Below are positions 1 to 64,000 of a stretch of DNA of 64,000 nucleotides, in pieces. Positions within the stretch are counted from its first letter, which is position 1. Every line of letters starts with the position of its first letter. The translations under genes and the position numbers were made by a program. The notes under the pieces are model-generated. The model was not told the origin of the DNA. It was given only the letters and a program-made list of their open reading frames with translations, and made no database searches. This DNA is from Candidatus Bipolaricaulota bacterium (lineage in GTDB: Bacteria > Patescibacteriota > Patescibacteriia > UBA11705 > DATKZF01): positions 359,089-423,088 of the forward strand of contig DATKZF010000003.1 in the NCBI GenBank assembly GCA_035528115.1. Direction: 5' to 3'.

Positions 1-227
1 ACAATTCGTTAAAAAAGTTTATAAATAAAATTCTTTAAAAAGAAAACGAGAGCCTTTACGTGGAATAGGCTCTCGCGCGGGCAGGTTCATGAACCGGGAA
101 TGAATTCCTGCCTGCGGCAGAGTGTGATAGTCCGACCTGCTTGAAGTTTGTCAAGGATCATGGACACAAAAAACTCCACCAACTCTCAAAAAAAGCCTTA
201 TTTAAGGTCTTTTTTTTATTGACAGTA

Positions 228-256
228 TTGACAAAAATGTTAAAATTTGATATAAT
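228..256 (+). promoter_or_regulatory. sigma70-like promoter (TTGACA, 17-nt spacer, TATAAT) driving the GC-rich minigene 383..751
   Basis: Perfect -35 TTGACA at 228-233 and -10 TATAAT at 251-256, read directly from the sequence. A second overlapping TTGACA lies at 219-224. Confidence 0.5.
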
Positions 257-382
257 ATAATAATTAGAATACCGACTCCGTAGCGATTTAATCGGAATTT
301 CCGTAAATTCTTATTAAATCGCTATCGAGACGATGGCCGCTTGGGAATAAACTCGAGCGCATCCCGAGACGGGAGAGAAACG

Positions 383-751
383 ATGGGAAACAAAATTTCT
401 CTGAGTAGGACTATGTGCATCGCCATGGAGATGGCCAGGGTTGCTCTGCGCCACTTTCCTCATACTGCTGGTTGCGGCTGGTTCGAACAGATCGACATCA
501 ACTGGAAGGATGATGACTCCAAAGACAGGCCGGTCGACTCTCTCTTCTTCGAGTTCACTGTCCGCGTCTTTTGTGACATCCGTGCCAAAGTCACATGCGC
601 ACTCGCTCCCCTTCATGGTTACCTCGAAGATGAACAGCATCTAGGCACTGTTTATCTTACCCTCCTCGATGACGACCTTGAGCGGGGGCAACTGCAGTTC
701 AAGTGTCATTTCGCCAATGGGGAGATCGTTGCTCAAACGACGTTTGGGTAA
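383..751 (+). CDS. hypothetical protein (GC-rich orphan minigene)
   Basis: ORF 341..751 trimmed to the ATG at 383, which follows GGGAGAGAAACG as a ribosome-binding site. GC content is well above its surroundings. A hairpin plus T-tract terminator lies at about 815-840. No family recognised. Confidence 0.4.
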   Translation: MGNKISLSRTMCIAMEMARVALRHFPHTAGCGWFEQIDINWKDDDSKDRPVDSLFFEFTVRVFCDIRAKVTCALAPLHGYLEDEQHLGTVYLTLLDDDLERGQLQFKCHFANGEIVAQTTFG

Positions 752-852
752 AGATCTCTGAGCGAACCACCTCACCGTTCTTCTGCCGCCATGTCCCACG
801 GACCGCTGGCGGTTTTTTAATTTTCCCCGAATTCAAGCTATAATAAAGTTAT

Positions 853-1536
853 ATGAAGATCAAAATATTCACGCAAATATTTTTTAAAGTTTTAGCCGCG
901 GTTTTTTTCGTTATTTTTTTAAATCCCCTGCTGGCCGGCCGGTGGAATTATTGGCAAGGCTGGCTTTTTAGCGTGGCCATGATTTTAATGATGATCATTG
1001 AATTGATTTTATTTAGAGACAAACTCGACCTGGCCAAAGAACGAATGAACCCCGGCCCCGGCGTCAAATGGTGGGACAAAATATTATTTCCCGCCTTTTC
1101 ATTGTTCACTTTGGCCGCCTGGGTAGTCGGGGTATTGGACACGGGCAGGTTCGGCCTCAGCGCGGCTTGGCCGATCAGGGCTTATGTCATCAGTTGGCTG
1201 GTATTTATCTTTTCAATTTTTATGTTCACTTGGCCGATGCTGGAAAACAAATGGTTCTCCAGCGTGGTCAGGCTCCAAAAAGACCGCGGACAGCTGGTCT
1301 GCATGACCGGTCCTTATAAATACGTCCGCCATCCCGGATATGTGGGCGGAATTTTAATGGCTTTAAGCCTCGGCGCCATCTTCGGCTCTTTATGGGCGCT
1401 GATTCCCGGCGGTTTGGCCGCGATATTTTTAATCATCAGAACTTACTTGGAAGATAAAACTTTAAAAAAAGAATTGCCCGGGTATTTGGAATATTCGAAA
1501 AAAGTTAAATACAGATTAATACCGAAAATTTGGTAA
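853..1536 (+). CDS. isoprenylcysteine carboxyl methyltransferase / phospholipid methyltransferase family membrane protein
   Basis: Multi-TM protein with the C-terminal RHPGYVGGIL...EDKTLKKELPGY motif typical of the ICMT/PEMT family. Confidence 0.55.
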   Translation: MKIKIFTQIFFKVLAAVFFVIFLNPLLAGRWNYWQGWLFSVAMILMMIIELILFRDKLDLAKERMNPGPGVKWWDKILFPAFSLFTLAAWVVGVLDTGRFGLSAAWPIRAYVISWLVFIFSIFMFTWPMLENKWFSSVVRLQKDRGQLVCMTGPYKYVRHPGYVGGILMALSLGAIFGSLWALIPGGLAAIFLIIRTYLEDKTLKKELPGYLEYSKKVKYRLIPKIW

Positions 1537-1665
1537 GACTCTTACTTAAACCTCCATGCAAACAACGTTCTTGTCTCCGATTTCAACACTCCGCGCATTT
1601 ATGACCCGGCCTTTCTCGTTGAAAATAAAAAACCGAAATGATAGACTGAATTCAATGAAAACTTT

Positions 1666-2853
1666 ATGAATCAAATTCAAAAATTAACAGTATCCAACAA
1701 ACGCGTCGGCCCGATTTTGGCGCGGCATCCGTGGATTTTCTCCGGCGCCATTAACAAAATTCCCGACGGCATCGAAAGCGGCGCGCCGGTCGCTGTTTTT
1801 GACGAACAACAAAACTTTCTGGCTCAAGGGTATTTCAATTCATATTCGCAAATCGCGGTTCGCGTCTGGAGTTATGATGAAAAGGAAATCGTGGATGACA
1901 AATTTTTCGAAAAACGAATCAAGCAAGCTTTTGAAATCCGTGAAAATTACGTTGAAAACAAAAAAACGGATGCGTTCAGGATAATCAACAGCGAAAACGA
2001 TTTTTTGCCCGGCCTGATCGCGGACAAATACGGCGATTATGTTGTTTTGCAATTTCACACCAAGGGCATTGAGCGCTGGAAAGATCAAATTTTAAAGGCC
2101 TTGATCAAAATTCTCAAACCGAAAGGCATTTATGAACGCTCCGATCTTCGCGTCAGGGAAATCGAGGCCGGAAAAAAACAAGCCGGACTTTTATACGGCA
2201 AAATTCCGGGAAAAATCAAAATTTCCGAAAACGGTTTTAAGTTTTGGGTGGATGTCGTTAACGGACAAAAAACCGGTTTTTTTCTCGATCAGCGCGCCAA
2301 GCGCTTAGCCTTGATGAAATATGTCGAAAACAAAAATGTTTTGAATTGCTTTTCATACACTGGCGGTTTTTCCGTGTACGCTTTGGCCGCCGGAGCGGAA
2401 AAAACGGTCAGCGTGGATTCCTCGGCCTCCGCGCTCGAGCTTGCCAAAGAAAATATCAAACTCAATAAGCTCGATTTGAAAAAATGCGAATTCATTTGCG
2501 AAGACGCGAAAAAATATTTGATCGCGCCACAGCAAAAATTCGATCTGATAATTCTGGATCCGCCGGCATTCATTAAAGACAGACGAAAAATCAAACAAGG
2601 CCAAGCCGGTTATCGATCCATAAATGAAATGGCCATGAAAATTTTGCCTGAAAACGGAATTTTACTGTCTTGCTCCTGCTCGGCGCATCTGCCGCTGTCC
2701 GACTTTCAATTTGTATTGACTCAGGCCGCGGCCAGAGCGAAAAAAACTTGCCGAATACTTGAAACTTACACTCATGATATCGATCACTTGCGTTTGTCGG
2801 CCTTTTCCGAAAGTGAATATTTAAAAAGCATCTATGCAATCATCACCGATTAA
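1666..2853 (+). CDS. rlmI: class I SAM-dependent rRNA (cytosine-C5) methyltransferase, RlmI/RlmK-like
   Basis: N-terminal PUA-like region followed by a Rossmann methyltransferase with the NCFSYTGGFSVYA and DLIILDPPAF motifs. Confidence 0.65.
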   Translation: MNQIQKLTVSNKRVGPILARHPWIFSGAINKIPDGIESGAPVAVFDEQQNFLAQGYFNSYSQIAVRVWSYDEKEIVDDKFFEKRIKQAFEIRENYVENKKTDAFRIINSENDFLPGLIADKYGDYVVLQFHTKGIERWKDQILKALIKILKPKGIYERSDLRVREIEAGKKQAGLLYGKIPGKIKISENGFKFWVDVVNGQKTGFFLDQRAKRLALMKYVENKNVLNCFSYTGGFSVYALAAGAEKTVSVDSSASALELAKENIKLNKLDLKKCEFICEDAKKYLIAPQQKFDLIILDPPAFIKDRRKIKQGQAGYRSINEMAMKILPENGILLSCSCSAHLPLSDFQFVLTQAAARAKKTCRILETYTHDIDHLRLSAFSESEYLKSIYAIITD

Positions 2854-3451
2854 AAAAGCCAACAACAAACTTCGTCTGAACATGCTGATAATTTTCACTA
2901 TCGGTTATTTAACGATCTTCTCAATTGTTTCGGTGCTAAACCAACGGTATTCATTCCTTTTCTCAGCCGGCCTTATGCTGATTTTTACTTTTCTGGCGCT
3001 CTATCTTTATAAAAAAGCGGGCCTGCCCATTTCCGCCATGACCGCGATGACCTTGATAGCCGCTTTGCATATTTTCGCCGGCAACACGTACATTTACGGC
3101 GCCAGATTGTACGATATCTGGCTGATTGATAAATATCTGAAATTCGATAACTTGGTTCATTTTCTGGGAGGTTTTGTCGCGGTTTACATTATCTTTATTT
3201 TATTGGAGCCATACCTTGATTCAAAAATCAAAGAAAGAAAATTCGTTTTTTCCGTGCTGTTGATTTTAATAGCCGCCGGCATAGGCACGATCAATGAGAT
3301 TTTGGAATTGGGCGCGGTTTTATTCTTAAACGCTTCAACTCTTGTCGGAGATTATTTCAACAACGCTTTTGATTTGCTCTATAATTTTCTGGGAGCGACG
3401 ACCGCCGGACTCTTGGCGATCGGAATGAAAAAAGGCCGCGTTAATAATTGA
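2834..3451 (+). CDS. hypothetical integral membrane protein
   Basis: About six hydrophobic segments. Start overlaps the stop of the upstream gene. No confident family assignment. Confidence 0.4.
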   Translation: MQSSPIKKANNKLRLNMLIIFTIGYLTIFSIVSVLNQRYSFLFSAGLMLIFTFLALYLYKKAGLPISAMTAMTLIAALHIFAGNTYIYGARLYDIWLIDKYLKFDNLVHFLGGFVAVYIIFILLEPYLDSKIKERKFVFSVLLILIAAGIGTINEILELGAVLFLNASTLVGDYFNNAFDLLYNFLGATTAGLLAIGMKKGRVNN

Positions 3452-3514
3452 AACAAATAAAAAACGGAGGAGAATATGCCTCTGTTTTTTTTATTTGTGA
3501 AACACTCATTACAA

Positions 3515-5827
3515 TTAATTGACAATCGTTTCGAATGTCCACTGCTTGGCATTATTAATGAAAATTTCTTCGTATTTCGATCCCCATTCGAGCTGATAAA
3601 TTTGCGGATAGCTGCCTTTTTGATCCGGCGCGTCAATATAAAACTCGAAAGAATAAGTCTCGCCCGGAGCGACCGCTTTACTGATTTTATTGACCGCGTA
3701 TTTGGAATTCCATGAATAATCGTAAAAATGACTGGTTAACCAACTATTATTCTGGGTGTTTTTATAACTTCTTAATACCAGGTTTTGATTCCAAGAATTA
3801 AGCCCCGTATTTTTGAAAGTCAATTTAACCTTGGTTCGCGAAGAAGCCGCGAGCGATTCGGGAAATGTCGATTCGATCAATTCGGCCGCGTACGGCGTGT
3901 CAATTCTGGTTAACAAATCCACTTCTCCGCCTAATATCGACTCGCTGACCGCTTCATAATCTCCGTCAATCGGTTCGCCGGTCAGTCTGACGAGCTCAAA
4001 CTGCGGCCGAAAAAGTCCGGGACCGCGCGTTTGCAAATCAAAACTCCAAGTGGCGATCTCGCCCGGCTCGATCACATCATCTTCGCCGTCGCCGCTCGCG
4101 TCCCAGGAACCGTTCAAAAAAGCGATGAAGCCATTTTTATTGGTCCATTGATCATGATAAAACGCGTCATTGCCATTGGCTCGATCGGTCACTTTCAATC
4201 TGATCTCCGGAAATGTCCAATTTTTAGTGGAAGTGTTTTTGTATTTCAAAACAATTTGAGGCGTGGTGTCGGAAAAATAAGCGGGCGAAAATTTCTTATC
4301 GACCAATTCCGCGGAATAGTAAGAGTCGGCGTTATAAACGGTCACGCTGGCTCGACCGGCGGCGAAATAACCTTCTTGGCCTTTAACCAAAACCAAATTC
4401 TTTTCTTCTTTTTCTCCGAGCGGCGCGGTGATGGTCGCGTAAAACCTGGAGGTATCCCCCGGTTTGACATTAGGCTTGTCCGACACGATGTAATCGGTTC
4501 TGATGCTGGAATAAACGTCATTATCCTTTTCATCAGCTGTTTCTTCGGACAGCGCCGCGGCCGAAAATTGATTCAGCTTGGCCAATTTTTCCCCTTCTGC
4601 GGATTCGGTCAACCTGACCAAATCTTGTTCTATCGTTGAAAAATTATGCCAAGTCGTATTGCCTTCATTTCGAAATTCGAACCAAACCTGCTTTGTTTGT
4701 CCGTTCTTTAAGGTAATCTGATCATCGCTTTGGTCAAGCAAAGTCGCCTTGTAAACTCTTTTGTTTTTCAATTCATTATATTTGATTTGCGCTTGGGTGC
4801 GAATGATCGGCAATGAAGATTCTATATTCATTCCGGGGCAAGAAGTGCAGTCAACGTCTTTGTGTCCGACAACGGTCGGCAAAAACAGTCCCTCGCGAGT
4901 GCTGTAGCCGCCGGGCGGCAAAGACATATCCAGCCCCAGCTTGGCGATCAAATTGATCAACGACGCTCTGGCCGCGGCGGATAAAGATTGCTCGTTATAA
5001 TCGCCCAAAACAGCGATGCCGATCGTGCCGTGATTAAAGCCGATGACATCGCCGTCTCCGCTGAACACGCTCGAATCGCAAACCGAGCTTCGGAGCGTGT
5101 GCCCGCCTATAGCGCCCTCTCCGCCTTGCCTGCCTTCGAAGATTTCTCCATCCGGAGCGATTAAATAATTATAACCGATATCTCCCCAGCCGAGGCCGTT
5201 GGCCTGCCAGTTGTAAATGCTGCTTACCATCAATTTGTAATCCGCCGAGTTGATGAATTCATCGCCGTTCAAATCCTTTGGCGCCGAACCCGTGTGATGG
5301 AGTATCAAATGATCAATGCCGTAATAATTCACCGGCCAATCCACGTTCGATGACTCCGAAAGCCATTGATTTCTGGGAATTATCTTGAAAGATGGGTCGG
5401 GAACCAATTCCTCGCTCATTGTCGTGGCCGCGGACAACAGCCCGCCCTTAACAAAATCCGAAGTTTGGCTGAAAATTTTCAAACTTTTGACATAACTTTT
5501 ATTTTCAAATTTCAATTCGACTTTATTGCCGGAAGTAAAATGCAAATCGGAGAAAATTTGCTCGTTAATGCTTTCATCTTTGACCGCCATTTCAAAATCT
5601 ACTTTTCGCCAATCGCCATTAACCGCAAACGACAAGCCTGGGTCTTTGTCCGCGTCCAAAATAAAAGCCAGAGAGTCAAACTCCGGCAAATCATATACAC
5701 TTTTGTTTAAATCAACCGCGGTTATCTGAAAATTGGGGCCGGAAGCTTGAGCCGCTTTCACGCCAAAAAAAATCAAAATAAATATTATAACCGCGAAAAA
5801 TTTTTTCATATGGTTTTCCGCTTCCAT
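3515..5827 (-). CDS. secreted N-acetylmuramoyl-L-alanine amidase (Amidase_2/PGRP domain) with long repeat-rich C-terminal region
   Basis: N-terminal signal peptide. The HHTGS...NGLGWGDIGYNYLIAPDGEIFEGRQGG...GGHT block matches the Amidase_2/PGRP zinc-amidase signature. 770 aa. Confidence 0.6.
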   Translation of the reverse strand: MEAENHMKKFFAVIIFILIFFGVKAAQASGPNFQITAVDLNKSVYDLPEFDSLAFILDADKDPGLSFAVNGDWRKVDFEMAVKDESINEQIFSDLHFTSGNKVELKFENKSYVKSLKIFSQTSDFVKGGLLSAATTMSEELVPDPSFKIIPRNQWLSESSNVDWPVNYYGIDHLILHHTGSAPKDLNGDEFINSADYKLMVSSIYNWQANGLGWGDIGYNYLIAPDGEIFEGRQGGEGAIGGHTLRSSVCDSSVFSGDGDVIGFNHGTIGIAVLGDYNEQSLSAAARASLINLIAKLGLDMSLPPGGYSTREGLFLPTVVGHKDVDCTSCPGMNIESSLPIIRTQAQIKYNELKNKRVYKATLLDQSDDQITLKNGQTKQVWFEFRNEGNTTWHNFSTIEQDLVRLTESAEGEKLAKLNQFSAAALSEETADEKDNDVYSSIRTDYIVSDKPNVKPGDTSRFYATITAPLGEKEEKNLVLVKGQEGYFAAGRASVTVYNADSYYSAELVDKKFSPAYFSDTTPQIVLKYKNTSTKNWTFPEIRLKVTDRANGNDAFYHDQWTNKNGFIAFLNGSWDASGDGEDDVIEPGEIATWSFDLQTRGPGLFRPQFELVRLTGEPIDGDYEAVSESILGGEVDLLTRIDTPYAAELIESTFPESLAASSRTKVKLTFKNTGLNSWNQNLVLRSYKNTQNNSWLTSHFYDYSWNSKYAVNKISKAVAPGETYSFEFYIDAPDQKGSYPQIYQLEWGSKYEEIFINNAKQWTFETIVN

Positions 5828-5840
5828 TATACCATATTCA

Positions 5841-5912
5841 TGGCGCGGGCGGGCGCGCCCCGGTAGGAACAGGGCAATGCCCTGTTCCTACATCGGCGGC
5901 AACGCCGCCAGC
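5841..5912. repeat. GC-rich multi-hairpin palindromic element, copy 1 (core palindrome GTAGGAACAGGGCAATGCCCTGTTCCTAC)
   Basis: Perfect inverted repeat at 5863-5891 followed by a second hairpin GGCGGCaacGCCGCC. About 75% GC within an AT-rich genome. Further copies are at 8912-9030 and 14238-14326. Confidence 0.8.
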
Positions 5913-7174
5913 CGCGCCATCAATATCCACCAAAAAACGGCCAAATCATTTTTAAAATACGGCACATCAACCAATCCGTGAATTAAAATCACGGCAAAAA
6001 TCATTAAAATTATAAAATATTCTTCCCTTGTTTCCAATTTCTTTTTCCCGCCTTCCCAATACCCCCAAAACACTTTTCCGATTATCAAAAACCAAGTCGC
6101 CAATCCCAGCAAGCCGATTTCCGACCAAAAATTCAAGAAAATATTGTGCGGATACAAATAAATTTCAATGTAATCTTTTATGTGAAACGGCGCCACGCGA
6201 ATTTGATAACCGGCCAGACCCGCGCCTTCAATCGGCGTTTCCGAAAGCATGTCAATTGTCTCCCCCCACATTTCCATCCTGACTTGCCCTGAAAAATCTC
6301 GCAAAGTCAGTTTTTCCCAAACGATATTTCTTTCAGCGGGCTGGAAAACGAAAAAGCCTGTCAGCAAAACAATCGCTCCTACCAAAAACCATCTGGTTTT
6401 TTTGTTTTTGAAAAAAATTATGGCGGAAACAACGGCCATGGCCGCGATCGCTCCCTCGGACTGCGCAAATACAATGGCGAGAGATGACAACACAATAGTC
6501 ATGACGAAAAAAATTCTTTTCAGCCAGGAATTTTCTTGCCATTTCAAAACCAATTCGCCCAAATTCCAAATGGCAATCGGAGCCAAAAACAAACCGATGG
6601 CATTAGGGTAGCCGAAGATTGAAGTGACTCGCCGAGTTTCCGCGGCTTGCCAAAAAGCATTTGGAATCCAGGCGCCGGTGAATTTTTGATAAATGGCGAA
6701 AAGAGAAATCAAAATCGCGCTGACGGAAAAAGCGAAAAAAAGTTTTTGAAAATCTTTTTTGTTTTTAAAAGTGTTGATTAAAACAATGAACAACAAAATC
6801 GGTTCGATAAAATAAGCTTTCCAAATTCCCAAGGCCGCGATTTTATCCGGCGAGACAATCACGCCGATGGTGGCGGCGAGCAGAAAAAGCATGATTAACC
6901 ATTTGAATCCTCGACCAAGCTTGGCCACGCGCCCACCTTGTCCACTCGCTTTGCTCGTCGCTTTTCGGCCTCTCCTTGAAACAATAAACCTTATCAGCCA
7001 AACCGCGAAAACGATTAATATCATCAATTCCAAAACAGTCATCGGAATCGGCCCGATTTTGAATCTTAAAAGATAAGAGGGCAAACCAAGGGCGATCAAA
7101 ATCAAAGCCCAATCAAGCTTTTTCCAGGCTAAAATGGCAAAAATTACAGTAAAAACACTCGCAAAAATTAGCAT
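5888..7174 (-). CDS. O-antigen ligase / Wzy-like polysaccharide polymerase family membrane protein
   Basis: Around 10-12 TM segments with a large periplasmic loop (Wzy_C-like). The last 10 codons (ARLAALPPM) are encoded inside the GC-rich palindromic repeat, so the true 3' end is uncertain. Confidence 0.5.
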   Translation of the reverse strand: MLIFASVFTVIFAILAWKKLDWALILIALGLPSYLLRFKIGPIPMTVLELMILIVFAVWLIRFIVSRRGRKATSKASGQGGRVAKLGRGFKWLIMLFLLAATIGVIVSPDKIAALGIWKAYFIEPILLFIVLINTFKNKKDFQKLFFAFSVSAILISLFAIYQKFTGAWIPNAFWQAAETRRVTSIFGYPNAIGLFLAPIAIWNLGELVLKWQENSWLKRIFFVMTIVLSSLAIVFAQSEGAIAAMAVVSAIIFFKNKKTRWFLVGAIVLLTGFFVFQPAERNIVWEKLTLRDFSGQVRMEMWGETIDMLSETPIEGAGLAGYQIRVAPFHIKDYIEIYLYPHNIFLNFWSEIGLLGLATWFLIIGKVFWGYWEGGKKKLETREEYFIILMIFAVILIHGLVDVPYFKNDLAVFWWILMARLAALPPM

Positions 7175-7178
7175 ATCG

Positions 7179-7207
7179 TTGACAAAATATTAAATTTGTG
7201 GTAATTT
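7179..7207 (+). promoter_or_regulatory. sigma70-like promoter (TTGACA, 17 nt, TAATTT) for the minigene 7251..7421
   Basis: TTGACA at 7179-7184 and a weak -10 TAATTT at 7202-7207. Confidence 0.35.
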
Positions 7208-7250
7208 CTTAAGTTGCTTCACCCCCAACCCATGCGAGGAGGAGGACAGC

Positions 7251-7421
7251 ATGAACAGCGAAAGACTGGCGGCGATCAAGATGTTCCTCGAGCAGGCACG
7301 TGACCGCAACACGGCCATGCAGGCCCGCCACCCCGAGTGGAAGACACTCCTGAAGGCCAACCTGCCCGAACTGCCCGCCGCCGAGCCCGCCAACAGTGAG
7401 CCCATGCCCGCGGCCGCCTGA
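7251..7421 (+). CDS. hypothetical 56-aa protein encoded by a GC-rich minigene
   Basis: Not in the ORF track (<60 aa). Strong Shine-Dalgarno GAGGAGGAGG lies 6 nt before the ATG. About 65% GC. A weak hairpin plus T-tract follows at about 7462-7490. Translation: MNSERLAAIKMFLEQARDRNTAMQARHPEWKTLLKANLPELPAAEPANSEPMPAAA. Confidence 0.4.
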   Translation: MNSERLAAIKMFLEQARDRNTAMQARHPEWKTLLKANLPELPAAEPANSEPMPAAA

Positions 7422-7525
7422 TCCTCACCTCAACACCAACGCCCCCCCATTTCCCCCCAGCCGAATCGGCCGGGGCTTTTTTATCTCCTTAATTCTAAAG
7501 TCTTCCCCTTCTCCTTAATTCTCTT

Positions 7526-8968
7526 TCATCTCCATCTCTTTAATCTTTCTCCCTTCAACTCCATTCGGGGCATGCCTTCAACCTTAATCTTCACCTCGGC
7601 CATGGCCAATCCAACCACAATCCAAACAAACGGCAAATAAATTATTGAAAACGAATTATATTGAATCAAAATGGCGATAATCACCCAAAAAAAACCTTCC
7701 AGCAAAATTTTCCTCAATTTATCCCCACTCGCTTTCATTGCTTTATACAAATAGAATAACAACAAAACAAAAAAACTCATAATCGCCAAAAACCCCCAAA
7801 TTCCGTTTTCCGCCAAAATTTCCAAATACAAATTATTAACGATTTTCCAATCTTGCCTCGATTCCCAGGCTTTTAGCGGCGCCAAAATACCGAAACTTCC
7901 CGGCCCTGATCCGAGCCATGGATGTTCTTTGAAAATCAGCCAAGCTTCCTTAAACGTTTCTTGCCTTTCCTGAAAAGCCGCGCCTTGAAAGGGATGGGTC
8001 GCGCGGTAAATGAATTGACCCGAAATGCCTGACGGAGCGATGAAATAAATCAATGTTCCGGCCAGACTGATTAAAACCAGCGCGGACACCGCCGCGATTT
8101 TTATTTTTCGAGAAATTTTTGAATAATTGAAAACCGCGAAGAGGATCAAAACGGCCAGCCCGGCCAGAAAAGCGCCTCTGGCGCTGGTCAGAACAAAATT
8201 TATCAGACTTAAAACCAAGGTGACTCGCAAAAACCATTTCATGCGCTCGCTTTTAACTTTATTCAATAAAAACAACGAACAAAAAACAATTGGCAAAAGC
8301 AAAAAATCGGCAAAATAAAGCGGCTCAATGAAAAGGCCTTGAACTCTGGTAAATCCCAAAATACTTTTGGTATATTTTTCAGTTAAAAAAGTCCAATTCG
8401 GGCCAAGCCCGGCCATGTCGGCGATGAATTGATAAAGCCCGAAAACGCAGGTTACTAAACTTGAGACCAAAAAGACTTTGATGGCTGTCGCGACTTCTTT
8501 TATCTTGTGGAAAAACTGTGGAATAAAAATAGATAAGCTTAAAATGAACACTGTGCTGACGAAAACAAACAAACTTCTATTTAAATCCGGACTAAAAAAC
8601 AAACCAAGGCCCATGATAATAAAAAATATGATACTCAATCTTTGCAAAGTATAGATTTTAGAGAATCTTGACCTGTATTCTTCAAATAATATCTTGGCAT
8701 TTTTATTGGCGGCGACTTCAAAAATCTTTTTATAAAACCAAATCAAAATTCCGATCAATAAAAAAACATGCGTCGGCCGGACGGTCGCTCCGAAAACATT
8801 GAATACAAAAACCCTTTCAATCGGCAAACAAAAAATGGCCGCATACAGCCAATATTTGCTGCCGGAAAACGTAATTTTTAATTTTTCAAATATATTTTTC
8901 ACATTTGAAATTTCGCGCGGCAGCGCGCGATCGCGCGCCGTAGGAACAGGGCAATGCCCTGTTCCCAC
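7526..8968 (-). CDS. O-antigen ligase / Wzy-like polysaccharide polymerase family membrane protein (paralog)
   Basis: Polytopic membrane protein with a Wzy_C-like loop. The annotated N-terminus (MGTGHCPVPTARDRALP) is read out of the GC-rich palindromic repeat, so the real start is probably downstream, possibly a non-ATG codon. Confidence 0.5.
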   Translation of the reverse strand: MGTGHCPVPTARDRALPREISNVKNIFEKLKITFSGSKYWLYAAIFCLPIERVFVFNVFGATVRPTHVFLLIGILIWFYKKIFEVAANKNAKILFEEYRSRFSKIYTLQRLSIIFFIIMGLGLFFSPDLNRSLFVFVSTVFILSLSIFIPQFFHKIKEVATAIKVFLVSSLVTCVFGLYQFIADMAGLGPNWTFLTEKYTKSILGFTRVQGLFIEPLYFADFLLLPIVFCSLFLLNKVKSERMKWFLRVTLVLSLINFVLTSARGAFLAGLAVLILFAVFNYSKISRKIKIAAVSALVLISLAGTLIYFIAPSGISGQFIYRATHPFQGAAFQERQETFKEAWLIFKEHPWLGSGPGSFGILAPLKAWESRQDWKIVNNLYLEILAENGIWGFLAIMSFFVLLLFYLYKAMKASGDKLRKILLEGFFWVIIAILIQYNSFSIIYLPFVWIVVGLAMAEVKIKVEGMPRMELKGERLKRWR

Positions 8969-9030
8969 ATCGCCGTTACCGGCGATGGCCGCGCCATTCG
9001 TACAGACGCGCCGCGGCGCGTCTCATAAAA
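8912..9030. repeat. GC-rich multi-hairpin palindromic element, copy 2
   Basis: Core palindrome GTAGGAACAGGGCAATGCCCTGTTCCCAC at 8940-8968. Flanking hairpins are ATCGCCGttacCGGCGAT and GACGCGCCGCGGCGCGTC. Confidence 0.8.
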
Positions 9031-10156
9031 AATTTCGATATCCATCAATCATCTTCTCCATTGAAAAATTCCTCGCCGTCTCCAATCCTGCCGCTTTGAA
9101 CTTTTTCGCCAAATCCGGATTATTATAAAGTTTCAAAATCGCTTGCTTCAAATCTTGCACATTGTCCGTTTCAAACAGCAGACCGTTTTCATTGTTTTTG
9201 ATAATTTCCGGCAATCCGCCAACATTGGCCGCGATGACCGGCACCTTGGCCAACATGGCTTCCAAAATCGCAATGCCGAATGCTTCTTTTTTCGAGGGCA
9301 AAACAAACAAATCGAAATCTTCGAGCCACTCGTAAACATTTTCCTGAAAACCAAACAGGACGACACTGTCTTTTATTTTCAATATATCGATCAAGCCTTC
9401 CAAATCCTGCCTGCTCGGCCCTTCGCCGATAATGGTCAAATGAATATCGGGAATTTCCGTTTTCAATTCGCCAATCGCTTTAATCAACAGCCCCAAATTT
9501 TTTTCATGACTCAATCTGCTGATCGAGCACACATTAAAATGCTTTTTTTCAAAGTCCGAATAATTCTTATCAGCCAAATTTTGATAAATGTCTTCCTGAA
9601 AAAACTTTTTCGACAAATCAATACCGTTGTAAATCACCTTGACGTTCTTGACCTTTATTTTTTCCAATTCTTTTTTCACGAATTCTGACACGCAAACGAC
9701 CGTTGCCAGACGCGACCACCATTGATATAAAAATCTGTACGGGTTTTTGGTCAGCCAGCGCTCGATGGACACGTGCTCTTGCCAAATAACCTTATAGCCG
9801 AGCAGTTTGGCCATTGGCGTGATCAAAATTTTCTCGGTCAAAGACAAGCAAAACAAGATTTTGGTTTTATGTTTGATTCTATAATAAACAATAATGGCCA
9901 GCAGGCTTAAAAACGAATAAATGGCGAGGATCGGAAACAAAAAAAGCGCCCAAATCGCCACCGGCTCCACGCCGACCCACCAATATTTTTGCGGCCAATT
10001 TCTTTTTTCGAATTCGGCCGTTAAAACTTTATCCGAGGACATTAAAAAAAAATTGAAATCTTCCTTTTTCAATCTTTCCACCAATTCCAGCGTATACTTT
10101 TCCCCTCCGCCGAATTGGGATTGGTAGGGAAATTTGAGGATTAATATGTTCGACAT
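9023..10156 (-). CDS. glycosyltransferase family 4 (GT-B fold) with N-terminal membrane anchor
   Basis: EAFGIAILEAMLAKVPVIAANVGGLPEII matches the GT4 E-X7-E region. Confidence 0.7.
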   Translation of the reverse strand: MSNILILKFPYQSQFGGGEKYTLELVERLKKEDFNFFLMSSDKVLTAEFEKRNWPQKYWWVGVEPVAIWALFLFPILAIYSFLSLLAIIVYYRIKHKTKILFCLSLTEKILITPMAKLLGYKVIWQEHVSIERWLTKNPYRFLYQWWSRLATVVCVSEFVKKELEKIKVKNVKVIYNGIDLSKKFFQEDIYQNLADKNYSDFEKKHFNVCSISRLSHEKNLGLLIKAIGELKTEIPDIHLTIIGEGPSRQDLEGLIDILKIKDSVVLFGFQENVYEWLEDFDLFVLPSKKEAFGIAILEAMLAKVPVIAANVGGLPEIIKNNENGLLFETDNVQDLKQAILKLYNNPDLAKKFKAAGLETARNFSMEKMIDGYRNFL

Positions 10157-10170
10157 ATTATTTATTTAGC

Positions 10171-10415
10171 TAAGATTTCTCCACTTCACTCGTCGTCGCT
10201 ATGCTCGACTCACTCCGGTCGAAATGACAAAGAGGGATGATATCTTTTTTTTGTCACCTCGAGCGAATCCGAGAGCTCTTTTCCTAATTGACCGTCGTTG
10301 TCATCTCGACCGAAGTCGTCCGAAGCTTTGGCGAAGGATGACGAAGCGGAGAGCTCTTTTCCTAATTAACCATCGTTGTCATCTCGACTGAAATGGAGAG
10401 ATCTTTTCCAAAACC
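10171..10415. mobile_element. MITE-like element E1 with terminal inverted repeats (AAGATTTCTCC ... GGAGAGATCTT) and an internal roughly 48-bp tandem duplication
   Basis: The ends are reverse-complementary. The unit GAGAGCTCTTTTCCTAATTGACCGTCGTTGTCATCTCGACCGAAG repeats about 2.5 times. Related copies are at 10721-10845, 12757-12888 and 13177-13245. Confidence 0.6.
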
Positions 10416-10422
10416 GGCCAGC

Positions 10423-10719
10423 TTAAATGCTTTGGGACAAATCATCCCAATCCGGATTCATTTCCTCAATCAGCCGGATTTTCTTTTCCCTTCTCCATTT
10501 CTTCAATTGCTTTTCCCGCTCAATCGCTTCATTAATATCATTGAAATTTTCAAAATACACCAGTCTGGTGCAATTGTATTTTTTTGTAAAACCTTCAATT
10601 ATTTTATCTTGGTGTTCAGCCACTCTTCTGACCAAATCGTTCGTTACTCCAACGTATAACGTTCTTTTATAGCTTGCCATTATATAAACATGGTAATTGT
10701 TTTCAAACATATGCATCAT
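10423..10719 (-). CDS. GIY-YIG nuclease superfamily protein (YhbQ/UPF0213-like small nuclease)
   Basis: YVYIMASYKRTLYVGVTNDLVRRVAEH matches the GIY...YIG motif. 98 aa. Bracketed on both sides by the MITE-like inverted-repeat elements. Confidence 0.7.
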   Translation of the reverse strand: MMHMFENNYHVYIMASYKRTLYVGVTNDLVRRVAEHQDKIIEGFTKKYNCTRLVYFENFNDINEAIEREKQLKKWRREKKIRLIEEMNPDWDDLSQSI

Positions 10720-10720
10720 T

Positions 10721-10845
10721 TGGAAAAGATTTCTCCACTCCGCTCGTCTTCGCTACGCTCGACTCACTCCGGTCGAAATGACAACGGATGATGTCTTTTC
10801 TTTTGTCATCTCGACCGAAGCGGAGAGATCTTTTCCTAGAAACCC
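10721..10845. mobile_element. MITE-like element E2 (TTGGAAAAGATTTCTCC ... GCGGAGAGATCTTTTCCTA)
   Basis: Terminal inverted repeats about 19 bp. Internal sequence GGTCGAAATGACAA...GTCATCTCGACCGAAG is shared with E1, E3 and E4. Confidence 0.6.
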
Positions 10846-10851
10846 GTATCC

Positions 10852-11280
10852 TCACAATTTCATCTCCGCAATCAACCGCATCAAACTCTCATCAGAAACT
10901 TTATAATCCCCTGTTAAAAATTCCTGCTTGGTCACCCAGCGAAATTCCCTGATATCATCAACCCCGGGATTTTTAGTAATATCAATATTAGTGGAGGTCG
11001 GAATGCAAAGAAAGGTTGAGCAGACCACTTGTCCGCCATCAATTTCCTTGAAAAACCACCAGATGCCGAGCGGCTCTTTGATTTCAACATCAAGAAATAC
11101 TTCCTCTTTAACCTCTCTTCTCAACGCGTCAAAAGGAGACTCCCCGAAATCCACTTTGCCGCCCGGCAAATCCCAAAAATATAAATCATCATTAATGTGC
11201 GCTTTGACTATTAAAAATTTATTGTCTTTTTTTATAAACGCTTTGACACCGGCGATTACCGGTAATGTCTGTTTAGCCAT
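10852..11280 (-). CDS. NUDIX hydrolase
   Basis: Nudix box GGKVDFGESPFDALRREVKEEVFLDV (GX5EX7REUXEEXGU). Confidence 0.75.
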   Translation of the reverse strand: MAKQTLPVIAGVKAFIKKDNKFLIVKAHINDDLYFWDLPGGKVDFGESPFDALRREVKEEVFLDVEIKEPLGIWWFFKEIDGGQVVCSTFLCIPTSTNIDITKNPGVDDIREFRWVTKQEFLTGDYKVSDESLMRLIAEMKL

Positions 11281-11295
11281 ATATTTAATTTTGTT

Positions 11296-12717
11296 TCATG
11301 ACTTCAACGAAACCATCTCCTTCACCGTCTCCTTTTTAATCACCCCAAACACCGCCAACAAAGAAAAATAAACGGCCATGCCGATTAAAATCAGCCAGAT
11401 GACGTTAAGGTCGCGCAAGAAATAAATGACCCCGGCCATAATGCCGGCCGCGACCAAGGATTTGCCGAAATTGACCAGGGACGGAAAAAATTTGACTGCC
11501 CGATAAACCACAATGCCGGTCAAAATCATGATCATGACTTCGGACGCCACGGTGAACGCCGCGGCCGCCCAGTATCCGTATTGCGGAATGAAAACGAAAT
11601 AGCCGATCAAGGCCACGATGGCCGTGGCCAAATAGCCCCAGATCATTTGCTTTTGCTTGTTGACGCCGACAACCGCGTAACCGAACAGCGTGCCGAAAAA
11701 AATGGCGCCGGCCGCGAAAATCAATATTTTTAAAATATCGCCCGAACCCGCGAAATCCGAACCGGCAATCAATGTCATGACTTTTTCTCCAATGACCAAA
11801 CCGCCCAAAACAACGGGCAAGGCCATCATGGCCATGGCGTCAAAAGATATTTGAAGCAAATGCTTGACCCCGTCCAGTTTTTTTTCAATCCAGTCTTTGG
11901 CCAGCAGCGGCAAAATAAGTCCCATGAATAAAGCGGGCAACATGGTTAAAATATCAATCACGCGGTACGCCGCGCCGTACAAGCCCACATCCGCGTTCGG
12001 CCAGTACAAAGACAGGATAACCGTGTCCGTTTTCAAATACAAAAGATTGCAGGAAATGGAAATCGCGATCGGCCAACTCTTCTTCAAAATCCCCAGCCAA
12101 ACATCTTTATCAAAAGTGAATTTTATTTTCACGTATTTTCTCGAAGCCAGATACGAAATCAAAAGGTGCGTGAAGCTGCCCAGCGAGATCATCCAAAAAA
12201 TCAAATAAATATTCGCCTGAAAATACATGGCTGTCGCAATGCCCGCCAACAAAACGATCCTGCCAATAACCTCGGCGATGCTGTAAATGAACATTTTCAA
12301 TTCTTTTTGAAAAACGCTGGCCAAAATATTATTTATCGAAATGAAAAAGAAGGAAAAAACCACAATGGCCACGCCCAGCTTGATTTCCATGGCATACGGG
12401 AAAAACAAAACGACGATCGGCGCCAGAGATAAAAAAATAAACGCGGAAATAACGCGCAAAGTCAGCATGTTGCTCAAGTACTTATCAATATTTATCCCCG
12501 GGTTGCCCACAGTTCTGGTCGCGGTGAGTGACAACCCGAAATCCACGATTATGCCGAAAAACGACAGGAACGCGACTACGGTGATATATTGACCGAAGCC
12601 CTCCGGTCCCAAATACCTGGTCATCAAAGCAACCACAAAAATACCCAGGATCGTGGTGGCGATCTTGCCGATGAATTGAACGATGGTGTTTCTGGCCAAC
12701 TGTTTTGTTAATGACAT
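11296..12717 (-). CDS. polysaccharide biosynthesis protein / Wzx-like flippase (MOP superfamily)
   Basis: 473 aa with about 12-14 TM helices. The overall pattern matches the Polysacc_synt/MATE-like family. Confidence 0.55.
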   Translation of the reverse strand: MSLTKQLARNTIVQFIGKIATTILGIFVVALMTRYLGPEGFGQYITVVAFLSFFGIIVDFGLSLTATRTVGNPGINIDKYLSNMLTLRVISAFIFLSLAPIVVLFFPYAMEIKLGVAIVVFSFFFISINNILASVFQKELKMFIYSIAEVIGRIVLLAGIATAMYFQANIYLIFWMISLGSFTHLLISYLASRKYVKIKFTFDKDVWLGILKKSWPIAISISCNLLYLKTDTVILSLYWPNADVGLYGAAYRVIDILTMLPALFMGLILPLLAKDWIEKKLDGVKHLLQISFDAMAMMALPVVLGGLVIGEKVMTLIAGSDFAGSGDILKILIFAAGAIFFGTLFGYAVVGVNKQKQMIWGYLATAIVALIGYFVFIPQYGYWAAAAFTVASEVMIMILTGIVVYRAVKFFPSLVNFGKSLVAAGIMAGVIYFLRDLNVIWLILIGMAVYFSLLAVFGVIKKETVKEMVSLKS

Positions 12718-12756
12718 ATAAATTTTGAAATAAGGAATCTATGAAAAGCAATAAGA

Positions 12757-12888
12757 AGCGTCTGCAAAAAAGACCGTCATCTCGACCCCTCGACTGTGCT
12801 CGGGCAGGCCGAAGCGGAGAGATCTTTTCCTAACTGCCCGTCGTTGTCATCTCGACCGAAGCGGAGAGATCTTTTCCTAACAAAATAT
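12757..12888. mobile_element. MITE-like element E3 (two tandem copies of GTCATCTCGACCGAAGCGGAGAGATCTTTTCCTAAC)
   Basis: Same family as 10171-10415. The first unit is interrupted by a 22-nt insertion. Confidence 0.6.
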
Positions 12889-13176
12889 TTAAATACTCTG
12901 TGATAAATCATCCCAACACCCATTCATTGATTCAATCAATTGAATCTTCTTTTCTCTTCTCCACTTTTTTAATTGCTTTTCCCTATCAATAGCTTCATTT
13001 ATATCATTGAAAAGTTCATAATACACAAGACTGGCGCAATTATACTTTTTCGTAAAACCTTCAAAAACTTTATCCTTGTGCTCACTGACTCTTCTCTTCA
13101 AATCATTTGTTACCCCAACATATAATGTTCTTTTAAAACTTGCCATTATATAAACATAATAATCATTTTCAAACAT
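12889..13176 (-). CDS. GIY-YIG nuclease superfamily protein (paralog of 10423..10719)
   Basis: YVYIMASFKRTLYVGVTNDLKRRVSEH. About 75% identical to the first copy. Bracketed by GCGGAGAAATCTTTTCCAA upstream and TTAGGAAAAGATCTCTCCGC downstream. Confidence 0.7.
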   Translation of the reverse strand: MFENDYYVYIMASFKRTLYVGVTNDLKRRVSEHKDKVFEGFTKKYNCASLVYYELFNDINEAIDREKQLKKWRREKKIQLIESMNGCWDDLSQSI

Positions 13177-13245
13177 ATTCTTATTTGGAAAAGATTTCTC
13201 CGCTCCTCCTCACAAGCTCGTCGTCGGTCGAAATGACATGAATAA
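13177..13245. mobile_element. MITE-like element E4 (truncated left half)
   Basis: TTGGAAAAGATTTCTCCGCTCC...GGTCGAAATGACA matches the left arm of E2 and then diverges. Confidence 0.5.
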
Positions 13246-13247
13246 AT

Positions 13248-13508
13248 TTATTTCAACGGGTCATTACCCCCTTTCGACCACGGATTGCACCTCATTATCC
13301 GCCAGACGCCTTTGGTGCCGCCGCGAATAAGACCGTATTTTTCAATGGCTTGATAAGTGTATTCGGAACACGTGGGATGGAACTTGCAAAAACCTTGAGG
13401 GAAAAGGTCTTTCAGCCAGCCGTGGTCGAATGAAAAAACGCGTTGATAAAATTTTATCAATTTCAAAACGAGAAATTTGGGAATATTAACAATGAATGAA
13501 AAAATCAT
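13248..13508 (-). CDS. yidD: membrane protein insertion efficiency factor YidD
   Basis: HPTCSEYTYQAIEKYGL...RCNPWSKGGNDP matches the YidD/DUF37 signature. Sits in the conserved rpmH-rnpA-yidD context. Confidence 0.8.
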   Translation of the reverse strand: MIFSFIVNIPKFLVLKLIKFYQRVFSFDHGWLKDLFPQGFCKFHPTCSEYTYQAIEKYGLIRGGTKGVWRIMRCNPWSKGGNDPLK

Positions 13509-13867
13509 TTGACGATCAATCTTAATTTTCTAAAAATCTGGTCAACATCTCTTTCGAGTCGAGCGAAATCCGCGTCCGCAATGCCTTTTTGAGCGATGAT
13601 CAAAACATCATATCCCCCGGAGATCCGAGGCAGCCGCGCTCTGACGATTTCCCGCAACCGCCTTTTGATCAAATTGCGTTTGGTGGCGCGCTTATCGACT
13701 TTGGTGGAAATCACAAAAGCGAATCGGCTTATTTCGCTCCGGTTTTTTAGACTTTTAATAATAAGGTCGGGCGTGGAATTGGAATATCCTCCCGATTTTC
13801 TAAATTTCGGCCCGAAAAACTTGTCGAAATCTTTTTTTTGGGTTATGCGATGAAGTCTTTTAAGCAT
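13505..13867 (-). CDS. rnpA: ribonuclease P protein component
   Basis: Basic 120-aa protein (KRNLIKRRLREIVR...) with a 4-nt overlap onto yidD. Conserved position downstream of rpmH. Confidence 0.8.
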   Translation of the reverse strand: MLKRLHRITQKKDFDKFFGPKFRKSGGYSNSTPDLIIKSLKNRSEISRFAFVISTKVDKRATKRNLIKRRLREIVRARLPRISGGYDVLIIAQKGIADADFARLERDVDQIFRKLRLIVK

Positions 13868-14037
13868 ATTGAATAGGGGGCTAAAGAAGTCTTAAGAGGG
13901 CGGGTCGAGGTGAAGGGACAAGCGCGGGAGAAGGCAGACAAATTTTATTCGGGGTAGGCGGAAATTCGGATCACAACGCTCTCCCCTTAATATTAGCTTA
14001 TATATTGGAAAAAGAAAAAGGCCACGCGACCGTGACC

Positions 14038-14175
14038 TTAAGCTGATAATTTTTTTCTGCCTCTCTGGCGTCGAGTTTTCAAGATCGCTTGTCCGCTTTT
14101 ATCGCTCATTCTTTTTCTAAAGCCATGCTTTTTGCTCCTTTTTCTGGCAGTCGGCTGATATGTTCTTTTGGGCAT
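14038..14175 (-). CDS. rpmH: 50S ribosomal protein L34
   Basis: Not in the ORF track (45 aa). Reverse-strand translation: [45 protein letters not shown]. Followed on the minus strand by the hairpin GGTCACGGTCGCGTGGCC plus a T-tract at about 14008-14036. Confidence 0.85.
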
Positions 14176-14237
14176 ATTTAAAAGTTACTTTAATAATAAA
14201 ATTATTCTAACAAAGGAACGTCGTTTTGTCAACTGAC

Positions 14238-14326
14238 GCGGCCGCGGCCGGCGCGCAATCGCGCGCGTAGGAACAGGGCATTACCCTGTTCCTACATCGG
14301 CGACACATTCGTCGCCGCCGGCCGCT
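14238..14326. repeat. GC-rich multi-hairpin palindromic element, copy 3 (inside the rpmH-dnaA intergenic/origin region)
   Basis: Core palindrome GTAGGAACAGGGCATTACCCTGTTCCTAC at 14268-14296. Second hairpin GGCGACacattcGTCGCC shows compensatory changes relative to copies 1 and 2. Confidence 0.8.
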
Positions 14327-14329
14327 GAT

Positions 14330-14529
14330 TTGCATAATCCCAAAAATTCTATACAATGAATTTATATTATTCACACCTAATGCACAGCTTGCCAACTTTA
14401 TCCGCCTTGCGACAAATATTATCCACAGAAAAATTGTGTTATAATACGAACACAAAAAAATTCCCATATTTCCACTTGTTTTTACCTCTTTAAAATAAAA
14501 ATAAAGAAAAATTAATCCCCATTTTTCCT
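14330..14529. promoter_or_regulatory. oriC part 1 / dnaA promoter region with DnaA boxes
   Basis: Perfect DnaA box TTATCCACA at 14419-14427. One-mismatch box TTATTCACA at 14367-14375 and TTTATCCGC at 14397-14405. AT-rich. Confidence 0.55.
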
Positions 14530-15924
14530 ATGACTCAAGAAAATGAACAACTCTGGCAAACAGTGCTGGGGGAATTGGAGCTCAATTTGAGCAAGGCCAG
14601 CTTCACCACCTGGTTCAAGAACACCTTTATTCTCGACAACGAGGATGGCAGGATCATTATCGGCGTGCCCAACACTTTTTCTCAGGCATGGCTGAAACAG
14701 AAATATCATAATGATATTTTTAAGACATTGCAGAATCTGACAGGGAAAAGAATCAAAGACGTCAATTATAAAGTTCAGAATAAAAAAGACTTCAGACCCA
14801 CGGAAAAAATTCCGGTTCCCGTGGTCGAAGGGGTCGTTCGCGAAGAACTCATTTCCTCTCAGCCGACCACGCCTCTTCTCGAACAAAATAGCGGCGCGTA
14901 TCAAAACATTAACCGCAATTACGCTTTTGTCAGTTTTATAGTTGGTAAAAACAATGAATTGGCGCACGCCGCGGCCAAGGCCGTGGCCGAAAATCCGGGA
15001 TTCACTTATAATCCCCTTTTTATTTACGGCGGGGTCGGACTGGGAAAAACCCATCTGCTTCAATCCATTGGCAATGAAATCCTCATTAAAAACAGCCAAA
15101 AAAAGATTTTATACGTCACTTGCGAACAATTCACCAATGATTTTATCAATGGTATTTCTTCGGGCAATTCCGGTAAATTCCAATCTTATTATCGCGGTCC
15201 GGACGTGCTTTTAATAGACGACATTCAATTTTTAACCGGCAAAGAAGGCACGCAAGAAGCTTTCTTTCATACGTTCAATGATCTGCATCAACGAAACAAG
15301 CAAATAGTTATCACTTCGGATCGGCCGCCGAAAGCCATTGCCACTCTCGAGGACAGGCTTCTTTCAAGGTTTGAGTGGGGCATGATTGCCGATATTTCCC
15401 AGCCGGACATGGAAACGAGAATGGCTATTTTGGAGAAAAAATGCCTTGAAAAAAACTTTAATCTGAATAGGGACATTGTTCAATACATCACCCAAAACAT
15501 TCAAAACAACGTTCGGGAACTCGAAGGAGCTCTCAATAAGATTATCGCTTATCATCAATTGAATAAAATAGAACCGACGCTGGAAAACATTAAAAAAATA
15601 CTATTCTCTTTAAGCAATGCCGGCGGACAAAAAAACTCAGTCACTCCGCGGCACTTGATTGAAACCGTGGGTAAATTTTACGAAATAGGCCTTGAGGACA
15701 TTACAGGCAAGTGCAGACAAAAACGATTGGCCTTTCCCAGACAAATAATAATGTATTTGATGAGAGAAGAACTCAGGGAGTCTTATCCTTCAATCGGCCA
15801 AGAATTGGGAGGCAGGGATCATACCACGGCCATGCACGCGCACAGTAAAATTTTAAACTTGCTCGAAACGGATGAAAAGCTCAGACAAGAAATAAACCTG
15901 CTCAAACAACTGCTGTATCAATAA
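14530..15924 (+). CDS. dnaA: chromosomal replication initiator protein DnaA
   Basis: Walker A GGVGLGKTHLL, the LLIDDIQFL sensor, and the C-terminal DNA-binding helix DHTTAMHAHSKI. Confidence 0.95.
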   Translation: MTQENEQLWQTVLGELELNLSKASFTTWFKNTFILDNEDGRIIIGVPNTFSQAWLKQKYHNDIFKTLQNLTGKRIKDVNYKVQNKKDFRPTEKIPVPVVEGVVREELISSQPTTPLLEQNSGAYQNINRNYAFVSFIVGKNNELAHAAAKAVAENPGFTYNPLFIYGGVGLGKTHLLQSIGNEILIKNSQKKILYVTCEQFTNDFINGISSGNSGKFQSYYRGPDVLLIDDIQFLTGKEGTQEAFFHTFNDLHQRNKQIVITSDRPPKAIATLEDRLLSRFEWGMIADISQPDMETRMAILEKKCLEKNFNLNRDIVQYITQNIQNNVRELEGALNKIIAYHQLNKIEPTLENIKKILFSLSNAGGQKNSVTPRHLIETVGKFYEIGLEDITGKCRQKRLAFPRQIIMYLMREELRESYPSIGQELGGRDHTTAMHAHSKILNLLETDEKLRQEINLLKQLLYQ

Positions 15925-16188
15925 CGAAACACCCTGTTCATAAACTCGGGAAAAAAGAAAAAAAAACCTATTGATAAACGGTGGAAAAAAGACCTGGAGA
16001 AAAAAAACTTTAAAAGCCTGTTATTTATCAACAACGGACAGCACAAGAAACTCTCTTTTTTCCAGCCGTCTATTAACATCCCTCGTGTCAAAAAAGACCT
16101 ATAAAATAAGGCTGAAAAAACTTTTCCACCTAATCCACAGCATTATTATTAATAGTATTATAAATTTAAATTAATATTTATATATTAT
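15925..16188. promoter_or_regulatory. oriC part 2: dnaA-dnaN intergenic region with degenerate DnaA boxes and an AT-rich DNA-unwinding element
   Basis: TTATCAACA near 16023 and TAATCCACA near 16131 are each one mismatch from consensus. 16140-16188 is almost pure A/T (ATTATTATTAATAGTATTATAAATTTAAATTAATATTTATATATTATATG). Confidence 0.5.
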
Positions 16189-17319
16189 ATGAAATTCATT
16201 TGTACACAGGAGAATCTAAATAGGGGGTTGTTCATCACCGGACATTTATCAAACAAGAACGTTAATCTTCCGATATTAAACAACGTGTTATTGAAAGTAA
16301 CGGAGGGAGCACTGACTTTAGCTTCAACCAATTTGGAAATAGGCATTAGCGCGACGGTTCGAGGTAAATTGGAAAAGGAAGGAGAATTCACGGTAGAATC
16401 CAGATTGATTTCTGATTTTGTAAGTTTATTGCCCAACGAAAAAGTGGAATTGCTTTTGGACAAAGACGATTACTTGAAGGTCAGCACTTCTAATTCCAAA
16501 ACCCGCATAAAAGGATTGCCCGCTACTGACTTCCCCGTCATCCCTAAAATTGAAAAAGACGATCCGTATATCGTCAATATCAAAGACTTGCAAAAAGCCA
16601 TTTCGCAAGTGATCTTCGCGGTTTCCACCAATGAATCGCGGCCGGAAATCAGCGGCGTTTTTATGAGCCTTCATTCTGAAAACAATAAATTAACGTTGGC
16701 CGCTACGGACAGCTATCGTTTGGCTGAAAAGAAAGTGGATATTTCAGGAAATAAGAACAAGAAGGAATTGATCGTGCCCGTGAAAACGTTTCAAGAACTT
16801 TTGCGTATTTTGACCGCGCTGAAAGACGATCCAGACGGCGCGGAAAACATTGAAATCTTCATCACGGAAAATCAAATCTTGTTTTCTTTAAGCAGCGGCA
16901 TTGAAATTATTTCCAGAACAGTGGAAGGACAATATCCTGATTACAAACAAATTATCCCAAATGAAAATAAAACAAAGGTGACCGTGGAGACACCAAGGCT
17001 TTTGAAGACCATTAAAACCACCAGTTTGTTTTCCAAAACGGGCATTTTCGACATCAATCTTGAATTTCTGGATGACAAGAAAAGCTTGGTGGTTTCTTCT
17101 ACTAATAATCAGCTGGGCGAAAGCGTTTCCGAAATGGAAGTTGACTTTCACGGGGATAAAAATCAAACGGTGATAAATTACAGGTATCTTTTGGACGGGT
17201 TGAATAACCTCGACAGCGACAATGTGTCCTTGGAAATCATTGACGGCAATGTGCCGCTCATTATCAGGCCGGCGGAAGATACCGGGTATTTGTATATTAT
17301 AATGCCGATAAAGCAGTAG
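16189..17319 (+). CDS. dnaN: DNA polymerase III beta sliding clamp
   Basis: 376 aa. Conserved position after dnaA. Three-domain clamp-like sequence. Confidence 0.9.
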   Translation: MKFICTQENLNRGLFITGHLSNKNVNLPILNNVLLKVTEGALTLASTNLEIGISATVRGKLEKEGEFTVESRLISDFVSLLPNEKVELLLDKDDYLKVSTSNSKTRIKGLPATDFPVIPKIEKDDPYIVNIKDLQKAISQVIFAVSTNESRPEISGVFMSLHSENNKLTLAATDSYRLAEKKVDISGNKNKKELIVPVKTFQELLRILTALKDDPDGAENIEIFITENQILFSLSSGIEIISRTVEGQYPDYKQIIPNENKTKVTVETPRLLKTIKTTSLFSKTGIFDINLEFLDDKKSLVVSSTNNQLGESVSEMEVDFHGDKNQTVINYRYLLDGLNNLDSDNVSLEIIDGNVPLIIRPAEDTGYLYIIMPIKQ

Positions 17320-17370
17320 ACATGGAACACGTATCATGTATCACATAGCACATAACACAAACCCACCCGC

Positions 17371-17404
17371 CCAGCGGAAAGATTGTCTTTCCGCTGTTTT
17401 GTTT
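17371..17404 (+). terminator. rho-independent terminator after dnaN
   Basis: CAGCGGAAAGAttgtCTTTCCGCTG followed by TTTTGTTT. Confidence 0.65.
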
Positions 17405-17512
17405 AACAAAAAAAACGCTTTGCAAAGAAAGTGTTTTTATGGCTGTGCCATCCGATTCGTCTATTGGAGGAACACCACGAGCGAGCCCGAGCAGCGCCGA
17501 GGGCGAGTCGAG

Positions 17513-17599
17513 TGGTGCCGGCGGACGGAGTCGAACCGTCACGGATTTTCATCCACAGGATTTTAAGTCCTGCGTGTATACCAATTTCACCACGCCGGC
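17513..17599 (-). tRNA. tRNA-Leu (anticodon TAA), class II long variable arm, CCA encoded
   Basis: Reverse complement GCCGGCGTGGTGAAATTGGTATACACGCAGGACTTAAAATCCTGTGGATGAAAATCCGTGACGGTTCGACTCCGTCCGCCGGCACCA. Anticodon loop is CTTAAAA. Confidence 0.85.
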
Positions 17600-17700
17600 C
17601 TACGCTCTCACTACGTTCGAGCTTCGGCCGGTCTTCGACTCCGAGGTTCGACGATCTCGTCGCTCAGACTCGAGGAGCAGGCCGGCCAAGGCTTTTAATT
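17600..17700. repeat. tRNA-adjacent GC-rich repeat T1 (GGTCTTCGACTCC ... CGACGATCTCGTCG ... CAGACTCGAGGAGCAGGCC)
   Basis: Related copies lie at 18021-18140, 59441-59576 and, inverted, at 50953-51017. Each abuts the 5' end of a tRNA except the 50953 copy. Confidence 0.7.
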
Positions 17701-17945
17701 TATTCGAGCTTCGGCCATCTATGCCGGCCAAAGCAAAGTTTTCGCTTCGTTCAATCTACGGCCGGCGGGCCGGCTATAGAAAGATTAAAGAGCAAAGTGC
17801 AAAAATAAAAAAATAGAATTAAGATCAAAGTTTTGGTGTGATTTGTTTCTATTTAAAACTCCAGCCTCCGACCCCCGCAAAGTCTGACAGGCGAAATGGC
17901 CTGCCAGCCGTAGCTCCGACGAGCGGAGCGAGGAGGAGCGAAGGC

Positions 17946-18020
17946 TGGAGCGGGTAACGGGAATCGAACCCGTATCTCTGCCTTGGCAAGGCAATATAAT
18001 AACCATTATACGATACCCGC
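17946..18020 (-). tRNA. tRNA-Gly (anticodon GCC), CCA encoded
   Basis: Reverse complement GCGGGTATCGTATAATGGTTATTATATTGCCTTGCCAAGGCAGAGATACGGGTTCGATTCCCGTTACCCGCTCCA. Confidence 0.85.
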
Positions 18021-18140
18021 CTACGCTTTCGCTTCGCTCAAGCTTCGGCGGGTCTTCGACTCCGCCCTCGGCCGTGAGCTCGGGCCGAACGGAGGTCTGA
18101 CGATCTCGTCGTTCAGACTCGAGGAGCAGGCCCGCCTGTT
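18021..18140. repeat. tRNA-adjacent GC-rich repeat T2
   Basis: Shares GGTCTTCGACTCCG...CAGACTCGAGGAGCAGGCC with T1 and carries an extra internal GGCCGTGAGCTCGGGCC hairpin. Confidence 0.7.
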
Positions 18141-18366
18141 GATAGGCTGTGTAAATATTCAATTTACATAAAAAATTATATCAAGGTAGCCATGAAAAGT
18201 CAATAAATTTAATTGATCGCGGTTTTTTTAAAGTTCCACTGAGATTTTCTTTTTTTATCTAAAATTAGAGAATATTGCAAAATTTTGAATTGACATAAAT
18301 TTATAAAAGTGTTAACCTTTTTAGAATGTTTGCCATAGTGGCGGACATGGAAGTACGGAGAGATGA

Positions 18367-19713
18367 ATGGTAGTTACACGACGCAACGCAATGCGGGTGG
18401 TTCGTTTGGGCCACTCCGAAGGTGTGGGAGCGTCGTGTTTCGCCTATGACAACGGATCCAGCGTTGTCATGGTCGATTGCGGCGTTCACATGGGTATTCA
18501 ACTTCGCCATCAGGCGACAATGGATTCGGATGAGCCGTTTGTTATTTACCCGGAAGCTCTGCCGAACATGCGGTGGATACTTGAAAATCGAGAGCGCATC
18601 GTAGGGTGGTTTCTCACCCACGGCCATCTCGATCACATTGGCGGACTGACATCATTGCCCGAGGAGATTTTAAACTCGGTGCCGTTTTATGGCACCCCGT
18701 TCACAGCGGCCATGATTCGCGCACTATTTCATAAAGCGCAGAAAAAAATGCCGCATATTACATTTCTTTCAGCGGATCAAAAGGGCGGCGATTTTGAACT
18801 GCCCGGGGAAGATCTGCGGATCTGTTACCGCGGGGTGCCGCACAGCATTCCGCAGTCGATCGCTTTGGCGATTTCGTCGCGCGGCAAGACTGCGGTGCAC
18901 CTGACTGATTTCAAGTTTGCCGGGCAAGACTTTCCGGCAAGCAAGATAGCTCTCGCGAGCTGGCTGAAGGATTACTCTGGCGCGGATCTTCTCGTCCTAG
19001 ATGTGCTCAATGCAGACAGGGAAGAAGGAGAAACCTTGCCAGAGAGCCTGGTTTACGGCTCGATCTGGGAGGTTATTGACCGGACTCCCCTGAGTAACAC
19101 GGTGTTCGCGGCCATGTTTTCCACGAACATCGATCGGATTCGGGAAACCGCGCGGTTGGCCGGTCTCTGCGGACGATCCGTTGAGTACGCGGGCCGAGCT
19201 TTGATAAATAGCGTAAACAACGCCCGCGAGGCCGGAGAGTACAATCTCGATCCCGGAGGCAACGATGATCCTCCCAAGCTGGTCATCATGACCGGTTGCC
19301 AGGGAGAGCCCGGCTCTGCTTTGTCAAAGGCGGCCTATGGAGAAGATGTCGGCTGGACTCCGAGAGATGGAGATTCGGTTATCATTTCCTCCACCGTTAT
19401 TCCCGGAGGCGAGCATCGGGTAGGTGAAATGATTTATCGTTTGACTAAAGCCGGCGCCCATGTCTTCGTGGCCTCCAAGGCCTTTTCGCGTCGATTCTCC
19501 TATCGGGGGGTCATCTCAATGAATCATCTTCATGTTTCCGGCCACGGCGGATTGGGAGACATGGAGCTCGCGATCAGGGAGGTTTATCCTCAAACCGTTT
19601 TGCCCATTCATGCGGATAAAACGGGAAGCAAGGCGTTCACCTCTTTTTGCCGGAGCAGGTTTCCTAAAACCGGAATTTCCACATGTTTGCAAGGAGAGAG
19701 TCTCTCTTTGTAG
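18367..19713 (+). CDS. metallo-beta-lactamase fold ribonuclease, RNase J-like (beta-CASP family)
   Basis: N-terminal pattern LGHSEGVGASCF...VMVDCG...WFLTHGHLDHIGGL...FYGTPFT parallels the RNase J N-terminus. 448 aa. The gene is clearly more GC-rich (about 53%) than flanking host genes. Confidence 0.5.
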   Translation: MVVTRRNAMRVVRLGHSEGVGASCFAYDNGSSVVMVDCGVHMGIQLRHQATMDSDEPFVIYPEALPNMRWILENRERIVGWFLTHGHLDHIGGLTSLPEEILNSVPFYGTPFTAAMIRALFHKAQKKMPHITFLSADQKGGDFELPGEDLRICYRGVPHSIPQSIALAISSRGKTAVHLTDFKFAGQDFPASKIALASWLKDYSGADLLVLDVLNADREEGETLPESLVYGSIWEVIDRTPLSNTVFAAMFSTNIDRIRETARLAGLCGRSVEYAGRALINSVNNAREAGEYNLDPGGNDDPPKLVIMTGCQGEPGSALSKAAYGEDVGWTPRDGDSVIISSTVIPGGEHRVGEMIYRLTKAGAHVFVASKAFSRRFSYRGVISMNHLHVSGHGGLGDMELAIREVYPQTVLPIHADKTGSKAFTSFCRSRFPKTGISTCLQGESLSL

Positions 19714-19804
19714 CTTGAGGGGTCTTCACACTCGAAGCCCCTTTTTTAATTAAAAAAATTGATTGCTTTGAGTTTTTCGAAAGTTGGGGTAAAATGTAGT
19801 TGCT

Positions 19805-20827
19805 ATGACAAAAACAGCTGACAAGGAAAACAGAATCGCCAGCCCGATCGCCAAAATCAATGAAAATGAGATGGAAACCTCCCTTCGTCCGCGCAAGCTG
19901 GACGAATATATCGGGCAGAACAAAATAAAGGAAAACGTTTTGATTTCAATTGAGGCGGCGAAAAAACGAAATGAGCCGCTGGAACATATTTTATTATTCG
20001 GCCCGCCCGGACTGGGAAAAACCACTTTGGCGCATGTGATCGCCAATGAAATGGGAACCAATATGCGCGTGACTTCCGGCCCGGCCATTGAAAAGGGCGG
20101 AGATTTGGCCGCCATTTTAACCAATCTGCAGCCGGGCGATATTTTATTTATCGACGAAATTCACCGGTTGAACAGATCTATTGAAGAAATATTGTACCCG
20201 GCCATGGAAGATTACGCTTTGGACATTGTCATCGGCAAGGGACCGTCCGCGCGCACTGTGCGGCTGGAGTTGCCGAAGTTCACCTTAATCGGCGCCACGA
20301 CCAAAATCAGCTGTCTGTCCGCCCCTCTTAGAGATCGTTTCGGCAATGTCTATCGTCTGGATTTTTATTCGCATGAAGATATTGAAAAAATAATTTTAAG
20401 ATCGGCCAGGGTTTTGAACTGCGATTTTTTTGACGAATGTTCAAAAGACATTGCGGCGCGTTCGCGCAAAACGCCTCGCGTGGCCAATCGTTTGTTAAAA
20501 CGCGTGCGCGATTTTGCGGAAGTGAAAAACAACGGCCGGATCGAACGACAAATCGCGGAGCAAGCTTTGAAAATGCTGGAAATAGACGAGCTGGGTCTCG
20601 ACGATGTGGACAGAAAATTGCTTTTAACGATTATTGATAAATTCGCCGGAGGTCCGGTGGGTTTGAATACCATTGCCGCGGCCACCTCCGAGGAAATGGA
20701 CGCCATTGAAGATGTTTTCGAGCCATTTTTGTTGCAACTCGGCTTTATCGATCGCACGCCGCGAGGCAGAATGGTGACCGAAAAGGCGTACAAGCATTTG
20801 AATGTGCCGTTTGCGCGTAACACATAG
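19805..20827 (+). CDS. ruvB: Holliday junction branch migration DNA helicase RuvB
   Basis: [22 protein letters not shown] Walker A and [10 protein letters not shown]. Confidence 0.95.
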
Positions 20828-20968
20828 CACGTAGCATGAATCATGGAGCATGAAGCAATTGGCAAGGTTTTTAGTCGAGTAGGTTATTAGATTGCTTTCC
20901 CTAAGAACCTAATAACCTAAAAATACTCAAAACTCATTACTCGTTACCGATTACAGAATTAATATTTT

Positions 20969-21226
20969 ATGACCGTGGAAATCCCTTTATTCGCTTTATT
21001 GATTATTTATCTGGCCTATTTGGCGATATTTTTAATTTTCAGCATTTTTAATGTTTTACATATTTTCAAACACGACCTTTCTCCGGATAGAATTTACGCG
21101 CTCATCTGCGTTTATTTCCTTTTGTCCGCGTTGGTTGTTTTCGGAACTTATTATTTGCTGAAAGACATTGATTGGCAATCGACCATCACCGTGTTTTCGG
21201 AACAATATAAAAACATCAAATTTTAA
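20969..21226 (+). CDS. small membrane protein
   Basis: Two hydrophobic helices. 85 aa. Forms an apparent operon with 21230..21811. Confidence 0.4.
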   Translation: MTVEIPLFALLIIYLAYLAIFLIFSIFNVLHIFKHDLSPDRIYALICVYFLLSALVVFGTYYLLKDIDWQSTITVFSEQYKNIKF

Positions 21227-21229
21227 ATT

Positions 21230-21811
21230 ATGGTCTCACTGACTCATTTTCCCAATCAGCAAGCCGATGAAACGATTATTTTATCGATGCGCCGTCACTG
21301 GATCGCGGTGTTCAAATTGATTGTAATGTTTATAGCGTTGGTCGGATTGATTTTACTTTTTGATTTGGTAGCGTATGAATACACGGAAATTTGGAGCGGT
21401 GAGGTCGGATTTTCGCTGATGATTTTGGGCAACAGCGCGTATTTATTGTTTGTTTTGTTATTTTCTTTTTCTCATTTCGTGGATTATTATTTGGATATTT
21501 GGATTGTCACGGACAAAAGAATCATCAATATCGAACAAAAAGGCCTTTTCGCCAGAGTGGTTTCGGAAAAGGAATTATTTCGCATGCAGGACGTGACTTC
21601 CGAGGTCGAAGGTTTTTGGGCGACCTTTTTCAATTACGGCGATGTTTTTATTCAGACCGCCGGTGAAACGTCTCGTTTCGTTTTCAGGCAGGTGCCGAAC
21701 GCGTCCGAGGTAGCGCAAAAGATCAGTGACCTGGTCACCAAGACCAGAGAAACCAAGCCGTTCCCGATGTACGTGACCGAACCGAATGCCAAAATAGACG
21801 ACGAATTATAA
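21230..21811 (+). CDS. membrane protein with bacterial PH-like (YdbT/DUF304-like) domain
   Basis: N-terminal TM pair followed by a soluble domain (DVFIQTAGETSRFVFRQVPNASEV). A terminator hairpin GCCGCattaGCGGC plus T-tract lies at about 21836-21862. Confidence 0.4.
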   Translation: MVSLTHFPNQQADETIILSMRRHWIAVFKLIVMFIALVGLILLFDLVAYEYTEIWSGEVGFSLMILGNSAYLLFVLLFSFSHFVDYYLDIWIVTDKRIINIEQKGLFARVVSEKELFRMQDVTSEVEGFWATFFNYGDVFIQTAGETSRFVFRQVPNASEVAQKISDLVTKTRETKPFPMYVTEPNAKIDDEL

Positions 21812-21931
21812 TCAACATTTCAGATAAAACAAAAAGCCGCATTACGCGGCTTTTGTAGTGAGGAAGTTTTATTTTAATAAAGAACGGTTGATTAATGAAT
21901 AAATGTTTGACCTTGAATATGATTTATTTTA

Positions 21932-23590
21932 TCACCAAATTTTTTCCAAAGTGATTCCCGAATAATAGTATTTCAAAATTTGATCGTATTTTGCTCCTGT
22001 TTCGTCCGCCCTGTGATACGCGTCATACGCGTCAATGCCCACTCCGTGACCCCACAATTCCTTGCCTTCGCTGAACTGGCAATTTACGGAAACCAGATAA
22101 GGGACATCATTATTCCAAACTTCCTTGAAGCTTCTGGTGCGGCCGTCGCTTCTGGAAAAATAAGCGGCCACGATCGGTTTTCCTTCATAAGTGGCGACGA
22201 TGCCGTTGGTTTCGTCAATGGCTTTTTGCATGTCTTTCAGCCGCAAAGAAACATTGTAGCCTCGATAGACCTGATCGTAGGTGGCGTCCACATGATAATA
22301 TTCATCGGCGTGTTTGGTGGCCTTGGTGAAGTGATAATAAGCGTATGTTCTGGCGGCCACGGCCATTGTTTTCAAATATTCGATCGGCGAGCCGTTGCTT
22401 GTTTCAGCAATGCCGCGCAAATAATCTTCCATGGGCAGTTCATTGATAATCCATGTTCTGTCTTTTGAATCGTTGTGCCTGATTTCCAAGTCGCCCGAGA
22501 AAGTATTGTCGTTTAAGGCGGTGTTCCAGGCCGGTCTGTTTTCAAAACTGGTTATTTCAAAAATGCCGTTGTTGGTATTTTTCAAAATCAAATAGTTTGA
22601 AGTGGAAACGCTTTTGTCTGATTTAATATATGAATATTTGTTTGTCGAAGGATCAAATGTCGCGCTGAGTTTTTCATTGGCAGCGAAAGAAGCGATTGTA
22701 TTGTTGTTTGAGTCGAAAAGCTGCCAAGCTTTGGTGTTTTTTATTTCAAAGGCATTGTCCGAGTAAAACAGTCCCACTCTGATGCGCGGGCCGGTCGAAG
22801 CCATTTGAGGCAAGCAATTTGAATCCGCGTTTGTTGAAGAACTTAATGTATATGGACAATCGGTTCTATTATTTGGCGAGGCAGTCGGCAATTCCGCGGT
22901 TTCGCTCGGCGCGGGTGTATTTATGGGCGCGGGTTTTTCCACGGCAAAATCTCTCGGATCCGGATTAGCCGGATTATCCGTGACATACATTGATATGGAA
23001 ATATCTCCGCCTTTTATCATGACATTATCGTCAGCGAGCACAAATGTGCCGTCATAATCTCCGAAGGCGGGCGGCGCTTGCACCGCGAATCTAAAAGTCG
23101 CCACTTGTCCCGGAGCGATACTGTCCTCCATCATGGCGCCCGGCAAAAAAGGGTCCGGCCAGAATTCGTGTCTGAATTTCAATCCCGATGTTTTTGATTT
23201 CAAATAAACATGACCTTTTTTCCAAACATTGTCTCCGGTATTTTTGAACTTGGCTTCAAAGGTAAATCCCTTATTGGGCACAATTTTCACTCTCGCATGG
23301 GATTGCTCAAGAAATTGAGAAGCATTGCTATTGGTCTGCGTCGCAGCCAGGGCCACGGTGACGTGAAATGGGTTTAATTTTTGGGGCAGATCCAGGTTAG
23401 AGTTTTTATTATAAACCGTGTTTTCAATGTGGCGCAGTCCGCAGCTGGTCACAACCAAGATTAAAAAAGCGAAAGTCAAATTCACTAAAAGATTCGGTTT
23501 TTTATCCGGTTGAAGTCTATAATTACGGCAATACGTTTGATTTTTGTTTTCGGGAAGCATATTTTTGATTACCTGAATACAGTATATCAT
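21932..23590 (-). CDS. SpoIID/LytB domain protein (peptidoglycan-remodelling)
   Basis: C-terminal region TMAVAARTYAYYH...GHGVGIDAYDAYHRA matches the SpoIID/LytB signature. N-terminal signal/TM region. Confidence 0.7.
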   Translation of the reverse strand: MIYCIQVIKNMLPENKNQTYCRNYRLQPDKKPNLLVNLTFAFLILVVTSCGLRHIENTVYNKNSNLDLPQKLNPFHVTVALAATQTNSNASQFLEQSHARVKIVPNKGFTFEAKFKNTGDNVWKKGHVYLKSKTSGLKFRHEFWPDPFLPGAMMEDSIAPGQVATFRFAVQAPPAFGDYDGTFVLADDNVMIKGGDISISMYVTDNPANPDPRDFAVEKPAPINTPAPSETAELPTASPNNRTDCPYTLSSSTNADSNCLPQMASTGPRIRVGLFYSDNAFEIKNTKAWQLFDSNNNTIASFAANEKLSATFDPSTNKYSYIKSDKSVSTSNYLILKNTNNGIFEITSFENRPAWNTALNDNTFSGDLEIRHNDSKDRTWIINELPMEDYLRGIAETSNGSPIEYLKTMAVAARTYAYYHFTKATKHADEYYHVDATYDQVYRGYNVSLRLKDMQKAIDETNGIVATYEGKPIVAAYFSRSDGRTRSFKEVWNNDVPYLVSVNCQFSEGKELWGHGVGIDAYDAYHRADETGAKYDQILKYYYSGITLEKIW

Positions 23591-23652
23591 TTTTGGAAAA
23601 GATTGTCAATGCTGTTTTGTGTAATTTTAGATAAAAAAGAGGTTGTTGCCTA

Positions 23653-23681
23653 TTGACAATGTTATGAGGGCGTGCTAATAT
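23653..23681 (+). promoter_or_regulatory. sigma70-like promoter (TTGACA, 17 nt, TAATAT)
   Basis: TTGACA at 23653-23658 and TAATAT at 23676-23681, upstream of the acidic-protein minigene. Confidence 0.45.
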
Positions 23682-23770
23682 ATGATATTCCGTGGCTTGC
23701 GTAGGCCTAGGGAGAGAACTGCAGATGACGCATTCCAGGGTTGGCGTTTAGCCGTCCAAAGGAGGCATTC

Positions 23771-24157
23771 ATGTCTGACGGGGTTGAGGAAGGGGTTTAT
23801 ATCTGGGAGGAAATTCCCGAGGACGAGGAGGACATCGGGGAACTCTACGTTCCCACGGTCGAGCTTTCCGCCGAAGAGAAGAAGTTAGCGCGTCTGCTGG
23901 CCGAGGCCGACGCAATCAGCATGCCGGCCATGGTAGAGGCTTTCGAGTCCCTCGAGGCCTACTTGGAGGACGAAGGCTTCGAGCCTCAGCCGACTCTCGA
24001 GGAGTACCGCTTCTGGGGACAGAAGGTCAAGGCTAGGACTGACAAGGCGCATAGGCTTTGGGGCGAGTTTTTGAGCGAAGAAGGGCGGAGGTTCGCTGAG
24101 GCGGACGCCGAGGACATTGAGCTCCAAGCGGCGGCCTGTGAGTCACTGGAGGAGTAA
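23771..24157 (+). CDS. hypothetical highly acidic protein (GC-rich minigene)
   Basis: ORF 23741..24157 trimmed to the ATG at 23771, preceded by AAGGAGG. About 58% GC. Shares the motif EEYRFWGQK with the HTH protein 28957..29316 (EEYRVWGKR). Confidence 0.45.
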   Translation: MSDGVEEGVYIWEEIPEDEEDIGELYVPTVELSAEEKKLARLLAEADAISMPAMVEAFESLEAYLEDEGFEPQPTLEEYRFWGQKVKARTDKAHRLWGEFLSEEGRRFAEADAEDIELQAAACESLEE

Positions 24158-24316
24158 TTGGAGGCCGAGGGGTTCGAGGGCTGCTTCGAAGAGGATCTCG
24201 AGAACTAGTCGTGTGGTTACAGTTTGTCAAAGGAAAGGAGGAAGTTGACAGGCGGATTCATCTCAATGAGTCCGCTGTTTTATTTTAAATTAAAAAAATC
24301 CGCGGCGTGGGGCGGA

Positions 24317-24583
24317 TTAGAGTTGTCGCGGTCGCCTTTTTTCAATCACGGGCAAGTTGATTCTTTGACGCAATTTGGATCCGCATTGGCGACAAAACGA
24401 GTCTTCAATATGGACGATGGGTCGGTAGCATTCCGAGCATTTTGGCGCGCTATCGCCATTTATTGCGGGCAGTGACATGCCGCATTGGCGGCAAAATCGG
24501 TCTTGATGATGGACGAGAGGTTTTTGACAATGAGGGCACTTTGTCCGACGCGGTTTTCTCGGCGTCCTCTCTCTCTTTCCCAT
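24317..24583 (-). CDS. double zinc-ribbon protein (internal duplication)
   Basis: Two CxxC...CxxC units (CPHCQKPLVHHQDRFCRQCG and CSECYRPIVHIEDSFCRQCG). The DNA shows the corresponding roughly 75-bp direct repeat. The start is uncertain, and the upstream part of ORF 24317..24697 is probably not coding. Confidence 0.4.
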   Translation of the reverse strand: MGKRERTPRKPRRTKCPHCQKPLVHHQDRFCRQCGMSLPAINGDSAPKCSECYRPIVHIEDSFCRQCGSKLRQRINLPVIEKRRPRQL

Positions 24584-24873
24584 GGCAAATACTCCTTGCT
24601 TAGGTTCAAACGCATGGTAATCAGTATTTTCAGGCAAGTCAAGAAAATAAAAAACGGCAGCCGCGAGGCTGCCGAGGAAAAGCCGACTAGCTGTCAAATT
24701 TTAAAAAATATTCTTTGGGTTTCGATTCTTGTTCCAAGACATCTTTCCATTCGGGATTAAGGTCGGATACCCTTTTTAACGCGCCCTCATGCAGGCAAAG
24801 AGGATCGACTACCCGCGATTTGCAAAAAACTTTGCAGTCATAGTCGTTGGGATCATTTAGAAAGCCGATTTTA

Positions 24874-25878
24874 TTACTTATCCTGATCGACCGCTTCTTC
24901 CAAACGTTTGGCTTCCTTATCAAAATCACTGATTATTTTTTTGCTTTTCTCCGCGTGATATTTTTCGTATTCTTTGTTGGCTAGCCGCTCAGCCTTTTCG
25001 GCGCTGATTTTTCCGGCGTTGGTTAAAATCTCTTTTTCGCTTAATTTTAAAAAGTCATCCAGTTTATTTATCCAGTTTTCCATGGACATGGCACGGTCGT
25101 TGGTGGCTTGCAGTTCCGCGAAATCCAAATATAGCGAAACGATTAAATTTAACTGTTTCAATTCAGGTTCATTCAAATAGTTTTTGGCCACGTGAGCATC
25201 GGCGACCGTGAGATAGTTGCCCTTAAAATTTGTTAAACCCATATTCGGTTTCTCGGCGTTCGCGCGTTGCGCTATTAATTCAGCGGCGGTATTACCATGG
25301 ACGGCAAAGTGTATTTTATTTTGCACTGTCGCGAAAAATTTTTTGGTCAACGCGTCATCTTTGCGGTAATCAATGCTGGTGGCGTAGACATCTGTGATTT
25401 TTTGATAAAAATTCCGTTCGCTGGCGCGGATGTCACGGATTCGTTGCAAGAGTTCTTCAAAATACCTCGCGCGTCCACCGCCCTGCTTTAGGCGTTCATC
25501 GTCCAGCGCGTAGCCTTTTATAATATATTCCCGCAAGCGTTGAGTCGCCCAAATGCGGAATTGAGTGCCGCGGAGCGAATTTATCCTATATCCTACAGAA
25601 ATAATCGCGTCAAGGTTATAAATCTTTATAGGGCGGTTGACTTGCCTATTACCCTCAAGTTGAACTGCCGAGGATTCCTCGGATGTTGCTTTTTCCTCTA
25701 ATTCACGATCCAGATAGATATTTTTTAGATGAAGGGCTATATTGTCTATGCTGCAATCAAAAAGCTCGGCCATCTGCTTTTGCGATAGCCACACTGTTTC
25801 TTTTTCCATTTTAACCTCCACCTTGGTTTTTCCGTCATCGGTTTGATAGAGGATGATTTGGGATGAGTTATGTCCCAT
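24874..25878 (-). CDS. RhuM family (virulence-associated) protein
   Basis: QIILYQTDDGKTKVEV...WLSQKQMAELF...NLDAIISVGYRINSLRGTQFRIWATQRLREYIIKGYALDDERLK is a strong match to the RhuM family signature as I recall it. Confidence 0.75.
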   Translation of the reverse strand: MGHNSSQIILYQTDDGKTKVEVKMEKETVWLSQKQMAELFDCSIDNIALHLKNIYLDRELEEKATSEESSAVQLEGNRQVNRPIKIYNLDAIISVGYRINSLRGTQFRIWATQRLREYIIKGYALDDERLKQGGGRARYFEELLQRIRDIRASERNFYQKITDVYATSIDYRKDDALTKKFFATVQNKIHFAVHGNTAAELIAQRANAEKPNMGLTNFKGNYLTVADAHVAKNYLNEPELKQLNLIVSLYLDFAELQATNDRAMSMENWINKLDDFLKLSEKEILTNAGKISAEKAERLANKEYEKYHAEKSKKIISDFDKEAKRLEEAVDQDK

Positions 25879-25883
25879 AAAAA

Positions 25884-26138
25884 TTAAGTTGATATGTCGA
25901 TACCAATAGCTTCGGCCGGCGAATTCGGCTGTTCATCGAAATGTTCCGTGAAGTAACGCATAACTTCTCCTGTGCCGGTCCCGACATCGATGTATCGCCG
26001 CATAGGTTGCCCGGCTCGCGCGCACGAATCGCAAAATGCCCGCACCGTTTGAAAAACGCGGCTCAATGAGTTAGAATTTGTCACCCAAGGCAGCTGATCG
26101 AATGATTTTGCGCGGAGATTGAAGACGTGTCTTTGCAT
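25884..26138 (-). pseudogene. N-terminal fragment of a class I SAM-dependent methyltransferase (truncated)
   Basis: Motif I IDVGTGTGEVMRY and post-I IGIDIS, then a stop 6 nt before the RhuM start. No downstream continuation was found. Confidence 0.3.
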
Positions 26139-26205
26139 ATTGAAGTGCGGAATTGATTAGTCGCAGGGATCATCCCGAGGAGGTCACCCATAAATCAATT
26201 TATTT

Positions 26206-26847
26206 TTAGTTCTTCCCCGTTATGCGGAGACTGGCAAGAATGTCTCTATAAGGTGATGGCGCGGCTTCCTCAATGGAATAGTCGACATTGTGAAAAGCGG
26301 CTTCGTAGTAGTATTTGTCGGATTCCAACAGATAGCACATGGCGGGAAACATTCCGGAGCAATCATACTTATAGTAGCGTACGCCGCCAATATTTTCAGT
26401 TTGCTCGGAGGAAAGGTCTGTTGTTATTTCCTGTTTGCCCAATAGCCATCCGGCGTTCGTAAGATTTTTGTCGAAGACCGAGATGGTCCCATCGAGTGTA
26501 ACTTGCTCCCCCTCCAGCTGTAGGATACTTACTGAGTATAGTGAGTTTTCGCTCTCGCCAAACTCAATCAGCGACGCATTCGATGGATAAGAAAATGAGA
26601 ATCCGAGATCCTTGTTCTCATATGATTTTAATTGGATGACGGCTCCGCCCTTGCCTTCTTGATCAATACTATTTGCATTGGATAATGGCTGTTGCGTTTC
26701 ACTGCTATTTTCCTGATTAGCGGTCGGAGCATTCATTGGAGGCTGATTTATTTTGCTTTTGTCGCATCCTGCGGCGAGTATTATCAATAACAAGCAGCAA
26801 GCCAAGGAAACCGGCGCGCGGAGAGTATTTGATAACGTCATTTTCAT
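26206..26847 (-). CDS. hypothetical lipoprotein
   Basis: Signal peptide with lipobox LAAGC. Ser/Asn/Gln-rich linker. Confidence 0.5.
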   Translation of the reverse strand: MKMTLSNTLRAPVSLACCLLLIILAAGCDKSKINQPPMNAPTANQENSSETQQPLSNANSIDQEGKGGAVIQLKSYENKDLGFSFSYPSNASLIEFGESENSLYSVSILQLEGEQVTLDGTISVFDKNLTNAGWLLGKQEITTDLSSEQTENIGGVRYYKYDCSGMFPAMCYLLESDKYYYEAAFHNVDYSIEEAAPSPYRDILASLRITGKN

Positions 26848-26896
26848 ATATAATTTTGCTTTATCCTTTATCGCAATTTTAGTATTGCCCGAAAAT

Positions 26897-27577
26897 TTAT
26901 CTTACAGGTTCCCACGGCTCGAACGCTTTTTGAATATTGTCCAGTTCGGTTACCATCGGTTGAATGAACCGGACGGAATCGGAATTTGCATTCCACCATG
27001 TTGCTATTGCTTTTGGTGCGCCCTCGCCGCGAAATGCCCAAACGAGAATATCGCCATTGCTGGCTGTTTCTCTAATGTCATTTGCCAACCAGTCTGAGTT
27101 CGCCGCCATGCCAAGATCCTTTTCCATTTCGTCGGCATGGACGGAAAGGATATGGCGAAGGGTTGCCTCGTCGCATGACATATTGTCAACAGATAGAGGA
27201 ATTCGCGACCCCTCTATGCCACCTGCCTCTGTCGGAAGCAGCAGGATGACCCAATCGCATTTAGGAGAGCCTTGTTTCGAGAGAAGATTTTCAAATTCGC
27301 CTGGCGTGAGCCAGTGTGAGAAGCTGACTTGAACATTGAGTGGATCTTGCGTTTCCTTTGAGAGTCTATTCATCAGCCATTCGCGATATATCGATTCTTT
27401 GTCAGTTTGCATCACCTCGGCCGGATTCTTGGCCTCCTCATTCCCACAGGCGACTAAAAGCAATGCCAATAAGGCAAGAGAACCAACTTTAAATATAACC
27501 GAGATGTTAGTTTTTTTCATACAATATTCATTAAACAATTCTATCACAAGGTTATCATTTATCAATATGGATGACAA
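26897..27577 (-). CDS. hypothetical lipoprotein
   Basis: Signal peptide with lipobox LVACG. Confidence 0.5.
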   Translation of the reverse strand: MSSILINDNLVIELFNEYCMKKTNISVIFKVGSLALLALLLVACGNEEAKNPAEVMQTDKESIYREWLMNRLSKETQDPLNVQVSFSHWLTPGEFENLLSKQGSPKCDWVILLLPTEAGGIEGSRIPLSVDNMSCDEATLRHILSVHADEMEKDLGMAANSDWLANDIRETASNGDILVWAFRGEGAPKAIATWWNANSDSVRFIQPMVTELDNIQKAFEPWEPVR

Positions 27578-27610
27578 TAATATAAGGAAAAGTCGGTAAA
27601 AGGCTGCGTA

Positions 27611-27638
27611 TTGACAGATTTTATAAAAATGCTATACT
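27611..27638 (+). promoter_or_regulatory. sigma70-like promoter (TTGACA, 16 nt, TATACT)
   Basis: Read directly from the sequence. It lies upstream of the leader ORF and the ZAS-like gene. Confidence 0.5.
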
Positions 27639-27707
27639 AAAAGCTCGAAAATATCGAGGAAGACGTCGACAGTTAGTGTGCTTCAGCACGACAAGGAGGA
27701 TAGAGCC

Positions 27708-27758
27708 ATGAACTGCCGGCAAGCAACGGATATCCTGCTCGATGAAAACGGAAGATGA
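27708..27758 (+). CDS. 16-aa leader peptide (MNCRQATDILLDENGR) translationally coupled to the downstream gene
   Basis: Strong SD AAGGAGGA 7 nt upstream of the ATG. Its TGA stop overlaps the downstream start codon as ATGA. Confidence 0.35.
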   Translation: MNCRQATDILLDENGR

Positions 27759-28105
27759 ACATGCCGAAGAAAAGCAAACCGGCTTCAAGTGCCCCTGCCC
27801 CGGATTTTGTGGAAGCATTTGCGGCCATTCGCGAAAAGCTTGGCTGCACTGATGAGAAATTGGGGCAAATCATCGCATTTGCGCTGGTCAGAGATCGTCG
27901 AATTGCGGCATTTTTCTCGACCACGCGCGATGGCGCGAAGCAATTCCGTGACATCGCGAGGCACATGAGGGATTGCCCCTGTTGCAGTCTCGCGCTTCAT
28001 CTGATCATGTCCAGCGTGTACGAGGTGCGCCTGGAAAACAAAAAAAAGGCGAAGACAAAACCTTCGCCTCGCAAGCAGTCAGTACCGACCAAAAAGGCCC
28101 AGTAG
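27755..28105 (+). CDS. putative zinc-binding anti-sigma-factor-like protein (HxxxCxxC ZAS motif)
   Basis: ARHMRDCPCCSLALHL contains H-x3-C-x2-C. Lys/Pro-rich basic tail. GC-rich. Confidence 0.35.
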   Translation: MNMPKKSKPASSAPAPDFVEAFAAIREKLGCTDEKLGQIIAFALVRDRRIAAFFSTTRDGAKQFRDIARHMRDCPCCSLALHLIMSSVYEVRLENKKKAKTKPSPRKQSVPTKKAQ

Positions 28106-28111
28106 CCTAAG

Positions 28112-28162
28112 CTCTCATGAGCCATTCGGCAACGCGGATCCAACATCGGGTCCGCTTTTTTA
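28112..28162 (+). terminator. shared terminator-like repeat R1 (GCCATTCGGCAACGCGGATCCAACATCGGGTCCGC plus T-tract)
   Basis: Near-identical copies at 29330-29395 and 29737-29780, each directly after a plus-strand minigene. Confidence 0.5.
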
Positions 28163-28213
28163 TTTTAAAATTTTTCTGAAATTGAAAAATGACCCTTGTG
28201 AAGAGCCACCTTG

Positions 28214-28753
28214 TTAAAAGTCTTGATCCGGAATCAGGCCGGCAATGCCACCGTTCACTAAACGGCGATGACTGATCTGAACCAGTGGAACCCGGCCCCC
28301 CTTAAATGTCGTGAAACCATGGCGTTGGGTTCTGTCCTCTATTGTCGCCACTCTGCTCCTAACTCGACGCAAATCGTCTTGCAGATCCTCCAACCGACCG
28401 TCAAGTTTCGAGAGATCCTTGCGGAGGCCGTCTTGTCCCTTTCTCACCTCTTCGCGCAGAGCGTCCTGACCCTGCTTCATCTTTCCCAGGTCGTCCGCAA
28501 GGGTTCCCACGCGGGCGTCGAGGTGATCCTGACCCTGCTTCATCTTTCCCAGGTCGTCCGCAAGGGTTCCCACGCGGGCGTCGAGGTGATCCTGACACTG
28601 CTTCATCTTTTCCAGGTCGTCCGCAAGGGTTCCCACGCGGGCGTCGAGGTGATCCTGACACTGCTTCACCTCCTTGCGGAGGGCGTCCTGGCCCGCCTTC
28701 ACTTCCTTGATACCTACTAGAATCTCACTTGTGTTGTCGAATTGCGTTTCCAT
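28214..28753 (-). CDS. coiled-coil protein with three tandem 21-aa repeats (QDHLDARVGTLADDLGKMKQG)
   Basis: Three copies of a 63-nt tandem DNA repeat at about 28440-28640. SD GAGAGGGA lies before the ATG. Architecture resembles the AT-rich ORF 62816..63163. The plus-strand ORF 28268..28720 is its antisense image. Confidence 0.5.
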   Translation of the reverse strand: METQFDNTSEILVGIKEVKAGQDALRKEVKQCQDHLDARVGTLADDLEKMKQCQDHLDARVGTLADDLGKMKQGQDHLDARVGTLADDLGKMKQGQDALREEVRKGQDGLRKDLSKLDGRLEDLQDDLRRVRSRVATIEDRTQRHGFTTFKGGRVPLVQISHRRLVNGGIAGLIPDQDF

Positions 28754-28869
28754 TGTTCAATCCCTCTCGAATTGGGGTGATGACACAAAACAAACAATTT
28801 AAAAATATCATTTATAAATACCAAAGGCAATAGGAAGAAACAACGGAGCTATTTTAAAATAAGCTGGCA

Positions 28870-28898
28870 TTGACAGTTTTTATGGAAAATGATATAAT
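28870..28898 (+). promoter_or_regulatory. sigma70 consensus promoter (TTGACA, 17 nt, TATAAT)
   Basis: Perfect hexamers at 28870-28875 and 28893-28898. Confidence 0.55.
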
Positions 28899-28956
28899 TA
28901 AATGTTGTTTTTCCACAGATTTTGACCTGTTTTCAACCAAGTAAAGGGGGCCTGCC

Positions 28957-29316
28957 ATGAGTGATGAGAGATTCAGCGCAGATGAGTTGGAGGAGTACAG
29001 AGTCTGGGGAAAGAGAATGGCGCGCAGGGCAAGGCAAGCCGACGCGCTGTATGCGCAAGTTGGGGCGGAAGTCAGCGCAAAGGTGGAAGCTGCCGAGCGC
29101 GCGCCAACACTAGAGGCGGTTCACTTCCTTGTCAGTCATTTCAAGCTGACGCCGAAGGAGTGGATGTACCTGTACTGGCGCTACGCTATGCGCCTTCATC
29201 ACAAGGACGTGGCTGTAAAGATGGAAGTGTCCCGCCCGCGCGTGTCACAGCTCGGCCGGGCAGTGCGAGAGAAGATGGGTCTGGAAGGTCTGAGGCTCCT
29301 CGGACGCAACAGCTGA
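28957..29316 (+). CDS. sigma-70 region 4-like helix-turn-helix DNA-binding protein
   Basis: KDVAVKMEVSRPRVSQLGRAVREKMGL resembles the sigma region 4.2 / LuxR-type HTH. The protein is too short for a full ECF sigma factor. SD AAAGGGGG before the ATG. Confidence 0.4.
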   Translation: MSDERFSADELEEYRVWGKRMARRARQADALYAQVGAEVSAKVEAAERAPTLEAVHFLVSHFKLTPKEWMYLYWRYAMRLHHKDVAVKMEVSRPRVSQLGRAVREKMGLEGLRLLGRNS

Positions 29317-29329
29317 CACATTTCACGGT

Positions 29330-29395
29330 CATTTCCGCCGACAGCTCTCATGAGCCATTCGGCAACGCGGATCCAACATCGGGTCCGCTTTTTGA
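29330..29395 (+). terminator. shared terminator-like repeat R2
   Basis: CTCTCATGAGCCATTCGGCAACGCGGATCCAACATCGGGTCCGC plus TTTTTG. The first 50 nt are identical to R1. Confidence 0.5.
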
Positions 29396-29412
29396 TTGAA
29401 TAAAGACTTTAA

Positions 29413-29440
29413 TTGACAATTAGGACGCTTTTATTATACT
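29413..29440 (+). promoter_or_regulatory. sigma70-like promoter (TTGACA, 16 nt, TATACT)
   Basis: Read directly from the sequence. Confidence 0.5.
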
Positions 29441-29486
29441 GAAAGCGAGACCGAGAAAATCTCGGCTAACAAAACAAGAAGGAGGA

Positions 29487-29720
29487 ATGGCGATGAAAGC
29501 GATATGGTATTTAATTGTGTATTTTATTCTACAAGCGTTTTTCACGGGCTTGCTGTATCTTCTTGTGGAGAAAATGTTATCACCGCATAAGATGGACTGG
29601 CCCAGCGAATACGGATGCTACATGTTTCTCCTGATCGTCATCGCAGGTGAACTTGCGACGTTGGGAGGTCTTCTCGTCGTGCATTTCGGAGGTCTTTTTA
29701 GGGATGAGGAGAAGTCTTAA
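29487..29720 (+). CDS. small two-helix membrane protein
   Basis: SD AAGGAGGA before the ATG. 77 aa, hydrophobic. Followed by repeat R3 at 29737-29780. Confidence 0.4.
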   Translation: MAMKAIWYLIVYFILQAFFTGLLYLLVEKMLSPHKMDWPSEYGCYMFLLIVIAGELATLGGLLVVHFGGLFRDEEKS

Positions 29721-29771
29721 AGAAACTACCAGTAACGGTATGCGGATCCAACATCGGGTCCGCTTTTCTTA

Positions 29772-30443
29772 TTATAAAATTTTGGTAGACTCGACTGATT
29801 TGGCTTCCTCGCGTTCTTTAAGCAGATAAATACCAAGATACGACAGCGGCGTGTAAAGCGCGCCCATGGCCACTTTGTACAGCCACCAAGTGATGATGAT
29901 GCTGATCAGGGTGCGAGTCGGATATATGCCCGCGAAAGCGATAATCATGAAAATCGTCGAGTCCAGCAATTGCGACCAAATGTTGGATAAAAGAGACCGC
30001 AACCAAAAAGCCTTTACTCCCAATTTTTCCCGGAAAAAGAAAAATGACAGCACGTCTTGATATTCGGCTATTAAAAAGGCGGTCAGCGACGCGACGCTCA
30101 TGCGAATGGACAGTCCGAAAATTTGATTATAGCCTTGCCTCGCCCATTCCCCATCCGCTGACCAAGGCATGGCCAGTGAGATAAATGAGTAGGCTATGAA
30201 CAAGGCCGCGCTGATGAATCCGGCTAATACAAAGAATTTGGCAAGGCGCTTGCCGAAAACTTCTCCGATGACGTCGGTCATTAAAAATACTACCGGGAAG
30301 GAAAACACGGCCACTGACAGATGCGAGCCGAAAATGAACGGCATCATTTTCAGACCGAGAGTATTGGCCGCAAAAAGCGAGGTGAGATAGATGGTCAACG
30401 CTATAATCAGTTTTTTGAATGATTTTTTGGTGAGATGAATCAT
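29772..30443 (-). CDS. yhhQ: queuosine precursor transporter, YhhQ/VUT family (DUF165)
   Basis: FLMTDVIGEVFG and SQLLDSTIFMIIAF match the family's conserved D/E and Q..DS motifs. Six or more TM helices. Confidence 0.6.
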   Translation of the reverse strand: MIHLTKKSFKKLIIALTIYLTSLFAANTLGLKMMPFIFGSHLSVAVFSFPVVFLMTDVIGEVFGKRLAKFFVLAGFISAALFIAYSFISLAMPWSADGEWARQGYNQIFGLSIRMSVASLTAFLIAEYQDVLSFFFFREKLGVKAFWLRSLLSNIWSQLLDSTIFMIIAFAGIYPTRTLISIIITWWLYKVAMGALYTPLSYLGIYLLKEREEAKSVESTKIL

Positions 30444-30578
30444 ATGGTATTTTTAATTAATAAAAAAACCGCCCGATAAGGCGGGAGTAAATTTCGAAAA
30501 CACCCCGTCCTTATCGGCATAAAAGGCGGGCGTAAATAAATCCTGACCAGGTTTTTATTTTGTTATTGTGGAGCATGT

Positions 30579-30840
30579 TTAAAATTTGGTTGGATGTCCA
30601 TATTTGATCAAATTTTCTTTTTTAATTTTGCTCCAACGTTTTATTTGGTTTTCTCGCTGCATAGCTTCTCTTAATGTATTATATTCTTCAAAGTAAATGA
30701 TTTTTACAGGTCTTCTATATTTTGTATATTTTGCGCCTTTGCCTTCATTGTGTCTTTTTTCTCTTGCTTGAATGTTTAAGCGAGATCCGGTATATAGGGA
30801 GTTATCATTACATCGCGCTATATACATGAAGTGCTTCATT
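30579..30840 (-). CDS. GIY-YIG nuclease superfamily protein (third paralog)
   Basis: MKHFMYIARCNDNSLYTGSRLNIQAREKRHNEG...REAMQRENQIKRW. ORF 30579..31082 trimmed to the ATG at 30838-30840. The upstream part is GC-rich repeat sequence, not coding. Confidence 0.6.
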
Positions 30841-31157
30841 GGGATAAGTAAAATTTTTTTAAGTGCCCCTCGACTTCGCTCGGGACATTCGACTCGTCTG
30901 GTGGTGGAACACCATGAGCGAGTCCGAGATTTCGAGGACGAGTCGAATGGTGGAGCCGAGTAGAGGAAGTTAGAACTTTTTTCGTCGCCGGAGCGCGCAA
31001 TACTGCCGATCCTGGCCGGGTACCTGCAGAGTACCACGACCGCACTGCTCGAGGATGTGCGAGAATATGACCTCGAGCACATGGCGAGAGTTCAGCATCC
31101 GAAGCAGCTCTGTCCAAACTCCTTGCCAGTTCGTAATTGGCCACGACGCAGTATGTA

Positions 31158-31186
31158 TTGACAGCAGATCCTATTAGTGCTAGGAT
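31158..31186 (+). promoter_or_regulatory. sigma70-like promoter (TTGACA, 17 nt, TAGGAT) inside the island
   Basis: TTGACA at 31158-31163. The -10 is imperfect. Confidence 0.3.
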
Positions 31187-31262
31187 ACCATATCCAGCCG
31201 CATCTTTCCCTCCCTTGCGTGCCCACCGAATTCCGGCAGGCAGACATCAGAGGGGAAGGGGG

Positions 31263-31514
31263 ATGGCTATGGGTCTTGCAAAGCATTTGCTACTCTGCGT
31301 AACGCTATTCCTAGCGTTTATGGCATTTTGGTATCTAACGATGGAAGGGTGGGCTAACGGCCAAGAAGGAGTCCAGTCGTGTGGTGGTGGATGCGGACGA
31401 ATTCTGTTTCTTCTGGAGGTCCTCTTGGCACAGACAGGCTCACTTTTGACGATGTGCATACTGCACTGGAGTGGACTGCCTCGTGGCAAGAGGCGAGATT
31501 CTCAGCAGTCCTAG
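31263..31514 (+). CDS. hypothetical small membrane protein (island cargo)
   Basis: SD GAAGGGGGA before the ATG. One or two hydrophobic helices and a CGGGCG motif. Trimmed from ORF 31137..31514. Confidence 0.3.
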   Translation: MAMGLAKHLLLCVTLFLAFMAFWYLTMEGWANGQEGVQSCGGGCGRILFLLEVLLAQTGSLLTMCILHWSGLPRGKRRDSQQS

Positions 31515-31856
31515 TTCCGAAGTTGTTCTGGCGGAACCGATCATCCGTGTTCCGCCTTTTTGTTTTCCCGCAAGAAACTCATGCGGCTTGATGCAATAGA
31601 TGACTCTCGGGTCATCGAACAGATGGGTCGGAAACGCCATTCCGACCCATTTCCATTGAACAGCGCTCATCGACAGCGAAGAAGACCGTCAATTCTTGCG
31701 CCGTCGTAGCCCTGCACGTAGTCGGACCCAATCACAGCGAACGGCAAACTGAGGTTGTCGGACCCGAGGATCCTTGATAGTCGTCGCGCCGACTCAGGAT
31801 CGCGCTCCACGTCGCGGCGACGATAGAATTGGAGCACGGTTGCCCTTCGTCCGCAA

Positions 31857-32360
31857 CTACGCGGAAATGTCTGCCAATTCCAATGACATGCTCGCCGCAA
31901 GATCGCCTGGACTGAATCTCATGCCACAGTACTCATCGCCACCGGCTCCGGTGACCAGCGCTCTCCGAAGAACGTTCCTATCAATGATCCTCCGATCACA
32001 AGACGATACAGCCACCGGCGGGACTCCACCAATACGAAACTGGGTCACCGACTCGATCTGCTGGGGCGTGGCGAATCGAAGTTTCTTGACGCCGACCAGT
32101 TCCGCGACCCTGCGAACGTCCAGTCGGTCAGATCCTAGTATTATGCAAGCGATGAATACATCCTCCCTTGGAGCATGCAAGACGAGTGTCTTGATGATGT
32201 TTTCCGATGCGGTTTCGAGGGCGGCAGAGGCCTGCGAGGTCGTCTTTCCAGACTGCTCGTGCATCATGAACTGGGCCCTCAGACCTACGCAACTTGCCAG
32301 TCTCTTCGCGCGGTCGATGGCTCCGGTGTCCAACTGGCGCTCCTTTCCAATCAGGTTGGC
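31857..32360 (-). CDS. YbaK/ProX-like aminoacyl-tRNA deacylase domain protein (island cargo)
   Basis: IKTLVLHAP...RLDVRRVAELVGVKKLRFATPQQIESVTQFRIGGVPPVA parallels the YbaK KTLV...GGVSP pattern. The 5' end is uncertain: no in-frame ATG at the expected position, so a GTG/TTG start is possible. The ORF-track entry extends to 32642. Confidence 0.45.
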   Translation of the reverse strand, partial: ANLIGKERQLDTGAIDRAKRLASCVGLRAQFMMHEQSGKTTSQASAALETASENIIKTLVLHAPREDVFIACIILGSDRLDVRRVAELVGVKKLRFATPQQIESVTQFRIGGVPPVAVSSCDRRIIDRNVLRRALVTGAGGDEYCGMRFSPGDLAASMSLELADISA

Positions 32361-32934
32361 GTGACAGACTTTGGGCGCACGTCTGAACGGTGGTAGGGGC
32401 GTGACGGACGGGGAGGTCGTGCTTGCACCCACAGCGGCACCCTCGAGGAACGAGGTCAGCGATTGGCCTGTGCCATGCCTCACCTGGCGTTGGGAACATG
32501 TCCGGCCGTCCGTTTCCGCGGGCACGCGGTGTACTCCTCTGCTGGTGTTGTTCATACTACATGCTTGGCCGCCGGTCGTCTTGGCCGCCGGCATTTGTGT
32601 TTCACTCATGCTAATTGTACGGAGATTGCGCATGCTTGTCAACCAGGCATCTCACTGAATTCCTCAAGCCGGCCTGCGTGGGTTCAGCGCAAACGGGGCC
32701 GTTGACAGCCTTCCAGTTCGCTGCTACGAAGACCACAGAGATCTCTGCGCCCGTGCAAAATGGATGGCCCGGTAGCTGCAGGATCGAACTGACGCCCGTC
32801 TTCACGACCTCTCGGGTCTTCCGTTCGCAACGGCCTCGCTCGGTCGCACCGGCCACGCGGAGCGAATGAGACAAGGTCGCAACCATCGCGACGGCATAAG
32901 TGTAGAATATATATACTACGTGAAGATAGATGTT

Positions 32935-32980
32935 AGAGCGAGAGAGATAGACACCTAGGAATGTCTATCTCTCTCGCTCT
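32935..32980. repeat. perfect 19-bp-arm palindrome AGAGCGAGAGAGATAGACA-cctaggaa-TGTCTATCTCTCTCGCTCT
   Basis: Arms at 32935-32953 and 32962-32980 are exact reverse complements. The 8-nt spacer contains CCTAGG. It lies about 350 bp upstream of the serine recombinase gene. Confidence 0.85.
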
Positions 32981-32985
32981 CTATC

Positions 32986-33297
32986 TTGAGTACTCTTGGA
33001 CGAGCCGTGTGCGACCGGGACCGCCTGCCGCTGCATGCTTTCGGTGTCTCCGCCACCCCCTGCCCGGACCAACCCAGGCGCGATACGCTTGTGGTGTTCA
33101 ACTACATGCCATTGACACAAGATGACATCGAGGATCTCAAGGGGCTGCTCAGGGCCGAGTACGGCGAGGAGGTGCCGCACGACGAGGCCTGGGACGTTGG
33201 CCTTTCTCTAGTCGAGCTGTGTCGAGTCGCTCTCCGGCCAGCCCCCGCGGCAAGGGAGTCAGACCCGACTGTGGATAACTCGCAGCTTGCCAAATAG
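32986..33297 (+). CDS. hypothetical small acidic protein upstream of the recombinase (possible accessory/directionality factor)
   Basis: ORF in GC-rich DNA. The segment MPLTQDDIEDLKGLLRAEYGEEVPHDEAWDVGLSLVEL looks protein-like. Low confidence because GC-rich DNA yields many spurious ORFs. Confidence 0.25.
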   Translation: MSTLGRAVCDRDRLPLHAFGVSATPCPDQPRRDTLVVFNYMPLTQDDIEDLKGLLRAEYGEEVPHDEAWDVGLSLVELCRVALRPAPAARESDPTVDNSQLAK

Positions 33298-33337
33298 CCT
33301 GGCCAGCTCTACGATCCACAATGAACGCTCGCCACCT

Positions 33338-34954
33338 ATGAAGCATTGCTATATTTACGCTAGAAAATCGTCGGAGTCCGAGGACCGACAGGTTCTGTCC
33401 ATCGACTCGCAGGTCAGTGAGCTCGAGCAGCTGGCCGTCCGGCTGGGACTGCCGGTCACCCGGGTGTTTTCGGAGTCGAAGTCCGCCAAGACTCCCGGGA
33501 GGCCGGTTTTCACCGACATGCTAGAACGTCTTCGTAATCCAGAGGGGAGCGTGGTGCTGTGTTGGAAACTCGATCGGCTGGCCCGAAACCCGCTTGATGG
33601 CGGGGCAGTGATTTGGGCGGTCGAGGAGCGCCAGATCGGGGAGATCGTCACTCCGGGTCGGACCTTCCGCAACACCGCCGACGACAAGTTCTGGATGCAA
33701 CTCGAATTCGGGATGGCCAAGAAGTACGTGGACGACTTGTCTGACAACATCAAGCGCGGAAACAGGGCCAAGCTCCAGCGCGGCCAGATCCCGGGGCAGG
33801 TCCCCCTCGGCTACACCAAGGACCCCTGCACAGGCGACACGATCCCCGATCCGGAACGGTTCGAGTTGGTTCGGCGCATTTGGCAGCGGCTTGTTGATGG
33901 CCACCGGCCGGCAGAGATCCTGAGGGTCGCCTCGAGCGACTGGGGTCTGCGAACGCGAGGTTCCAAGAGGACCGCGAGCGGGCCGCTATCGCCGTCGTAC
34001 TTCTACCGGTTGCTCTCGAATCCGTTTTACGCCGGCGTGGTTCAGCGTGCGGGCCAGGTCTACGTCGGTGCCCACCAGGCGATGGTCAGCCAACATGAGT
34101 TCGACCTGGCCCAGAGGATGTTGGCGGGCAGGTCCAACTCGAGATCTCAGCGCCACGAGCACACCTACGCCGGGCTACTGCGCTGCGGGGTGTGTGGCCG
34201 CATGTTCACCGGAGAGAGCCACACCAACCGCTACGGATCCACGTACGTGTACTACCGGTGCACTCGAAAGCGGCTGGGTAGCAGGGTGTGCCCCCAGCCC
34301 TACGTGCCCGAGAAGGTCATCGACGAGCAGGTGCTCGACTACCTCGGAAGGCTCTCAGTGCCGAGGCAGTTTGTGGACTGGGCCTGCAAGCGCCTCGAGC
34401 GCCTCGCAGCAGAGGATCAAGCGACCGAGCAGGTGGCGCAGTCGTCGATCGAGAAGGGCCTCGCTGCGGCCCAACGCAAACTCGAGAACCTGACGCAGCT
34501 GCGATTGTCCGAGATGATTGGTGACGAAGAATTCGTACTAGAGCGAGCCAGACTGCTGGACGAGGTCGCCGGTTTCAAGGCCCGCCTGGCCGCGCCCTCG
34601 ACCACGGGTCCCGCGTGGCTGCAGCCCACGAAGGAGGCGCTCGCCCTCGCCTCAAGGGCCGAAAATCTGTATCGCAGTGGACTGAAGGACGACAAACGGA
34701 CCATCCTGCGGGCCATCGGGTCGAACTTCTTCATCAGGGACCGGATTGTGCTAATCCAAGCCAAGAAACCGTTTCGCATTCTGGCCGCCGCCCGCGATTC
34801 CTCCGAGCCCGAGCCACCGCGGGTCGAACCCCGGGATTTTGGCTCAGCCAAACAAAAAAACGAGCCATCGAGTGGTCGTTTTCTCCTGTGGTGGACCCTA
34901 AGGGATTCGAACCCTTGGCCTCCTCCATGCCATGGAGGCGCTCTAGCCAACTGA
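33338..34954 (+). CDS. large serine recombinase (resolvase/invertase catalytic domain, recombinase domain and zinc-ribbon)
   Basis: N-terminal YIYARKSSESEDRQVLSIDSQ carries the catalytic Ser motif. The central region matches the recombinase domain. Zinc ribbon CGVCGRMFTG...YYRCTRKRLGSRVCPQP. Start trimmed to the ATG at 33338. The 3' end overlaps tRNA-Ala, so the true stop is uncertain. Confidence 0.85.
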   Translation: MKHCYIYARKSSESEDRQVLSIDSQVSELEQLAVRLGLPVTRVFSESKSAKTPGRPVFTDMLERLRNPEGSVVLCWKLDRLARNPLDGGAVIWAVEERQIGEIVTPGRTFRNTADDKFWMQLEFGMAKKYVDDLSDNIKRGNRAKLQRGQIPGQVPLGYTKDPCTGDTIPDPERFELVRRIWQRLVDGHRPAEILRVASSDWGLRTRGSKRTASGPLSPSYFYRLLSNPFYAGVVQRAGQVYVGAHQAMVSQHEFDLAQRMLAGRSNSRSQRHEHTYAGLLRCGVCGRMFTGESHTNRYGSTYVYYRCTRKRLGSRVCPQPYVPEKVIDEQVLDYLGRLSVPRQFVDWACKRLERLAAEDQATEQVAQSSIEKGLAAAQRKLENLTQLRLSEMIGDEEFVLERARLLDEVAGFKARLAAPSTTGPAWLQPTKEALALASRAENLYRSGLKDDKRTILRAIGSNFFIRDRIVLIQAKKPFRILAAARDSSEPEPPRVEPRDFGSAKQKNEPSSGRFLLWWTLRDSNPWPPPCHGGALAN

Positions 34955-34965
34955 GCTAAGGGCCC
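34889..34965 (-). tRNA. tRNA-Ala (anticodon GGC), G3:U70, CCA encoded
   Basis: Reverse complement GGGCCCTTAGCTCAGTTGGCTAGAGCGCCTCCATGGCATGGAGGAGGCCAAGGGTTCGAATCCCTTAGGGTCCACCA. Confidence 0.85.
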
Positions 34966-34988
34966 TTGGTTTGGGAATTGGAAACTGA

Positions 34989-35063
34989 TGGTGGGCGCAG
35001 GAGGACTCGAACCTCCAACCAATGGCTTAAGAGGCCACTGCTCTACCATTGAGCTATGCGCCC
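34989..35063 (-). tRNA. tRNA-Lys (anticodon CTT), CCA encoded
   Basis: Reverse complement GGGCGCATAGCTCAATGGTAGAGCAGTGGCCTCTTAAGCCATTGGTTGGAGGTTCGAGTCCTCCTGCGCCCACCA. Confidence 0.8.
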
Positions 35064-35068
35064 GAGAC

Positions 35069-35145
35069 TGGTGCAGCCGGAAGGATTTGAACCCTCAACC
35101 CCTTGGTCCGAAGCCAAGTGCTCTATCCAGTTGAGCTACGACTGC
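35069..35145 (-). tRNA. tRNA-Arg (anticodon TCG), CCA encoded
   Basis: Reverse complement GCAGTCGTAGCTCAACTGGATAGAGCACTTGGCTTCGGACCAAGGGGTTGAGGGTTCAAATCCTTCCGGCTGCACCA. Confidence 0.75.
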
Positions 35146-35151
35146 ATTAGA

Positions 35152-35209
35152 AATAAACCTTGCCTGTCCGCCGAAGCTCCGAGCATAGCGAGGAGCGAAG
35201 GCGGAAGCT
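35152..35209. repeat. GC-rich insert (family shared with 17880-17945) flanked by a 16-nt direct repeat AGCTACGACTGCATTA that duplicates the tRNA-Arg 5' end
   Basis: Direct repeats at 35135-35150 and 35207-35222. Insert core CTTGCCTGTCCGCCGAAGCTCCGAGCATAGCGAGGAGCGAAGGCGG resembles GCTCCGACGAGCGGAGCGAGGAGGAGCGAAGGC next to tRNA-Gly. Confidence 0.55.
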
Positions 35210-35311
35210 ACGACTGCATTAAAAATGTTGACAATAGATTAACATTCGACTCGTTTTTTGGCAAGTCCGAGGCAATAAAAACTTAAGCAGCTTTGCCTAA
35301 GTTTTTCGGCA

Positions 35312-36004
35312 TTAATTCCATTTTTTCTTCTTTATCGCCTTGGTGGCCGCGTCTTCCTGAGCTTCTTGCTTGCTGGATCCGCCGCCTTTGGCCACCAGTG
35401 TTTTACCCAAAAAGACTCCGATTACAAATTTTTTGGCGTGATCCGGCCCGCTTTCTTCCAAAACTTTGTATGTTGGCGTGACCCCTTCTTTTTCTTGAGA
35501 GGATTCCTGTAATTTGCTTTTCGGATCCATGTATAATTTATGTTTTAAAATATACGGCAGCTCCGGCAATAAATGTTCGCAAATGAAATTTTTTGCCGCG
35601 TCCCAGCCTTGATCCAGATAAATGGAGCCGATCACCGCCTCGAAAGCATTGGCCAAAATATACTGCCTGGCCTTGCCCGTGTCTTTTGATTCTCCGCGGC
35701 TCAGGTATAAAAAGTCGTCCAGATCAGTGTCTTTGGCCAGCTTGGCCAGCATTTTACTGTTGACCAGACTGGCTCGCCAGTTCGTCAGGTCGCCTTCGGG
35801 ATTGTCGTAATTATTGTATAAGTATTCGGTAACGATCAATTCAAGCACGGCGTCGCCCAGAAATTCCAATCGTTCGTTGTGATTCAATTCGAAACTCGGA
35901 TGCTCGTTGAGATACGATCGATGCACCAGCGCCTGAGCCAATAATTTTTTATTTTCGAAAGTAACGTTGATTTTTTTCTCCAATTTACTGAAATCTTTTT
36001 TCAT
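35312..36004 (-). CDS. rnc: ribonuclease III
   Basis: ERLEFLGDAVLELIVTEYLY catalytic signature. C-terminal dsRBD. Confidence 0.9.
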   Translation of the reverse strand: MKKDFSKLEKKINVTFENKKLLAQALVHRSYLNEHPSFELNHNERLEFLGDAVLELIVTEYLYNNYDNPEGDLTNWRASLVNSKMLAKLAKDTDLDDFLYLSRGESKDTGKARQYILANAFEAVIGSIYLDQGWDAAKNFICEHLLPELPYILKHKLYMDPKSKLQESSQEKEGVTPTYKVLEESGPDHAKKFVIGVFLGKTLVAKGGGSSKQEAQEDAATKAIKKKKWN

Positions 36005-36087
36005 AAAGCTACCGACTCATAAATCGTCCGCGGATGGCGTCGCATTATTTTTGCGGTAAAATCTGCGGGAGATCCATAAGCCCGTAA

Positions 36088-36567
36088 TTATTTGGCCGGT
36101 TCTTTCGCGGCCGTTTTTACTTCAAGTTGTTCTTTGTCTTCGGTTTTCAGCACCTTGTCCATGTCTCTATAAATCGAACCCAGCACGCCATTGACGAATT
36201 TGCCCGAGGATTCTCCGCCGAATGTTTTGGCGATTTCGATCGCTTCGTTGATGGCCACCTTCGAGGGCACATCCTTGTCGAAAATTAATTCGTAAACCCC
36301 GATTCTTAAAATATTGCGGTCGACTTGGGTGATTTGATCAATCGGCCATTCCGGGGCGTATTTGGTGATGTACCTGTCGATTTTTTTTAAATTTTTAGCG
36401 ACACCATTGACTATATTTTCCGTAAAATCCCGATCCTTGGCGTTGGGCGCGAATTCTTTGAAAGTGTAATTGATAAGCTCCGGGATTTTTTTATCTTCCT
36501 TTTCCAAAAAGTCCCAGGTGAACAGCGCCTGCATCGCCACGGTTCTGGCTAAGTGTCTATTGGCCAT
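36088..36567 (-). CDS. nusB: transcription antitermination factor NusB
   Basis: About 159 aa. N-terminal [10 protein letters not shown] and overall NusB pattern. Confidence 0.75.
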
Positions 36568-36640
36568 AATTGAATGATTGATGGAAATTATAAAAATGAA
36601 CTTGCTTGCATTTTACTAAGTTTCGTTCGTTTTGGCAAGA

Positions 36641-38260
36641 TTAATAGCTGAGATAAGGCATTGATTGCGGGTCGCAAAAGTTTGCGGCATCTCGGGAGGA
36701 GACATTTAAGATTGAAGAGACTTTTTCCGCGCAACCTTGTAGGAACGAATCATACGTCATAGTAGATAAGGTTTCTATCATAACATCGATAAAATCGGCT
36801 ATTTCCGGATTGGTTTCCGTTTCTTTAATGTCTTTTAACAATTGCGCACAGGCCGTTGTGTGGTCGGTGGAATAATAGTAATAACGATAGCTTTGAAACG
36901 CGCTCAACAAAATATCCAATTTATTTTTATTCGAAGCGCCCGAGTAAGCGTCTTTCAAAAAATCGGCGACATGTTTTCCTTCGCGAGAGTCGGAGATTTT
37001 AGAAGAAATGAAATATCTATCCAAATGATTCACAAGTTCGGCCTGCCCTTTTATTTTGTTGTAATGACTTTTCACGGACAACGCATTCAAATCAATGCCG
37101 AATGAAAAAAGGCAGGACAAAACAATCATGACCAAAATGGCGATCAGATTGCTGAGCTTGAGACCTTCCAGATATTGATTGGTTTTTAAATCGGATAAAC
37201 GGTAGATCGCGAAAACGCAATATAAAACAGTCATAAGCGCCAAGAACGCCAAGCTGAACAAAACGAGGAATCTGTCTGGCGTGATGCCGTATTGATTGAT
37301 GCGGGAAACGATGGCAAAAAGTCCGACCGCCAGCATGACTAAACTTTCAAATAACAAAGCGATCGAGGAAATCGACAGCGCCCGATGCGTTTTTTTGCCA
37401 GCTTCTTCGTGTTTTAAAAATATGCCGGTGAAATAAAGAACAACGATGTTGAACGAGGCCAGCGCCGCGAAAAGCACCGAGGTTTGCCCGGTTTTAAGAA
37501 TCACTGAAAAGCCGCTCGGCAAAAGAATGATTATGTAAAGAAGCAAAAGGCCTGACATCACAAACGAGATAACCATGAATATTCTGGAAAAGAGTTTTAA
37601 TATTTTGGTGTAAGGCTCTTGATCAATAACGCTTTTTTTCAAGTCATAGCAGAGAGAAAAAGCGAAGAAGCCGATGGTTGAATACACCACTGAAATAATC
37701 AAGACGATCAGTTTTTCGGGCACGGAGAATTTGATCAAAAAAAGCAAACCACTGAAAAGTCCGATAACGATAAGCGCGGCCAGGCCGAAGATGCCGGCGA
37801 TAACGACCGTTTCAAAAACTTTATTGATGAATTGATAAAAGGCCTCCGGAATTTTTTTCCAAGACTTTTCGCAAAAAGACAGGAGCAAGCCGATCAGCGC
37901 GGTGAAGAAAACGGCCTTCATGGCCAGATAAACCAACAAAGGCGGAGTTTGATCGAAAGAAAAGAAATACAGCGCGGCTTGAAAAGCGGCGAACAGCCCG
38001 ATTGACGCGCAGGCCAGTCCTTTGTTTTTTATTTTTTTGTACGACAACAGGAAATATACGAAGAAAGCGGCGAACAGCAAAATTTCCAAAAGCATAACCA
38101 GCGATTTGCCCACTGCCGGTTCACTCAATGAGCTGAATTTTTCGGAAACGCTGAGCAGATAAATGCCCCAGACTCCAAGACCGGTCAGGACGCCGATGAT
38201 GATGGCGCGAAGCGAATTTGTCCAATCGAATGAAGTTTTTGCGTTGGTGTTTTTTTGCAT
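36641..38260 (-). CDS. hypothetical polytopic membrane protein
   Basis: 539 aa, at least 10 TM helices. No family recognised. Confidence 0.45.
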   Translation of the reverse strand: MQKNTNAKTSFDWTNSLRAIIIGVLTGLGVWGIYLLSVSEKFSSLSEPAVGKSLVMLLEILLFAAFFVYFLLSYKKIKNKGLACASIGLFAAFQAALYFFSFDQTPPLLVYLAMKAVFFTALIGLLLSFCEKSWKKIPEAFYQFINKVFETVVIAGIFGLAALIVIGLFSGLLFLIKFSVPEKLIVLIISVVYSTIGFFAFSLCYDLKKSVIDQEPYTKILKLFSRIFMVISFVMSGLLLLYIIILLPSGFSVILKTGQTSVLFAALASFNIVVLYFTGIFLKHEEAGKKTHRALSISSIALLFESLVMLAVGLFAIVSRINQYGITPDRFLVLFSLAFLALMTVLYCVFAIYRLSDLKTNQYLEGLKLSNLIAILVMIVLSCLFSFGIDLNALSVKSHYNKIKGQAELVNHLDRYFISSKISDSREGKHVADFLKDAYSGASNKNKLDILLSAFQSYRYYYYSTDHTTACAQLLKDIKETETNPEIADFIDVMIETLSTMTYDSFLQGCAEKVSSILNVSSRDAANFCDPQSMPYLSY

Positions 38261-38308
38261 ACGTTACAAATATTGCGGCTATTAAGATAGCCTTTGTTTT
38301 ATATTTTA

Positions 38309-38446
38309 ATTGTTACGAATTACAATATTCTATTTAGCTTTTAGGTTATTTGTTACGAATTACAATCTGCTAAAGCATAAAGCCATAGAGGAATGTACTT
38401 CGTAACAATCGATTGGAAGCCAAGTGGAATATTGTAATTCGTAACG
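38309..38446. repeat. L-family element L1: inverted pair of units with 40-bp periodicity built on TTGTTACGAATTACAA
   Basis: Forward units at 38311 and 38351. Reverse-complement units follow (…ATTGTAATTCGTAACG at 38432). Forms an imperfect long hairpin of about 65 bp per arm. Confidence 0.75.
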
Positions 38447-38476
38447 ATACTCCATGCTAACATCATATCACCTGCG

Positions 38477-39916
38477 TTGATTTTGACAAATAAGGCAAAT
38501 GGTGATAAATTATATTTTATAAAGAAAGGGAAAAACCATATAGCAGCGCTAAAAATCAAACAATATTTGGTTAAGCTATTGCTAAGGATTTGCGATGAGG
38601 TGGGCGTGCTGGGCAGATATATAAAGAAGGCTTTTTCTTATATCGTCAAGCCGTTTATTATCATCGGAAAATTCATTTTCAAGTTTGTAATCTTGCCGAT
38701 ATACAAGCTTTATTTATTTTTTAAAAGGAGAACGCAAGTTTTTTACTTGCCGGCCAAGAGTAGATTCTTTTCATTTTTTTCCAAGAAATATTTTATTCAC
38801 GTGGTTGTGGTTTTCGTGTCTTTCGTGGTGGTGGTGAATAATATCAGCGCCAAGGAAATCAGAGATGACAATTTCGGCGAGAAAACCGCCATTTATGCCA
38901 TGTATAATGAAGCGACTTTGGGATATATCGAAGAGGTTGTTGATAGCGAGGCGAGCGCCCAAGCCAAGGTTTTCAGCTATTTGGACAAAACCATGGTTTC
39001 AAACAAACAGACCATTGTCATCGATTCTCAGGAAAGCGTGGCCGAAGATCAGCTCGCGGACAGCTTGACCACCGTAACCCAGGGCGGCGCAGCGCTGGTT
39101 AAACCAAATTTCACGGAAACCAATATCGCTCAGCGGGAAAGAAGCTCCAAAATATCTTACTCGGTGCAAGACGGCGATACTTTGGGCACTATCGCCGAAA
39201 AATTCGGTATTTCCATGCAAACCGTTTTATGGGCGAATAATTTAACGACCAGAAGCACGATTCAGCCGGGAGATGTCTTGGCTATTTTGCCGGTTTCCGG
39301 CGTTGTCCATATAGTTAAATCCGGAGAAACCATCGGCAAGATTGCGCAACGCTATGACACCGACGCTGAAAAGATTATTGAATTCAACAAATTGGCTGAC
39401 GCGTCGGATATTAAAATCGGAGATGAACTGATCGTGCCGGGCGGCACTCAGCCGGCCATCATTTCCGCGCCGCAATATGTCAGCAATAAGAACGTGAATA
39501 TCGCGCCGATTAAAAATTTGATTAACACTCCCCCGCCCGGAGCGACGGATATTCCGGCCGGGAAAATGGTTTGGCCGACGTCTTGGCACGTAATTACTCA
39601 ATATTACAGTCTTCGACATTACGGCTTGGACATTGATGGAGATTATAATTCTCCGATTTACGCGGCCGAGGCCGGCAAAATCATCAAATGCGGCTGGGGC
39701 ACGGGTTACGGCAATGTCATTTATATTGATCACGGCAACGGCGTGCAGACTCGTTACGCCCACATGAGCAAATTTTTCGTCTCCAACGGACAATATGTCG
39801 AAAAAGGACAGACCCTGGGCATGATGGGCACGACCGGCTGGTCCACTGGAACGCACCTTCACTTTGAAGTCAGAATAAACGGCTCGGCCATGAATCCGTT
39901 GAGCTATATCAGATAA
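38477..39916 (+). CDS. LysM-domain M23 family metallopeptidase (peptidoglycan endopeptidase)
   Basis: Two LysM repeats (YSVQDGDTLGTIAEKFGIS..., HIVKSGETIGKIAQRYDTD...). M23 motifs GLDIDGDYNSPIYAAEAG and HLHFEV. Confidence 0.8.
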   Translation: MILTNKANGDKLYFIKKGKNHIAALKIKQYLVKLLLRICDEVGVLGRYIKKAFSYIVKPFIIIGKFIFKFVILPIYKLYLFFKRRTQVFYLPAKSRFFSFFSKKYFIHVVVVFVSFVVVVNNISAKEIRDDNFGEKTAIYAMYNEATLGYIEEVVDSEASAQAKVFSYLDKTMVSNKQTIVIDSQESVAEDQLADSLTTVTQGGAALVKPNFTETNIAQRERSSKISYSVQDGDTLGTIAEKFGISMQTVLWANNLTTRSTIQPGDVLAILPVSGVVHIVKSGETIGKIAQRYDTDAEKIIEFNKLADASDIKIGDELIVPGGTQPAIISAPQYVSNKNVNIAPIKNLINTPPPGATDIPAGKMVWPTSWHVITQYYSLRHYGLDIDGDYNSPIYAAEAGKIIKCGWGTGYGNVIYIDHGNGVQTRYAHMSKFFVSNGQYVEKGQTLGMMGTTGWSTGTHLHFEVRINGSAMNPLSYIR

Positions 39917-40010
39917 TGCTTATAAAAAAATAAGGGTCTTATCCATGGCCTTTGTTTTTTATTTGGGTTTCGTTAAATGTTAAATATTGTTCCCTTGTTT
40001 CATTGCTTCA

Positions 40011-40207
40011 TTGTTACGAATTACAAGATTCTAATTAGCTTTTAGGTTATTTGTTGCAAATTACAATCGACTATTTGGCTTTCAGGTTATCTGTTACGCC
40101 TACCTACCTGCCTGCCGGCAGGAATTACATTTATAGCTATATGCCATAGAATCTTGTAATTCGTAACAACCGCTTCGAAGCCAAATGAAATATTGTAATT
40201 CGTAACG
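40011..40207. repeat. L-family element L2 (three forward units, a GC-rich insert with palindrome CCTGCCGGCAGG, two inverted units)
   Basis: Unit starts at 40012, 40052, 40092 and, reverse-complemented, at 40152 and 40192. Exact 40-bp spacing. Confidence 0.75.
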
Positions 40208-40229
40208 CTAATCCAGCCCCTTCGGGACT

Positions 40230-41741
40230 TCAGGATTTAGGTCTGTACTGCAACGCTTCGGCCACGTGATTCGCTTCAATGTTTGTTTTGCTTTCCAGAT
40301 CCGCGATGGTTCGCGATATTTTTAACACGCGGTGATAAGATCTGGGAGACAAATGCAATTTTTGCACGGCCGATTTCAACAATTCCAGCGAGGCGTTGTC
40401 CAAGGCGCAGAATTTTTTTATTTCCTGCGGCCGCATTTCTGAATTGAATCTGAGCGGGGAATTTTCAAATCGTTGGCGCTGGATGACCACGGCCGCGATC
40501 ACTCGTTGTCTTATTTTTTCGGAATTTTCAGAGCCGTCATCGGATTGTAGTTTTTCAAATTTGATTCTGGGCACGTCAAGGTGAATATCAATGCGATCAA
40601 TGATCGGGCCGGAGATTTTTTTCTGATACCTGATGATTTGCGAAGATGAGCATGAGCAGGGTTTGTCCGGATCGTTGTAGTAGCCGCAGGGACAGGGATT
40701 TTGGCTGGCGATGAGCGTGAAATTCGCCGGATAAGTGATGGTGCCTTGCGCGCGTGAGATTGAAATGACGCCATCTTCGAGCGGTTGCCGCAGGCTTTCC
40801 AAAACGCTTCTGGGGAATTCGGGCAATTCGTCCAAAAATAAAATGCCGCGGTGAGAGAGGCTGATTTCTCCGGGTTTGGGAAATTTTCCGCCGCCCACCA
40901 AGGCCACGCTGGAAGAGGTGTGGTGCGGAGACCGGAAAGGCCGGGAAGAAATAAGAAAATTGTCTTTTTTCAGCAGGCCGGCCACCGAATACATTTTTGT
41001 CACTTCCAGAATTTCCGCTTCGCTCATGGGCGGCAATATGGATGGCATGGTTTTGGCCAGCAAGGTTTTGCCCGAGCCGGGCGGCCCGCTCATCAGTACG
41101 TTATGGGCGCCGGCGGCCGCTATTTCCAAAGCTCTTTTGGCGTGTTCTTGGCCTTTGACATGAACCATGTCGCTGTCGAAAACAAGATTGGCGGCGGAAA
41201 TGTTTTTCAGCGGCTCGGCCGGAGCGATCGGATTTTTTCCGGAAAAGTGGTCGAAAAGCTGATTCAAATCTTGCGCCGGATAGATTTCAATGCCGGAAAT
41301 CAAGCCGGCCTCGCCGGCATTGGCCGCTGGGATGAATAGTTTTTTGTAATTGTTCTCTTTGGCGAAAAGCGCGATGGGCAAAATGCCGTTGACGTGCCTG
41401 ATTTGGCCGTCGAGCGACAATTCGCCAGCGAACAGGCTGTCGCTTAGTTCGTTTTTTAGCTGGCCGTCAGCGGTCAGAATGCCGATGGCCATGGCCAAGT
41501 CAAAAGACGGGCCTTCCTTTTTTATATCAGCGGGCGCCAGATTGATCGTCACCTTTCTTTTGGGAAATTCCAATCCTGAATTTTTTATGGCCAAATAAAC
41601 CCGCTCGCGAGCTTCTTGCACGGCCGCGTCGGGCAGTCCGACAATGATGAATTTCCTCACTTGGCTGGAAATGGCGGTTTCGACTTCAACCAATTGGCAC
41701 TCAAGTCCGAGCGTGGCGCAGGAATTTATTCTAGAATACAT
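40230..41741 (-). CDS. comM: YifB/ComM family Mg-chelatase-like AAA+ ATPase
   Basis: N-terminal MYSRINSCATLGLECQLVEVE (Lon-like/ChlI N-domain). Walker A GPPGSGKTLLAK. 503 aa. Confidence 0.8.
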   Translation of the reverse strand: MYSRINSCATLGLECQLVEVETAISSQVRKFIIVGLPDAAVQEARERVYLAIKNSGLEFPKRKVTINLAPADIKKEGPSFDLAMAIGILTADGQLKNELSDSLFAGELSLDGQIRHVNGILPIALFAKENNYKKLFIPAANAGEAGLISGIEIYPAQDLNQLFDHFSGKNPIAPAEPLKNISAANLVFDSDMVHVKGQEHAKRALEIAAAGAHNVLMSGPPGSGKTLLAKTMPSILPPMSEAEILEVTKMYSVAGLLKKDNFLISSRPFRSPHHTSSSVALVGGGKFPKPGEISLSHRGILFLDELPEFPRSVLESLRQPLEDGVISISRAQGTITYPANFTLIASQNPCPCGYYNDPDKPCSCSSSQIIRYQKKISGPIIDRIDIHLDVPRIKFEKLQSDDGSENSEKIRQRVIAAVVIQRQRFENSPLRFNSEMRPQEIKKFCALDNASLELLKSAVQKLHLSPRSYHRVLKISRTIADLESKTNIEANHVAEALQYRPKS

Positions 41742-41759
41742 AGTTTATTATTTGAATCA

Positions 41760-41933
41760 TTGTTACGAATTACATTCACTAAAAAGCTCTTTATTTGTAT
41801 TGTTACGAAGTACAAGATTCCATTTGGCCTACGGACGAATATTACAAATTACATTCACCTATAGCCTTAAGCCTGAGAATCTTGTAATTCGTAACAAATA
41901 ACCTGAAAGCTAAATAGAATATTGTAATACGTA
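41760..41933. repeat. L-family element L3
   Basis: Forward units at 41761 and 41801. Inverted units at 41881 and 41921. Right arm GATTGTAATTCGTAACAAATAACCTGAAAGCTAAATAGAATATTGTAATACGTAAC. Confidence 0.75.
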
Positions 41934-41976
41934 ACATTATTGTATCAATTTATCATCTGCGCCGGATAACCGCAAA

Positions 41977-42005
41977 TAAAAAAAGTCTCGAATTGGTCGA
42001 GGACT
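41977..42005. terminator. bidirectional hairpin terminator AGTCTCGAattggTCGAGGACT
   Basis: Flanked by an A-tract on one side and a T-tract on the other. Confidence 0.45.
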
Positions 42006-42374
42006 TTATTGTCCTGCGGGGTCTGTGAGCCCCTTGATTTTGCCGTATCTTTTCCACTTGTACCACCAAAAGGAAAATCGGACATCTCCCTTCTCGGCTT
42101 TTTGCTCGAGCATGGCCGCCAGTTGTCTGATCATGGCGTTCCCTTCTTTTTGGGTCTGGAAACAATAGTCCGGAAGCAGGCGATTGTTGAGCTTTGCCCA
42201 CATGTTGCCGTCCCAGATCATGATGATGACATAGCCGCTGTAGCCGTAGTTGGTATGCCTGCCCGCGGCCGCCTTGCGCCCTTCCCCATCCATTTTGGAT
42301 GTTATCCTGATATCACCGACTTCGAGTTCCCCGACTCCTTCGCTTTCGTAATCGCGGTGGAGAAAAACTCTCAT
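42006..42374 (-). CDS. hypothetical protein (GC-rich orphan minigene)
   Basis: Strong SD AAAGGAGG 8 nt before the ATG, giving MRVFLHRDYES... About 52% GC. Trimmed from ORF 42006..42434. No family recognised. Confidence 0.4.
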   Translation of the reverse strand: MRVFLHRDYESEGVGELEVGDIRITSKMDGEGRKAAAGRHTNYGYSGYVIIMIWDGNMWAKLNNRLLPDYCFQTQKEGNAMIRQLAAMLEQKAEKGDVRFSFWWYKWKRYGKIKGLTDPAGQ

Positions 42375-42473
42375 TGCCCGCCTCCTTTGGCATTGGTTCA
42401 TTCGCAGGGTATCATGGGAAAATAAATAATTCAAATAAAAAACAGCCGCCCTGGCCGTTTTTTTTATTTATAA

Positions 42474-43157
42474 TTAAATAATTCCCGTTAAAATCATGAT
42501 GCCGAAAACCAGCATGGCCAGGCCGATGATCAATCTCAGCCAAGAGCGGCTTTTCTTGCGCAGTTCTTCCAGCTTTTTAGAGGAATAACCGAAATAGACG
42601 AGCATCAAGATTATTATCAGCGGCAAAACGAAAATCAAATTATAGAGCAACAGGTAAAGCACCCCGTTCAAATAGGAAGCATTTACGGCCAAAAGAGACA
42701 AGATGGCGATATATACTCCTCCGGTGCAAGGAAGCTCGAACGCGGAAACCAAAACGCCCAGCACAATCGCCGCGGGCAAACTCGCTTTTCTAACATATTT
42801 TTCTATTAACGGTTTTTTGCTCTCCGGAATGCTTAAAGACAAGCCTTTGCCATACCAGAAAAAATCTTTGATGTTGATCAGGCCCAAAAATATCAATAAC
42901 ACGGCTGACAAACGATAGATGGTAATGGTGAGAGTATTGGAAGCGAGACCCAGCGCGGCCATCAAGCCGATGCCGGCCAGAAAATAAGTTAGATAAACGA
43001 AGAAAATATAAACCAACCCGACGGACAGCATTTGTTTCGGTTTTTTTAAAACGCTTAAAAAGGTTAACAAAAAAACCAGTACGGCAATGGCGCACGGATT
43101 GATGGAGTCAATGGCCGCGGCGCCGAGCACTGTCGAAATCGTCAATGAGTCAAACAT
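42474..43157 (-). CDS. ccdA: cytochrome c-type biogenesis / disulfide-reductase transmembrane protein CcdA/DsbD family
   Basis: AIDSINPCAIAV first-Cys motif. Six TM helices. Confidence 0.7.
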   Translation of the reverse strand: MFDSLTISTVLGAAAIDSINPCAIAVLVFLLTFLSVLKKPKQMLSVGLVYIFFVYLTYFLAGIGLMAALGLASNTLTITIYRLSAVLLIFLGLINIKDFFWYGKGLSLSIPESKKPLIEKYVRKASLPAAIVLGVLVSAFELPCTGGVYIAILSLLAVNASYLNGVLYLLLYNLIFVLPLIIILMLVYFGYSSKKLEELRKKSRSWLRLIIGLAMLVFGIMILTGII

Positions 43158-43159
43158 AA

Positions 43160-43705
43160 TTATTTTATTTTTTTTCTATTTTGTAAAACAATGAATAAAA
43201 TGACAACGCCTATCACCAGAATCCCGGCCACGATCAAGGCGATCATTTGATTTTTTTGAATGTCGTTTGCCGCCGCGTCGCTCGAGGCCGGTTCGTGCCT
43301 TTTTAAATAGTCTTGCACCAATTGATTGGGATCGGGACAATAATTTTGTTCGCAGTTTGATATCGCTTTTTCTATTTCTTCGACTTTTTCTCCGACAATG
43401 ACTTTATCTCCGATGAATAATGTGGGCACGGCCGTGCTCTGCGAGGAGTAGGTCAATCTGAAATCATTAAAAATATTGGCATTGCCCGACTTGGCCAAAT
43501 CCAGAATGCGCGCGTTGATTTTGGGATGACTCGTTTCTTTCCATTCGTCCAGCTTGCTTTCCACTACGGCGCAGTGAGGGCAGCCTTGCAAAACGAAAAC
43601 GTACATATCAATCGATTCGGCGGGCGCCGGATTTTGCGCGGTCACCGGACGCGAAATCATCAAGGCCGAAACGAGTATAGTCAATATGATTATTCTTTTT
43701 ATCAT
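43160..43705 (-). CDS. thioredoxin-fold thiol-disulfide oxidoreductase with C-terminal membrane anchor
   Basis: VLQGCPHCAV CxxC active site. Signal peptide. Adjacent to ccdA. Confidence 0.65.
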   Translation of the reverse strand: MIKRIIILTILVSALMISRPVTAQNPAPAESIDMYVFVLQGCPHCAVVESKLDEWKETSHPKINARILDLAKSGNANIFNDFRLTYSSQSTAVPTLFIGDKVIVGEKVEEIEKAISNCEQNYCPDPNQLVQDYLKRHEPASSDAAANDIQKNQMIALIVAGILVIGVVILFIVLQNRKKIK

Positions 43706-43771
43706 AGCTTAATATTTCTCGATTTTTTTATAGCCTACTTTTATAATAGCAAAAAGAAATAATACGTAAAG

Positions 43772-44254
43772 TTATTTTTTGATTTCTCTAACCGCGAAAG
43801 ATTCTTTGAATATCAGGATCAGCGCGCCGCAGACGATAAAAGTATCGGCGAGATTGAACACGGCGAAACTCCAATTAGCCAGTTGAATCGAAAAAAAATC
43901 GATGACCGCCCCGTGAATGATCCTGTCTATTAAATTGGATGTCGCTCCGCAAAAAATTAAAGATAAAGACAATACGGACAGGCTTTGTCCTTTTTGAAAC
44001 GTTCGGATGAGGAAAAAGACGATCGCGACCAGCAGTATTCCCACTATCAGAAAAATCAAAACCTGCGGCAACGGGATACTGAACGCCAAGTTTTCGTTTT
44101 TAACGAGACTTATTGAGAATTTAAAATAACTTAGATCGATTAAAAAAAATTCCCTTTGAATTTTTGACAGAACTAGATACTTTGACAGTTGATCTAGCAG
44201 TAACAAGACAAAGGGTATGATGAAAACAGATAATTTTGTTTTGTTGAAAGACAT
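43772..44254 (-). CDS. lspA: lipoprotein signal peptidase II
   Basis: NLAFSIPLP and VIDFFSIQLANWSFAVFNLADTFIVCG conserved blocks. Confidence 0.8.
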   Translation of the reverse strand: MSFNKTKLSVFIIPFVLLLLDQLSKYLVLSKIQREFFLIDLSYFKFSISLVKNENLAFSIPLPQVLIFLIVGILLVAIVFFLIRTFQKGQSLSVLSLSLIFCGATSNLIDRIIHGAVIDFFSIQLANWSFAVFNLADTFIVCGALILIFKESFAVREIKK

Positions 44255-44265
44255 CTGAATCCGAG

Positions 44266-44646
44266 CTATAACGATTTGAGTTTTGTTTTACACGATATGC
44301 AGGCGCTCGACGTCGGTCTGGCCAAAAGCCTTTTGTCGTCTATTTCTTGTTTGCAATATTTGCAGGTGCCGTATGTTCCTTTTTCGATTCGGTCCAAAGC
44401 TTTATTGACGTCTCTCAATTCTTTTTCAAGAGTCGCTTCGAGTGACAAATTTACGTCATAGGTAGCGACCTCATTGGTGTTTTCCGTTTCGTCATTGCCA
44501 TAATCCGGAAAATCCGCCTGATAATCCGTCGGGTCGTTTTTGCTCGGATGAGCGAATTTGGCCAATTCGTTTTCCAGATTGGCTTTTTGTTCCACCAGAT
44601 TTTGTTTGATTTGTTCAATAACCTTGTTATCCATATTACGTTTCAT
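44266..44646 (-). CDS. DksA/TraR family C4-type zinc-finger protein
   Basis: C-terminal CKYCKQEIDDKRLLARPTSSACISC. N-terminal coiled-coil. Confidence 0.7.
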   Translation of the reverse strand: MKRNMDNKVIEQIKQNLVEQKANLENELAKFAHPSKNDPTDYQADFPDYGNDETENTNEVATYDVNLSLEATLEKELRDVNKALDRIEKGTYGTCKYCKQEIDDKRLLARPTSSACISCKTKLKSL

Positions 44647-45215
44647 TTATGAGTTTAGTTTACCTAAAAAATAAGGTATTGGCAATATAACACATTTTTT
44701 TAAAATTTAAAAGGGCGCATGCGATCAGCCCAATTGGGTAAATATAAGGCTTGTATGCGCCCAGAGGCAAAGGAGATTTACGCCACTCCCGTTTCGACCG
44801 AAGTCAATTCGGAAGACAAGGCGTGTTTTGCCAATTTAGCGCTCGACGCGCTGTCCGGTTCCCGCTTCGCGGCGCTTGCCTATTGAGGCCGCGCCTTGGT
44901 AATTTCGTTTTTGTTTTTATTTTGTGACGTATGGCCGAGTCCGGTCGAGAAGGGCTCGGAATCAAAGCAGGTTTCGGAGTTTTCCTGTAGAGTAAGAGAA
45001 TGAGTGCGATTTTGCAAAGAACTGGTGTGAACACTGGAGGTGTTCACGTGTTGGTAGAGAGCTTGGAATGTGATCCGTTGTCTCTGCATATATTATATCA
45101 AGAACATTTTCTTGAGTCAATGTCTAATCCGTTGAATTATTATAAAAAGGCTAAAATTAGCCCCAATACGTGTGTTTATCGCGATTGATTCTTATTTGCG
45201 ACAATGCTTCATCTG

Positions 45216-45251
45216 TGGATAAGTGGTGTCTAAAGCCCATGTTATCCACAC
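45216..45251. promoter_or_regulatory. pair of inverted perfect DnaA boxes (TGTGGATAA at 45216-45224; TTATCCACA at 45243-45251)
   Basis: Exact matches to the DnaA-box consensus, 18 bp apart, in a 600-bp intergenic region. Confidence 0.5.
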
Positions 45252-45262
45252 GAAAGTTCACA

Positions 45263-46459
45263 CTAGTGTATACTTATGTCTATTTTTTGGTTCGACTCGG
45301 TGATTGATATGCTTGAAAATAGGAATATGTCCGGATTATTAATTACAATCTGGCTTTCTGGGTTTTTTGAGGTGTCGGCGAAAGACAAGTCCGAGGAATG
45401 CTCGGCAATGAGCTCCCTATTGTTTGACAGTAGAAATCCGGTATTTACTTCCCGTATATAGAATCTTTCAAAATCATTGCCCGCATTGAGCATCCCCATC
45501 TCATCGCTTCTTTGCCAGAGATCGTCGTTTGACGCCAGCATATGCTTGGCAATGGTATTGTCAGGCAGAATTCTCTCAACGATTTTTGGGTATTTTTCAG
45601 ATAAATAAGAAGAAATATTGTCTTGTAATAGCTTTTGTACGTCATTTTTTGCTATAATTAGCCAATTATCGTTTTTGTCCACGGCTAAATCAATACAATT
45701 GTTGAGATTATTTAAAAATATGAGGTTTTTTAAGGCAAAGTTTTGCGTGGATAAATTGTTAATATAATATTTCATCTCCTTTGAATCGCTTAAAACTAGA
45801 TTATTGTCGCAATTTTCCAAAGACTCTGAATCTTTTGCGGTCATTTTAAGCTCATCAGCTTCCGGTTGAGCTTTCCCGAAAAAATTAACGGGTAGGTTTT
45901 CTTCGGTCAGTTCGGCGGGTAAGAAGTCCAGATTCTTAAAAGATGGAATAAAAACGTTAATTAAGGATGTGTCCGTATATTTTGCGTGTCTATAAAAGTC
46001 GGAAGCGGCCAAGGATTCTTCTTCATCAATCAATTCACTTATACCGGCCTGATTTTGGAGACTTTCAAAAACAATATTCTTATAAACGTATTGCGCGTTA
46101 AAAACATCGGCGCTTTGTTTTTTTGGAACAAAGGCGAATATCCATTGCCCATCGAGATTAAAAATGGCAAATTCCTTTGAATTGGTTATTTTTTCGGTTA
46201 CATCATCAAAGCCCAAGCCGGAGACCAGCGCGAGGCCTTTTTTTATAACATCATTGTCCATATCCAGTTTTTGCGAGCGCCAATGAGAATAAAAGGAAAT
46301 TTGTTCGGAAATCACATTGTCGATTTGATCTCGATGATAATAATGAAAAAAGGACCCCAGAAAAAGAAAAATTCCTCCGAGCAGGGCGATTAAAACCGCT
46401 GCCGGAGGAATTTTTCCGGGTTTATTTGATTTTTTATTTATGAGATCTAGGCTGGGCAT
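45263..46459 (-). CDS. hypothetical membrane-anchored protein
   Basis: N-terminal TM helix. 398 aa. No family recognised. Confidence 0.4.
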   Translation of the reverse strand: MPSLDLINKKSNKPGKIPPAAVLIALLGGIFLFLGSFFHYYHRDQIDNVISEQISFYSHWRSQKLDMDNDVIKKGLALVSGLGFDDVTEKITNSKEFAIFNLDGQWIFAFVPKKQSADVFNAQYVYKNIVFESLQNQAGISELIDEEESLAASDFYRHAKYTDTSLINVFIPSFKNLDFLPAELTEENLPVNFFGKAQPEADELKMTAKDSESLENCDNNLVLSDSKEMKYYINNLSTQNFALKNLIFLNNLNNCIDLAVDKNDNWLIIAKNDVQKLLQDNISSYLSEKYPKIVERILPDNTIAKHMLASNDDLWQRSDEMGMLNAGNDFERFYIREVNTGFLLSNNRELIAEHSSDLSFADTSKNPESQIVINNPDIFLFSSISITESNQKIDISIH

Positions 46460-48659
46460 GCTCTTGGTTGTCTTCTTTTGGAAGTAATGCTTTTATTGAT
46501 AAATTAACTCGGCCTTGTTCGTCAATGCTGACCACTTTAACTTTGACGACTTGGCCGACTTTCAGTTTGTCAGTCACCTTATTAACTCGGTAAGGCGCTA
46601 TTTCCGAGATATGAACCAGCCCTTCTTGGTTGGCGAAAATTTCCACCATAGCTCCAAATTCAAATAATCTTGAGACTTTACCTTCGTAAATATCTCCGAT
46701 TTTGGCTTCTTTGGTCAAATCTTCAATCCATTTTTGGGCGCGATCCATTCCTTCCGCCGATTCCGAAGTGATAAAGACCATACCGTCCTGTTCGATATCG
46801 ATGCTAACGCCCGTCGCGTCAATGATTTCATTGATGATTTTGCCGCCGGGTCCGATGACATCCCTGATTTTATCCGGATTGATTTGCATGGTCAATATTC
46901 TGGGCGCGTAAGAGGAGAGTTCTTGTCGTGGTTCCTTGATCGTTTCCTCGATTACATCCAAAATTTTATGACGGGCATCCTTTGACTTCGATAAAGTTTC
47001 TTTGACTATATCGAGCGTTAGTCCGTGTGTTTTCGTGTCCATTTGAATGCAGGTAATGCCGTCTCTCGTGCCGGCGATCTTGAAATCCATGCCGCCATCG
47101 CCGTCTTCGAGGTCTTGCAAATCGGTTATTACCTTGAAGCGGCCTTGATCGTCGGAAGCCAGCCCCATGGCAATACCGGCAACCGGTTTTTCAAGAGGAA
47201 CTCCCGCGTCCATCAGTGCTAATGTTGAACCGCAGGTAGCGGCCATGGAGCTTGAGCCGTTGGAACTGAGCACTTCCGAGACCACGCGAATCGTATAAGG
47301 GAATTTTTCTTTTTCCGGCAATAAATTTTTTATGGCCCGCTCGGCGATTGATCCGTGTCCGATGTCTCTTCGTCCCGGTCCTCTCATCGGCCCGGCTTCT
47401 CCCACGGAAAATGGAGGGAAGTTATAATGATGCATGAAATTTTTCTTGCCGCTTTCCTCCATGCCCTCGAACGTTTGTTCATCTCCGGGAGCGCCCAGAG
47501 TCACGATGGACAGCACTTGCGTTTCGCCGCGAGTAAAAAGGCCGCTGCCGTGAGTTCTTTTCAAGAGACCTACCTCGCCGTCGAGATGTCTGATGTCGTC
47601 AGCGCCGCGACCGTCCACCCTGATGTTTTTTTCCAGAATGGCTCTTGAGATTTCTTCTTCGATAAAAGAAAAGAACGTATTTTTAATGAGTTTATTTCTT
47701 TTTTCCTTGCCAACTTGTTTTTCGATCAAATGAGCCTCCAAGACGTCTTGAAGTTTGCCCATCATTTCTTTTCTTTCGCGTTTACTGCCTTTGGGGATAT
47801 TGAAAACATAGGAATCGAGCTGAGAGCGCAAGAATTCTTTCGACTCTTCGACCAATTGTTGAAAACTTTCTTCAGAAAGTTTTTCGTCTTCGGTCAGTTC
47901 ATCCTCTTCGCTCATGATAGTCAATGATTGTTTTTCTTTGCCCACAGCATCTCTGATTTCATCGATAAAAGAAATTAATTTTTTGGTATGCTTAACCGCG
48001 AATTCAAAAGCTTGATAAACCATGTCCTCACCGGCTTCCCTTGATTCGGCGTCGACCATGATGACTTTATCCATGGTGGTGCCCACGACCAAGTCGAGAA
48101 TCGATTTTCCTCGCGCTTCATGAGAGCCGTTGATCAGCCATTCGCCATCAATTTGGCCGATGCGAATGCCGGCCACGGGGCCCGCCCAAGGAATGTCCGA
48201 GATATGAACGGCGATCGACGCGGCGATCAGTGAAACGACATCCGGGTCGTTTTCTCCGTCCGTGGACAGCACGGTGATGATTATTTGCACGTCGTTTTTA
48301 ATCGTTTTGTCGAAAAGCGGTCTGAGCGCGCGATCAATCATGCGGCCATTTAAAACCGCTTCGTCCGACGGACGTCCTTCTCGTTTGATATATCTTGATC
48401 CTTTGATTTTTCCGGCCGCGTAAAATTTTTCTTCGTAATCGACCATCAGCGGGAAATAATCAATGCCATCTCTGGGTTCCTTGCCCATGGTGGCCGTGGC
48501 CAAGACCACGGTATCTCCGTACTGAACGGTGCAGCTGGCATTCGCTTGAAGCGCCAGTTTGCCGACTTCGACAATCAATTGTTTGCCGCCGAATTCGGTT
48601 TCAAAGCGGTGGACGCCATCGTCCTTGCCGTCTTCATTTTTCTTGTTGAAAAACAACAT
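46434..48659 (-). CDS. pnp: polyribonucleotide nucleotidyltransferase (PNPase)
   Basis: Two RNase PH domains, KH and S1. Start trimmed to MLFFNKKNEDG (ATG at 48657-48659). Confidence 0.9.
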   Translation of the reverse strand: MLFFNKKNEDGKDDGVHRFETEFGGKQLIVEVGKLALQANASCTVQYGDTVVLATATMGKEPRDGIDYFPLMVDYEEKFYAAGKIKGSRYIKREGRPSDEAVLNGRMIDRALRPLFDKTIKNDVQIIITVLSTDGENDPDVVSLIAASIAVHISDIPWAGPVAGIRIGQIDGEWLINGSHEARGKSILDLVVGTTMDKVIMVDAESREAGEDMVYQAFEFAVKHTKKLISFIDEIRDAVGKEKQSLTIMSEEDELTEDEKLSEESFQQLVEESKEFLRSQLDSYVFNIPKGSKRERKEMMGKLQDVLEAHLIEKQVGKEKRNKLIKNTFFSFIEEEISRAILEKNIRVDGRGADDIRHLDGEVGLLKRTHGSGLFTRGETQVLSIVTLGAPGDEQTFEGMEESGKKNFMHHYNFPPFSVGEAGPMRGPGRRDIGHGSIAERAIKNLLPEKEKFPYTIRVVSEVLSSNGSSSMAATCGSTLALMDAGVPLEKPVAGIAMGLASDDQGRFKVITDLQDLEDGDGGMDFKIAGTRDGITCIQMDTKTHGLTLDIVKETLSKSKDARHKILDVIEETIKEPRQELSSYAPRILTMQINPDKIRDVIGPGGKIINEIIDATGVSIDIEQDGMVFITSESAEGMDRAQKWIEDLTKEAKIGDIYEGKVSRLFEFGAMVEIFANQEGLVHISEIAPYRVNKVTDKLKVGQVVKVKVVSIDEQGRVNLSIKALLPKEDNQEHAQPRSHK

Positions 48660-48764
48660 AATAATGAGTTCTGGTCGCCAGACTTTAGATTTCAAGAATC
48701 AATGATTTTTGATCATCGACCCTTGTGAAAATCTACTTGTCTTGCGACCAGAAACGATTAATTC

Positions 48765-49283
48765 TTATTTTCTTAATAAATATCTGGGTTTGTTCTTGCT
48801 CAAATCCGTGAAATCATCGGAGACCTCCACCAGTTTGTTGGAGGTTGTTTCTCCGAAAGCGATTATTTCCACCAGACAGCCTTTGTTTTCCTGTAAATAA
48901 GTCACCAGCGGCCGGAAATCCCCGTCACCTGTCACCAGCACTACCACATCCAGTTTATCAGCCAGTTTAATGGTATCCACGGCAATGCCCACGTCCCAAT
49001 CCCCTTTTTTCATTCCGCCCGGGAAGACCTGCAGATCTTTCATGGTTACTTCAAACCCTTGTTTTGACAAGGCATCGAAAAAAGCTTGTTCTTCTTTGGT
49101 TTGAGCTTTGATGACATAAGCGAGAGAGCGGATTAATTTTCTGCCCGCGATCGCGGATCTTAGAATTTCCTCGAAATTCACTTTTTTGCCGTATAAATTT
49201 TTCGCCGAATAATACATGTTTTGAACATCGACGAAAACGCCGATTCTTTGATCTTTGTGTTTGATCATACAAAAGAAAAGCAA
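48765..49283 (-). CDS. NYN/LabA-like PIN-fold domain protein
   Basis: IGVFVDVQNMYYSAKNLYG ... VVLVTGDGDFRPLV. Confidence 0.65.
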   Translation of the reverse strand: MLFFCMIKHKDQRIGVFVDVQNMYYSAKNLYGKKVNFEEILRSAIAGRKLIRSLAYVIKAQTKEEQAFFDALSKQGFEVTMKDLQVFPGGMKKGDWDVGIAVDTIKLADKLDVVVLVTGDGDFRPLVTYLQENKGCLVEIIAFGETTSNKLVEVSDDFTDLSKNKPRYLLRK

Positions 49284-49304
49284 CCAAAGGTTGCTTGGAT
49301 TATT

Positions 49305-49640
49305 TTATTTTTCTTCAGCCTTCATGGCCGCAGCCTCGGCTTCAATATCCTCATCCGATTGAGTGATTCGTTTTGATATTTTGATGTTTAATTCCCTGGT
49401 CAATTTATTGAAACTGGTCGGATTGTCGCTTTCCAAATATCTCAGCAACCGTCTTCTTTCTCCCAGTTTTTTCAATAAACCGCGTCTGGATGAATGATCG
49501 TGTTTATGCGCTCGAAGATGTTTGGTCAATTCCACGATTTCCTCCGTTAAAATGGCTATTTGCACCTCGGACGAGCCGGTGTCTTTCTCATGGGTTTTGT
49601 ACTTGTTGATGATTCGTTGTTTTTTTTGCGCAGTTAACAT
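49305..49640 (-). CDS. rpsO: 30S ribosomal protein S15 with C-terminal extension
   Basis: N-terminal S15 pattern (QKKQRIINKYKTHEKDTGSSEVQIAILTEEIVELTKHLRAHKHDHSSRRGLLKKLGERRRLLRYL). Conserved pnp-adjacent position. Confidence 0.75.
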   Translation of the reverse strand: MLTAQKKQRIINKYKTHEKDTGSSEVQIAILTEEIVELTKHLRAHKHDHSSRRGLLKKLGERRRLLRYLESDNPTSFNKLTRELNIKISKRITQSDEDIEAEAAAMKAEEK

Positions 49641-49916
49641 ACTTTTGCCAATACCGGAGACGGGACGCTACCTTGGTTGACTGCCCTCATCCCCCGTACC
49701 GCGTTAATAATAATAAAAACTTCTTTAAATAACTCTAACACATATCGGCAAACCGCGCAAGAAGGGGAAAGGGAGCGAAATCTCATTGCATAAATTGATT
49801 TGGTGTCGTAAAATACTATTACGAGATTACAGATTTGAATACAGATGATACGAGATAGGAGTGAGAGAGTTAATCTGTATAATCTTGTATGTTTATCGGT
49901 AATCTCGTATATTCAT

Positions 49917-50873
49917 ATGTCAAATAAAACGGAAATAGAAAAACTTATCCAAGAGTTTTTGGAAGATCTCGAAGTCACTTATAATCGTTCGCTTAGAACC
50001 GTGAATAATTATCATTTTTATTTATCTCGCTTTGCGGGGTATTTGTCCGGAAAAAACATAAAAGTTCCCGGCGGCATTACCCTGGATGATGTCAGGCAAT
50101 ATCGACTGTGGCTTAATCGTCTTCAAAGCAACAAAAAAGAGTTTTTGAAATCGAATACGCAAAATTATCATTTGATCGCGGTGCGCGCCTGGTTGAAGTA
50201 TTTGGCAAAAAGAGACATCAAGGCCTTGGCCGCTGAAAAAATAGATTTGGCCAGAGTGCCGGAGCGTTCCGTGGAATTCCTGGACGGCTCGGATTTGGAA
50301 AGATTGCTGGAAGCACCTTTGACTTCCAAAAACCCGGGGATTATTAAAAAACGCGACAAAGCCATTTTGGAAACATTTTTCAGCACGGGCTTGCGCGTGT
50401 CCGAATTGGCCAATTTGAAAATAGATTCCATTAATTTGAAAAAAGACGAATTCACGGTTCGCGGCAAAGGCGACAAGCCGCGCATAGTTTTTTTATCGAA
50501 TCAATCTCGCCACTGGCTGTCGGAATATTTGAAAATGAGAAAGGATTCCAATCCTTTTCTTTTTATTTCACATGATCGAGCGGCCAAGGGACGAAAAACC
50601 GTGAACGACGCCGGTTTGACGCCGAGAAGCATCCAGCGATTGGTGGAGCGTTATTCGAAAGCCGCGGGGTTGACCAAAAAAGTCACTCCGCATACCATGC
50701 GGCACAGCTATGCCACGGATTTATTGATGAATGGGGCCGATATTAGAAGCGTTCAATCCATGCTGGGGCATTCTTCCATCACCACTACGCAGATTTACAC
50801 GCACATTACCAATCAGCAGTTGCATGACGTGCATAAGGCGTTTCATGGCAGGAGTCGTCGGAAGAAGTCATGA
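49917..50873 (+). CDS. xerC: tyrosine recombinase XerC/XerD family
   Basis: C-terminal HTMRHSYATDLLMNGADIRSVQSMLGHSSITTTQIYTH containing the catalytic R-H-R-Y residues. Start trimmed to the ATG at 49917. Confidence 0.85.
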   Translation: MSNKTEIEKLIQEFLEDLEVTYNRSLRTVNNYHFYLSRFAGYLSGKNIKVPGGITLDDVRQYRLWLNRLQSNKKEFLKSNTQNYHLIAVRAWLKYLAKRDIKALAAEKIDLARVPERSVEFLDGSDLERLLEAPLTSKNPGIIKKRDKAILETFFSTGLRVSELANLKIDSINLKKDEFTVRGKGDKPRIVFLSNQSRHWLSEYLKMRKDSNPFLFISHDRAAKGRKTVNDAGLTPRSIQRLVERYSKAAGLTKKVTPHTMRHSYATDLLMNGADIRSVQSMLGHSSITTTQIYTHITNQQLHDVHKAFHGRSRRKKS

Positions 50874-50952
50874 ATCACGTATCATGTAACACACAACACA
50901 TAACATGAAACATGAATCATGGAGCACGTATCACATATCACGTATCATGAAG

Positions 50953-51017
50953 CATGCCTGCTCCTCGAGTCTTAGCGACGAGATAGCATGCTCCGAGTCG
51001 AAGACCGGCAGGCAGGC
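50953..51017. repeat. tRNA-family GC-rich repeat T4 (inverted orientation, no tRNA adjacent)
   Basis: Reverse complement CCGGTCTTCGACTCGGAGCATGCTATCTCGTCGCTAAGACTCGAGGAGCAGGCATGC aligns with T1. Confidence 0.65.
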
Positions 51018-51062
51018 GTAACAAATAACCTGAAAGCTTCATAAAATCTTGTAATTCGTAAC
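51018..51062. repeat. L-family half element L4 (GTAACAAATAACCTGAAAGC...TCTTGTAATTCGTAACAG)
   Basis: Matches the right arm of L3. Directly abuts T4. Confidence 0.6.
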
Positions 51063-51152
51063 AGTGTAACAATGAGGCAATTTTCTTCTCCAATCCCAGT
51101 TTCAATTTACCCATTACTTTTTTCTAGTTACTGATCACTTATTATTCCAAAT

Positions 51153-52310
51153 ATGAAAATACTATACTTAATAACTCAATCAACTTGGGGCGGCGCGCAA
51201 CGTTATGTTTATGATTTGGCTGTCGGTATGAATAAAGAATTTGAGGTGGCTGTCGCCTGCGGCGGTGATGGCGGGCTGATCAAAGAACTGGCAAGAAAAA
51301 AAATAAAAGTGATTCCGTTGAAATATCTGAAAAGAGATATTTTATTTTTGTCAGACATCAGATCCTATTTTGAAATAAAAAAATTGATTAAAGAGGAACG
51401 GCCGGATATTTTGCACGTCAACAGCAGCAAGGCCGGGTTTTTGGGAGGTTTGGCCGCTCGATCTTTCCCCAAAACAAAAGTGGTTTACACTGTGCACGGC
51501 TCGGTTTTTACCGCGGCATTCAATATTTTTTATCGTTGGTTATTTAAAATAATCGAGAAAACGACTTCAAAACACAAGGATTCCATTATTTTGGTCTCCA
51601 ACCATGACCGTTCGCTGTGGCTCGAAAACAAAATTTGCGAATCCGAAAAATTATTTGTGATACATAATGGCATTGACGTCGCGCTTGAAGAATTATTTTT
51701 GCCCAAAGAGCGGGCGCTGGCCGCGCTGTTGCCGGCTGAAAAGGAGATTAATCTTAAAATTATAGGTTGCATTGCCAATTTTTATGCTGAAAAAAACCTG
51801 CTCTCGTTTTTATCGGTTTTCAAGGAGGTTTCAAAAGAGGTTTCGAAATGTCGGTTGATTTTAATAGGCGACGGTCCGCTTCGTCGGGAAATAAAAAAAT
51901 ACGTTCGCGAGAATGATTTATCTGAAAAAGTAATTTTACCCGGATTTATAAAAAACGCTTGGCTGTATTTAAAGGCTTTTGATTTGTTTGTCTTGCCGTC
52001 AAAAAAAGAAGGCTTCCCATACACGATTTTGGAAGCCTTGTTGGCAAAGGTGCCGGTGGTGGCCAGCAGGGTCGGAGGAATCCCTGAAATCATCGGCGAC
52101 GAAAGCACCGGCCTGCTTTTTGACAGCGCCGACTCGCGGCAGTTGGCGGAAAAGATGCTAATATTATTGAAAGACGAAGTTTTTGTCGCGCAGTTGGTGG
52201 GAAATGGCATTAAGAAGGTCAAAGAATCATTTAACCTCACTGGCTTTTTGGATCAAACGAAAAAGATTTATCTGTCTTCATTGTTAGCGGCGTCCGATGA
52301 GGAGAAGTAG
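51153..52310 (+). CDS. glycosyltransferase family 4
   Basis: EGFPYTILEALLAKVPVVASRVGGIPEII. Confidence 0.75.
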   Translation: MKILYLITQSTWGGAQRYVYDLAVGMNKEFEVAVACGGDGGLIKELARKKIKVIPLKYLKRDILFLSDIRSYFEIKKLIKEERPDILHVNSSKAGFLGGLAARSFPKTKVVYTVHGSVFTAAFNIFYRWLFKIIEKTTSKHKDSIILVSNHDRSLWLENKICESEKLFVIHNGIDVALEELFLPKERALAALLPAEKEINLKIIGCIANFYAEKNLLSFLSVFKEVSKEVSKCRLILIGDGPLRREIKKYVRENDLSEKVILPGFIKNAWLYLKAFDLFVLPSKKEGFPYTILEALLAKVPVVASRVGGIPEIIGDESTGLLFDSADSRQLAEKMLILLKDEVFVAQLVGNGIKKVKESFNLTGFLDQTKKIYLSSLLAASDEEK

Positions 52311-54343
52311 TCGTTCGCCTCGCTTGTCGCGTCTCCGACGGGCTTAACGATATATCGGGGCAATAAGCCCTTTTCCATGGCCAATCGATAATATTCATCA
52401 GCTTCTTGTGGCATGCCCAGACGATCATAGACCAAAGACAATTTATAATATGGCAAAGCGACATTGGGATCTATTTCCGTCGCTTTTTTCATTATTTTAA
52501 TTATTTGATCCTTGTAGGTTTCATCTTGTCCGGATTTTAATCTGCCGAGAACGTTTTCCGCCCATGCCCAGTACAGTTCATGGCGCGTCGGCGCGAGTTC
52601 TATCGCCTTGCCGAAATAAAAATCCGCTTTGCCGAATTCTCCGAAGAGATTATGAATACTGCCCAAACTGATGTAACTGAGATAATTGTCGGGATGTTTT
52701 TTCAAGTCATCATGCAACAAAGTGTAAGCCGAATTCAACGAATTTTGAGCCACTTCCAGATTTTCTTTCGCGAAACGAATGGTATTTCTAATATCCGCGG
52801 CCACCAAACTGGAGGTGAATTGCGCTGACGGCCAGAGTCGATGCGCCTCCTCTCTGTAAAAAAGACCGTTTTCCGTTTTTTGCGCCCGAGTAAAGGCCAT
52901 ATTCGCTCTGATTCTCGGAATGAGAACCAGTATCAAAACCAAAAGAAAAATAATCAGCGGCGCGCCGGCCAAAAGCAATTTTTTTGAAGTCGACAATTTT
53001 TTTTCTTCCACCTCGCTCAAGGAATTTTTGACGAGAGCCGCGGACACCACTTGGCTGAAGATGAAGAAAATAAGGATATAAGTCGAAATAACCGGGTACA
53101 TGAAAAAATATTGAGCGATAAAACCGATGACCGTATACATGCCGATGGCGCCCAGCCATGCTTTTTCTTTGCTTTCGCTTGAAAACAGTTTACACGATAA
53201 ATAGAAAATATAAGACAAAAACGCGACCAAGAAAAGCAGGGCGAAAATGCCGTTCGCGACCAAAATATCCAAAAACACATTGTGAGCTCGATCTATCTTC
53301 GTTTCAGGCAAATCCGTCAGTTTCGGAGGATAATTCCGATCAAAAGCCAGTGACAAGTTATCGTCTCCCCAGCCTGTCAGCGGTCGGGCCAAAAACGCGT
53401 CCCAGGAGCCTTGCCAAAAGTACAGCCGTTGTTTGTTGGACAAATCCTCGGTATTGAAAACGCTTAAGGCTCTTTTGACATAAGGGTTGCCTGTCGCGTC
53501 CGGATGATAAATCGCCAAATATACGAATGATCCGACAAGCACAATGGCTGACAGCAAAAAAATCGTCAGCTTTTTTTTATTGCGGCTGATTTTTATAAAA
53601 TAAAGCAAACCGATTGCCAGACAAGAAATGAACATGGCCGCCCAGGAGCTTCGCGAATTGGTGAAAAGCAAAGTGAACAGTTGCAAAACCAAGGTGGCCA
53701 GTGAAAACATTTTAAGCAAGATGTTTTTGAATTTGAAAACGCCCCACAGACTCAGCGGAATGGTAAACATCATTAAGGCGCTGAGGTGAATGGTGTTGCC
53801 CAAGGTGCCGATGGGCCGCAAATTGACCGAGGCGCTCCAGCTCGAGCCGATTTTGCCGGCATATTGCAACAGTCCGACGACGCATTGAATAAAAGTTGCG
53901 GCAATTATCGTGAATAAATAGATGTTGCGTTTATTGCTTTTAATGGCGTTGAAACATAGTATAAAAAAATACAAAATATAGAAAAGCCAAGTGAAAACGC
54001 CTTCCAATTTGGAATAGTTGCCCCAGAAGCTGGTAAAGGGGTTGGCGCTGAAAATACAAGCGATTATTTTGACCAACAAAAATCCGCCGAGCAAAATAAG
54101 CGGCCATTTGTAATTTTTCCAAAGGAGATATTTCTTTTCCGCGAAAACAATCGCCGCGGCAATCAGCACCAAACAAACCAAGGCGATGAAAGTCGTGGTT
54201 TTCAGCAATCTGAAGCTGTTATAGAGTTTCGAGCTGTAAATCAGCGGCACGATTATTAAAATGCCGATTAGTAAACTGTCCAAAATGATTTGCCAAGGAT
54301 TGGGGCTTTTAATTTTGCTCATATTGCATGTCAGGGCTCGCAC
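52268..54343 (-). CDS. O-antigen ligase/Wzy-like membrane protein fused to C-terminal TPR repeats
   Basis: Polytopic N-terminal Wzy_C-like region. C-terminal TPR-like repeats (…YKLSLVYDRLGMPQEADEYYRLAMEKG). Confidence 0.55.
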   Translation of the reverse strand: MRALTCNMSKIKSPNPWQIILDSLLIGILIIVPLIYSSKLYNSFRLLKTTTFIALVCLVLIAAAIVFAEKKYLLWKNYKWPLILLGGFLLVKIIACIFSANPFTSFWGNYSKLEGVFTWLFYILYFFILCFNAIKSNKRNIYLFTIIAATFIQCVVGLLQYAGKIGSSWSASVNLRPIGTLGNTIHLSALMMFTIPLSLWGVFKFKNILLKMFSLATLVLQLFTLLFTNSRSSWAAMFISCLAIGLLYFIKISRNKKKLTIFLLSAIVLVGSFVYLAIYHPDATGNPYVKRALSVFNTEDLSNKQRLYFWQGSWDAFLARPLTGWGDDNLSLAFDRNYPPKLTDLPETKIDRAHNVFLDILVANGIFALLFLVAFLSYIFYLSCKLFSSESKEKAWLGAIGMYTVIGFIAQYFFMYPVISTYILIFFIFSQVVSAALVKNSLSEVEEKKLSTSKKLLLAGAPLIIFLLVLILVLIPRIRANMAFTRAQKTENGLFYREEAHRLWPSAQFTSSLVAADIRNTIRFAKENLEVAQNSLNSAYTLLHDDLKKHPDNYLSYISLGSIHNLFGEFGKADFYFGKAIELAPTRHELYWAWAENVLGRLKSGQDETYKDQIIKIMKKATEIDPNVALPYYKLSLVYDRLGMPQEADEYYRLAMEKGLLPRYIVKPVGDATSEANDYFSSSDAANNEDR

Positions 54344-56348
54344 TCTCGCTCGAGCTCGTTGAATTATTTATTTTATTTTCTTCTTTTTTGAAAAATTTTT
54401 CTCGCAGTCCTTTTGACCGGGCGGTTGCTTCATACGCGGCGGCTTTTTCCTTTTCGCCGAGAGCCAAATAAGCCAGCGACAGCTTCAGGTAAGGCATGCC
54501 GACTTCTTCGTCAATCGCGATTGCTTGTTCCAAGACTGAAATCGCGGCGTCATTTTCGTTTTGTTTGAAAAGATATTCCGCGTATTGCCAATAAATATCT
54601 TGCCTGGCCGGAAAGTTTTCAATGGCCAGTTCATACTCGACCCTCGCGGCGTCTTGGTCTTTGGTCAGCGAGAGGGTTTTGGCCAGTAAAAGATAGTTTT
54701 GATAATAATACGGATATTCATCGATTAAGGCAGGAAAAATAATTTTGGCTGGCCCGGCGTATTTATTCATGGATTCAAGGTCGCCTCTTTTTTGGGCGCT
54801 TTCAATGGCGTTGACATACAGCGCGCCGTATTGCTGTCTGTAAAACGGGTGAGGAAAAATTTCAGTCGCCAATTGAAAATGCCTGGACATGTCTTTTTGG
54901 GAAAACAAACCGGCGCTGAGTTCTTTGTTGGCCAGGATAGGTTTTAAGATCACAAAGAACACTAAGGCGACAGAGCCCAGACCCAAAACAAAATACAGAT
55001 TGGAGTTTTTTTTAAGTTTTTCCAAAAGACTCGAGGTTATTGGAGCGCCTTGGGCGCTCGGAGAAAATGAGGCGTTAAAAACCATGGCCAGACTCAAGCA
55101 AATCAAAATTACCGGAGAAATCAAGGCAAACATGAAAAAGAATTGGAGCAGGCAGGCGGCCATCAAATAAATGAACGTCAAACCCAGCCAAGATTTTTCG
55201 GTTTGCTCATTTTTCGACAATTTGATTGACTTTGCAAAAGCGAAAATCAAAACGAACATTAAAAGCAGCCAGGTAGGCGCGCCATTCATGACCAAAACAT
55301 CCAAATGCCAGTTGTGCGCCCGATCAATGTGTGTTTCCGATAAATCGGACAGGGCCGGCGGGTAATTTTTGTCAAAAGCGTAGCCCAAGGAGTCTTGACC
55401 CCAGCCGAAAATCGGGCGTTCCAAGAAAGCGTCAAAGGAGCCGCGCCAAAACAAGAGTCTTTGCTGGTTTGATTCATCCGCCGGGTCAAAAACGCTGAAA
55501 ATCCTTTTTAGGCCGGGTTGTTCGAATCTGTCGAAATATTTGATCCCCATGAAAGTGAATATCGAGATGGCCGCTATGCCGGTGAGCAGCAGCGCCGCGA
55601 ATATTTTTTTATGTCGTTTGTAAAAATAAAAAGTGAAAATGGCGAAGTTGGCGAACAAAAAGGCGATCCATGAACTTCTCGATCCGGAAAGATATAAGGA
55701 AACGGCGGAAAGAACCAGCCCGCAGATAATGAGAATTCTTAAAAAGGTGTTTTTAAAATTCACGAAGCAATAATAGAAAAAAGGGAAGAGCAAAATTATG
55801 TACGCGCTGAAATTGAGCGGGTTGCCCATGGAGGAGATTATTCTGGCTTCCACGTCAGCGGTCCAGTGATTGGCGATCAAGCCGTATCTTTGCATAATCC
55901 CGTAGCCGGACAGGCAAATGGCGGAAAAAACGATGATCAGCGCCAGGGTCTTCCTTTTGCCTTTGGTCCAATCATTGAACAGAGCCGCCAAAAAAAATCC
56001 GATAATGAGTATCCATAACAGAAAGCCTTCCGCTCTGAAATATTCTCCCCAAAAACTGACAAAGGGCTGAGCGCTGAAAAGCCATGACAGAAGATTGAGA
56101 ATAAAAAAAACGCCGGTTAAAATCAAAATGAGTTTGTGTCGGCGCCAATCAAATGATTTTTTTTCCAAAACGCGCATCAGCGAAAAAAATATCGCGGCGA
56201 CCGCCAAAACCATGAACAGCGTGTTTTTTGGCAATCGAAAACTGTTGTATAATTTGGTGGAAAAAAACAGCGGCACGATAAAAACGGTCAGGGCGAAGAC
56301 AATATTTATCGCCCAATCGCAAAGAACTATTTTATTTTCGGTTTTCAT
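54309..56348 (-). CDS. O-antigen ligase/Wzy-like membrane protein fused to C-terminal TPR repeats (paralog)
   Basis: Same architecture as 52268..54343. C-terminal AISVLEQAIAIDEEVGMPYLKLSLAYLALGEKEKA. Confidence 0.55.
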   Translation of the reverse strand: MKTENKIVLCDWAINIVFALTVFIVPLFFSTKLYNSFRLPKNTLFMVLAVAAIFFSLMRVLEKKSFDWRRHKLILILTGVFFILNLLSWLFSAQPFVSFWGEYFRAEGFLLWILIIGFFLAALFNDWTKGKRKTLALIIVFSAICLSGYGIMQRYGLIANHWTADVEARIISSMGNPLNFSAYIILLFPFFYYCFVNFKNTFLRILIICGLVLSAVSLYLSGSRSSWIAFLFANFAIFTFYFYKRHKKIFAALLLTGIAAISIFTFMGIKYFDRFEQPGLKRIFSVFDPADESNQQRLLFWRGSFDAFLERPIFGWGQDSLGYAFDKNYPPALSDLSETHIDRAHNWHLDVLVMNGAPTWLLLMFVLIFAFAKSIKLSKNEQTEKSWLGLTFIYLMAACLLQFFFMFALISPVILICLSLAMVFNASFSPSAQGAPITSSLLEKLKKNSNLYFVLGLGSVALVFFVILKPILANKELSAGLFSQKDMSRHFQLATEIFPHPFYRQQYGALYVNAIESAQKRGDLESMNKYAGPAKIIFPALIDEYPYYYQNYLLLAKTLSLTKDQDAARVEYELAIENFPARQDIYWQYAEYLFKQNENDAAISVLEQAIAIDEEVGMPYLKLSLAYLALGEKEKAAAYEATARSKGLREKFFKKEENKINNSTSSSESASPDMQYEQN

Positions 56349-56357
56349 AGGCTCCGA

Positions 56358-57722
56358 TTACCTTCCTTTTGAAAACAAAACGTCATTTAAGGTTTTGATT
56401 ATAATTTTTATGTCGAAAATGAAAGATTTGTGTTTTAGGTAATACAAATCGTAGCGCAGTTTATACTGGTGTTCTTCGAGAGTGGCGCAATAAGGGTAAT
56501 TTATTTGAGCCCAGCCGGTCACGCCCGGTTTTATCAAATGTCGTTGATTGTAAAACGGGATTTGCAATGAGAGTTCCTCGACTATTTGAGGTTGCTCCGG
56601 TCTCGGGCCCACGATGCTGATATCTCCTTTCAAAATATTGATGAATTGGGGGAATTCGTCCAAATGAGTCTTTCTCAAAATTTTTCCGATCGAAGTTATT
56701 CGTTTGTCGTTCGCGCTGGCCAAAAGCTGAGTTTGTTCGTTTGTGTGTTCCATTGTGCGAAATTTGTAAATGTAAAACACTTTATTATTTTGCCCCATTC
56801 GTTGTTGTTTGTAAATGACAGGACCTTTTGAATCCAGCTTGATCGACGCGCCGATGATTAAATAAAGAGGAGTCAAAATAGCCGCGCCGACAATGCCCAC
56901 GGAAAGATCAATCGCTCTTTTGCCGGCCAAATATATTTTTTGACTGGGTTTGAGATTATAAATGAACCATTTTTTATCCAATGTCTCCAATGAAATGGTC
57001 CGATGAAATTTTTCGACAAAGTCGTTCAGTTCATAAAACTCACTGTTTATTTTGGATATATGGGAAAACAGTTGATTGATAATATCGTGCGTTTGCGGGA
57101 ATTCCGCGTCAATGATTATTTTGTCGATGTGATGGGTGTTTATCGCTTCGATCAGATTTTCAACGGGCGGTTCAATGACTTTGGCGAAATCGCAGTCTTG
57201 ATCCATTAAAAATGTGTCGGAATAAATGAAAATCTTTTTTTTCTGCGCGCTCGGCGCGCAAAGATCCTTGAATAATTGGCGAGCTCGTGAACTGCCGCCG
57301 ATAATCAGATAAGTCTCCCCTGTTTTGGAAAGCAAATGAAAAATTACCCAGCGGAAAAGCAACCATAAAATTAAGAATGAGACGGCGAATATCAATAAGA
57401 TGGTTTTCGGAGTTACTTGCGCTTTTATCGGAACCCAATAAAAGAATAAAGTGCTGAAAACGGTCAGAACAACTATGGCCGCCACTTGTTTTTTGAAATA
57501 ATCAAGACGGCCCTGGAATTTATTCAAATGATATAAATCAAAGGTGTAAAATACGGCCAGCCAGATGATTAACAAAAATCCGAATTTGATCAGATTTTCC
57601 ATGAAATATTCATATTCGAAAACAACGCCTTGGCGCACCCAAATGCTGATCAAAAAGGCAATAAAAAACAGGGCGATATCTCCGCCAATTAGAAAGATTT
57701 TTGATTTAAGCAGCGTTTTCAT
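56358..57722 (-). CDS. undecaprenyl-phosphate sugar phosphotransferase (WbaP/EpsL-like bacterial sugar transferase)
   Basis: C-terminal ...KGDISIVGPRPEQPQIVEEL...IKPGVTGWAQIN. Confidence 0.8.
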   Translation of the reverse strand: MKTLLKSKIFLIGGDIALFFIAFLISIWVRQGVVFEYEYFMENLIKFGFLLIIWLAVFYTFDLYHLNKFQGRLDYFKKQVAAIVVLTVFSTLFFYWVPIKAQVTPKTILLIFAVSFLILWLLFRWVIFHLLSKTGETYLIIGGSSRARQLFKDLCAPSAQKKKIFIYSDTFLMDQDCDFAKVIEPPVENLIEAINTHHIDKIIIDAEFPQTHDIINQLFSHISKINSEFYELNDFVEKFHRTISLETLDKKWFIYNLKPSQKIYLAGKRAIDLSVGIVGAAILTPLYLIIGASIKLDSKGPVIYKQQRMGQNNKVFYIYKFRTMEHTNEQTQLLASANDKRITSIGKILRKTHLDEFPQFINILKGDISIVGPRPEQPQIVEELSLQIPFYNQRHLIKPGVTGWAQINYPYCATLEEHQYKLRYDLYYLKHKSFIFDIKIIIKTLNDVLFSKGR

Positions 57723-57809
57723 AAATTATGCTTAAAGTATAACAGAATAGCGGATAATTTCAATTATTTCAAGTCGTTTAAACTGAAAATAACGCGTTGA
57801 ATGCGTTAT

Positions 57810-57911
57810 TTTCTAAGCCTTCTGGTGTGCTTGGCCAGATGCTTGCCGAGCTTGGTTTTCTTTTTGGCATGAGTTGTTCTGGCCTTGGCCGCACTGTTTT
57901 GTCCCATATTT
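57810..57911 (-). CDS. candidate 33-aa basic peptide (MGQNSAAKARTTHAKKKTKLGKHLAKHTRRLRK), possible ribosomal-protein-like small ORF
   Basis: Not in the ORF track. Followed on the minus strand by hairpin AACGCgttgaaTGCGTT plus a T-tract at about 57789-57812. Confidence 0.3.
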
Positions 57912-58015
57912 GATTGTTATTTCTTGATTTGTATATCATACCCTTATTTTTTTGATTTGACAAGCAAAAACAAAAGTCCGGCCGAATCGGCCGGAACTTA
58001 TTGTAAAAACTTTTA

Positions 58016-58216
58016 TTAAGCTTTTGAAACGTTGACCGCTCGAGGACCTTTTTCTGAATCCTCTACTTCAAAGGTCACGGCGTCGCCTTCTCGAAGATCA
58101 TTGAATCCGACTCCAACGAGAGCGGATGAATGAAAGAAAACGTCCTTGTCGGGACTTTCATCGGAAGCGATGAAACCGAATCCTTTGTCAGTCAATCTTT
58201 TGATTGTTCCTGTCAT
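58016..58216 (-). CDS. cspA: cold-shock protein, CspA family
   Basis: GTIKRLTDKGFGFIASDESPDKDVFFHSSAL carries the RNP-1/RNP-2 motifs. Confidence 0.9.
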   Translation of the reverse strand: MTGTIKRLTDKGFGFIASDESPDKDVFFHSSALVGVGFNDLREGDAVTFEVEDSEKGPRAVNVSKA

Positions 58217-58404
58217 AGTAAATTTAAAAGTGAATAAATCTGCAAAAGCCGCCTTTCGCAGAAATTCGACGGGTTTCTACTTGGTAAGGGGAAACTTTTT
58301 GCTCTTACATGATATCACATAATCAAAAAAAAAGCAATAGCTTGATCATTTAAAACAAAAAACGCCATATTAATGGTGCTTTTTGGCTGTTTTTGTGATT
58401 TCTC

Positions 58405-58479
58405 TGGGGTGGCTACTGGGAGTTGAACCCAGGCTAGCGGGACCACAACCCGCTGTTCTACCGTTAAACTATAGCCACC
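58405..58479 (-). tRNA. tRNA-His (anticodon GTG) with extra 5' G(-1), CCA encoded
   Basis: Reverse complement GGTGGCTATAGTTTAACGGTAGAACAGCGGGTTGTGGTCCCGCTAGCCTGGGTTCAACTCCCAGTAGCCACCCCA. Confidence 0.8.
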
Positions 58480-58480
58480 A

Positions 58481-58556
58481 TGGCGTCCGCGGCTGGGCTC
58501 GAACCAGCAACCTACAGCTTAGAAGGCTGTTGCTCTATCCATTGAGCTACGCGGAC
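58481..58556 (-). tRNA. tRNA-Arg (anticodon TCT), CCA encoded
   Basis: Reverse complement GTCCGCGTAGCTCAATGGATAGAGCAACAGCCTTCTAAGCTGTAGGTTGCTGGTTCGAGCCCAGCCGCGGACGCCA. Confidence 0.8.
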
Positions 58557-58619
58557 ATAAATCTGTCGCTATTATAGCAAATTCACGCCCGGGGGTCAAT
58601 ATTTAAAAAGCGGATTTTG

Positions 58620-58976
58620 TTAAAATCCACTTTTACGATGATATTGTCCTTTTCTTGTCTTGTTTTCCTTGTCCATGGTCGGCAAACTGTACACGGAAAC
58701 GCCGATAAAGGGCTTCATGGAATTAGTTGTTCTGTCGTCGAGTCGTTTCGCTCTGGAAACATTGACTAATAGCTTGCAAATAGCTCTGCTATGGCGCAGT
58801 TTCTTGGCGGTAAGAACAAAGAAATTCTCATCACTTGATGATATTGACCAATCCAATGATTCTGGGTCTTTGAGATATCTTTTGATGTGGGATTGCAGTC
58901 GGGTAATGTCCACATCCCCGTTGCCGTTTCCTCCGTACATCTTTTGTAGGCTCTCGATCACGTCGGAGAGTTTCAT
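58620..58976 (-). CDS. hypothetical protein
   Basis: 118-aa ORF, no family recognised. The C-terminal part may be read-through. Confidence 0.3.
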   Translation of the reverse strand: MKLSDVIESLQKMYGGNGNGDVDITRLQSHIKRYLKDPESLDWSISSSDENFFVLTAKKLRHSRAICKLLVNVSRAKRLDDRTTNSMKPFIGVSVYSLPTMDKENKTRKGQYHRKSGF

Positions 58977-59182
58977 GAAGCGCGCCTCCTTTGTTTTACT
59001 TTATATAATATGTGTTCAGTTGTATTTTGCAAGTATTTGAAAAATTTTTCGATTATTGATATAATGAATAAAGAGATAGTTTTTGTTGTTATATCTTTTG
59101 CGACCCACGTATTTATTTATTTTTAGCAAAAAATTGAAATAAGCGCGAGCATAACTTGGTGTTTTTGTTAAAAAATGGTATA

Positions 59183-59206
59183 AAATGTTTCACGTGAAAC
59201 ATTTTC
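59183..59206. promoter_or_regulatory. 24-bp perfect palindrome AAAATGTTTCACGTGAAACATTTT (copy 1 of 3)
   Basis: Further copies at 59797-59826 (CAGGTG variant) and 59913-59935. CACGTG core. Confidence 0.6.
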
Positions 59207-59253
59207 GAATTTGATACGTGATTCATGTTCCGTGTTCCATGATTCATGAAAAC

Positions 59254-59330
59254 GCACCCGTAGCTCAGTTGGATAGAGCGAGACACTCCTAACGTCTAGG
59301 TCGCAGGTTCAATCCCTGCCGGGTGCACCA
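59254..59330 (+). tRNA. tRNA-Arg (anticodon CCT), CCA encoded
   Basis: GCACCCGTAGCTCAGTTGGATAGAGCGAGACACTCCTAACGTCTAGGTCGCAGGTTCAATCCCTGCCGGGTGCACCA. Followed by hairpin CATCCTTCGcgctatCGAAGGATG. Confidence 0.8.
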
Positions 59331-59440
59331 TCCTTCGCCAAGGCTTCGGCTGGCAGGCCATCCTTCGCGCTATCGAAGGATGCCCTTTGAAGCTTTAGCG
59401 AAGAAGGGCTTAAATTCAAAAAGTTAGTCGCTATATTTAC

Positions 59441-59576
59441 GCACGCGCTTCGCCTGCCGTCTTCGACTCCCGTTCGGCCATGAGCTCACGGCCAAGTGGC
59501 GAGGTCACTCCCTTCGTTCGAGGGCCTGAGTGGCCCCTCAGGGCCGTCGAAGGCAGACTCGAGGAGCAGGCAGGGA
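59441..59576. repeat. tRNA-adjacent GC-rich repeat T3
   Basis: GTCTTCGACTCC...GGCCATGAGCTCACGGCC...CAGACTCGAGGAGCAGGC aligns with T1 and T2. Confidence 0.65.
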
Positions 59577-59796
59577 TGGCACCGCCATATTCGCGATAGT
59601 AGAGGATGTCCTTTGAGGCTATGCCGAAGAAGATTGTTATTAAATAAATGTGGTCAGCGTGTTCATTTGGGAATAATTCGCAACAAGAGTCCTTATTGTC
59701 TACAATGGTGTGAACTTTTGTCGTAAAAATGATTGAATTTGAGCAATGCAGAATCCCCTGTCTTGGTTGTGAGTATGTAATTACAAATCGAGAATT

Positions 59797-59826
59797 TAAA
59801 AAATGTTTCAGGTGAAACATTTTTTT
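59797..59826. promoter_or_regulatory. palindrome copy 2 AAAAAATGTTTCAGGTGAAACATTTTTTTT
   Basis: One central mismatch relative to copy 1. Confidence 0.55.
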
Positions 59827-59912
59827 TGATGGATGGGAATGTTTGTTTCCAAATTCTTTTTAATCTTGAACTGCTATTTTTTTAAATTCGTTTTATTTAT
59901 TGTTTCACTTCG

Positions 59913-59935
59913 AAAAATGTTTCACGTGAAACATT
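59913..59935. promoter_or_regulatory. palindrome copy 3 AAAAATGTTTCACGTGAAACATT
   Basis: Perfect CACGTG-core palindrome. An extra half-site TGTTTCAC lies at 59901-59908. Confidence 0.6.
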
Positions 59936-59994
59936 GTCTTATCTTTTGCGACGCTTGCGAGTTGTTTTTATCTAAAATTAAACAAAACTTGATG

Positions 59995-60216
59995 CTAAAT
60001 ATTTATTGAAATTAGCTTATTTGAAGTGGTTTTGCCTGATTTTATGAAGATTTGATTTTTTGATACGTCAAAATGTTTTGCCAAAAGCGCGACAAGCCTT
60101 TCGTTTGCCTTACCCTTTTCAGGGATTATCGTTAATTTAGCCTTGAATTCAGTGTCAGATAGGGGAATAAGCTCTTCTTCTTTTGCTCTGGTTATCACTT
60201 TTACTTTTATGATCAT
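59995..60216 (-). CDS. DUF167/YggU family protein
   Basis: 73 aa. The segment IIPEKGKANERLVALLAKHFDVSKNQIFIKSGKTTSNK matches UPF0235 pattern. Confidence 0.55.
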   Translation of the reverse strand: MIIKVKVITRAKEEELIPLSDTEFKAKLTIIPEKGKANERLVALLAKHFDVSKNQIFIKSGKTTSNKLISINI

Positions 60217-60821
60217 AATATTTTGGAGGTATCGCCTTTGCCTTGCCTTATTATTTGAGGAACTTCTTCGGTCAAATCAATAACCGTTGATGGTTCATCG
60301 GCTATAATGCCGGCGTCCAAAATCAGATCTATTTCATCGCCGAATTTTTTTTCAATCTCAACGGGATTGGTGAAATATGGCTCACCTGAAATATTGATAC
60401 TGGTTGAAATCAATGGATTGCCCAGCATTTTTGCGATATTTAGCGAAATTTCACTGTTTGGTATTCTAATGCCAATGGTTTTTCTCTTGGGCATTATGCG
60501 AGCCGGCACCAATTTTGTCGCTTTCAAAATAAAAGTATAGGGTCCGGGAGTCAGCATTTTTATTATTTTGAATGCCGCGTCGCTTAAAATGGCGTATTTT
60601 GAAATGTCCTTTAGATCGGAAACAATAAAACTAAGTCCGGTATTCGGATCTTTTTGTTTGATTTTATATATTTTTTTAATGGCTTCTTTGTTAAAAGCGT
60701 CAGCGCCAAGGCCGTAAATGGTGTCGGTCGGATAGACGATTACCCCGCCTTTTTTTAAAGTTTCCGCGGCGTGTTTTATTTTTCGATATTCCGGAGCTTC
60801 TTTGTTGATTTCCATTAGCAT
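60213..60821 (-). CDS. tsaC: L-threonylcarbamoyladenylate synthase TsaC/YrdC
   Basis: GGVIVYPTDTIYGLGADAFN YrdC signature. ORF 60213..60926 trimmed to MLMEINK (ATG at 60819-60821), because the upstream codons are CATAACA-repeat sequence. Confidence 0.8.
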   Translation of the reverse strand: MLMEINKEAPEYRKIKHAAETLKKGGVIVYPTDTIYGLGADAFNKEAIKKIYKIKQKDPNTGLSFIVSDLKDISKYAILSDAAFKIIKMLTPGPYTFILKATKLVPARIMPKRKTIGIRIPNSEISLNIAKMLGNPLISTSINISGEPYFTNPVEIEKKFGDEIDLILDAGIIADEPSTVIDLTEEVPQIIRQGKGDTSKIL

Positions 60822-60994
60822 ATTTTTTTTGTTAATTCCCCATATGTATCTTATAATGGTAATAAGAAGCGGGCAATAGGGATTGTCATGGATCATGGAA
60901 CATAGAACACATAACACATAACACATAACATACGCGCGATAGAGGATAGGTATAGGCTTGGAAGCTGGAAATTTAAATAAGCCGATATGGCTTT

Positions 60995-61420
60995 ATGAAA
61001 AAATTTTGTTCAATCTTTTTTTTGATTTTGACTCTGGCGGGATGTTCTAAAAATGCCCAGGTCTCAAATGTTTGTTTTGACCAAACTTGTTTTAATGTCG
61101 AAGTGGCTGACAGCGGGGAAGCGCAAGAGAGGGGACTGATGTTTCGTGAAAAGCTGGAATCGAATCAAGGCATGTTTTTTGTTTTCGATGAAGAAGATAT
61201 ATATTCGCTTTGGATGAAAAACACCTTAATTCCGCTTGATATGATTTGGCTCGATGAGAATTTGAAAATCGTTTCCATTTTCTCCAACGCCCAGCCATGT
61301 CAAACACCAACATGCGAATCGATAAAACCCTTGAAAAAAGCTAAATATATTTTGGAAATAAACGGCGGTGCGGCGGTTGAAAAAGGAATTGATTTGCATC
61401 AAGTCGCGACATTCAAATAA
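60995..61420 (+). CDS. DUF192 domain protein (secreted)
   Basis: Signal peptide with LAGCS. The segment GLMFREKLESNQGMFFVFDEE...IPLDMIWLD matches the DUF192 core. Confidence 0.6.
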   Translation: MKKFCSIFFLILTLAGCSKNAQVSNVCFDQTCFNVEVADSGEAQERGLMFREKLESNQGMFFVFDEEDIYSLWMKNTLIPLDMIWLDENLKIVSIFSNAQPCQTPTCESIKPLKKAKYILEINGGAAVEKGIDLHQVATFK

Positions 61421-61530
61421 AACAGGCGCTTTGGTAAGAGGCTTTGTTTGGGGAAATTGATTGATAATCTTGTTTGATTATGAGCCCCCGTCATGTTATA
61501 ATAAAAAAGTGAAATTACTAAAAACAAGAT

Positions 61531-62367
61531 ATGGCAATTTTAGAAAGACTCAAAAACATGGGTGCCCGAGTGGTTGGGTTGGACGAGGGATCAAAATTCA
61601 ATAAGGAAACGGAGAGGTTGAAGAACGAAAAAGGAGTAACAGAGGAAGAGGCACAAAAAGAGATTTTTCATGAAACGCTGGAGCAGCTTAAGCAGGAGAT
61701 GATGTTGACTGGGACAATAGACAGAAACTCTGCTGTTTTTCGTAAATTTGTAGAATCGGCAGGTGAAATTTTCGGGCCCGAAATGATGAATCAGTTTGAG
61801 ATGGAAGCTAATAATCCTGAGAATTTTAATGATTTTCCCAAAAGTCCATCGGGGAAGGATTTAAATGGCGCGAGATCTGGATATAGCCGACGATTTAAGG
61901 GCGAGGTGCCGGATAGCAACGTATTGCGTGATGTCGCGGCGAAAAATATGGAGATTAACGCGGCCATAGACGCATTTGTTGCAGGGACCGGTGGCCCTGA
62001 GTCGCTCCAAAAATTAGTTGAAGATAATCCGGAGCTGGGTGCGTATCTGGGTAAAATTATTAAAAATAAAGAAAGATTAAATAAGCACGAAAAAAAATTT
62101 GGCCGAGACATTGCGTTTGAAAATGAAATGAAAGGCTTTAAGGAGACGGCAAAAAAAGAGCTTACCGATTTGCTGTGGAAAAATCCGGTAAAGTGGGCAA
62201 AATCTGTCTTGCATGCGGGTCTTAATCCGAGTTTTAAAAATTTTTTTAAGTTATGCAGTGACTCAGCTGAGTTCATGGGGAAATCCGTTTGGTCAGGCGC
62301 TAAATTTATTTTTAAGGGAATAAAAACTGGAGTTGCCGGCGTCAGAAAATTAACGGCAAAATTATGA
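61531..62367 (+). CDS. hypothetical protein
   Basis: 278 aa, charged/helical. Putative promoter TTGATT, 17 nt, TATAAT at about 61470-61500. 4-nt overlap (ATGA) with the next gene. Confidence 0.45.
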   Translation: MAILERLKNMGARVVGLDEGSKFNKETERLKNEKGVTEEEAQKEIFHETLEQLKQEMMLTGTIDRNSAVFRKFVESAGEIFGPEMMNQFEMEANNPENFNDFPKSPSGKDLNGARSGYSRRFKGEVPDSNVLRDVAAKNMEINAAIDAFVAGTGGPESLQKLVEDNPELGAYLGKIIKNKERLNKHEKKFGRDIAFENEMKGFKETAKKELTDLLWKNPVKWAKSVLHAGLNPSFKNFFKLCSDSAEFMGKSVWSGAKFIFKGIKTGVAGVRKLTAKL

Positions 62368-62765
62368 ATGACAATGAGAATTTGCAACAACTGATTCAAT
62401 CCTCGTTTATTGCCAATGATAAAAAGCAAACGTTGTTCGATTATTTAAATACCCAAGGAGCAACCGAGGAATTTTTTAAATTATTTGATCAATATTTGGT
62501 TGAGGAAACAGAAAAAATAAAAAATAGGTATATGGAAATCATAAAAGGATTCGACTCGAAGGCTGCGACTTTGGACCAGGAGACTAATGCAAAGAAAGAA
62601 CAGTTATCAAAAGATTTGGAAGTGAGATTGTCAAACGCCGAATTAAACGCGGGAGAAGAGGATGCGACTTGGGACGAATATTATAGGGCATTAGATAAAT
62701 TGCGGGAGGATTACCAGGCTGAAATTAAAAAGATAACGTCAGAAGCGGTACTTTCAACACTTTAA
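62364..62765 (+). CDS. hypothetical protein (operon partner of 61531..62367)
   Basis: 133 aa, helical. Confidence 0.4.
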   Translation: MNDNENLQQLIQSSFIANDKKQTLFDYLNTQGATEEFFKLFDQYLVEETEKIKNRYMEIIKGFDSKAATLDQETNAKKEQLSKDLEVRLSNAELNAGEEDATWDEYYRALDKLREDYQAEIKKITSEAVLSTL

Positions 62766-62815
62766 TCAAAAAAACTGACTCAGACGAGCAGTTTTTTTAT
62801 TATAAATTTTTTAAA

Positions 62816-63163
62816 TTACAGACTTGATTTTGGAAAAGGCTCCATTTCAAGAATTTTTTTTGCCTCAGTTTCTTCAAGCACATTTTTATTTTTCAAGACC
62901 TTAATCAGTTCTATCAATTTCGTGTCTTCTTTTCTCATCAGTATTGTAAGATCGCCACGCAAATCAGCAAGTTTATCGTCGAGGTAGTCTTTCGTGACCA
63001 TTTGCGATCTAATGCCGCCGATCTCTGATTTCATGCTGCCGATCTCGGATTTCATACTGCCGATTTCGGATCGTATTTCTTCAAATTGCGGATTGACATT
63101 ATCTTCTATTACTTTGCCCATTTCCACGGCTATTTTTTGTAGGTCTTCATTGGTTAACGTCAT
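62816..63163 (-). CDS. coiled-coil protein with short tandem repeats (SEIGSMK x3), AT-rich relative of 28214..28753
   Basis: Layout parallels the GC-rich coiled-coil gene: N-terminal region, tandem repeats, then KDYLDDKLADLRGDL. Confidence 0.45.
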   Translation of the reverse strand: MTLTNEDLQKIAVEMGKVIEDNVNPQFEEIRSEIGSMKSEIGSMKSEIGGIRSQMVTKDYLDDKLADLRGDLTILMRKEDTKLIELIKVLKNKNVLEETEAKKILEMEPFPKSSL

Positions 63164-63216
63164 ATTGTTTGTTTTTTATAGTAGTATTTTAGAACGATGG
63201 CTTTTTATTGTCAAAC

Positions 63217-63990
63217 TTATTTTATTTTCTTCAAATCCTTCAAAATCGCTTGATGGATTCTTTTATTTGACGCGACCATGTCTTTGCTTTTTACATTCCA
63301 TTCTTTGCCCGCAAAATCCGTAACTTTTCCTCCGGCTTCGCGCAAGATTAATACTCCGGCGGCCACATCCCATGGATGCGCGCCCGGAATCAAGATTGAA
63401 TCAGTTCTGCCAGAAGCGACATAGCAAAGCTCAAGGGAGGCGGAGCCGAGCTGTCTGATGAAGGAAGCTCGCAGTTTATAATAGCTGTAAATTTTAATGG
63501 CTTTTTTCCATGAATTGACGCCCGTGCCATGGCAATAAGTTAACAGCGCGTTGGAAATTTTATTTCTATTGGAAACTTTTAATTTTTTATTGTTCAAAAA
63601 TGCTCCTTTGCCCGGTTCGGCGACATAAAGTTCGTTGACCGCCGGCGCGTAGACAACGCCCAAAATAATTTTCCCCTGATGCGCCAAAGCGATTGAAACC
63701 GCGAATAGGGGATTGTGCATGAAAAAGTTGGTGGTGCCGTCGAGCGGGTCAATTATCCAAAGGTAATCGGATTTATTTTTCGATCTGCCGGTTTCTTCGG
63801 ACAAGATAGCATGATTGGGAAAATGTTTTTTGATGGCTTGCGCGATGATTTTGTTGGCGACCAAGTCGGCGGAGGTGACCAATTGATGTTTTGATTTGTA
63901 TTTGGCCGTAAATTTGTGGGAATTGTAAAGTTTTAATAATTCATTTCCCGCCGTTTTTATCGTTTGAAGGGCCATTGATTTGTGATTCAT
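63217..63990 (-). CDS. suhB: inositol monophosphatase family protein (SuhB-like)
   Basis: LWIIDPLDGTTNF and WDVAAGVLILREAGGKV motifs. Confidence 0.85.
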   Translation of the reverse strand: MNHKSMALQTIKTAGNELLKLYNSHKFTAKYKSKHQLVTSADLVANKIIAQAIKKHFPNHAILSEETGRSKNKSDYLWIIDPLDGTTNFFMHNPLFAVSIALAHQGKIILGVVYAPAVNELYVAEPGKGAFLNNKKLKVSNRNKISNALLTYCHGTGVNSWKKAIKIYSYYKLRASFIRQLGSASLELCYVASGRTDSILIPGAHPWDVAAGVLILREAGGKVTDFAGKEWNVKSKDMVASNKRIHQAILKDLKKIK

Positions 63991-64000
63991 ACGTTTTCCA

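Follow-up and report, generated by a model that had tools for sequence, protein, structure and literature searches.

Several tRNA genes in this contig are bordered by GC-rich palindromic DNA that recurs from one gene to the next, and the question is whether these repeats belong to the tRNA genes or have come to them from elsewhere. The original prediction named four copies, T1 to T4, three of them as elements of 100-140 bp on the 5' side of tRNA-Leu, tRNA-Gly, and tRNA-Arg(CCT) and the fourth as an inverted copy, and it proposed leader or trailer processing structures, mobile tRNA-targeting elements, or recombination sites as possible roles. The window analyzed here is the whole 64,000-nucleotide stretch, and the same locus was recovered from ENA, JGI, and Logan data assembled independently, which speaks against an artefact of assembly. 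On balance we favor the reading that T1 to T4 represent a small palindromic insertion element, non-autonomous and present in many Patescibacteria (CPR).

All four copies are real. The sequence CAGACTCGAGGAGCAGGC occurs at 17665-17682(+), 18114-18131(+), and 59554-59571(+) and, with one mismatch, at 50956-50973(-), which makes four copies where shuffled sequences give an expectation of 0.03; the 5' motif GGTCTTCGACTCC lies at 17630, 18051, 59458 (one mismatch), and 50994(-). A covariance model of the family, built on a structure set by hand, finds the same four and only these in the 64 kb (Table 1). T1 and T2 both begin 31 nt from the 5' end of a minus-strand tRNA gene, tRNA-Leu (17513-17599) and tRNA-Gly (17946-18020), on the side that had been predicted. 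T4 is indeed inverted, and it lies 83 nt past the stop codon of a gene for a XerC/D-like recombinase. T3 was misplaced by the original prediction: it starts 128 nt downstream of the 3' end of tRNA-Arg(CCT) (59254-59330, +) and is inverted relative to that gene. Nor is the length uniform; the tip of the conserved core may bear extra small hairpin modules, so the shared parts measure 53, 81, and 114 nt from motif to motif.

Table 1. Coordinates of T copies, tRNA-associated hairpins, and related features in the window
Feature	Positions	Strand	Description
T1	17632-17677	+	inserted core with one extra apical hairpin (CGACGATCTCGTCG)
T2	18053-18126	+	core bearing a GAGCTC-loop hairpin and CGACGATCTCGTCG as its two apical modules
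T3	59460-59566	+	two large apical modules on the core; closed by GCCTGCCG / CAGGCAGGG
T4	50961-51004	-	inverted, slightly diverged core, closed by CCTGCCTGCCGG / CAGGCATGC
Unfilled palindrome CCTGCCTGCCGG^CAGG	40107-40122		left flank GGTTATYTGTTACG identical to that of T4
tRNA-Leu leader module	17600-17631	-	CTACGC...GCTTCGGCCGG on the + strand; older hairpin family
tRNA-Gly leader module	18021-18052	-	homologous to the tRNA-Leu leader
tRNA-Leu 3' trailer hairpin	17455-17512	-	ends TGGTG (RNA sense), pairing with the tRNA CACCA end
Second copy of tRNA-Leu trailer	30868-30960	-	joined to a tRNA 3'-end fragment (TGGTGGAGCC)
tRNA-Gly 3' trailer hairpin	17880-17945	-	CCTGCCAGCC...GGCTGG; the encoded CCA end forms part of one arm
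tRNA-Arg(CCT) GC-rich trailer	59331-59400	+	contains GGCTTCGGCTGGCAGGCC; hairpin vocabulary common to other trailers
16-nt direct repeat and insert upstream of tRNA-Arg(TCG)	35134-35221	-	repeats at 35134-35149 and 35206-35221

The conserved T unit is a 38-41-nt imperfect hairpin core, GTC(T/A)TCGACTCCGAGG(N0-3)CTCAGACTCGAGGAG, which always caps a longer GC-rich stem that varies in sequence from copy to copy. The core starts with G(G/T)TC(T/A)TCGAC and the stems with CCTGCC and similar sequences, a CCGG...CAGGCAGG stem being found in only 14 of 80 copies. It forms an imperfect duplex of approximately 22 bp that folds well on both strands (-31 to -33 kcal/mol, z of about -4 to -5), with fixed mismatches and a 3-nt bulge in an exactly conserved sequence, and its ends are imperfect terminal inverted repeats (consensus left GTCTTCGACTC against the reverse complement of the right CTCCTCGAGTC, with agreement at 8 of 11 positions). 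The two flank positions adjoining the core are paired in 70% of copies, compared to 43% after permutation, with compensating pair types (CT/AG, n = 24; AG/CT, n = 13), and the flank duplex energy is -7.5 compared to -6.4 ± 0.2 kcal/mol. Flanks are often inverted copies of the adjacent sequence, tRNA ends included, and modules are nested within modules, always at hairpin tips. RNAalifold placed the first T alignment in poor register because its 3' half was fixed by the search anchor. All copies were found by exact-match anchors, so that the conservation of T is overstated and the copy numbers are lower bounds.

Evidence that T is a discrete unit comes from sites that are filled in one genome and empty in another, with exact boundaries. 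The relatives L083 and L085 have DnaN proteins about 82% identical to that of the window and 85% identical to each other. T1 occupies the loop of the hairpin in the tRNA-Leu leader, with GGCCGG (17626-17631) on one side and CAGGCCGGCC (17678-17687) on the other, and the window sequence ...GGCCGG[46 nt]CAGGCCGGCC is matched by GGCCGGCAGGCCGGCC in L085 and GGCCGGCAAGCCGGCC in L083, from which exactly the core is absent. T2 occupies the corresponding loop in the tRNA-Gly leader, between GGCGGG (18047-18052) and CAGGCCCGCC (18127-18136); L085 has the empty site GGCGGG^CAGGCCCGC there (GGCGGGCAGGCCCGC), and L083 is without the entire leader module. The boundaries of both absences fall at GG^CAGG, and T was not found in either relative across the same origin region. 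A paralogous empty site is provided by the unfilled palindrome of Table 1, which is present and likewise empty in three T-bearing genomes, L048, L066, and L027. In a protein gene, the TsaD of L186 has an 81-nt insert that is absent from the closest homologue found by BLASTP (P0121/L206, 72% identity) and from 13 further homologues.

Target duplication is absent at the tRNA-Leu, tRNA-Gly, and 40.1-kb sites, where any ambiguity is limited to 1 nt, and amounts to at most AA in TsaD; direct repeats of at least 5 nt flank 18% of T copies, compared to 7.5% after permutation, and have no fixed length. There is no single target motif across T subfamilies, GG^CAGG being the target in one subfamily only. 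At the T1/T2 leader locus alone, one loss fits as well as one gain, since L083 and L085 are closer to each other by DnaN than to the window.

The T elements are discrete insertions, and the mobile part of the original prediction holds. Its tRNA-targeting part does not. Five of the eight tRNA genes in the window have no T copy, and of 113 copies found elsewhere, 3 have a tRNA within 300 nt, where about 4 would be expected; among the genome bins, only the copies in L033 and L064 are within about 130 nt of one. The short motif GSCAGGC is over-represented (23 against 10.6 expected) and is uninformative on tRNA linkage. GC-rich intergenic segments are frequent in the window away from tRNAs. T is unlikely to be a signal that leader or trailer processing requires, since it is missing from these tRNAs in the relatives and the core is also found within coding sequences; T3 is moreover 3' of its tRNA and inverted, and T itself would have no tRNA function.

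A broader proposal is that the hairpin is a functional RNA signal, for example, a site for RNase III or other processing, or for stability, in the precursors of tRNAs, rRNAs, and ribosomal-protein operons, and that it is conserved as it is read by a ribonuclease or an RNA-binding protein. Besides the tRNA leaders, T copies are found 240 nt after the 3' end of the 16S gene in L116, near the 23S and 5S genes in L095 and L104, and directly 3' of the map gene in three genomes, and an RNase III is encoded in the window at 35312-36004. The duplex and its good fold on both strands would also suit such a signal, as would the predicted pairing of the tRNA-Gly leader and trailer around the entire tRNA (z of -3.3) and the single-base variants, which favor G.U on the minus-form strand by about 11 to 3 in a tally biased by how the copies were found. 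We nonetheless consider the proposal quite unlikely. Along with the absence of T from the same tRNAs in close relatives and its lack of enrichment near tRNAs, its orientation is random relative to transcription, about 15% of copies lie within the coding regions of essential genes, whose mRNA would be lost if it were cut there, and RNase III does not need a fixed 38-nt sequence.

The element is distributed phylum-wide and in diverse flanks. A scan with an exact 18-mer found complete T elements in at least 24 low-GC Patescibacteria genome bins, which include Saccharibacteria, Peri- and Peregrinibacteria, and Curtiss-, Roizman-, Berkel-, and Doudnabacteria, with 2-7 copies of this exact subfamily per genome, and a scan anchored in the core interior matched at least 118 metagenome contigs. 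An identical core is common to lineages as distant as Saccharibacteria and Microgenomates; identity over class-level lineages is hard to account for by purely selfish, neutrally decaying DNA and hints at some constraint. The core is found in either orientation (34 compared to 32 copies relative to local GC skew), in one genome even within identical flanks, and the directions of the flanking genes are ++ in 24 cases, -- in 22, +- in 9, and -+ in 6. All-against-all comparison of the reading frames within 1.5 kb of T copies revealed only housekeeping genes as shared families, so no common neighboring gene emerges, and the 8-20-kb fragments around copies showed no recurrent nuclease or transposase gene and no RAYT gene. 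Small GIY-YIG genes cluster beside tRNA genes rather than beside T cores, the nearest being 352 nt away, and a link to them was rejected; so was carriage by phages, the 18-mer having no exact match among IMG/VR viral contigs.

Another proposal is that the core is a DNA site for a conserved binding protein or recombinase, acting for example in nucleoid organization, segregation, or site-specific recombination, with the copies serving the chromosome. The exactly conserved core with its fixed mismatches and bulge and the low copy number agree with this idea, as do the presence of four copies within 45 kb of dnaA and parS and the position of T4 just 3' of the XerC/D-like gene. A chromosomal site of this kind appears highly improbable, however, given that T is polymorphic between close relatives and missing from the origin region of L083 and L085, lies within genes in any frame, and shows no positional pattern with respect to genes or GC skew.

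About 20 of 130 T copies (approximately 15%) lie in frame within long reading frames, in five frames and both orientations. The housekeeping genes concerned include those for IF-2, Pgk, TsaD, LigA, PepA, and PriA; hosts confirmed by Pfam are IF-2, LigA, an M17 aminopeptidase, PPDK, a GT4 family protein, a class II aaRS, PriA, an EF-Tu-type translational GTPase, and FemAB. Compared with the solved structures of Pgk and TsaD, the T inserts are extra sequence. Every in-gene copy is stop-free and in frame, and no split or frame-shifted gene was found around any T copy; on these grounds a mini-intron removed from RNA was rejected. The in-gene copies are presumably translated as additional loops.

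If T spread at the DNA level, by insertion, then one subfamily would enter the loops of pre-existing GC-rich palindromes at GG^CAGG, on either strand and without target duplication, most likely via a folded single-strand or cruciform intermediate and with an enzyme acting in trans. T1 and T2 would have entered leader hairpins of tRNA-Leu and tRNA-Gly that were already there, and in genes only insertions that are in frame and stop-free would survive. Alternatively, no dedicated enzyme may be needed: nested palindromes could grow and spread by errors made at hairpins during replication or repair (template switching, fold-back synthesis) together with gene conversion, and natural transformation between co-resident Patescibacteria may help by homogenizing the core. 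The nesting at hairpin tips, the flanks that invert neighboring sequence, the core in both orientations within identical flanks, and the lack of a target duplication, a linked enzyme, or a strand bias relative to GC skew are all consistent with such a process. We judge it unlikely, because errors would not reproduce one 38-41-nt sequence, with identical boundaries each time, at over 150 unrelated sites, within genes and in many lineages, and because gene conversion requires flanking homology, which is missing at most sites.

Returning to insertion as the preferred explanation, the known system that T would most resemble, on our best reading, is that of the Rickettsia palindromic elements (RPEs), by behavior and not as a member. 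RPEs are about 100-150 bp long and lie in frame in housekeeping genes (Ogata et al. 2000, 2002, summarized in PMC10969869). RPEs and T are both palindromic repeats of host-dependent bacteria whose genomes are small, and they are dispersed between genes and next to RNA genes; both are found repeatedly in frame in unrelated housekeeping genes, leaving the reading frame intact and adding a peptide to the host protein; and no mobilizing enzyme is assigned to either (PMC10969869). Compared with the RPEs, T is much smaller (core of 38-41 nt and composites of 50-130 nt), keeps an identical core through the phylum-level radiation of its Patescibacteria hosts rather than being confined to one genus, sits at the tips of variable stems and nested in other hairpins, and is read in five frames rather than in one conserved frame.

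Other families share fewer features with T. The RAYT-mobilized REP and REPIN sequences are, like T, GC-rich imperfect palindromes often located just after genes, and both form long bulged hairpins in single-stranded DNA or RNA and both cluster and nest (PMC3116915, PMC3733652); T, however, has no GTAG or CGTC tag, is low-copy, also lies inside genes, and is not species-specific. MITEs that fuse with coding regions include the Coxiella QMITE and the Neisseria Correia elements (PMC5896051, PMC10969869). With MITEs T has in common its non-autonomy, its imperfect terminal inverted repeats, and its occasional in-frame gene fusions, but it lacks a target-site duplication of fixed length, has no known parent insertion sequence with the same ends, and is far shorter. 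The fixed short target and the replication orientation bias of palindromic elements derived from IS200/IS605 are not seen in T. In cyanobacteria, small dispersed repeats (SDRs) of 21-27 nt were reportedly described by Elhai et al. in 2008 (Genome Research; reference 43 of PMC3116915); they are said to be palindromic, to insert into each other and into hairpin tips without target duplication, and to have been detected via presence or absence at orthologous sites. T resembles these SDRs in being tiny, palindromic, self-nesting, located at hairpin tips, and free of target duplication, though it belongs to another phylum and has another sequence. In the literature searched, neither the T sequence nor any report of palindromic or MITE-type elements of small size in CPR was found.

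If T is mobile, it is a Patescibacteria counterpart to the RPEs, it offers an explanation for some odd inserts in essential proteins of these bacteria, it is a marker of recent DNA exchange between lineages, and it points to a transposition or repair activity still to be identified. A bolder version is that one 38-41-nt hairpin is actively mobile across the entire Patescibacteria radiation, kept identical by an unrecognized phylum-wide machinery acting in trans, inserted at hairpin tips without target duplication and in either orientation, and has repeatedly remodeled essential proteins (IF-2, Pgk, TsaD, LigA, PriA) and stable-RNA loci. We hold this version to be doubtful and put it forward tentatively; were it true, T would represent a minimal mobile element of a new kind, from which unexplained inserts in CPR proteins and RNA gene flanks would generally arise. 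Patescibacteria genomes are tiny and are thought to be streamlined. Even so, nested hairpin inserts rich in GC abound in the window and its relatives. Annotation pipelines should be wary of such hairpins, which give rise to reading frames that are spurious or too long and break up tRNA flanks into pseudo-copies.

Several further identities for the core were considered and set aside. Inspection by eye gave no match to hammerhead, twister, pistol, or hatchet ribozyme cores, and Rfam 15 yielded only tRNAs at gathering score and nothing relevant at E ≤ 10 over 17300-18250, which leaves no known ribozyme or riboswitch. The sequence TTCGACTCCG is common to the core and the T arm of tRNA-Leu, but the core is unable to form a T-arm-like stem, and we treat the match as coincidence rather than as a sign of tRNA origin. 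Integron attC sites are alike in their variable tip and extra-helical bases, but T has no GTTRRRY boxes, arrays, or fixed orientation. An uptake sequence or a Chi-like or Ter-like site is disfavored by the copy number of the element, its polymorphism, and its lack of strand bias. An intrinsic terminator is not indicated, as in the window copies and the listed flanks neither strand has a run of T residues after the hairpin.

What is tied to the ends of the tRNA genes is a set of leader and trailer hairpins; the leader hairpins belong to an older family, into which T1 and T2 are secondary insertions. The stem of the tRNA-Leu leader repeats the 5' end of its tRNA, GCCGGC, and has its distal arm at 17678-17687, with a second tandem copy at 17678-17775; that of tRNA-Gly, GGCGGG/CCCGCC, mimics the acceptor end of tRNA-Gly. 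These leader and trailer hairpins, which are separate from T, are partly conserved in L083 and L085, and the trailer hairpin of tRNA-Gly is kept in both. The recurrence of the tRNA-Leu trailer was correctly noted: the alignment with the copy at about 30877-30954 runs through the TGGTG end, with a mean column identity of 75%. In our reading, this second copy was once the end of tRNA-Ala and was moved away by the 31-35 kb island.

The 16-nt direct repeat AGCTACGACTGCATTA at tRNA-Arg(TCG) is not a counting artefact, being exact in both copies where none is expected by chance, although the coordinates first given were one base off and the GC-rich hairpin insert between the repeats (35150-35205; TCCGCC...GGCGGA-CAGGCAAGG in tRNA sense) is 56 rather than 58 nt long. 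It had been taken as the hallmark of an insertion event. It is probably no simple target-site duplication, since relatives hold a longer, decayed partial copy of tRNA-Arg(TCG) at this position. A copy of the tRNA 5' end lies upstream in 7 of 73 tRNAs and a copy of the 3' end downstream in 6 of 73, compared to none in either of the reversed controls, and small inserts between duplicated tRNA ends recur in this bacterial group. A separate, classical family of GTAG-tagged palindromes is present in the window at 5863, 8940, and 14267.

The four copies of the GC-rich hairpin element T in the window (T1 to T4) belong to one sequence family, as the original prediction had proposed: the 3' motif CAGACTCGAGGAGCAGGC occurs in three exact copies and one with a single mismatch, versus 0.03 in shuffled sequence, the 5' motif is present alongside every one of the four, and a covariance model of the family returned only these copies in the 64-kb window. 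T1 and T2 lie where they had been placed, on the 5' side of tRNA-Leu and tRNA-Gly, 31 nt upstream of these minus-strand tRNAs, and T4 stands without a nearby tRNA; T3, said to be on the 5' side of tRNA-Arg(CCT), is 128 nt downstream of that plus-strand tRNA, opposite to the claim in both position and orientation. The same locus was found in independent ENA, JGI and Logan assemblies (contigs up to 604 kb), so the window repeats are not assembly artefacts.

Orthologous tRNA loci, whose comparison had been suggested along with the prediction, differ in the presence of T with exact boundaries. Two relatives, L083 and L085, whose DnaN is 81-82% identical to that of the window, share with it the tRNA-Leu and tRNA-Gly genes and most of the leader sequence, and are without the T core at tRNA-Leu (both) and at tRNA-Gly (L085; the tRNA-Gly leader module is missing from L083). 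Their tRNA-Leu leader reads CTTCGGCCGG^CAGGCCGGCC (CAAG in L083), and the window has 46 additional nt exactly at the caret; the tRNA-Gly leader of L085 reads GGCGGG^CAGGCCCGC, where the window has 74. A further window site, near 40.1 kb, reads CCTGCCTGCCGG^CAGG with a left flank identical to that of T4; it is an unfilled copy of the T4 site, and the identical empty 20-bp palindrome is present in other T-carrying genomes. No target duplication was seen at the tRNA-Leu, tRNA-Gly or 40.1-kb sites. Two contigs of one Saccharibacteria bin (L006, 7404-7460, and L050, 5329-5385) have both flanks in common and the asymmetric interior exactly reverse-complemented; a core in both orientations within identical flanks would be expected if T inserted at a palindrome's mirror-image site. 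Since L083 and L085 are nearer to each other than to the window, the tRNA-Leu/Gly locus alone leaves gain versus loss undecidable; copies in coding genes show that the filled state is derived.

Searching one genome per species with an 18-mer gave 79 loci, of which about 30 are chance matches in high-GC genomes. At the others the T element is complete; their bins are low-GC Patescibacteria from many lineages, each with two to seven copies, and three that are labelled Gammaproteobacteria (GC 36-44%) may be mis-binned or mislabelled. The consensus of these loci, CCTGCCTGCCGG-TCTTCGACTCCGAGG(TCG)CTCAGACTCGAGGAG-CAGGCAGG, folds as a long hairpin on either strand, with a 3-nt bulge and three fixed mismatches, and longer copies, T1-T3 included, bear added small hairpins at the tip, among which a module with a GAGCTC loop recurs. 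A second scan, of metagenomes, was anchored in the core interior only, leaving the flanks free to vary, and matched at least 118 contigs. Among the matches listed, the CAGGCAGG stem is present in only 14 of 80 copies. Pairing between the two flanks of a core is nonetheless much commoner than after permutation, and changes on one side are compensated on the other (e.g., CT/AG versus AG/CT). What is conserved is thus the 38-41-nt core; the GC-rich stems that bear it at their tip vary. The core is identical across class-level lineages while the flanks drift, in copies outside the window that were all found with exact anchors, so that divergence is under-sampled. Neither Rfam nor the viral contigs nor the literature searched contained a match to T.

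T is not tied to tRNAs, contrary to the association that had been proposed. Five of the eight window tRNAs are without a T element, and GC-rich segments between genes often occur elsewhere than at tRNAs; L033 and L064 are the only loci of the genome-bin set with T within about 130 nt of a tRNA. Among the metagenome matches listed, 3 of 113 distinct copies (populations counted as duplicates, and removed, only where the 40 nt on either side were identical) are within 300 nt of a tRNA, versus about 4 expected from tRNA density. Orientation is even with respect to flanking genes (++24, --22, +-9, -+6) and to local GC skew (34 versus 32). Copies also occur in or near rRNA operons and, in three genomes, directly 3' of the map gene.

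Five of the six frames of the core are free of stops, and about 20 of 130 distinct copies are located deep within long reading frames (called by reading-frame heuristics at loci outside the window), in both orientations and five frames. They encode VFDSEVAQTRG, GLRLRGRSDSRS, SSTPRSLRLEE, LLESERPRSRR or SSSLSDLGVED, often within the Pfam domain envelope; the Pfam hosts are IF-2, NAD-dependent DNA ligase, M17 aminopeptidase, PPDK, GT4 glycosyltransferase, class II aminoacyl-tRNA synthetase, PriA, EF-Tu-type translational GTPase, a metallo-beta-lactamase-fold protein and FemAB. Relative to solved structures, there are about 22 extra residues at the T copy in Pgk and about 36 in TsaD. In an alignment of 15 Patescibacteria, a 27-residue TsaD insert is unique to locus L186, whose DNA has 81 extra nt where the closest homologue found reads TTAATC^AAGCATC; these fold as TTCGAC-GCTCAG-core-CTGAGC-GTCGAA. 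No gene split or frame-shifted by a T copy was found, the candidates having proved to be ordinary adjacent genes; the pattern accords with translation of the copies and subsequent selection against disruptive insertions, and not with removal of the core from RNA. That relatives do without the hairpin, that it is oriented at random and that some copies lie inside genes all weaken the view of it as an RNA-processing signal. TsaD homologues of Patescibacteria (P0135, P0187, P0176, P0232 and others in protein alignment A5) range from 330 to 406 aa through many different inserts at several sites, e.g., PSASSGQA, and T may be only one among several insert-forming elements in these proteins.

On balance, we regard T as a non-autonomous insertion element that behaves like the Rickettsia palindromic elements (PMC10969869). 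Its insertion polymorphisms, boundaries, distribution and in-frame copies were observed directly; the proposed route is that a trans-acting enzyme places it at hairpin tips, the intermediate being a cruciform or a folded single strand. No enzyme for T was identified, and neighbouring genes have nothing relevant in common. Spread without a dedicated enzyme struggles to explain why sequence and boundaries are the same at sites so numerous and unrelated. T differs from IS200/IS605 elements in showing no strand bias, which argues against a mechanism of that type, and its low copy number and missing GTAG tag argue against a classical REP/RAYT element. In a second family in the window, of the classical REP-like kind, a perfect palindrome carries a GTAG tag, and every copy lies 3' of a gene, in the short GC-rich spacer that directly follows it.

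T1 and T2 are nested in an older family of GC-rich leader and trailer hairpins at tRNA 5' and 3' ends, and these hairpins are the tRNA-tied elements. Their stems incorporate or duplicate the terminal nucleotides of the tRNA itself (GCCGGC for Leu, GCGGG/CCCGC for Gly, the CCA end in trailers), with GCTTCGG and GG(C/A)CAGGC as common motifs. At all loci examined, 7 of 73 tRNAs have a copy of their 5' end (at least 12 nt) within 250 nt upstream and 6 of 73 a copy of their 3' end (10-20 nt) within 250 nt downstream, versus 0 in each reversed control. The repeat stops at tRNA position 12-14 or 24 in six 5'-end cases, and the inserted DNA mostly starts (T)CCGCC(T)TCG; the L033 and L064 inserts also hold a complete T element. 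The 16-nt repeat at tRNA-Arg(TCG), originally taken as the mark of an insertion, is indeed exact and encloses an insert. A partial tRNA duplication with a hairpin insert, of which the repeat is what is left, is a better account than simple target-site duplication, because two relatives (L207, 3300-3510, and L208, 3300-3498) carry, upstream of the orthologous tRNA, a decayed copy of its positions 1 to about 52. Two hairpins break up that copy: a GC hairpin of 22 nt and one of about 85 nt that is AT-rich (TCCCGA...TCGGGA). In L087 (11345-11715), which is more distantly related, the 5' ends of tRNA-Gly and tRNA-Leu are repeated about 86 and 100 nt upstream, over 18 and 28 nt respectively; GC-rich DNA containing GGGCAGGC is inserted in between, and at tRNA-Gly it also includes the tRNA 5' end in inverted form.

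The predicted second copy of the tRNA-Leu trailer was recovered near 30.9 kb (mean column identity of the alignment, 75%). This copy is contiguous with a fragment of a tRNA 3' end, at the far edge of a GC-rich island that abuts tRNA-Ala; the simplest reading is that it was formerly the end of tRNA-Ala and that the island displaced it. The island, bounded by the tRNA-Ala 3' end (TGGTGGACCC) and the near-repeat TGGTGGAGCC, looks like an integrated element at tRNA-Ala. Small GIY-YIG nuclease genes (about 85-98 aa) occur in the window and in L083 (14303-14557), L090, L163 and L188; two in the window are 300-nt repeats, 80% identical, with GC-rich repeats (TTGTCATCTCGACCGAAGCGGAGAGATC...) on their flanks. 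The CPR loci examined contain about 1.4 of them per 100 kb, and a tRNA gene is the immediate neighbour of 4-5 among about 14; they may be mobile cassettes targeting tRNA loci.

Positions of features in the window
Feature	Position	Remark
dnaA	14530-15924	at minimum of cumulative GC skew
dnaN	16189-17319	at minimum of cumulative GC skew
RNase III gene	35312-36004	
T1	17632-17677	
T2	18053-18126	
T3	59460-59566	
T4	50961-51004(-)	
Unfilled copy of T4 site	40107-40122	
16-nt repeat	35134-35149, 35206-35221	encloses 56-nt insert
GTAG-tagged palindrome	5863-5891, 8940-8968, 14267-14295	GTAGGAACAGGGCAATGCCCTGTTCCTAC
Small GIY-YIG genes	10423-10719(-), 12889-13176(-), 30579 to about 30836(-)	
GC-rich island	about 30940-34965	55-62% GC
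tRNA-editing-domain protein	31857-32642	in island
Large serine recombinase	33287-34954	in island
63-nt unit	28464-28671	three tandem copies, 95-99% identity, within minus-strand reading frame 28214-28753
7-nt-period arrays	17319-17365, 20819-20857, 50867-50955, 60885-60931, 59209-59252 (inverted)	CATGAAT / CACGTAT / CACATAA
Inverted-repeat boxes	38251-38454, 39992-40215, 41752-41936, 51017-51080	TTGTTACGAATTACAA
parS	59186-59201	canonical, TGTTTCACGTGAAACA
parS, second copy	about 59804-59819	one mismatch
DnaA-box-like sequences	14400-14430, 45213-45250	TTATCCACA and variants; upstream of dnaA, and in 616-nt spacer at 44.6-45.3 kb

The window host is a small-genome bacterium of the Patescibacteria (CPR). 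One public source gives the window DnaN and RNase III the name Candidatus Bipolaricaulota, probably a wrong label, since all close homologues, including the nearest of DnaN, are Patescibacteria or Falkowbacteria proteins. Downstream of dnaA and dnaN come tRNA-Leu(taa) and tRNA-Gly(gcc), both on the minus strand, then an RNase J-like gene and ruvB. The parS pair flanks the tRNA-Arg(CCT)/T3 region, about 43 kb from dnaA. The 7-nt-period arrays lie directly 3' of the stop codons of dnaN, ruvB, an xerC/D-like gene and one other gene, and recur in relatives (L083, 14885-14950 and 15240-15400). The inverted-repeat boxes, paired about 40 nt apart between divergent genes, resemble operator sites; T4 has one set beside it, and the empty palindrome at 40.1 kb another.

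Follow-up and report, generated by a model that had tools for sequence, protein, structure and literature searches.

Results

Organization of the islet

The window analysed here is a 64,000-nt stretch of a Patescibacteria/CPR chromosome, in which a putative accessory islet, spanning roughly 6 kb from 23.65 to 29.77 kb, is bordered by a SpoIID-like gene on one side and by a conserved Vut_1 transporter on the other. The islet is made up of short, predicted monocistronic units, each of which carries the sequence signals of a sigma-70 promoter, a Shine-Dalgarno (SD) site and an intrinsic terminator, and in each of which the open reading frame (ORF) occupies the whole interval from promoter to terminator. 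The genes flanking these units are the SpoIID-like gene, RhuM, lipoproteins and Vut_1. The region singled out in the initial annotation, 27600-29780, forms the right-hand half of the islet; the family is not limited to it, since a further hairpin with the same arms is found at 24252-24275, together with an extra, fifth unit (U0) at 23.65-24.28 kb. The features of the islet are listed below.

23653-23681, plus strand: U0 promoter, TTGACA-17-TAATAT with TG, score 10/12; outside the region initially annotated
23771-24157, plus strand: o128, a very acidic (pI 4.1), GC-rich ORFan of 128 aa; SD AAAGGAGG
24251-24276, plus strand: T0, a diverged hairpin copy, GCGGATTCAT-CTCA-ATGAGTCCGC, then GTTTTATTTTAAA
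24317-24583, minus strand: ZnR88, an ORF of 88 aa absent from the annotation, with a double zinc ribbon and convergent with o128; own promoter-like site at 24642-24614 and terminator at 24318-24297
27611-27638, plus strand: U1 promoter, TTGACA-16-TATACT with TG, 11/12
27708-27758, plus strand: upstream ORF of 16 codons, MNCRQATDILLDENGR and stop; strong SD AAGGAGG at 27694-27700
27755-28105, plus strand: P116, a basic (pI 10.1), predicted all-helical ORFan of 116 aa with H70-x3-C74-x2-C77
28110-28164, plus strand: copy 1 of a 55-nt 3'-UTR repeat with terminator T1 (hairpin 28134-28155, then T-run)
28214-28753, minus strand: CC179, a coiled-coil ORFan of 179 aa
28464-28668, minus strand: tandem repeat in CC179, period 63 nt, 3.3 copies, in-frame, 21-aa units
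28870-28898, plus strand: U3 promoter, TTGACA-17-TATAAT with TG, 12/12; back-to-back with the CC179 upstream region
28957-29316, plus strand: HTH119, basic, 119 aa, with a sigma-70 region-4 helix-turn-helix (HTH) at residues 63-106 and no region 2
29343-29397, plus strand: copy 2 of the 55-nt repeat with terminator T2 (hairpin 29367-29388)
29413-29440, plus strand: U4 promoter, TTGACA-16-TATACT, 11/12
29493-29720, plus strand: TM75, 75 aa (77 from 29487), two hydrophobic segments, host-like composition
29742-29763, plus strand: T3, the 22-nt hairpin again, followed by TTTT; convergent with the Vut_1 end

The GC content of 27600-29780 was measured at 50.1%, below the figure of about 55% given previously, and only three ORFs within this region are GC-rich (0.53-0.59); across the islet there are four (o128, P116, CC179 and HTH119). 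Three ORFs are outliers in base composition (z = 2.7-4.4), a result compatible with acquisition. The foreign composition ascribed to the cluster applies to these ORFs but not to the intergenic DNA, which is AT-rich and host-like, nor to the TM75 gene and the promoters, which are likewise of host type.

Promoters and terminators

The three plus-strand units recognised initially do possess near-perfect sigma-70 promoter-like sites (scores of 11-12/12), with a stable 5' stem-loop at 29448-29467 downstream of the U4 promoter. Across the whole window, 8 sites fit the pattern TTGACA-N14-TGNTATAMT with up to 1 mismatch, against 0.01 expected: extended -10 promoters close to consensus are usual in this host and not peculiar to the cluster, and there is no support for regarding them as foreign. 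No operator-like motif common to the islet promoters was found.

The 22-nt hairpin GCGGATCCAACATCGGGTCCGC occurs in identical form at 28134, 29367 and 29742 (0 expected by chance), and T1, T2 and T3 all score as terminators, with folding z-scores of -4.2 to -5.2. The statement that all three units end in the same repeat of roughly 50 nt holds for two of them, in which 28110-28164 and 29343-29397 match over 55 nt at 98% identity, but not for the third, as T3 shares only a 26-nt core (hairpin plus TTTT) and falls to 62% identity across the 55 nt. A search of the 64-kb window for further copies added the diverged fourth, T0. The arms GCGGAT..GTCCGC are common to all four and are followed in each by a T-run, so that each hairpin is a predicted intrinsic terminator of its own gene. 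All four copies in the window lie inside 6 kb and on one strand, and about 1.3 Mb of sequence from other CPR loci contains the arm pattern just 3 times. The arrangement of promoter, minigene and common terminator is real and statistically non-random.

Since there are four copies of the hairpin, two of which have 24 nt more in common, these 3' ends appear to have been propagated locally; local duplication or gene conversion may have spread them together with their terminators. Logan contigs break at the 55-nt repeat. The search covered 64 kb of genome, so wider spread is possible, and the hairpin may be commoner in the genome than these four copies. Like REP/BIME-like intergenic palindromes, it is a short, GC-rich hairpin that recurs at the 3' ends of genes, but it differs from them in its four copies within 6 kb, on one strand, each with a T-run. 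Other such hairpin families exist in this genome, including local ones within the same 64-kb window, and they behave likewise in their local propagation.

HTH119 carries an isolated region-4 domain

The initial annotation described a 119-aa protein containing a region-4-like HTH alone, and this was borne out. Pfam Sigma70_r4 (PF04545) matches residues 63-106 of HTH119 just above threshold (E=1e-5; 25.4 bits, the cutoff being 24.1), and nothing else in the protein is recognisable: there was no Sigma70_r2 match, and the N-terminal 62 residues had no Pfam match at E<=10. The NCBIfam sigma70-ECF profile aligned over its positions 84-161 of 165, and the TIGR02937 score of 21.2 lies below the cutoff of 42.9. 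An exhaustive phmmer search against 1.84 billion representatives returned only HTH119 itself. HTH119 is probably a free-standing region-4-type HTH, that is, a DNA-binding transcription regulator and not a sigma factor. Its most likely target would be the divergent CC179 promoter, the only non-consensus promoter of the cluster (weak candidate at 28830-28802, TTGCCT-17-TATTTT with TG, 8/12); we infer that HTH119 regulates CC179 because of the back-to-back arrangement and this weak promoter, which was read by eye.

Residues 1-47 of HTH119, an N-terminal helical segment, resemble residues 65-112 of o128 (pairwise E=5e-5; window-wide E=0.011; shuffle p about 1e-4). Having this segment in common with it, o128 may partner or antagonise HTH119.

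Two known systems invite comparison. The LtrA family comprises Sigma70_r4-only late-gene activators of Gram-positive siphophages, whose members, it has been proposed, are not sigma factors but bind the DNA of a specific promoter (PMC3753634). HTH119 is similarly a small protein whose sole recognisable feature is sigma-70 region-4 similarity, but it has no relatives in any phage collection, shares its N-terminal segment with a neighbouring acidic protein, belongs to a CPR bacterium and is not beside terS or morphogenesis genes; no phage genes were found in the neighbourhood that would provide the LtrA-type context, in a phage or prophage upstream of terS or the late operon. In the two-subunit sigma factor SigO-RsoA, too, a region-4-bearing protein without region 2 is found near other small proteins. 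However, the islet genes do not form an operon and there is no region-2 partner, as P116, o128, ZnR88, CC179 and TM75 show no Sigma70_r2 similarity.

P116 and the anti-sigma question

P116 had been proposed to be a zinc anti-sigma (ZAS) protein behind a 16-codon leader. The leader is present as described, its stop overlapping the P116 start (ATG at 27755) by ATGA, and translation of P116, by prediction a small, basic and helical Cys/His protein, would be coupled to that of this upstream ORF. The HxxxCxxC motif is likewise present. The open frames of the window, 47,887 residues in all, contain it once, and it arises in 0.19% of shuffles, although chance could account for a single motif in a stretch this long.

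In the fuller form of the proposal, P116 would bind region 4 of HTH119 or of the host sigma factor, while HTH119 would act as a region-4 mimic competing for the beta-flap of RNA polymerase or for -35 elements, the whole amounting to an acquired transcription hijack. ZAS domains do bind sigma region 4 directly, as in the sigma4L/RslA crystal structure (PMC2877774), and HTH119, encoded close to P116, has a genuine region 4.1-4.2 signature. In the AF2 single-sequence model of P116, H70 ends one helix and C74/C77 start the next, much as HxxxCxxC lies at a helix-helix junction in the small helical ZAS factors (RsrA, RslA, ChrR; zf-HC2), and the best PDB match, although weak, is RNA polymerase omega (E=0.64). 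However, this model is of low confidence (pLDDT 60.7), as were both AF2 models made, and Foldseek found no match to it at E<=0.001. Moreover, P116 has no Pfam match to zf-HC2 (PF13490) even at E<=10, so that only Sigma70_r4 in HTH119 was recovered from the pair of profiles that the proposal implied, and there is no solved ZAS or anti-sigma chain among its PDB sequence matches at E<=10. Its sole upstream Cys/His, C31, lies 39 residues before H70, whereas the fourth zinc ligand of RslA is 25 residues upstream of the motif His (H25/H50; PMC2877774). Finally, P116 is not predicted to be co-transcribed with an ECF sigma factor: the P116 and HTH119 genes are separate predicted transcription units with their own signals, split by an opposite-strand gene, and no full sigma factor is found near P116, HTH119 carrying region 4 without region 2.

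We therefore consider the reading of P116 as a ZAS anti-sigma factor unsupported, given a bare motif, no profile match, a misspaced fourth ligand, no support from the fold and no adjacent sigma factor, and regard the hijacking scheme as highly improbable. Of the pair envisaged, region 4 is real and the anti-sigma partner is without support. The most speculative proposal we considered, and a very long shot, is a self-contained and so far unseen set of transcription modulators in a CPR bacterium, built with duplicated promoter and terminator parts, in which HTH119 is joined by o128 as a titrating acidic N-terminal paralog and by a zinc-binding P116 that would dock on region 4 like a ZAS domain or on RNA polymerase like omega.

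CC179, TM75 and coding potential

The coiled-coil gene on the minus strand does contain a 63-nt tandem repeat, as reported, here measured at 3.3 copies, but the units are not exact, at 99% and 95% identity to the reference copy. Six assemblies are identical except in the number of these repeats; a sister assembly carries a 158-aa allele with one repeat unit fewer, a difference that could be assembly collapse. CC179 would be a coiled coil with a variable number of 21-aa repeats. The small membrane protein noted earlier corresponds to TM75 (75/77 aa, two hydrophobic segments), a putative two-helix membrane peptide; given the SD AAGGAGG, its start is more likely the ATG at 29493 than that at 29487.

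The islet ORFs have no homologs in the collections searched, and GC-rich DNA here yields long ORFs on either strand (m97, m71, p150), which would suit a reading in which some or all of the ORFs are non-coding, the units yielding small RNAs or just the 16-aa peptide and the long ORFs being GC-rich by-products. Gene callers also differ on P116, which NCBI starts at M3 (114 aa) and for which the ENA caller chose two antisense ORFs instead, and the strong SD at 27694-27700 is positioned for the 16-codon ORF and not for P116. We nevertheless consider this reading very unlikely, as a domain is significantly matched in HTH119, CC179 combines a clean heptad-type composition with in-frame 63-nt repeats, HTH119 and TM75 are preceded by strong SDs at correct spacing, and each ORF spans its promoter-terminator interval. 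Furthermore, Rfam gave no match even at E<0.3, and the P116 5'UTR has no excess structure.

Origin of the islet

P116 and HTH119 had only self matches among 5.8 billion indexed proteins, and CC179 matched itself and its shorter allele. No homologs of the islet ORFans were detected in 80 Patescibacteria loci around Vut_1; in relatives, larger co-directional genes come after Vut_1. Searches of 50,697 phage records, of 72,556 plasmids and of IMG/VR likewise gave no homologs, and the suggestion of a phage or plasmid origin found no backing in these collections.

One alternative, which we consider unlikely, is that the islet is what remains of a degraded prophage or integrative element: morons, or genes for regulation and lysis, left by a mobile element that is related to the serine-recombinase island next to it. 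HTH119 would then be an LtrA-like late activator (small Sigma70_r4-only phage activators being known; PMC3753634), TM75 holin-like and CC179 XhlA/spanin-like. The units fit the definition of a moron as a promoter-gene-terminator unit of deviant composition (PMC3594210): like prophage morons, the ORFs have sequence signals for their own sigma-70 promoter and factor-independent terminator, and several deviate in composition from their surroundings. In addition, a GC-rich serine-recombinase element lies 0.7-5 kb away, RhuM is inside the islet, CC179 weakly matches the phrog_5553, XhlA and spanin profiles, and one relative has an inovirus-like element with a related recombinase beside Vut_1. Yet the units do not lie between phage genes, several stand side by side with a common terminator sequence, and the promoters and intergenic DNA alike appear to derive from the host. 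Structural, replication and packaging genes are all absent, as are homologs in the viral and plasmid collections above; the PHROG matches of P116, HTH119 and TM75 are insignificant and the coiled-coil matches of CC179 compositional. Moreover, intergenic DNA is AT-rich in the islet whereas the recombinase island is GC-rich throughout, and the host gene Vut_1 lies between the two.

RhuM matches the PADLOC candidate defence family PDC-S05 (E=4e-143). The small HTH, membrane and coiled-coil proteins might accordingly be defence-island cargo, an uncharacterised abortive-infection or toxin-antitoxin-like system beside RhuM; a regulator, a membrane peptide and a protein with variable repeats occur together here, and defence islands generally contain many small ORFans and lie close to integration hotspots and tRNA genes. 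This seems to us quite unlikely, given that P116, HTH119, TM75 and o128 have no PADLOC match, that the matches of CC179 are only to coiled-coil segments of SMC-like models, that there is no enzymatic effector domain and that the units, by their own signals, are independently transcribed and not an operon.

An integron cassette, for which the criterion is a promoterless ORF followed by attC beside an IntI tyrosine recombinase, was rejected: the ORFs carry their own promoters, the repeat forms a terminator hairpin, and no recombinase lies nearby other than one of the large serine type.

Discussion

We favour, at about even chance, the view that this is a lineage-specific accessory islet (23.65-29.77 kb) of imported ORFs under locally duplicated expression signals. 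Its family-less ORFs, four of them GC-rich, were most likely imported and would now be expressed from local-style signals. As the zinc anti-sigma partner is unsupported, the islet is a curiosity and not a new system, and it opens no long-standing question.

If this conservative reading holds, the islet is a clean natural example of a minimal-genome symbiont fitting each orphan or foreign ORF that it installs with a consensus promoter of host type and a duplicate terminator, and has some modest bearing on how ORFans and regulatory parts evolve. To our knowledge, very few regulators are known in Patescibacteria. HTH119 and the acidic o128, with their common segment, are a testable lead on transcription control in this group, and if the set of HTH119, o128 and P116 were true, it would represent a new way to re-wire RNA polymerase in regulator-poor organisms.

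A family of small units with a shared terminator hairpin

Between a SpoIID-like gene (21932-23590) and the transporter gene Vut_1 (29772-30443) lies an islet of small genes (23.65-29.77 kb), in which the modular layout of promoter, minigene and terminator described in the initial annotation for 27600-29780 holds, and the family of units reaches past these coordinates, with the o128 unit at its left. The gene order is o128 (+), ZnR88 (-), RhuM (-), two lipoproteins (-), leader and P116 (+), CC179 (-), HTH119 (+) and TM75 (+), with the following features.

23653-23681, plus strand: o128 promoter, TTGACA-17-TAATAT, with TG
Plus strand: o128 Shine-Dalgarno, AAAGGAGG
23771-24157, plus strand: o128, 128-aa acidic ORF
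24317-24583, minus strand: ZnR88, 88-aa double zinc-ribbon ORF (PF12773, E=9e-12), converging on o128
27611-27638, plus strand: promoter, TTGACA-16-TATACT, 11/12 consensus positions (promoter scan)
27708-27758, plus strand: leader ORF, MNCRQATDILLDENGR*, whose TGA overlaps the ATG at 27755
27755-28105, plus strand: P116, 116-aa ORF
28214-28753, minus strand: CC179, 179-aa coiled-coil ORF
28870-28898, plus strand: promoter, TTGACA-17-TATAAT, 12/12 consensus positions (promoter scan)
28957-29316, plus strand: HTH119, 119-aa ORF
29413-29440, plus strand: promoter, TTGACA-16-TATACT, 11/12 consensus positions (promoter scan)
29493-29720, plus strand: TM75, 75-aa ORF with two hydrophobic segments

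A 22-nt hairpin, GCGGATCCAACATCGGGTCCGC, was found as identical copies at 28134 (T1), 29367 (T2) and 29742 (T3), each directly followed by a T-run and each folding much more stably than its shuffles (z = -5.2, -4.2 and -4.7, respectively); it was found 0 times in 100 shuffles with three mismatches allowed. The earlier claim that one repeat of about 50 nt ends all three plus-strand units thus stands for the hairpin but not for its full length, as a 55-nt repeat (98% identical) holds the first two copies only (28110-28164 and 29343-29397), and the part common to the third is the hairpin plus TTTT (26 nt). The 24-nt AGCTCTCATGAGCCATTCGGCAAC represents further nucleotides common to two of the copies. 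Across the window, the arm pattern GCGGAT-N5-16-GTCCGC has 4 matches against 0.11 expected, and the terminator T0 (24251-24276), which reads GCGGATTCATCTCAATGAGTCCGC then GTTTTATTTTAAA, matches T1 in its arms, G·U position and tail. The Logan short-read unitig assembly breaks exactly at both 55-nt copies, which is what a genuine repeat would give. Searches of GTDB species genomes, IMG/VR and JGI metagenome contigs each returned 0 matches to the hairpin, and only 3 occurrences of the arm pattern were found in ~1.3 Mb of other CPR loci. The window itself has several further sets of intergenic hairpins that are repeated locally, and neighbouring genes in this genome habitually re-use a hairpin. 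A GC-rich triple-hairpin intergenic element (core GTAGGAACAGGGCAATGCCCTGTTCCTAC), which looks like a REP-like family, occurs three times within 8.4 kb (5863-5920, 8940-8997 and 14267-14324).

Promoters and composition

Consensus sigma70 promoters do precede the three plus-strand units, as first proposed. However, the near-consensus extended -10 pattern has 8 matches across the window against 0.01 expected, and is the normal style of the host organism, so that the islet promoters are no sign of foreign origin. The divergent candidate promoter of CC179 (8/12 plus TG) was read by eye, falls under the promoter-scan threshold and is the sole weak promoter in the cluster. We looked for an operator motif common to the islet promoters and found none, and Rfam yielded no family or element for the islet UTRs.

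The GC content had been put at about 55% over the 2.2-kb cluster; we measured 50.1% for 27600-29780, against 44.5% for the whole window. Using 33 host ORFs as a reference (0.438 ± 0.035), the only outliers in the cluster were P116 (0.53), CC179 (0.57) and HTH119 (0.59), with TM75 (0.44) and the intergenic DNA (0.35-0.37) both host-like. The putatively imported ORFs have a GC3 of 0.62-0.74, compared with 0.51 ± 0.05 in the host; o128 has a GC of 0.59, a GC3 of 0.74 and a pI of 4.1.

ZnR88, which comes with a promoter-like site and a terminator of its own, is unannotated in every source and missing from the protein collection. In mid-islet, the RhuM-family protein (24874-25878, minus strand) matches PDC-S05 (E=4e-143), one of the candidate defence families of PADLOC.

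HTH119 is a region-4 protein with a segment similar to one in o128

The sigma-70 region-4 HTH reported for HTH119 was borne out, with residues 63-106 matching Pfam Sigma70_r4 above its cutoff (E=1e-5; 25.4 bits, cutoff 24.1). The protein also aligns with positions 84-161 of the 165 in the NCBIfam sigma70-ECF profile, and with region 4 of the FliA/WhiG profile; its N-terminal 62 residues match no profile. Because region 4 is present and region 2 absent, HTH119 cannot be a sigma factor. Its predicted structure was unusable (pLDDT 51.6). A tblastn search of the window with HTH119 is what uncovered o128, residues 65-112 of which align with HTH119 residues 1-47 via an LEEYRxWG motif (pairwise E 5e-5; window-wide E 0.011; p ~1e-4 in composition-preserving shuffles).

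P116 and its leader

The 16-codon leader overlapping P116 by ATGA is present, and the strong Shine-Dalgarno sequence AAGGAGG (27694-27700) serves this leader, not the 116-aa ORF. P116 had been read as a zinc anti-sigma (ZAS) protein. It does carry a bare HxxxCxxC, the single occurrence in the 47,887 residues of open frame in the window, which is rare, yet at once per window not beyond chance. The profile, ligand spacing and context fail, and the fold lends no support: P116 falls into no Pfam, NCBIfam, PHROGs or PADLOC family; its nearest upstream ligand candidate lies 39 residues from the motif, as compared with a spacing of 25 residues in RslA (PMC2877774); and its single-sequence AF2 model is all-helical and weak (pLDDT 60.7), and gave no Foldseek match. 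We therefore rejected the ZAS reading. A frameshifted ZAS pseudogene made up of leader and P116 was likewise ruled out, as reading on past the leader stop gives an off-frame product rich in Trp and Arg, and ~85 residues separate the leader Cys from the motif. The best PDB sequence match, to an actinobacterial RNA polymerase omega, is not significant (E=0.64), nor does P116 match Pfam RNA_pol_Rpb6; an omega-like identity was set aside, save as a tentative lead.

CC179 varies in repeat number

The tandem repeat in CC179 (28464-28668) has a period of 63, 3.3 copies and 98% matches by Tandem Repeats Finder, so its units are not the exact copies they were taken to be. CC179 matches dozens of coiled-coil families, a similarity of composition. 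A 158-aa allele with exactly one 21-aa unit fewer was found in a sister assembly that is otherwise identical over the remaining 20 kb and hence offers no strain variation for dN/dS. The long form is present in four assemblies and the short form in two, reflecting either a real length polymorphism or assembly collapse.

Homologues and genomic neighbourhood

In an indexed search across 5.8 billion proteins, HTH119 and P116 each matched nothing but their own entries, and CC179 matched only its own and the shorter allele; an exhaustive phmmer search of 1.84 billion representatives with HTH119 likewise found only self. No relatives of HTH119, P116 or o128 were found in phages, plasmids or IMG/VR, nor of HTH119 in JGI metagenomes, so that the suggested phage or plasmid origin is not supported by these collections. 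One IMG/VR match to P116 (62% over 21 aa) was dismissed as a seeded octamer with dissimilar flanks (p=0.15 and 0.41).

Vut_1 (YhhQ-like) is unusually conserved, with dozens of Patescibacteria MAGs from different CPR classes carrying genes up to 83% identical to it in amino acid sequence. The 80 best Vut_1 loci mostly carry Patescibacteria/CPR labels, the rest being generic or clearly automatic; on this basis we regard the host as belonging to the CPR. None of these 80 related genomes has the islet ORFans near Vut_1, which is followed there by larger co-directional genes. No pair with and without the island could be defined by synteny, as species representatives were too distant and only L022 showed partial order. 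In these loci Vut_1 is very often preceded by a same-strand tRNA gene. NCBI records HUT22502-HUT22508 label the MAG Candidatus Bipolaricaulota; the closest matches of Vut_1, RuvB and bPH are in Patescibacteria, and the label looks wrong.

Other elements in the window and in related genomes

A ~4.4-kb GC-rich (0.51-0.66) insertion at 30450-34965 separates tRNA-Ala(ggc) from Vut_1, and Vut_1 in turn stands between the insertion and the islet. The insertion holds a large serine recombinase (33338-34954, plus strand), whose last 66 nt overlap this tRNA gene on the opposite strand, a YbaK/tRNA_edit-like ORF (31857-32594, minus strand) and two stretches of 0.65-1 kb without a clean ORF. As tRNA-Ala(ggc) lies directly upstream of Vut_1 in two related loci (L008 and L065), the insertion resembles a small integrated element. 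A search for an att-type tRNA-Ala direct repeat that would place the cluster inside it turned up no more than a 12-mer (27428), compatible with chance. Serine integrases need no long repeats. Beside Vut_1 in a Ca. Falkowbacteria chromosome (CP066698.1; L047, 11470-18600), tRNA-Ser(tga) adjoins a large serine recombinase related to this one (28% identity). After the recombinase come a rolling-circle Rep (REP_ORF2-G2P), a Zot-like ATPase and an ORF of 704 aa, and the whole is apparently an integrated inovirus-like element.

Further repeats include a family with TTGTTACGAATTACAA (38250-38455, 39990-40215, 41750-41940 and 51000-51080), in which 140-nt inverted arms (38311-38450 and 41797-41936; 82% complementary) flank two divergent genes, and which may form operator arrays or a mobile/invertible segment. 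Heptamer-periodic repeats (…CATGAAN/CACGTAN…) follow straight after several gene ends (17315-17357, 20819-20857, 50863-50968 and 60881-60923), and the genes at 10.1-13.2 kb are surrounded by a 300-nt repeat of 80% identity and by several repeat families of 36-98 nt (10153-10838 and 12797-13188).

A possible working of the islet

Judging by their GC3, the islet ORFs would have been imported and would now run from local-type promoters, while local duplication or gene conversion probably spread the terminator. HTH119 may act as a free-standing DNA-binding regulator, a role that has been suggested for LtrA-family proteins of phages (PMC3753634); it would work like LtrA-type and other region-4-only regulators, yet by sequence it is a member of no family. 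Its most plausible target would be the divergent candidate CC179 promoter, as the only weak one in the cluster. Through their common N-terminal segment o128 may partner or titrate HTH119, and translation of P116 is probably coupled to the upstream ORF. The architecture fits what is called a moron, a unit of deviant composition in which an ORF has an independent promoter and terminator (PMC3594210), but the islet is not within a prophage. Assignments to ZAS proteins, sigma factors, SigO-RsoA and integron cassettes each fell short on at least one defining feature tested.

In summary, the initial observation is real, if partly overstated, and its interpretation is partly supported. A true RNA-polymerase-targeting module appears highly improbable. 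The reading we find most likely, with middling confidence, is that of an islet of orphan genes, ordinary but tidy, whose regulatory parts were duplicated.

Follow-up and report, generated by a model that had tools for sequence, protein, structure and literature searches.

The 46-bp palindrome at positions 32935–32980 of the window (i.e., the whole 64-kb stretch of DNA that was analysed) is real, unique, and beyond chance. Reading the sequence, we tentatively propose that it is a cis-regulatory hairpin of the operon formed by ORF63 and the gene for a large serine recombinase (LSR), acting as an RNA leader or an insulator. We hold this best explanation with rather less than even confidence. We infer that the palindrome is transcribed, and likewise the position of the transcription start and the molecular effect.

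Structure of the palindrome and of the element that carries it

The perfect core is embedded in a longer predicted hairpin:

Core palindrome: 32935..32980, unstranded; 19-nt arms and an 8-nt spacer
Extended hairpin: 32923..32987, unstranded; AAGATAG (32923–32929) pairs with CTATCTT (32981–32987), leaving the bulge atgtt (32930–32934)

The arms AGAGCGAGAGAGATAGACA (32935–32953) and TGTCTATCTCTCTCGCTCT (32962–32980), of 19 nt each, are 100% reverse complements on either side of the 8-nt spacer cctaggaa (32954–32961), which contains CCTAGG. The 19-bp stem has no mismatch or wobble, and the centre of the 46 bp is asymmetric, with a central AG. Both arms are purine/pyrimidine tracts with AGAN periodicity, and AGATAG occurs four times. 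Fold predictions added an outer extension of 7 bp across a 5-nt bulge, giving a total stem of 26 bp with one bulge; the naive chance of this extension is ~8e-4, a value to be read with the caveat that the arms are low-complexity GA/CT sequence. The predicted RNA folding energy was −46.4 kcal/mol on the + strand (z −5.0) and −48.5 kcal/mol on the − strand (z −7.1), where two extra U.G pairs close a CCUA tetraloop. As single-stranded DNA, the predicted energy was −24.6 kcal/mol (z −6.9).

The palindrome is the longest perfect inverted repeat of the 64 kb, the runner-up having arms of 14 nt. The maximum arm in 20 composition-preserving block-shuffles was 9–11 nt, and by a naive estimate ~5e-6 arms of 19 bp would be expected per window. 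A second copy of the arm was not found in the window with up to 3 mismatches allowed, and 0 of 100 shuffles matched. The palindrome was base-for-base identical in three independent assemblies (ENA ERZ27256828, JGI 3300031565, and Logan SRR8554643), indicating that it is not an assembly artefact. The contigs with neighbouring host genes were all 100% identical and all carried the element; no empty-site or variant alleles of the locus were present among them.

The palindrome lies in an element of ~3.94 kb (30955–34895) integrated at the 3' end of tRNA-Ala(GGC). The segment that bears it has 55–66% GC, and the embedding DNA has 38–50% GC. The features of the element and its border are as follows:

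Small hydrophobic ORF: 31263..31514, + strand; promoter-like site at 31158–31186
11-bp hairpin: 31623–31650; between convergent genes, 3' of the hydrophobic ORF
Cargo gene with a YbaK-type aminoacyl-tRNA editing domain: 31857..32594, − strand; divergent from the recombination module
Strong promoter-like TTGACA-17-TACAAT of the editing-domain gene: 32642–32614, − strand
ORF63, a 63-aa two-helix protein: 33106..33297, + strand; conserved, precedes the LSR gene
LSR, integrated form of 538 aa: 33338..34954, + strand; Pfam Resolvase, Recombinase, and Zn_ribbon_recom
tRNA-Ala(GGC), the integration target: 34889..34965, − strand; intact when integrated
Host RNase III gene: 35312–36004; outside the element

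The first-pass annotation had described exact arms around cctaggaa, a CCTAGG within the spacer, a repeat unlikely to arise by chance, a position inside an island, and a distance of about 350 bp to the recombinase. Each of these descriptions held: the recount gave 19/19, and the measured distance to the start at 33338 was 358 bp.

In the integrated form, the last ~20 codons of the LSR gene run antisense through tRNA-Ala. This tRNA gene is followed on the same strand by tRNA-Lys and tRNA-Arg, and the operon is transcribed toward and into the element; the scan found no canonical terminator between the tRNA operon and the palindrome. The element contains no replication, relaxase, packaging, or transfer genes. 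In addition, the family search found no HTH or other recognisable DNA-binding gene in it.

The palindrome lies 126–171 bp 5' of ORF63, which opens a conserved recombination module of two genes. Of about 75 related loci, 56–58 carry an ORF63 homologue 5' of the LSR gene, in most cases directly before it. Databases list at least 324 members of the family, nearly all of them without a name. ORF63 has a coding-type GC1/2/3 pattern, and AlphaFold2 predicted a two-helix hairpin with a mean pLDDT of 81 (>90 over residues 1–40). Pfam, PHROG, and PDB held no match, and the fold search was uninformative. We infer that ORF63 is an accessory factor of the LSR and possibly a directionality factor. ORF63 was also considered as the DNA-binding partner of the palindrome and rejected, as it has no family match and its two-helix model has no DNA-binding fold match.

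The perfection of the arms raises another explanation, that the palindrome is young and functionless, having arisen by template switching or hairpin-templated repair in low-complexity GA/CT sequence, and has yet to decay. Its perfect 19 bp, the periodic arms, the four occurrences of AGATAG, and its uniqueness (79 of 80 related loci have no counterpart of similar size) would agree with such an origin, and the available copies are all clonal, without variation that would reveal purifying selection. Nevertheless, the palindrome sits exactly in the regulatory gap in which the relatives are enriched for dyads, adjoins the only AT-rich, promoter-like patch of an element of 60% GC, and extends past its perfect arms in a manner that suggests a selected structure. 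We therefore regard a recent, functionless origin as unlikely.

Attachment sites, repeats, terminators, and origins

Integration splits attP into attL and attR, and an intact attP exists only in the excised form. The junctions were located as follows:

attL core TGGTGGA: 30948..30954, unstranded; at the left GC boundary
attR core TGGTGGA: 34889..34895, unstranded; antisense of the ...TCCACCA 3' end of tRNA-Ala
P' arm: 30955..31070, + strand; codes for the conserved LSR C-terminus SRVEEVRTFFVAGARNTADPGRVP..., contiguous with the gene solely in the excised circle

Joining 33338–34895 to 30955 onward gave a 557-aa protein ending ...LLWWSRVEEVRTFFVAGARNTADPGRVP..., which aligns with the family motif. 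The joining of the junctions thus restores the conserved LSR C-terminus, indicating that attP lies within the 3' end of the LSR gene. Judged by this joined sequence, integration swaps the last ~40 codons of the gene. The reconstructed attP is 34845–34895 joined to 30955–31000.

The LSR belongs to a clade with thousands of homologues in many phyla, with identities of at most 49% to the LSR of the window. Its identity to phage integrases is ~23–27%, and SPbeta SprA/YokA are only remote relatives. Among the 76 related loci with a complete gene end, 31 have the gene's 3' end overlapping that of a tRNA gene on the opposite strand; the tRNA targets among the related loci are His, Trp, Gln, Asn, Ile, Val, Leu, Glu, and Pro. 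The C-terminal motif W..(L/V)(D/E).VRTFF....P was found in 22 of the 45 homologues away from tRNA genes and in 0 of the 31 tRNA-adjacent copies (Fisher p = 9e-7); in several of the latter, the protein ends in a tail of the RDSNP type, translated from tRNA antisense sequence. Three relatives' loci were searched at their distal ends for long direct repeats of the 3' portion of the tRNA, and only chance-level matches of 9–12 nt appeared. The clade is widespread and uncharacterised, and in many phyla it targets tRNA genes at their 3' ends. As a separate observation, a conserved partner of two helices and a promoter motif resembling a DnaA box accompany it.

These sites bear on the earlier suggestion that the palindrome is the attP-like core of the recombinase. 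We rejected the palindrome as attP, as it is internal, ~2 kb from either junction, and the true cores are at 30948–30954 and 34889–34895. The best ungapped match between an arm and the border regions was 10–11 of 19, which equals the background in the rest of the element; that is, the comparison with the island borders that had been proposed yielded no shared half-sites above background. A 46-bp dyad with a non-palindromic centre is an attP-like trait that is not diagnostic alone. We also considered whether the palindrome may be an attachment or accessory binding site of the element's own LSR. A quasi-palindrome of 46 bp with a central AG looks much like a serine-integrase att site, and the LSR gene is close by. 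Likewise, the att sites of Bxb1, phiC31, and A118/LI have ~46–50 bp, inverted half-sites, and an asymmetric centre; however, natural ones are imperfect dyads, whereas the palindrome is perfect, internal, and unlike the mapped junction half-sites. Moreover, attP is split, with the joined TGGTGGA junctions restoring a W..VE.VRTFF C-terminus; tRNA overlap and the C-terminal motif are mutually exclusive in the relatives (31:0 versus 23:22, p = 9e-7); the arms match the borders at 11/19 at best; and no relative conserves such a site. An att or accessory site of the LSR is accordingly the reading to which we give the least credence, and we consider it very improbable.

The palindrome did not behave as a dispersed repeat of the REP or MITE type, a candidate that was rejected given the single copy in the window and the lack of matches in genome and viral collections. 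Its inner 12+12 core had no exact match in 185,579 species genomes or in IMG/VR. A metagenome scan for the same core with a 3–14-nt spacer returned four contigs, all of the same homologous locus; a GAGAGATAGACAGGAT...ATCCTGTCTATCTCTC hairpin lies there just 3' of a desulfoferrodoxin gene, with flanks unrelated to the window. Stems of 12 bp are very numerous; therefore, this match is best read as chance. Identical palindromes spread through unrelated genomes had been named as an outcome that would speak for a generic repeat, and the 19-nt arm was found nowhere else. Rfam 15, searched at gathering and permissive thresholds, returned only a spurious MIR6462 hit (20 bits against a gathering threshold of 96, E = 5.5). 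The 463-bp intergenic region showed no similarity to plasmid or phage records.

An intrinsic terminator has a G+C-rich stem followed directly by a U-tract. We rejected the palindrome as a canonical intrinsic terminator, as no U-tract follows on either strand (the stem is followed by ctatcttgagtac on the + strand and by aacatctatcttc on the − strand) and the standard scan was silent; the host's own terminators have T-runs. With intrinsic bidirectional terminators the palindrome shares a strong hairpin on both strands, and two relatives (L003 and L004) have repeats with an A-run, a stem, and a T-run. It differs from them in lacking a U-tract, in its much longer stem, and in not lying at the 3' end of a recognised gene.

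An origin was also considered. No iterons or direct repeats were found near the palindrome, and the element has one DnaA box, at 33270–33279, 290 bp from the palindrome. A DnaA-box cluster as an origin was rejected on this single box in the whole element, and an oriT was rejected since the element has no relaxase or transfer gene and no plasmid similarity. The earlier proposal of a replication or transfer origin thus fails on the lack of a rep or relaxase gene, the lack of iterons, and the distance of the only DnaA box. A variant of this idea is that the palindrome is a cis site through which a helper replicates, packages, or transfers the circle of 3.9 kb after excision (an ori, a pac/cos-like site, or an oriT mimic). 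In its favour, the element itself lacks genes for replication, packaging, or transfer, whereas its relatives carry primase-helicase, RuvC-like, and winged-helix genes. An AT-rich patch and a large dyad occur together here, and the palindrome of one relative (L057) has three 10-bp direct repeats beside it. In contrast, the missing iterons, the lone DnaA box, the absence of a relaxase or rep gene and of plasmid or phage similarity, and the fact that the helper is not known all weigh against it, and we consider a helper-driven site quite improbable.

Promoters, related elements, and the possibility of an operator

The palindrome had been placed in non-coding, GC-rich DNA. The second part of that description does not hold, since ~32898–32990 is an AT-rich patch in an element of ~60% GC. 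The first part holds only in part, since the 358-bp gap to the recombinase includes ORF63 (33106–33297). On the other side, the ORFs at 32615–32869 (+) and 32611–32886 (−) have no family matches and a weak coding signal. The palindrome lies between divergent genes, the editing-domain gene on the − strand and the ORF63/recombinase genes on the + strand. The promoter-like features around it are as follows:

AT-rich near-palindrome GTAGAATATATATACTAC: 32902..32919, unstranded; −10-like hexamers on both strands, a small stem in the fold
Weak promoter-like GCGACG-18-TATACT (8/12): 32888..32917, + strand; from the relaxed scan, below the standard-scan threshold
Weak promoter-like CTAACA-19-TATATT (9/12): 32906..32936, − strand; −35 overlaps the left edge of the palindrome
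Sigma-70-like promoter TTGCCA-17-TACGAT: 33287..33315, + strand; before the recombinase start
DnaA-box-like motif TGTGGATAAC: 33270..33279, + strand; 7 nt 5' of the −35 of the recombinase promoter

The standard scan found no canonical promoter for ORF63. Near the palindrome, the relaxed scan returned the 8/12 (+) and 9/12 (−) sites only, both in the AT-rich patch. GCGACG-18-TATACT has its predicted +1 at ~32924, where pairing in the extended stem begins. Extra half-sites of the palindrome were not found at the element's other promoters.

We compared the region with its counterparts in related elements. Inverted repeats of at least 10 matched bp were present within 300 nt 5' of the ORF63 homologue in 16 of 55 relatives (29%), compared with 66 of 610 control upstream regions from the same loci (10.8%), a ~3-fold difference (Fisher p = 4e-4). 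These repeats differ in sequence, size, and position, and many lie 27–40 nt before the start codon of the ORF63 homologue. Several of them (L017, L022, and L015) have spacers of 1–2 nt and are DNA dyads, which cannot be RNA hairpins. L003 and L004 have their terminator-like repeats at the equivalent position. L028 and L032 share conserved arms and a variable loop. The palindrome of L057, with 18-bp arms, overlaps both a TATAAT and the operon's first start codon. The annotation had proposed to look for conservation of the palindrome in related elements, and a comparable palindrome 5' of the recombinase was absent in 79 of 80 related loci, the exception being L057, with some weak cases besides. 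A dyad in the control region of the module therefore appears, from these sequences, to be a recurrent, loose family trait, of which the copy in the window is by far the largest apart from that of L057.

Such a trait also agrees with a different explanation, in which the palindrome would serve as an operator at the level of double-stranded DNA. The repressor, a dimer or tetramer, would come in trans from the host or a helper element, or be a protein of the element that escaped recognition; bound to the dyad, it would shut the weak divergent promoters and so control the ORF63/LSR operon. The dyad lies in a control region between divergently oriented genes; at its left edge it shares sequence with the −35 of the weak minus-strand promoter, and the +1 predicted for the plus strand coincides with its start. 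In 23 relatives, a divergent XRE-type HTH gene stands 5' of the same module. The relatives' enrichment for inverted repeats at this place, the 1–2-nt spacers of L017, L022, and L015, and the L057 palindrome over its TATAAT and start codon point in the same direction. However, the element has no DNA-binding gene and no remnant of the relatives' HTH gene; tblastn with the relatives' upstream genes gave no match in the element or the window, and a decayed repressor gene beside the palindrome was rejected on this result. The arms far exceed typical operator half-sites, the asymmetric outer pairing with its 5-nt bulge fits folding better than symmetric contacts, a second copy or half-site is missing from the other promoters, and the flanking promoters are sub-threshold at 8/12 and 9/12. 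The operator that had been offered as one option for the palindrome is thus still plausible with respect to its position in a control region and the ~3-fold excess of dyads in the relatives, and is weakened by the missing DNA-binding protein and the weak promoters. Overall, we regard an operator as the main rival of the hairpin, possible but doubtful.

A proposed regulatory hairpin for the recombination module

A hairpin that acts at the level of the transcript remains the reading we prefer. The length of the arms, the bulged extension, and the absence of a DNA-binding gene from the element favour a folded nucleic acid. One dimeric repressor needs arms much shorter than 19 bp, and a bulge in the outer extension is tolerated by folding only, which argues for a folded nucleic acid over a symmetric protein site on double-stranded DNA. 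RNase III acts on about two helical turns (at least 20 bp) of near-perfect double-stranded RNA; the predicted stem of 19 + 7 bp with one 5-nt bulge is long enough by this measure to be a putative substrate. The stem is exceptionally strong on both strands, and the arms are perfectly Watson–Crick, so that it would form in transcripts of either direction. In addition, the only + strand promoter candidate for ORF63 puts its +1 where the stem begins to pair, and the lack of extra half-sites near the other promoters is as a hairpin would have it. The excess of inverted repeats in the relatives (16/55 versus 66/610), with arms kept and loop variable in L028/L032, is consistent with the same reading. 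Finally, the host has an RNase III gene, and the tRNA operon reads into the element without a canonical terminator before the palindrome.

We propose that the AT-rich patch to the left of the palindrome may serve as a weak promoter, from which the operon transcript would open with the 26-bp stem-loop. Because of the perfect Watson–Crick arms, the same stem would form in antisense transcripts entering from the tRNA operon. The hairpin would then act after initiation, as a 5'-terminal stabiliser, as a double-stranded RNA target of RNase III, or as a block that does not depend on a U-tract. Its effect might be to set the amount of partner protein and recombinase made, and it could also shield the recombination module from the divergent cargo gene and serve as an insulator against antisense read-through.

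Several observations speak against the hairpin. The flanking + strand promoter is weak (8/12). No U-tract follows the stem, and the ribosome-binding site and start codon of ORF63 are not overlapped, lying 126 nt downstream. Operators are classically found between divergent genes, as the palindrome is, and perfect symmetry could mean a recent origin. In addition, the closest recombinase relative has 49% identity, and there are no close relatives in which the stem could be compared for conservation or covariation.

The palindrome resembles regulatory dyads and hairpins already known from integrase control regions, and this kind of feature is not new. The regulation of intS in prophage KplE1 is reportedly a paradigm of dyad control at integrase/excisionase regions. 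Like the control-region dyads of temperate phages and integrative elements, the palindrome is a dyad 5' of a recombination-module operon, between divergent genes, with an AT-rich −10-like sequence. It differs from them in that the element encodes no repressor, the dyad is a single copy, the outer pairing is asymmetric, and the arms (19 bp + 7) are ~2x the usual half-sites. The ompA-type 5' hairpin and the lambda sib retroregulation of int are mRNA stem-loops that stabilise the message or are processed by RNase III. With these the palindrome shares a long double-stranded RNA stem (26 bp, one bulge) by an integrase operon, a +1 at the first paired base, and an RNase III gene in the host. In lambda, sib is located 3' of int and integration parts the two, whereas the palindrome is upstream and linked in both the integrated and excised states, and its processing is putative.

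A more specific version would make the hairpin an RNA switch that senses the state of the element. In the integrated form, strong antisense transcription from the tRNA operon would cross the recombinase and ORF63 genes and end at the stem or be cut there by RNase III, with the module silenced and the cargo protected; in the excised circle, which would lack this input, the stem would cap and stabilise the operon mRNA. We consider such a switch a long shot. If true, together with the swap of the LSR C-terminus it would amount to lambda-sib-like retroregulation from one palindrome in a helper-less element.

The palindrome is thus a candidate control of when a tiny element makes its recombinase, and this would be useful mainly for domesticating the LSR family. 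That it is not an att site avoids a wrong choice of substrate in integrase use, for which the real attP comprises 34845–34895 and 30955–31000. More valuable than the palindrome itself is its context, i.e., an LSR clade that targets tRNA genes, with attP located in its own gene and a C-terminus that is swapped upon integration.

Core and loop of the palindrome

The palindrome and the two genes downstream of it are located as follows:

32935-32980: palindrome with 19-nt arms and the spacer cctaggaa at 32954-32961
33106-33297 (+): ORF63, the 63-aa partner gene
33338-34954 (+): large serine recombinase

The inner core (12+12 nt) of the palindrome was found again in four related metagenome contigs, L088-L091 (e.g., L088 2149-2183), where it forms a conserved hairpin with a 16-bp stem immediately 3' of a desulfoferrodoxin gene. 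Because the flanks of these hairpins are unrelated to those of the window palindrome, we read the shared core as chance convergence. The loop (32954-32961) holds the self-complementary hexamer CCTAGG, which in RNA could permit loop-loop (kissing) dimerisation; however, a palindromic hexamer within an 8-nt loop has, by our own estimate, a chance of ~5%, and the hexamer is therefore probably a coincidence. In the related Falkowbacteria element L057 (2650-2735), a palindrome with 18-bp arms overlaps a TATAAT as well as the start codon of the leading gene of the operon, and is preceded by three direct 10-mers (TTCACGCACA / ATTACGCACA / TTCACGCACA).

DnaA boxes and the ORF63 family upstream of the recombinase

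A further short motif was located between the palindrome and the recombinase gene:

33270-33279: perfect DnaA-box 9-mer, TGTGGATAA

This box lies 7 nt upstream of the -35 of the recombinase promoter; the form usual across the window and its relatives is TGTGGATAAC. In the window and 10 relatives (including L003, L018, L019, L022, L023, L024, L028, L032 and L060), a perfect DnaA box precedes the recombinase start at 60-450 nt, as compared with an expected 0.23 (p ~1e-13). This recurrence, together with the position of the window box near the -35, suggests that the recombination module is under the control of DnaA or another protein of the same specificity. At 45214-45250, a further pair of perfect DnaA boxes, inverted relative to each other, lie 28 nt apart.

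Homologues of ORF63 are present in 56-58 related loci, upstream of the recombinases of this clade; in some loci, the homologue is the first gene of a longer operon that also holds a primase-helicase. The family consists of so far uncharacterised two-helix proteins of 50-75 aa with the consensus M.LSDE.I.KFQ.IY..EFGEEIS.EEAY..G..LV.L.R.I..P, and the ORF63 product may serve as a directionality factor or another accessory factor.

Other repeats and a possible foreign fragment

Repeated sequences were observed at several other positions:

5863-5891, 8943-8965 and 14267-14295: palindrome GTAGGAACAGGGCA-N-TGCCCTGTTCCTAC
28110-28164, 29343-29397 and 29718-29772: repeated 55-nt segment
28464-28671: three tandem 63-nt repeats within ORF 28214-28753 (-)
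30887-30950: 13-bp inverted repeat cattcgactcgtc / gacgagtcgaatg
35134-35226: 21-nt direct repeat of the tRNA-Arg(TCG) 5' end, AGCTACGACTGCATTAGAAAT / ...AAAAAT

The three palindrome copies have similar flanks and constitute a repeat family. Each 55-nt segment lies downstream of a different gene, and its end is formed by a canonical terminator hairpin (GCGGATCC..GGGTCCGC) with a T-run. The 63-nt repeats are 95-99% identical and encode a protein repeat of 21 residues. A 119-aa ORF (28957-29316), 1.6 kb left of attL, has 59% GC amid low-GC DNA; it has a sigma-70 region-4/LuxR-type HTH at its C-terminus. The ORF shows no relationship to the XRE-type genes that related elements carry, and could represent a second fragment of foreign origin.

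The 13-bp inverted repeat, with a 38-nt loop including TGGTGGTGGA, lies immediately outside attL. In the empty site, this DNA would follow tRNA-Ala, and the repeat may represent the displaced terminator region of the tRNA operon or an older att scar. At tRNA-Arg(TCG), a 51-bp GC-rich insert sits between the 21-nt repeats; a second tRNA could here carry a scar or a mini-insertion.

Recombinase gene split and attachment sites

Integration splits the serine recombinase gene (regions 30948-31070 and 33338-34965), with identical cores at the junctions:

30948-30954: attL core, TGGTGGA
34889-34895: attR core, TGGTGGA

When the element ends were joined in silico, a 557-aa protein was obtained in which the conserved C-terminal W..VE.VRTFF motif of the family was regained. 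Among the related loci compared (L003-L082), the motif was present in none of the 31 tRNA-overlapping recombinases and in 22 of the 45 others; that is, motif and overlap were mutually exclusive (p = 9e-7).

Within 30955-30985, the P' arm carries a T-loop-like sequence, GTTAGAAC. Counted by eye, its TTAGAA begins at nt 23 from the core, whereas the real tRNA T-loop TTCGAA in B' (34896-34915) begins at nt 18, i.e., an outward shift of 5 nt. The shift in the window element recalls the offset of the zinc-ribbon motif between attP and attB that has been described for LI integrase. The recombinase clade is widespread and multi-phylum; the 3' ends of tRNA genes of many species of tRNA are its targets, and its attP is located within the 3' coding end of its own recombinase gene.
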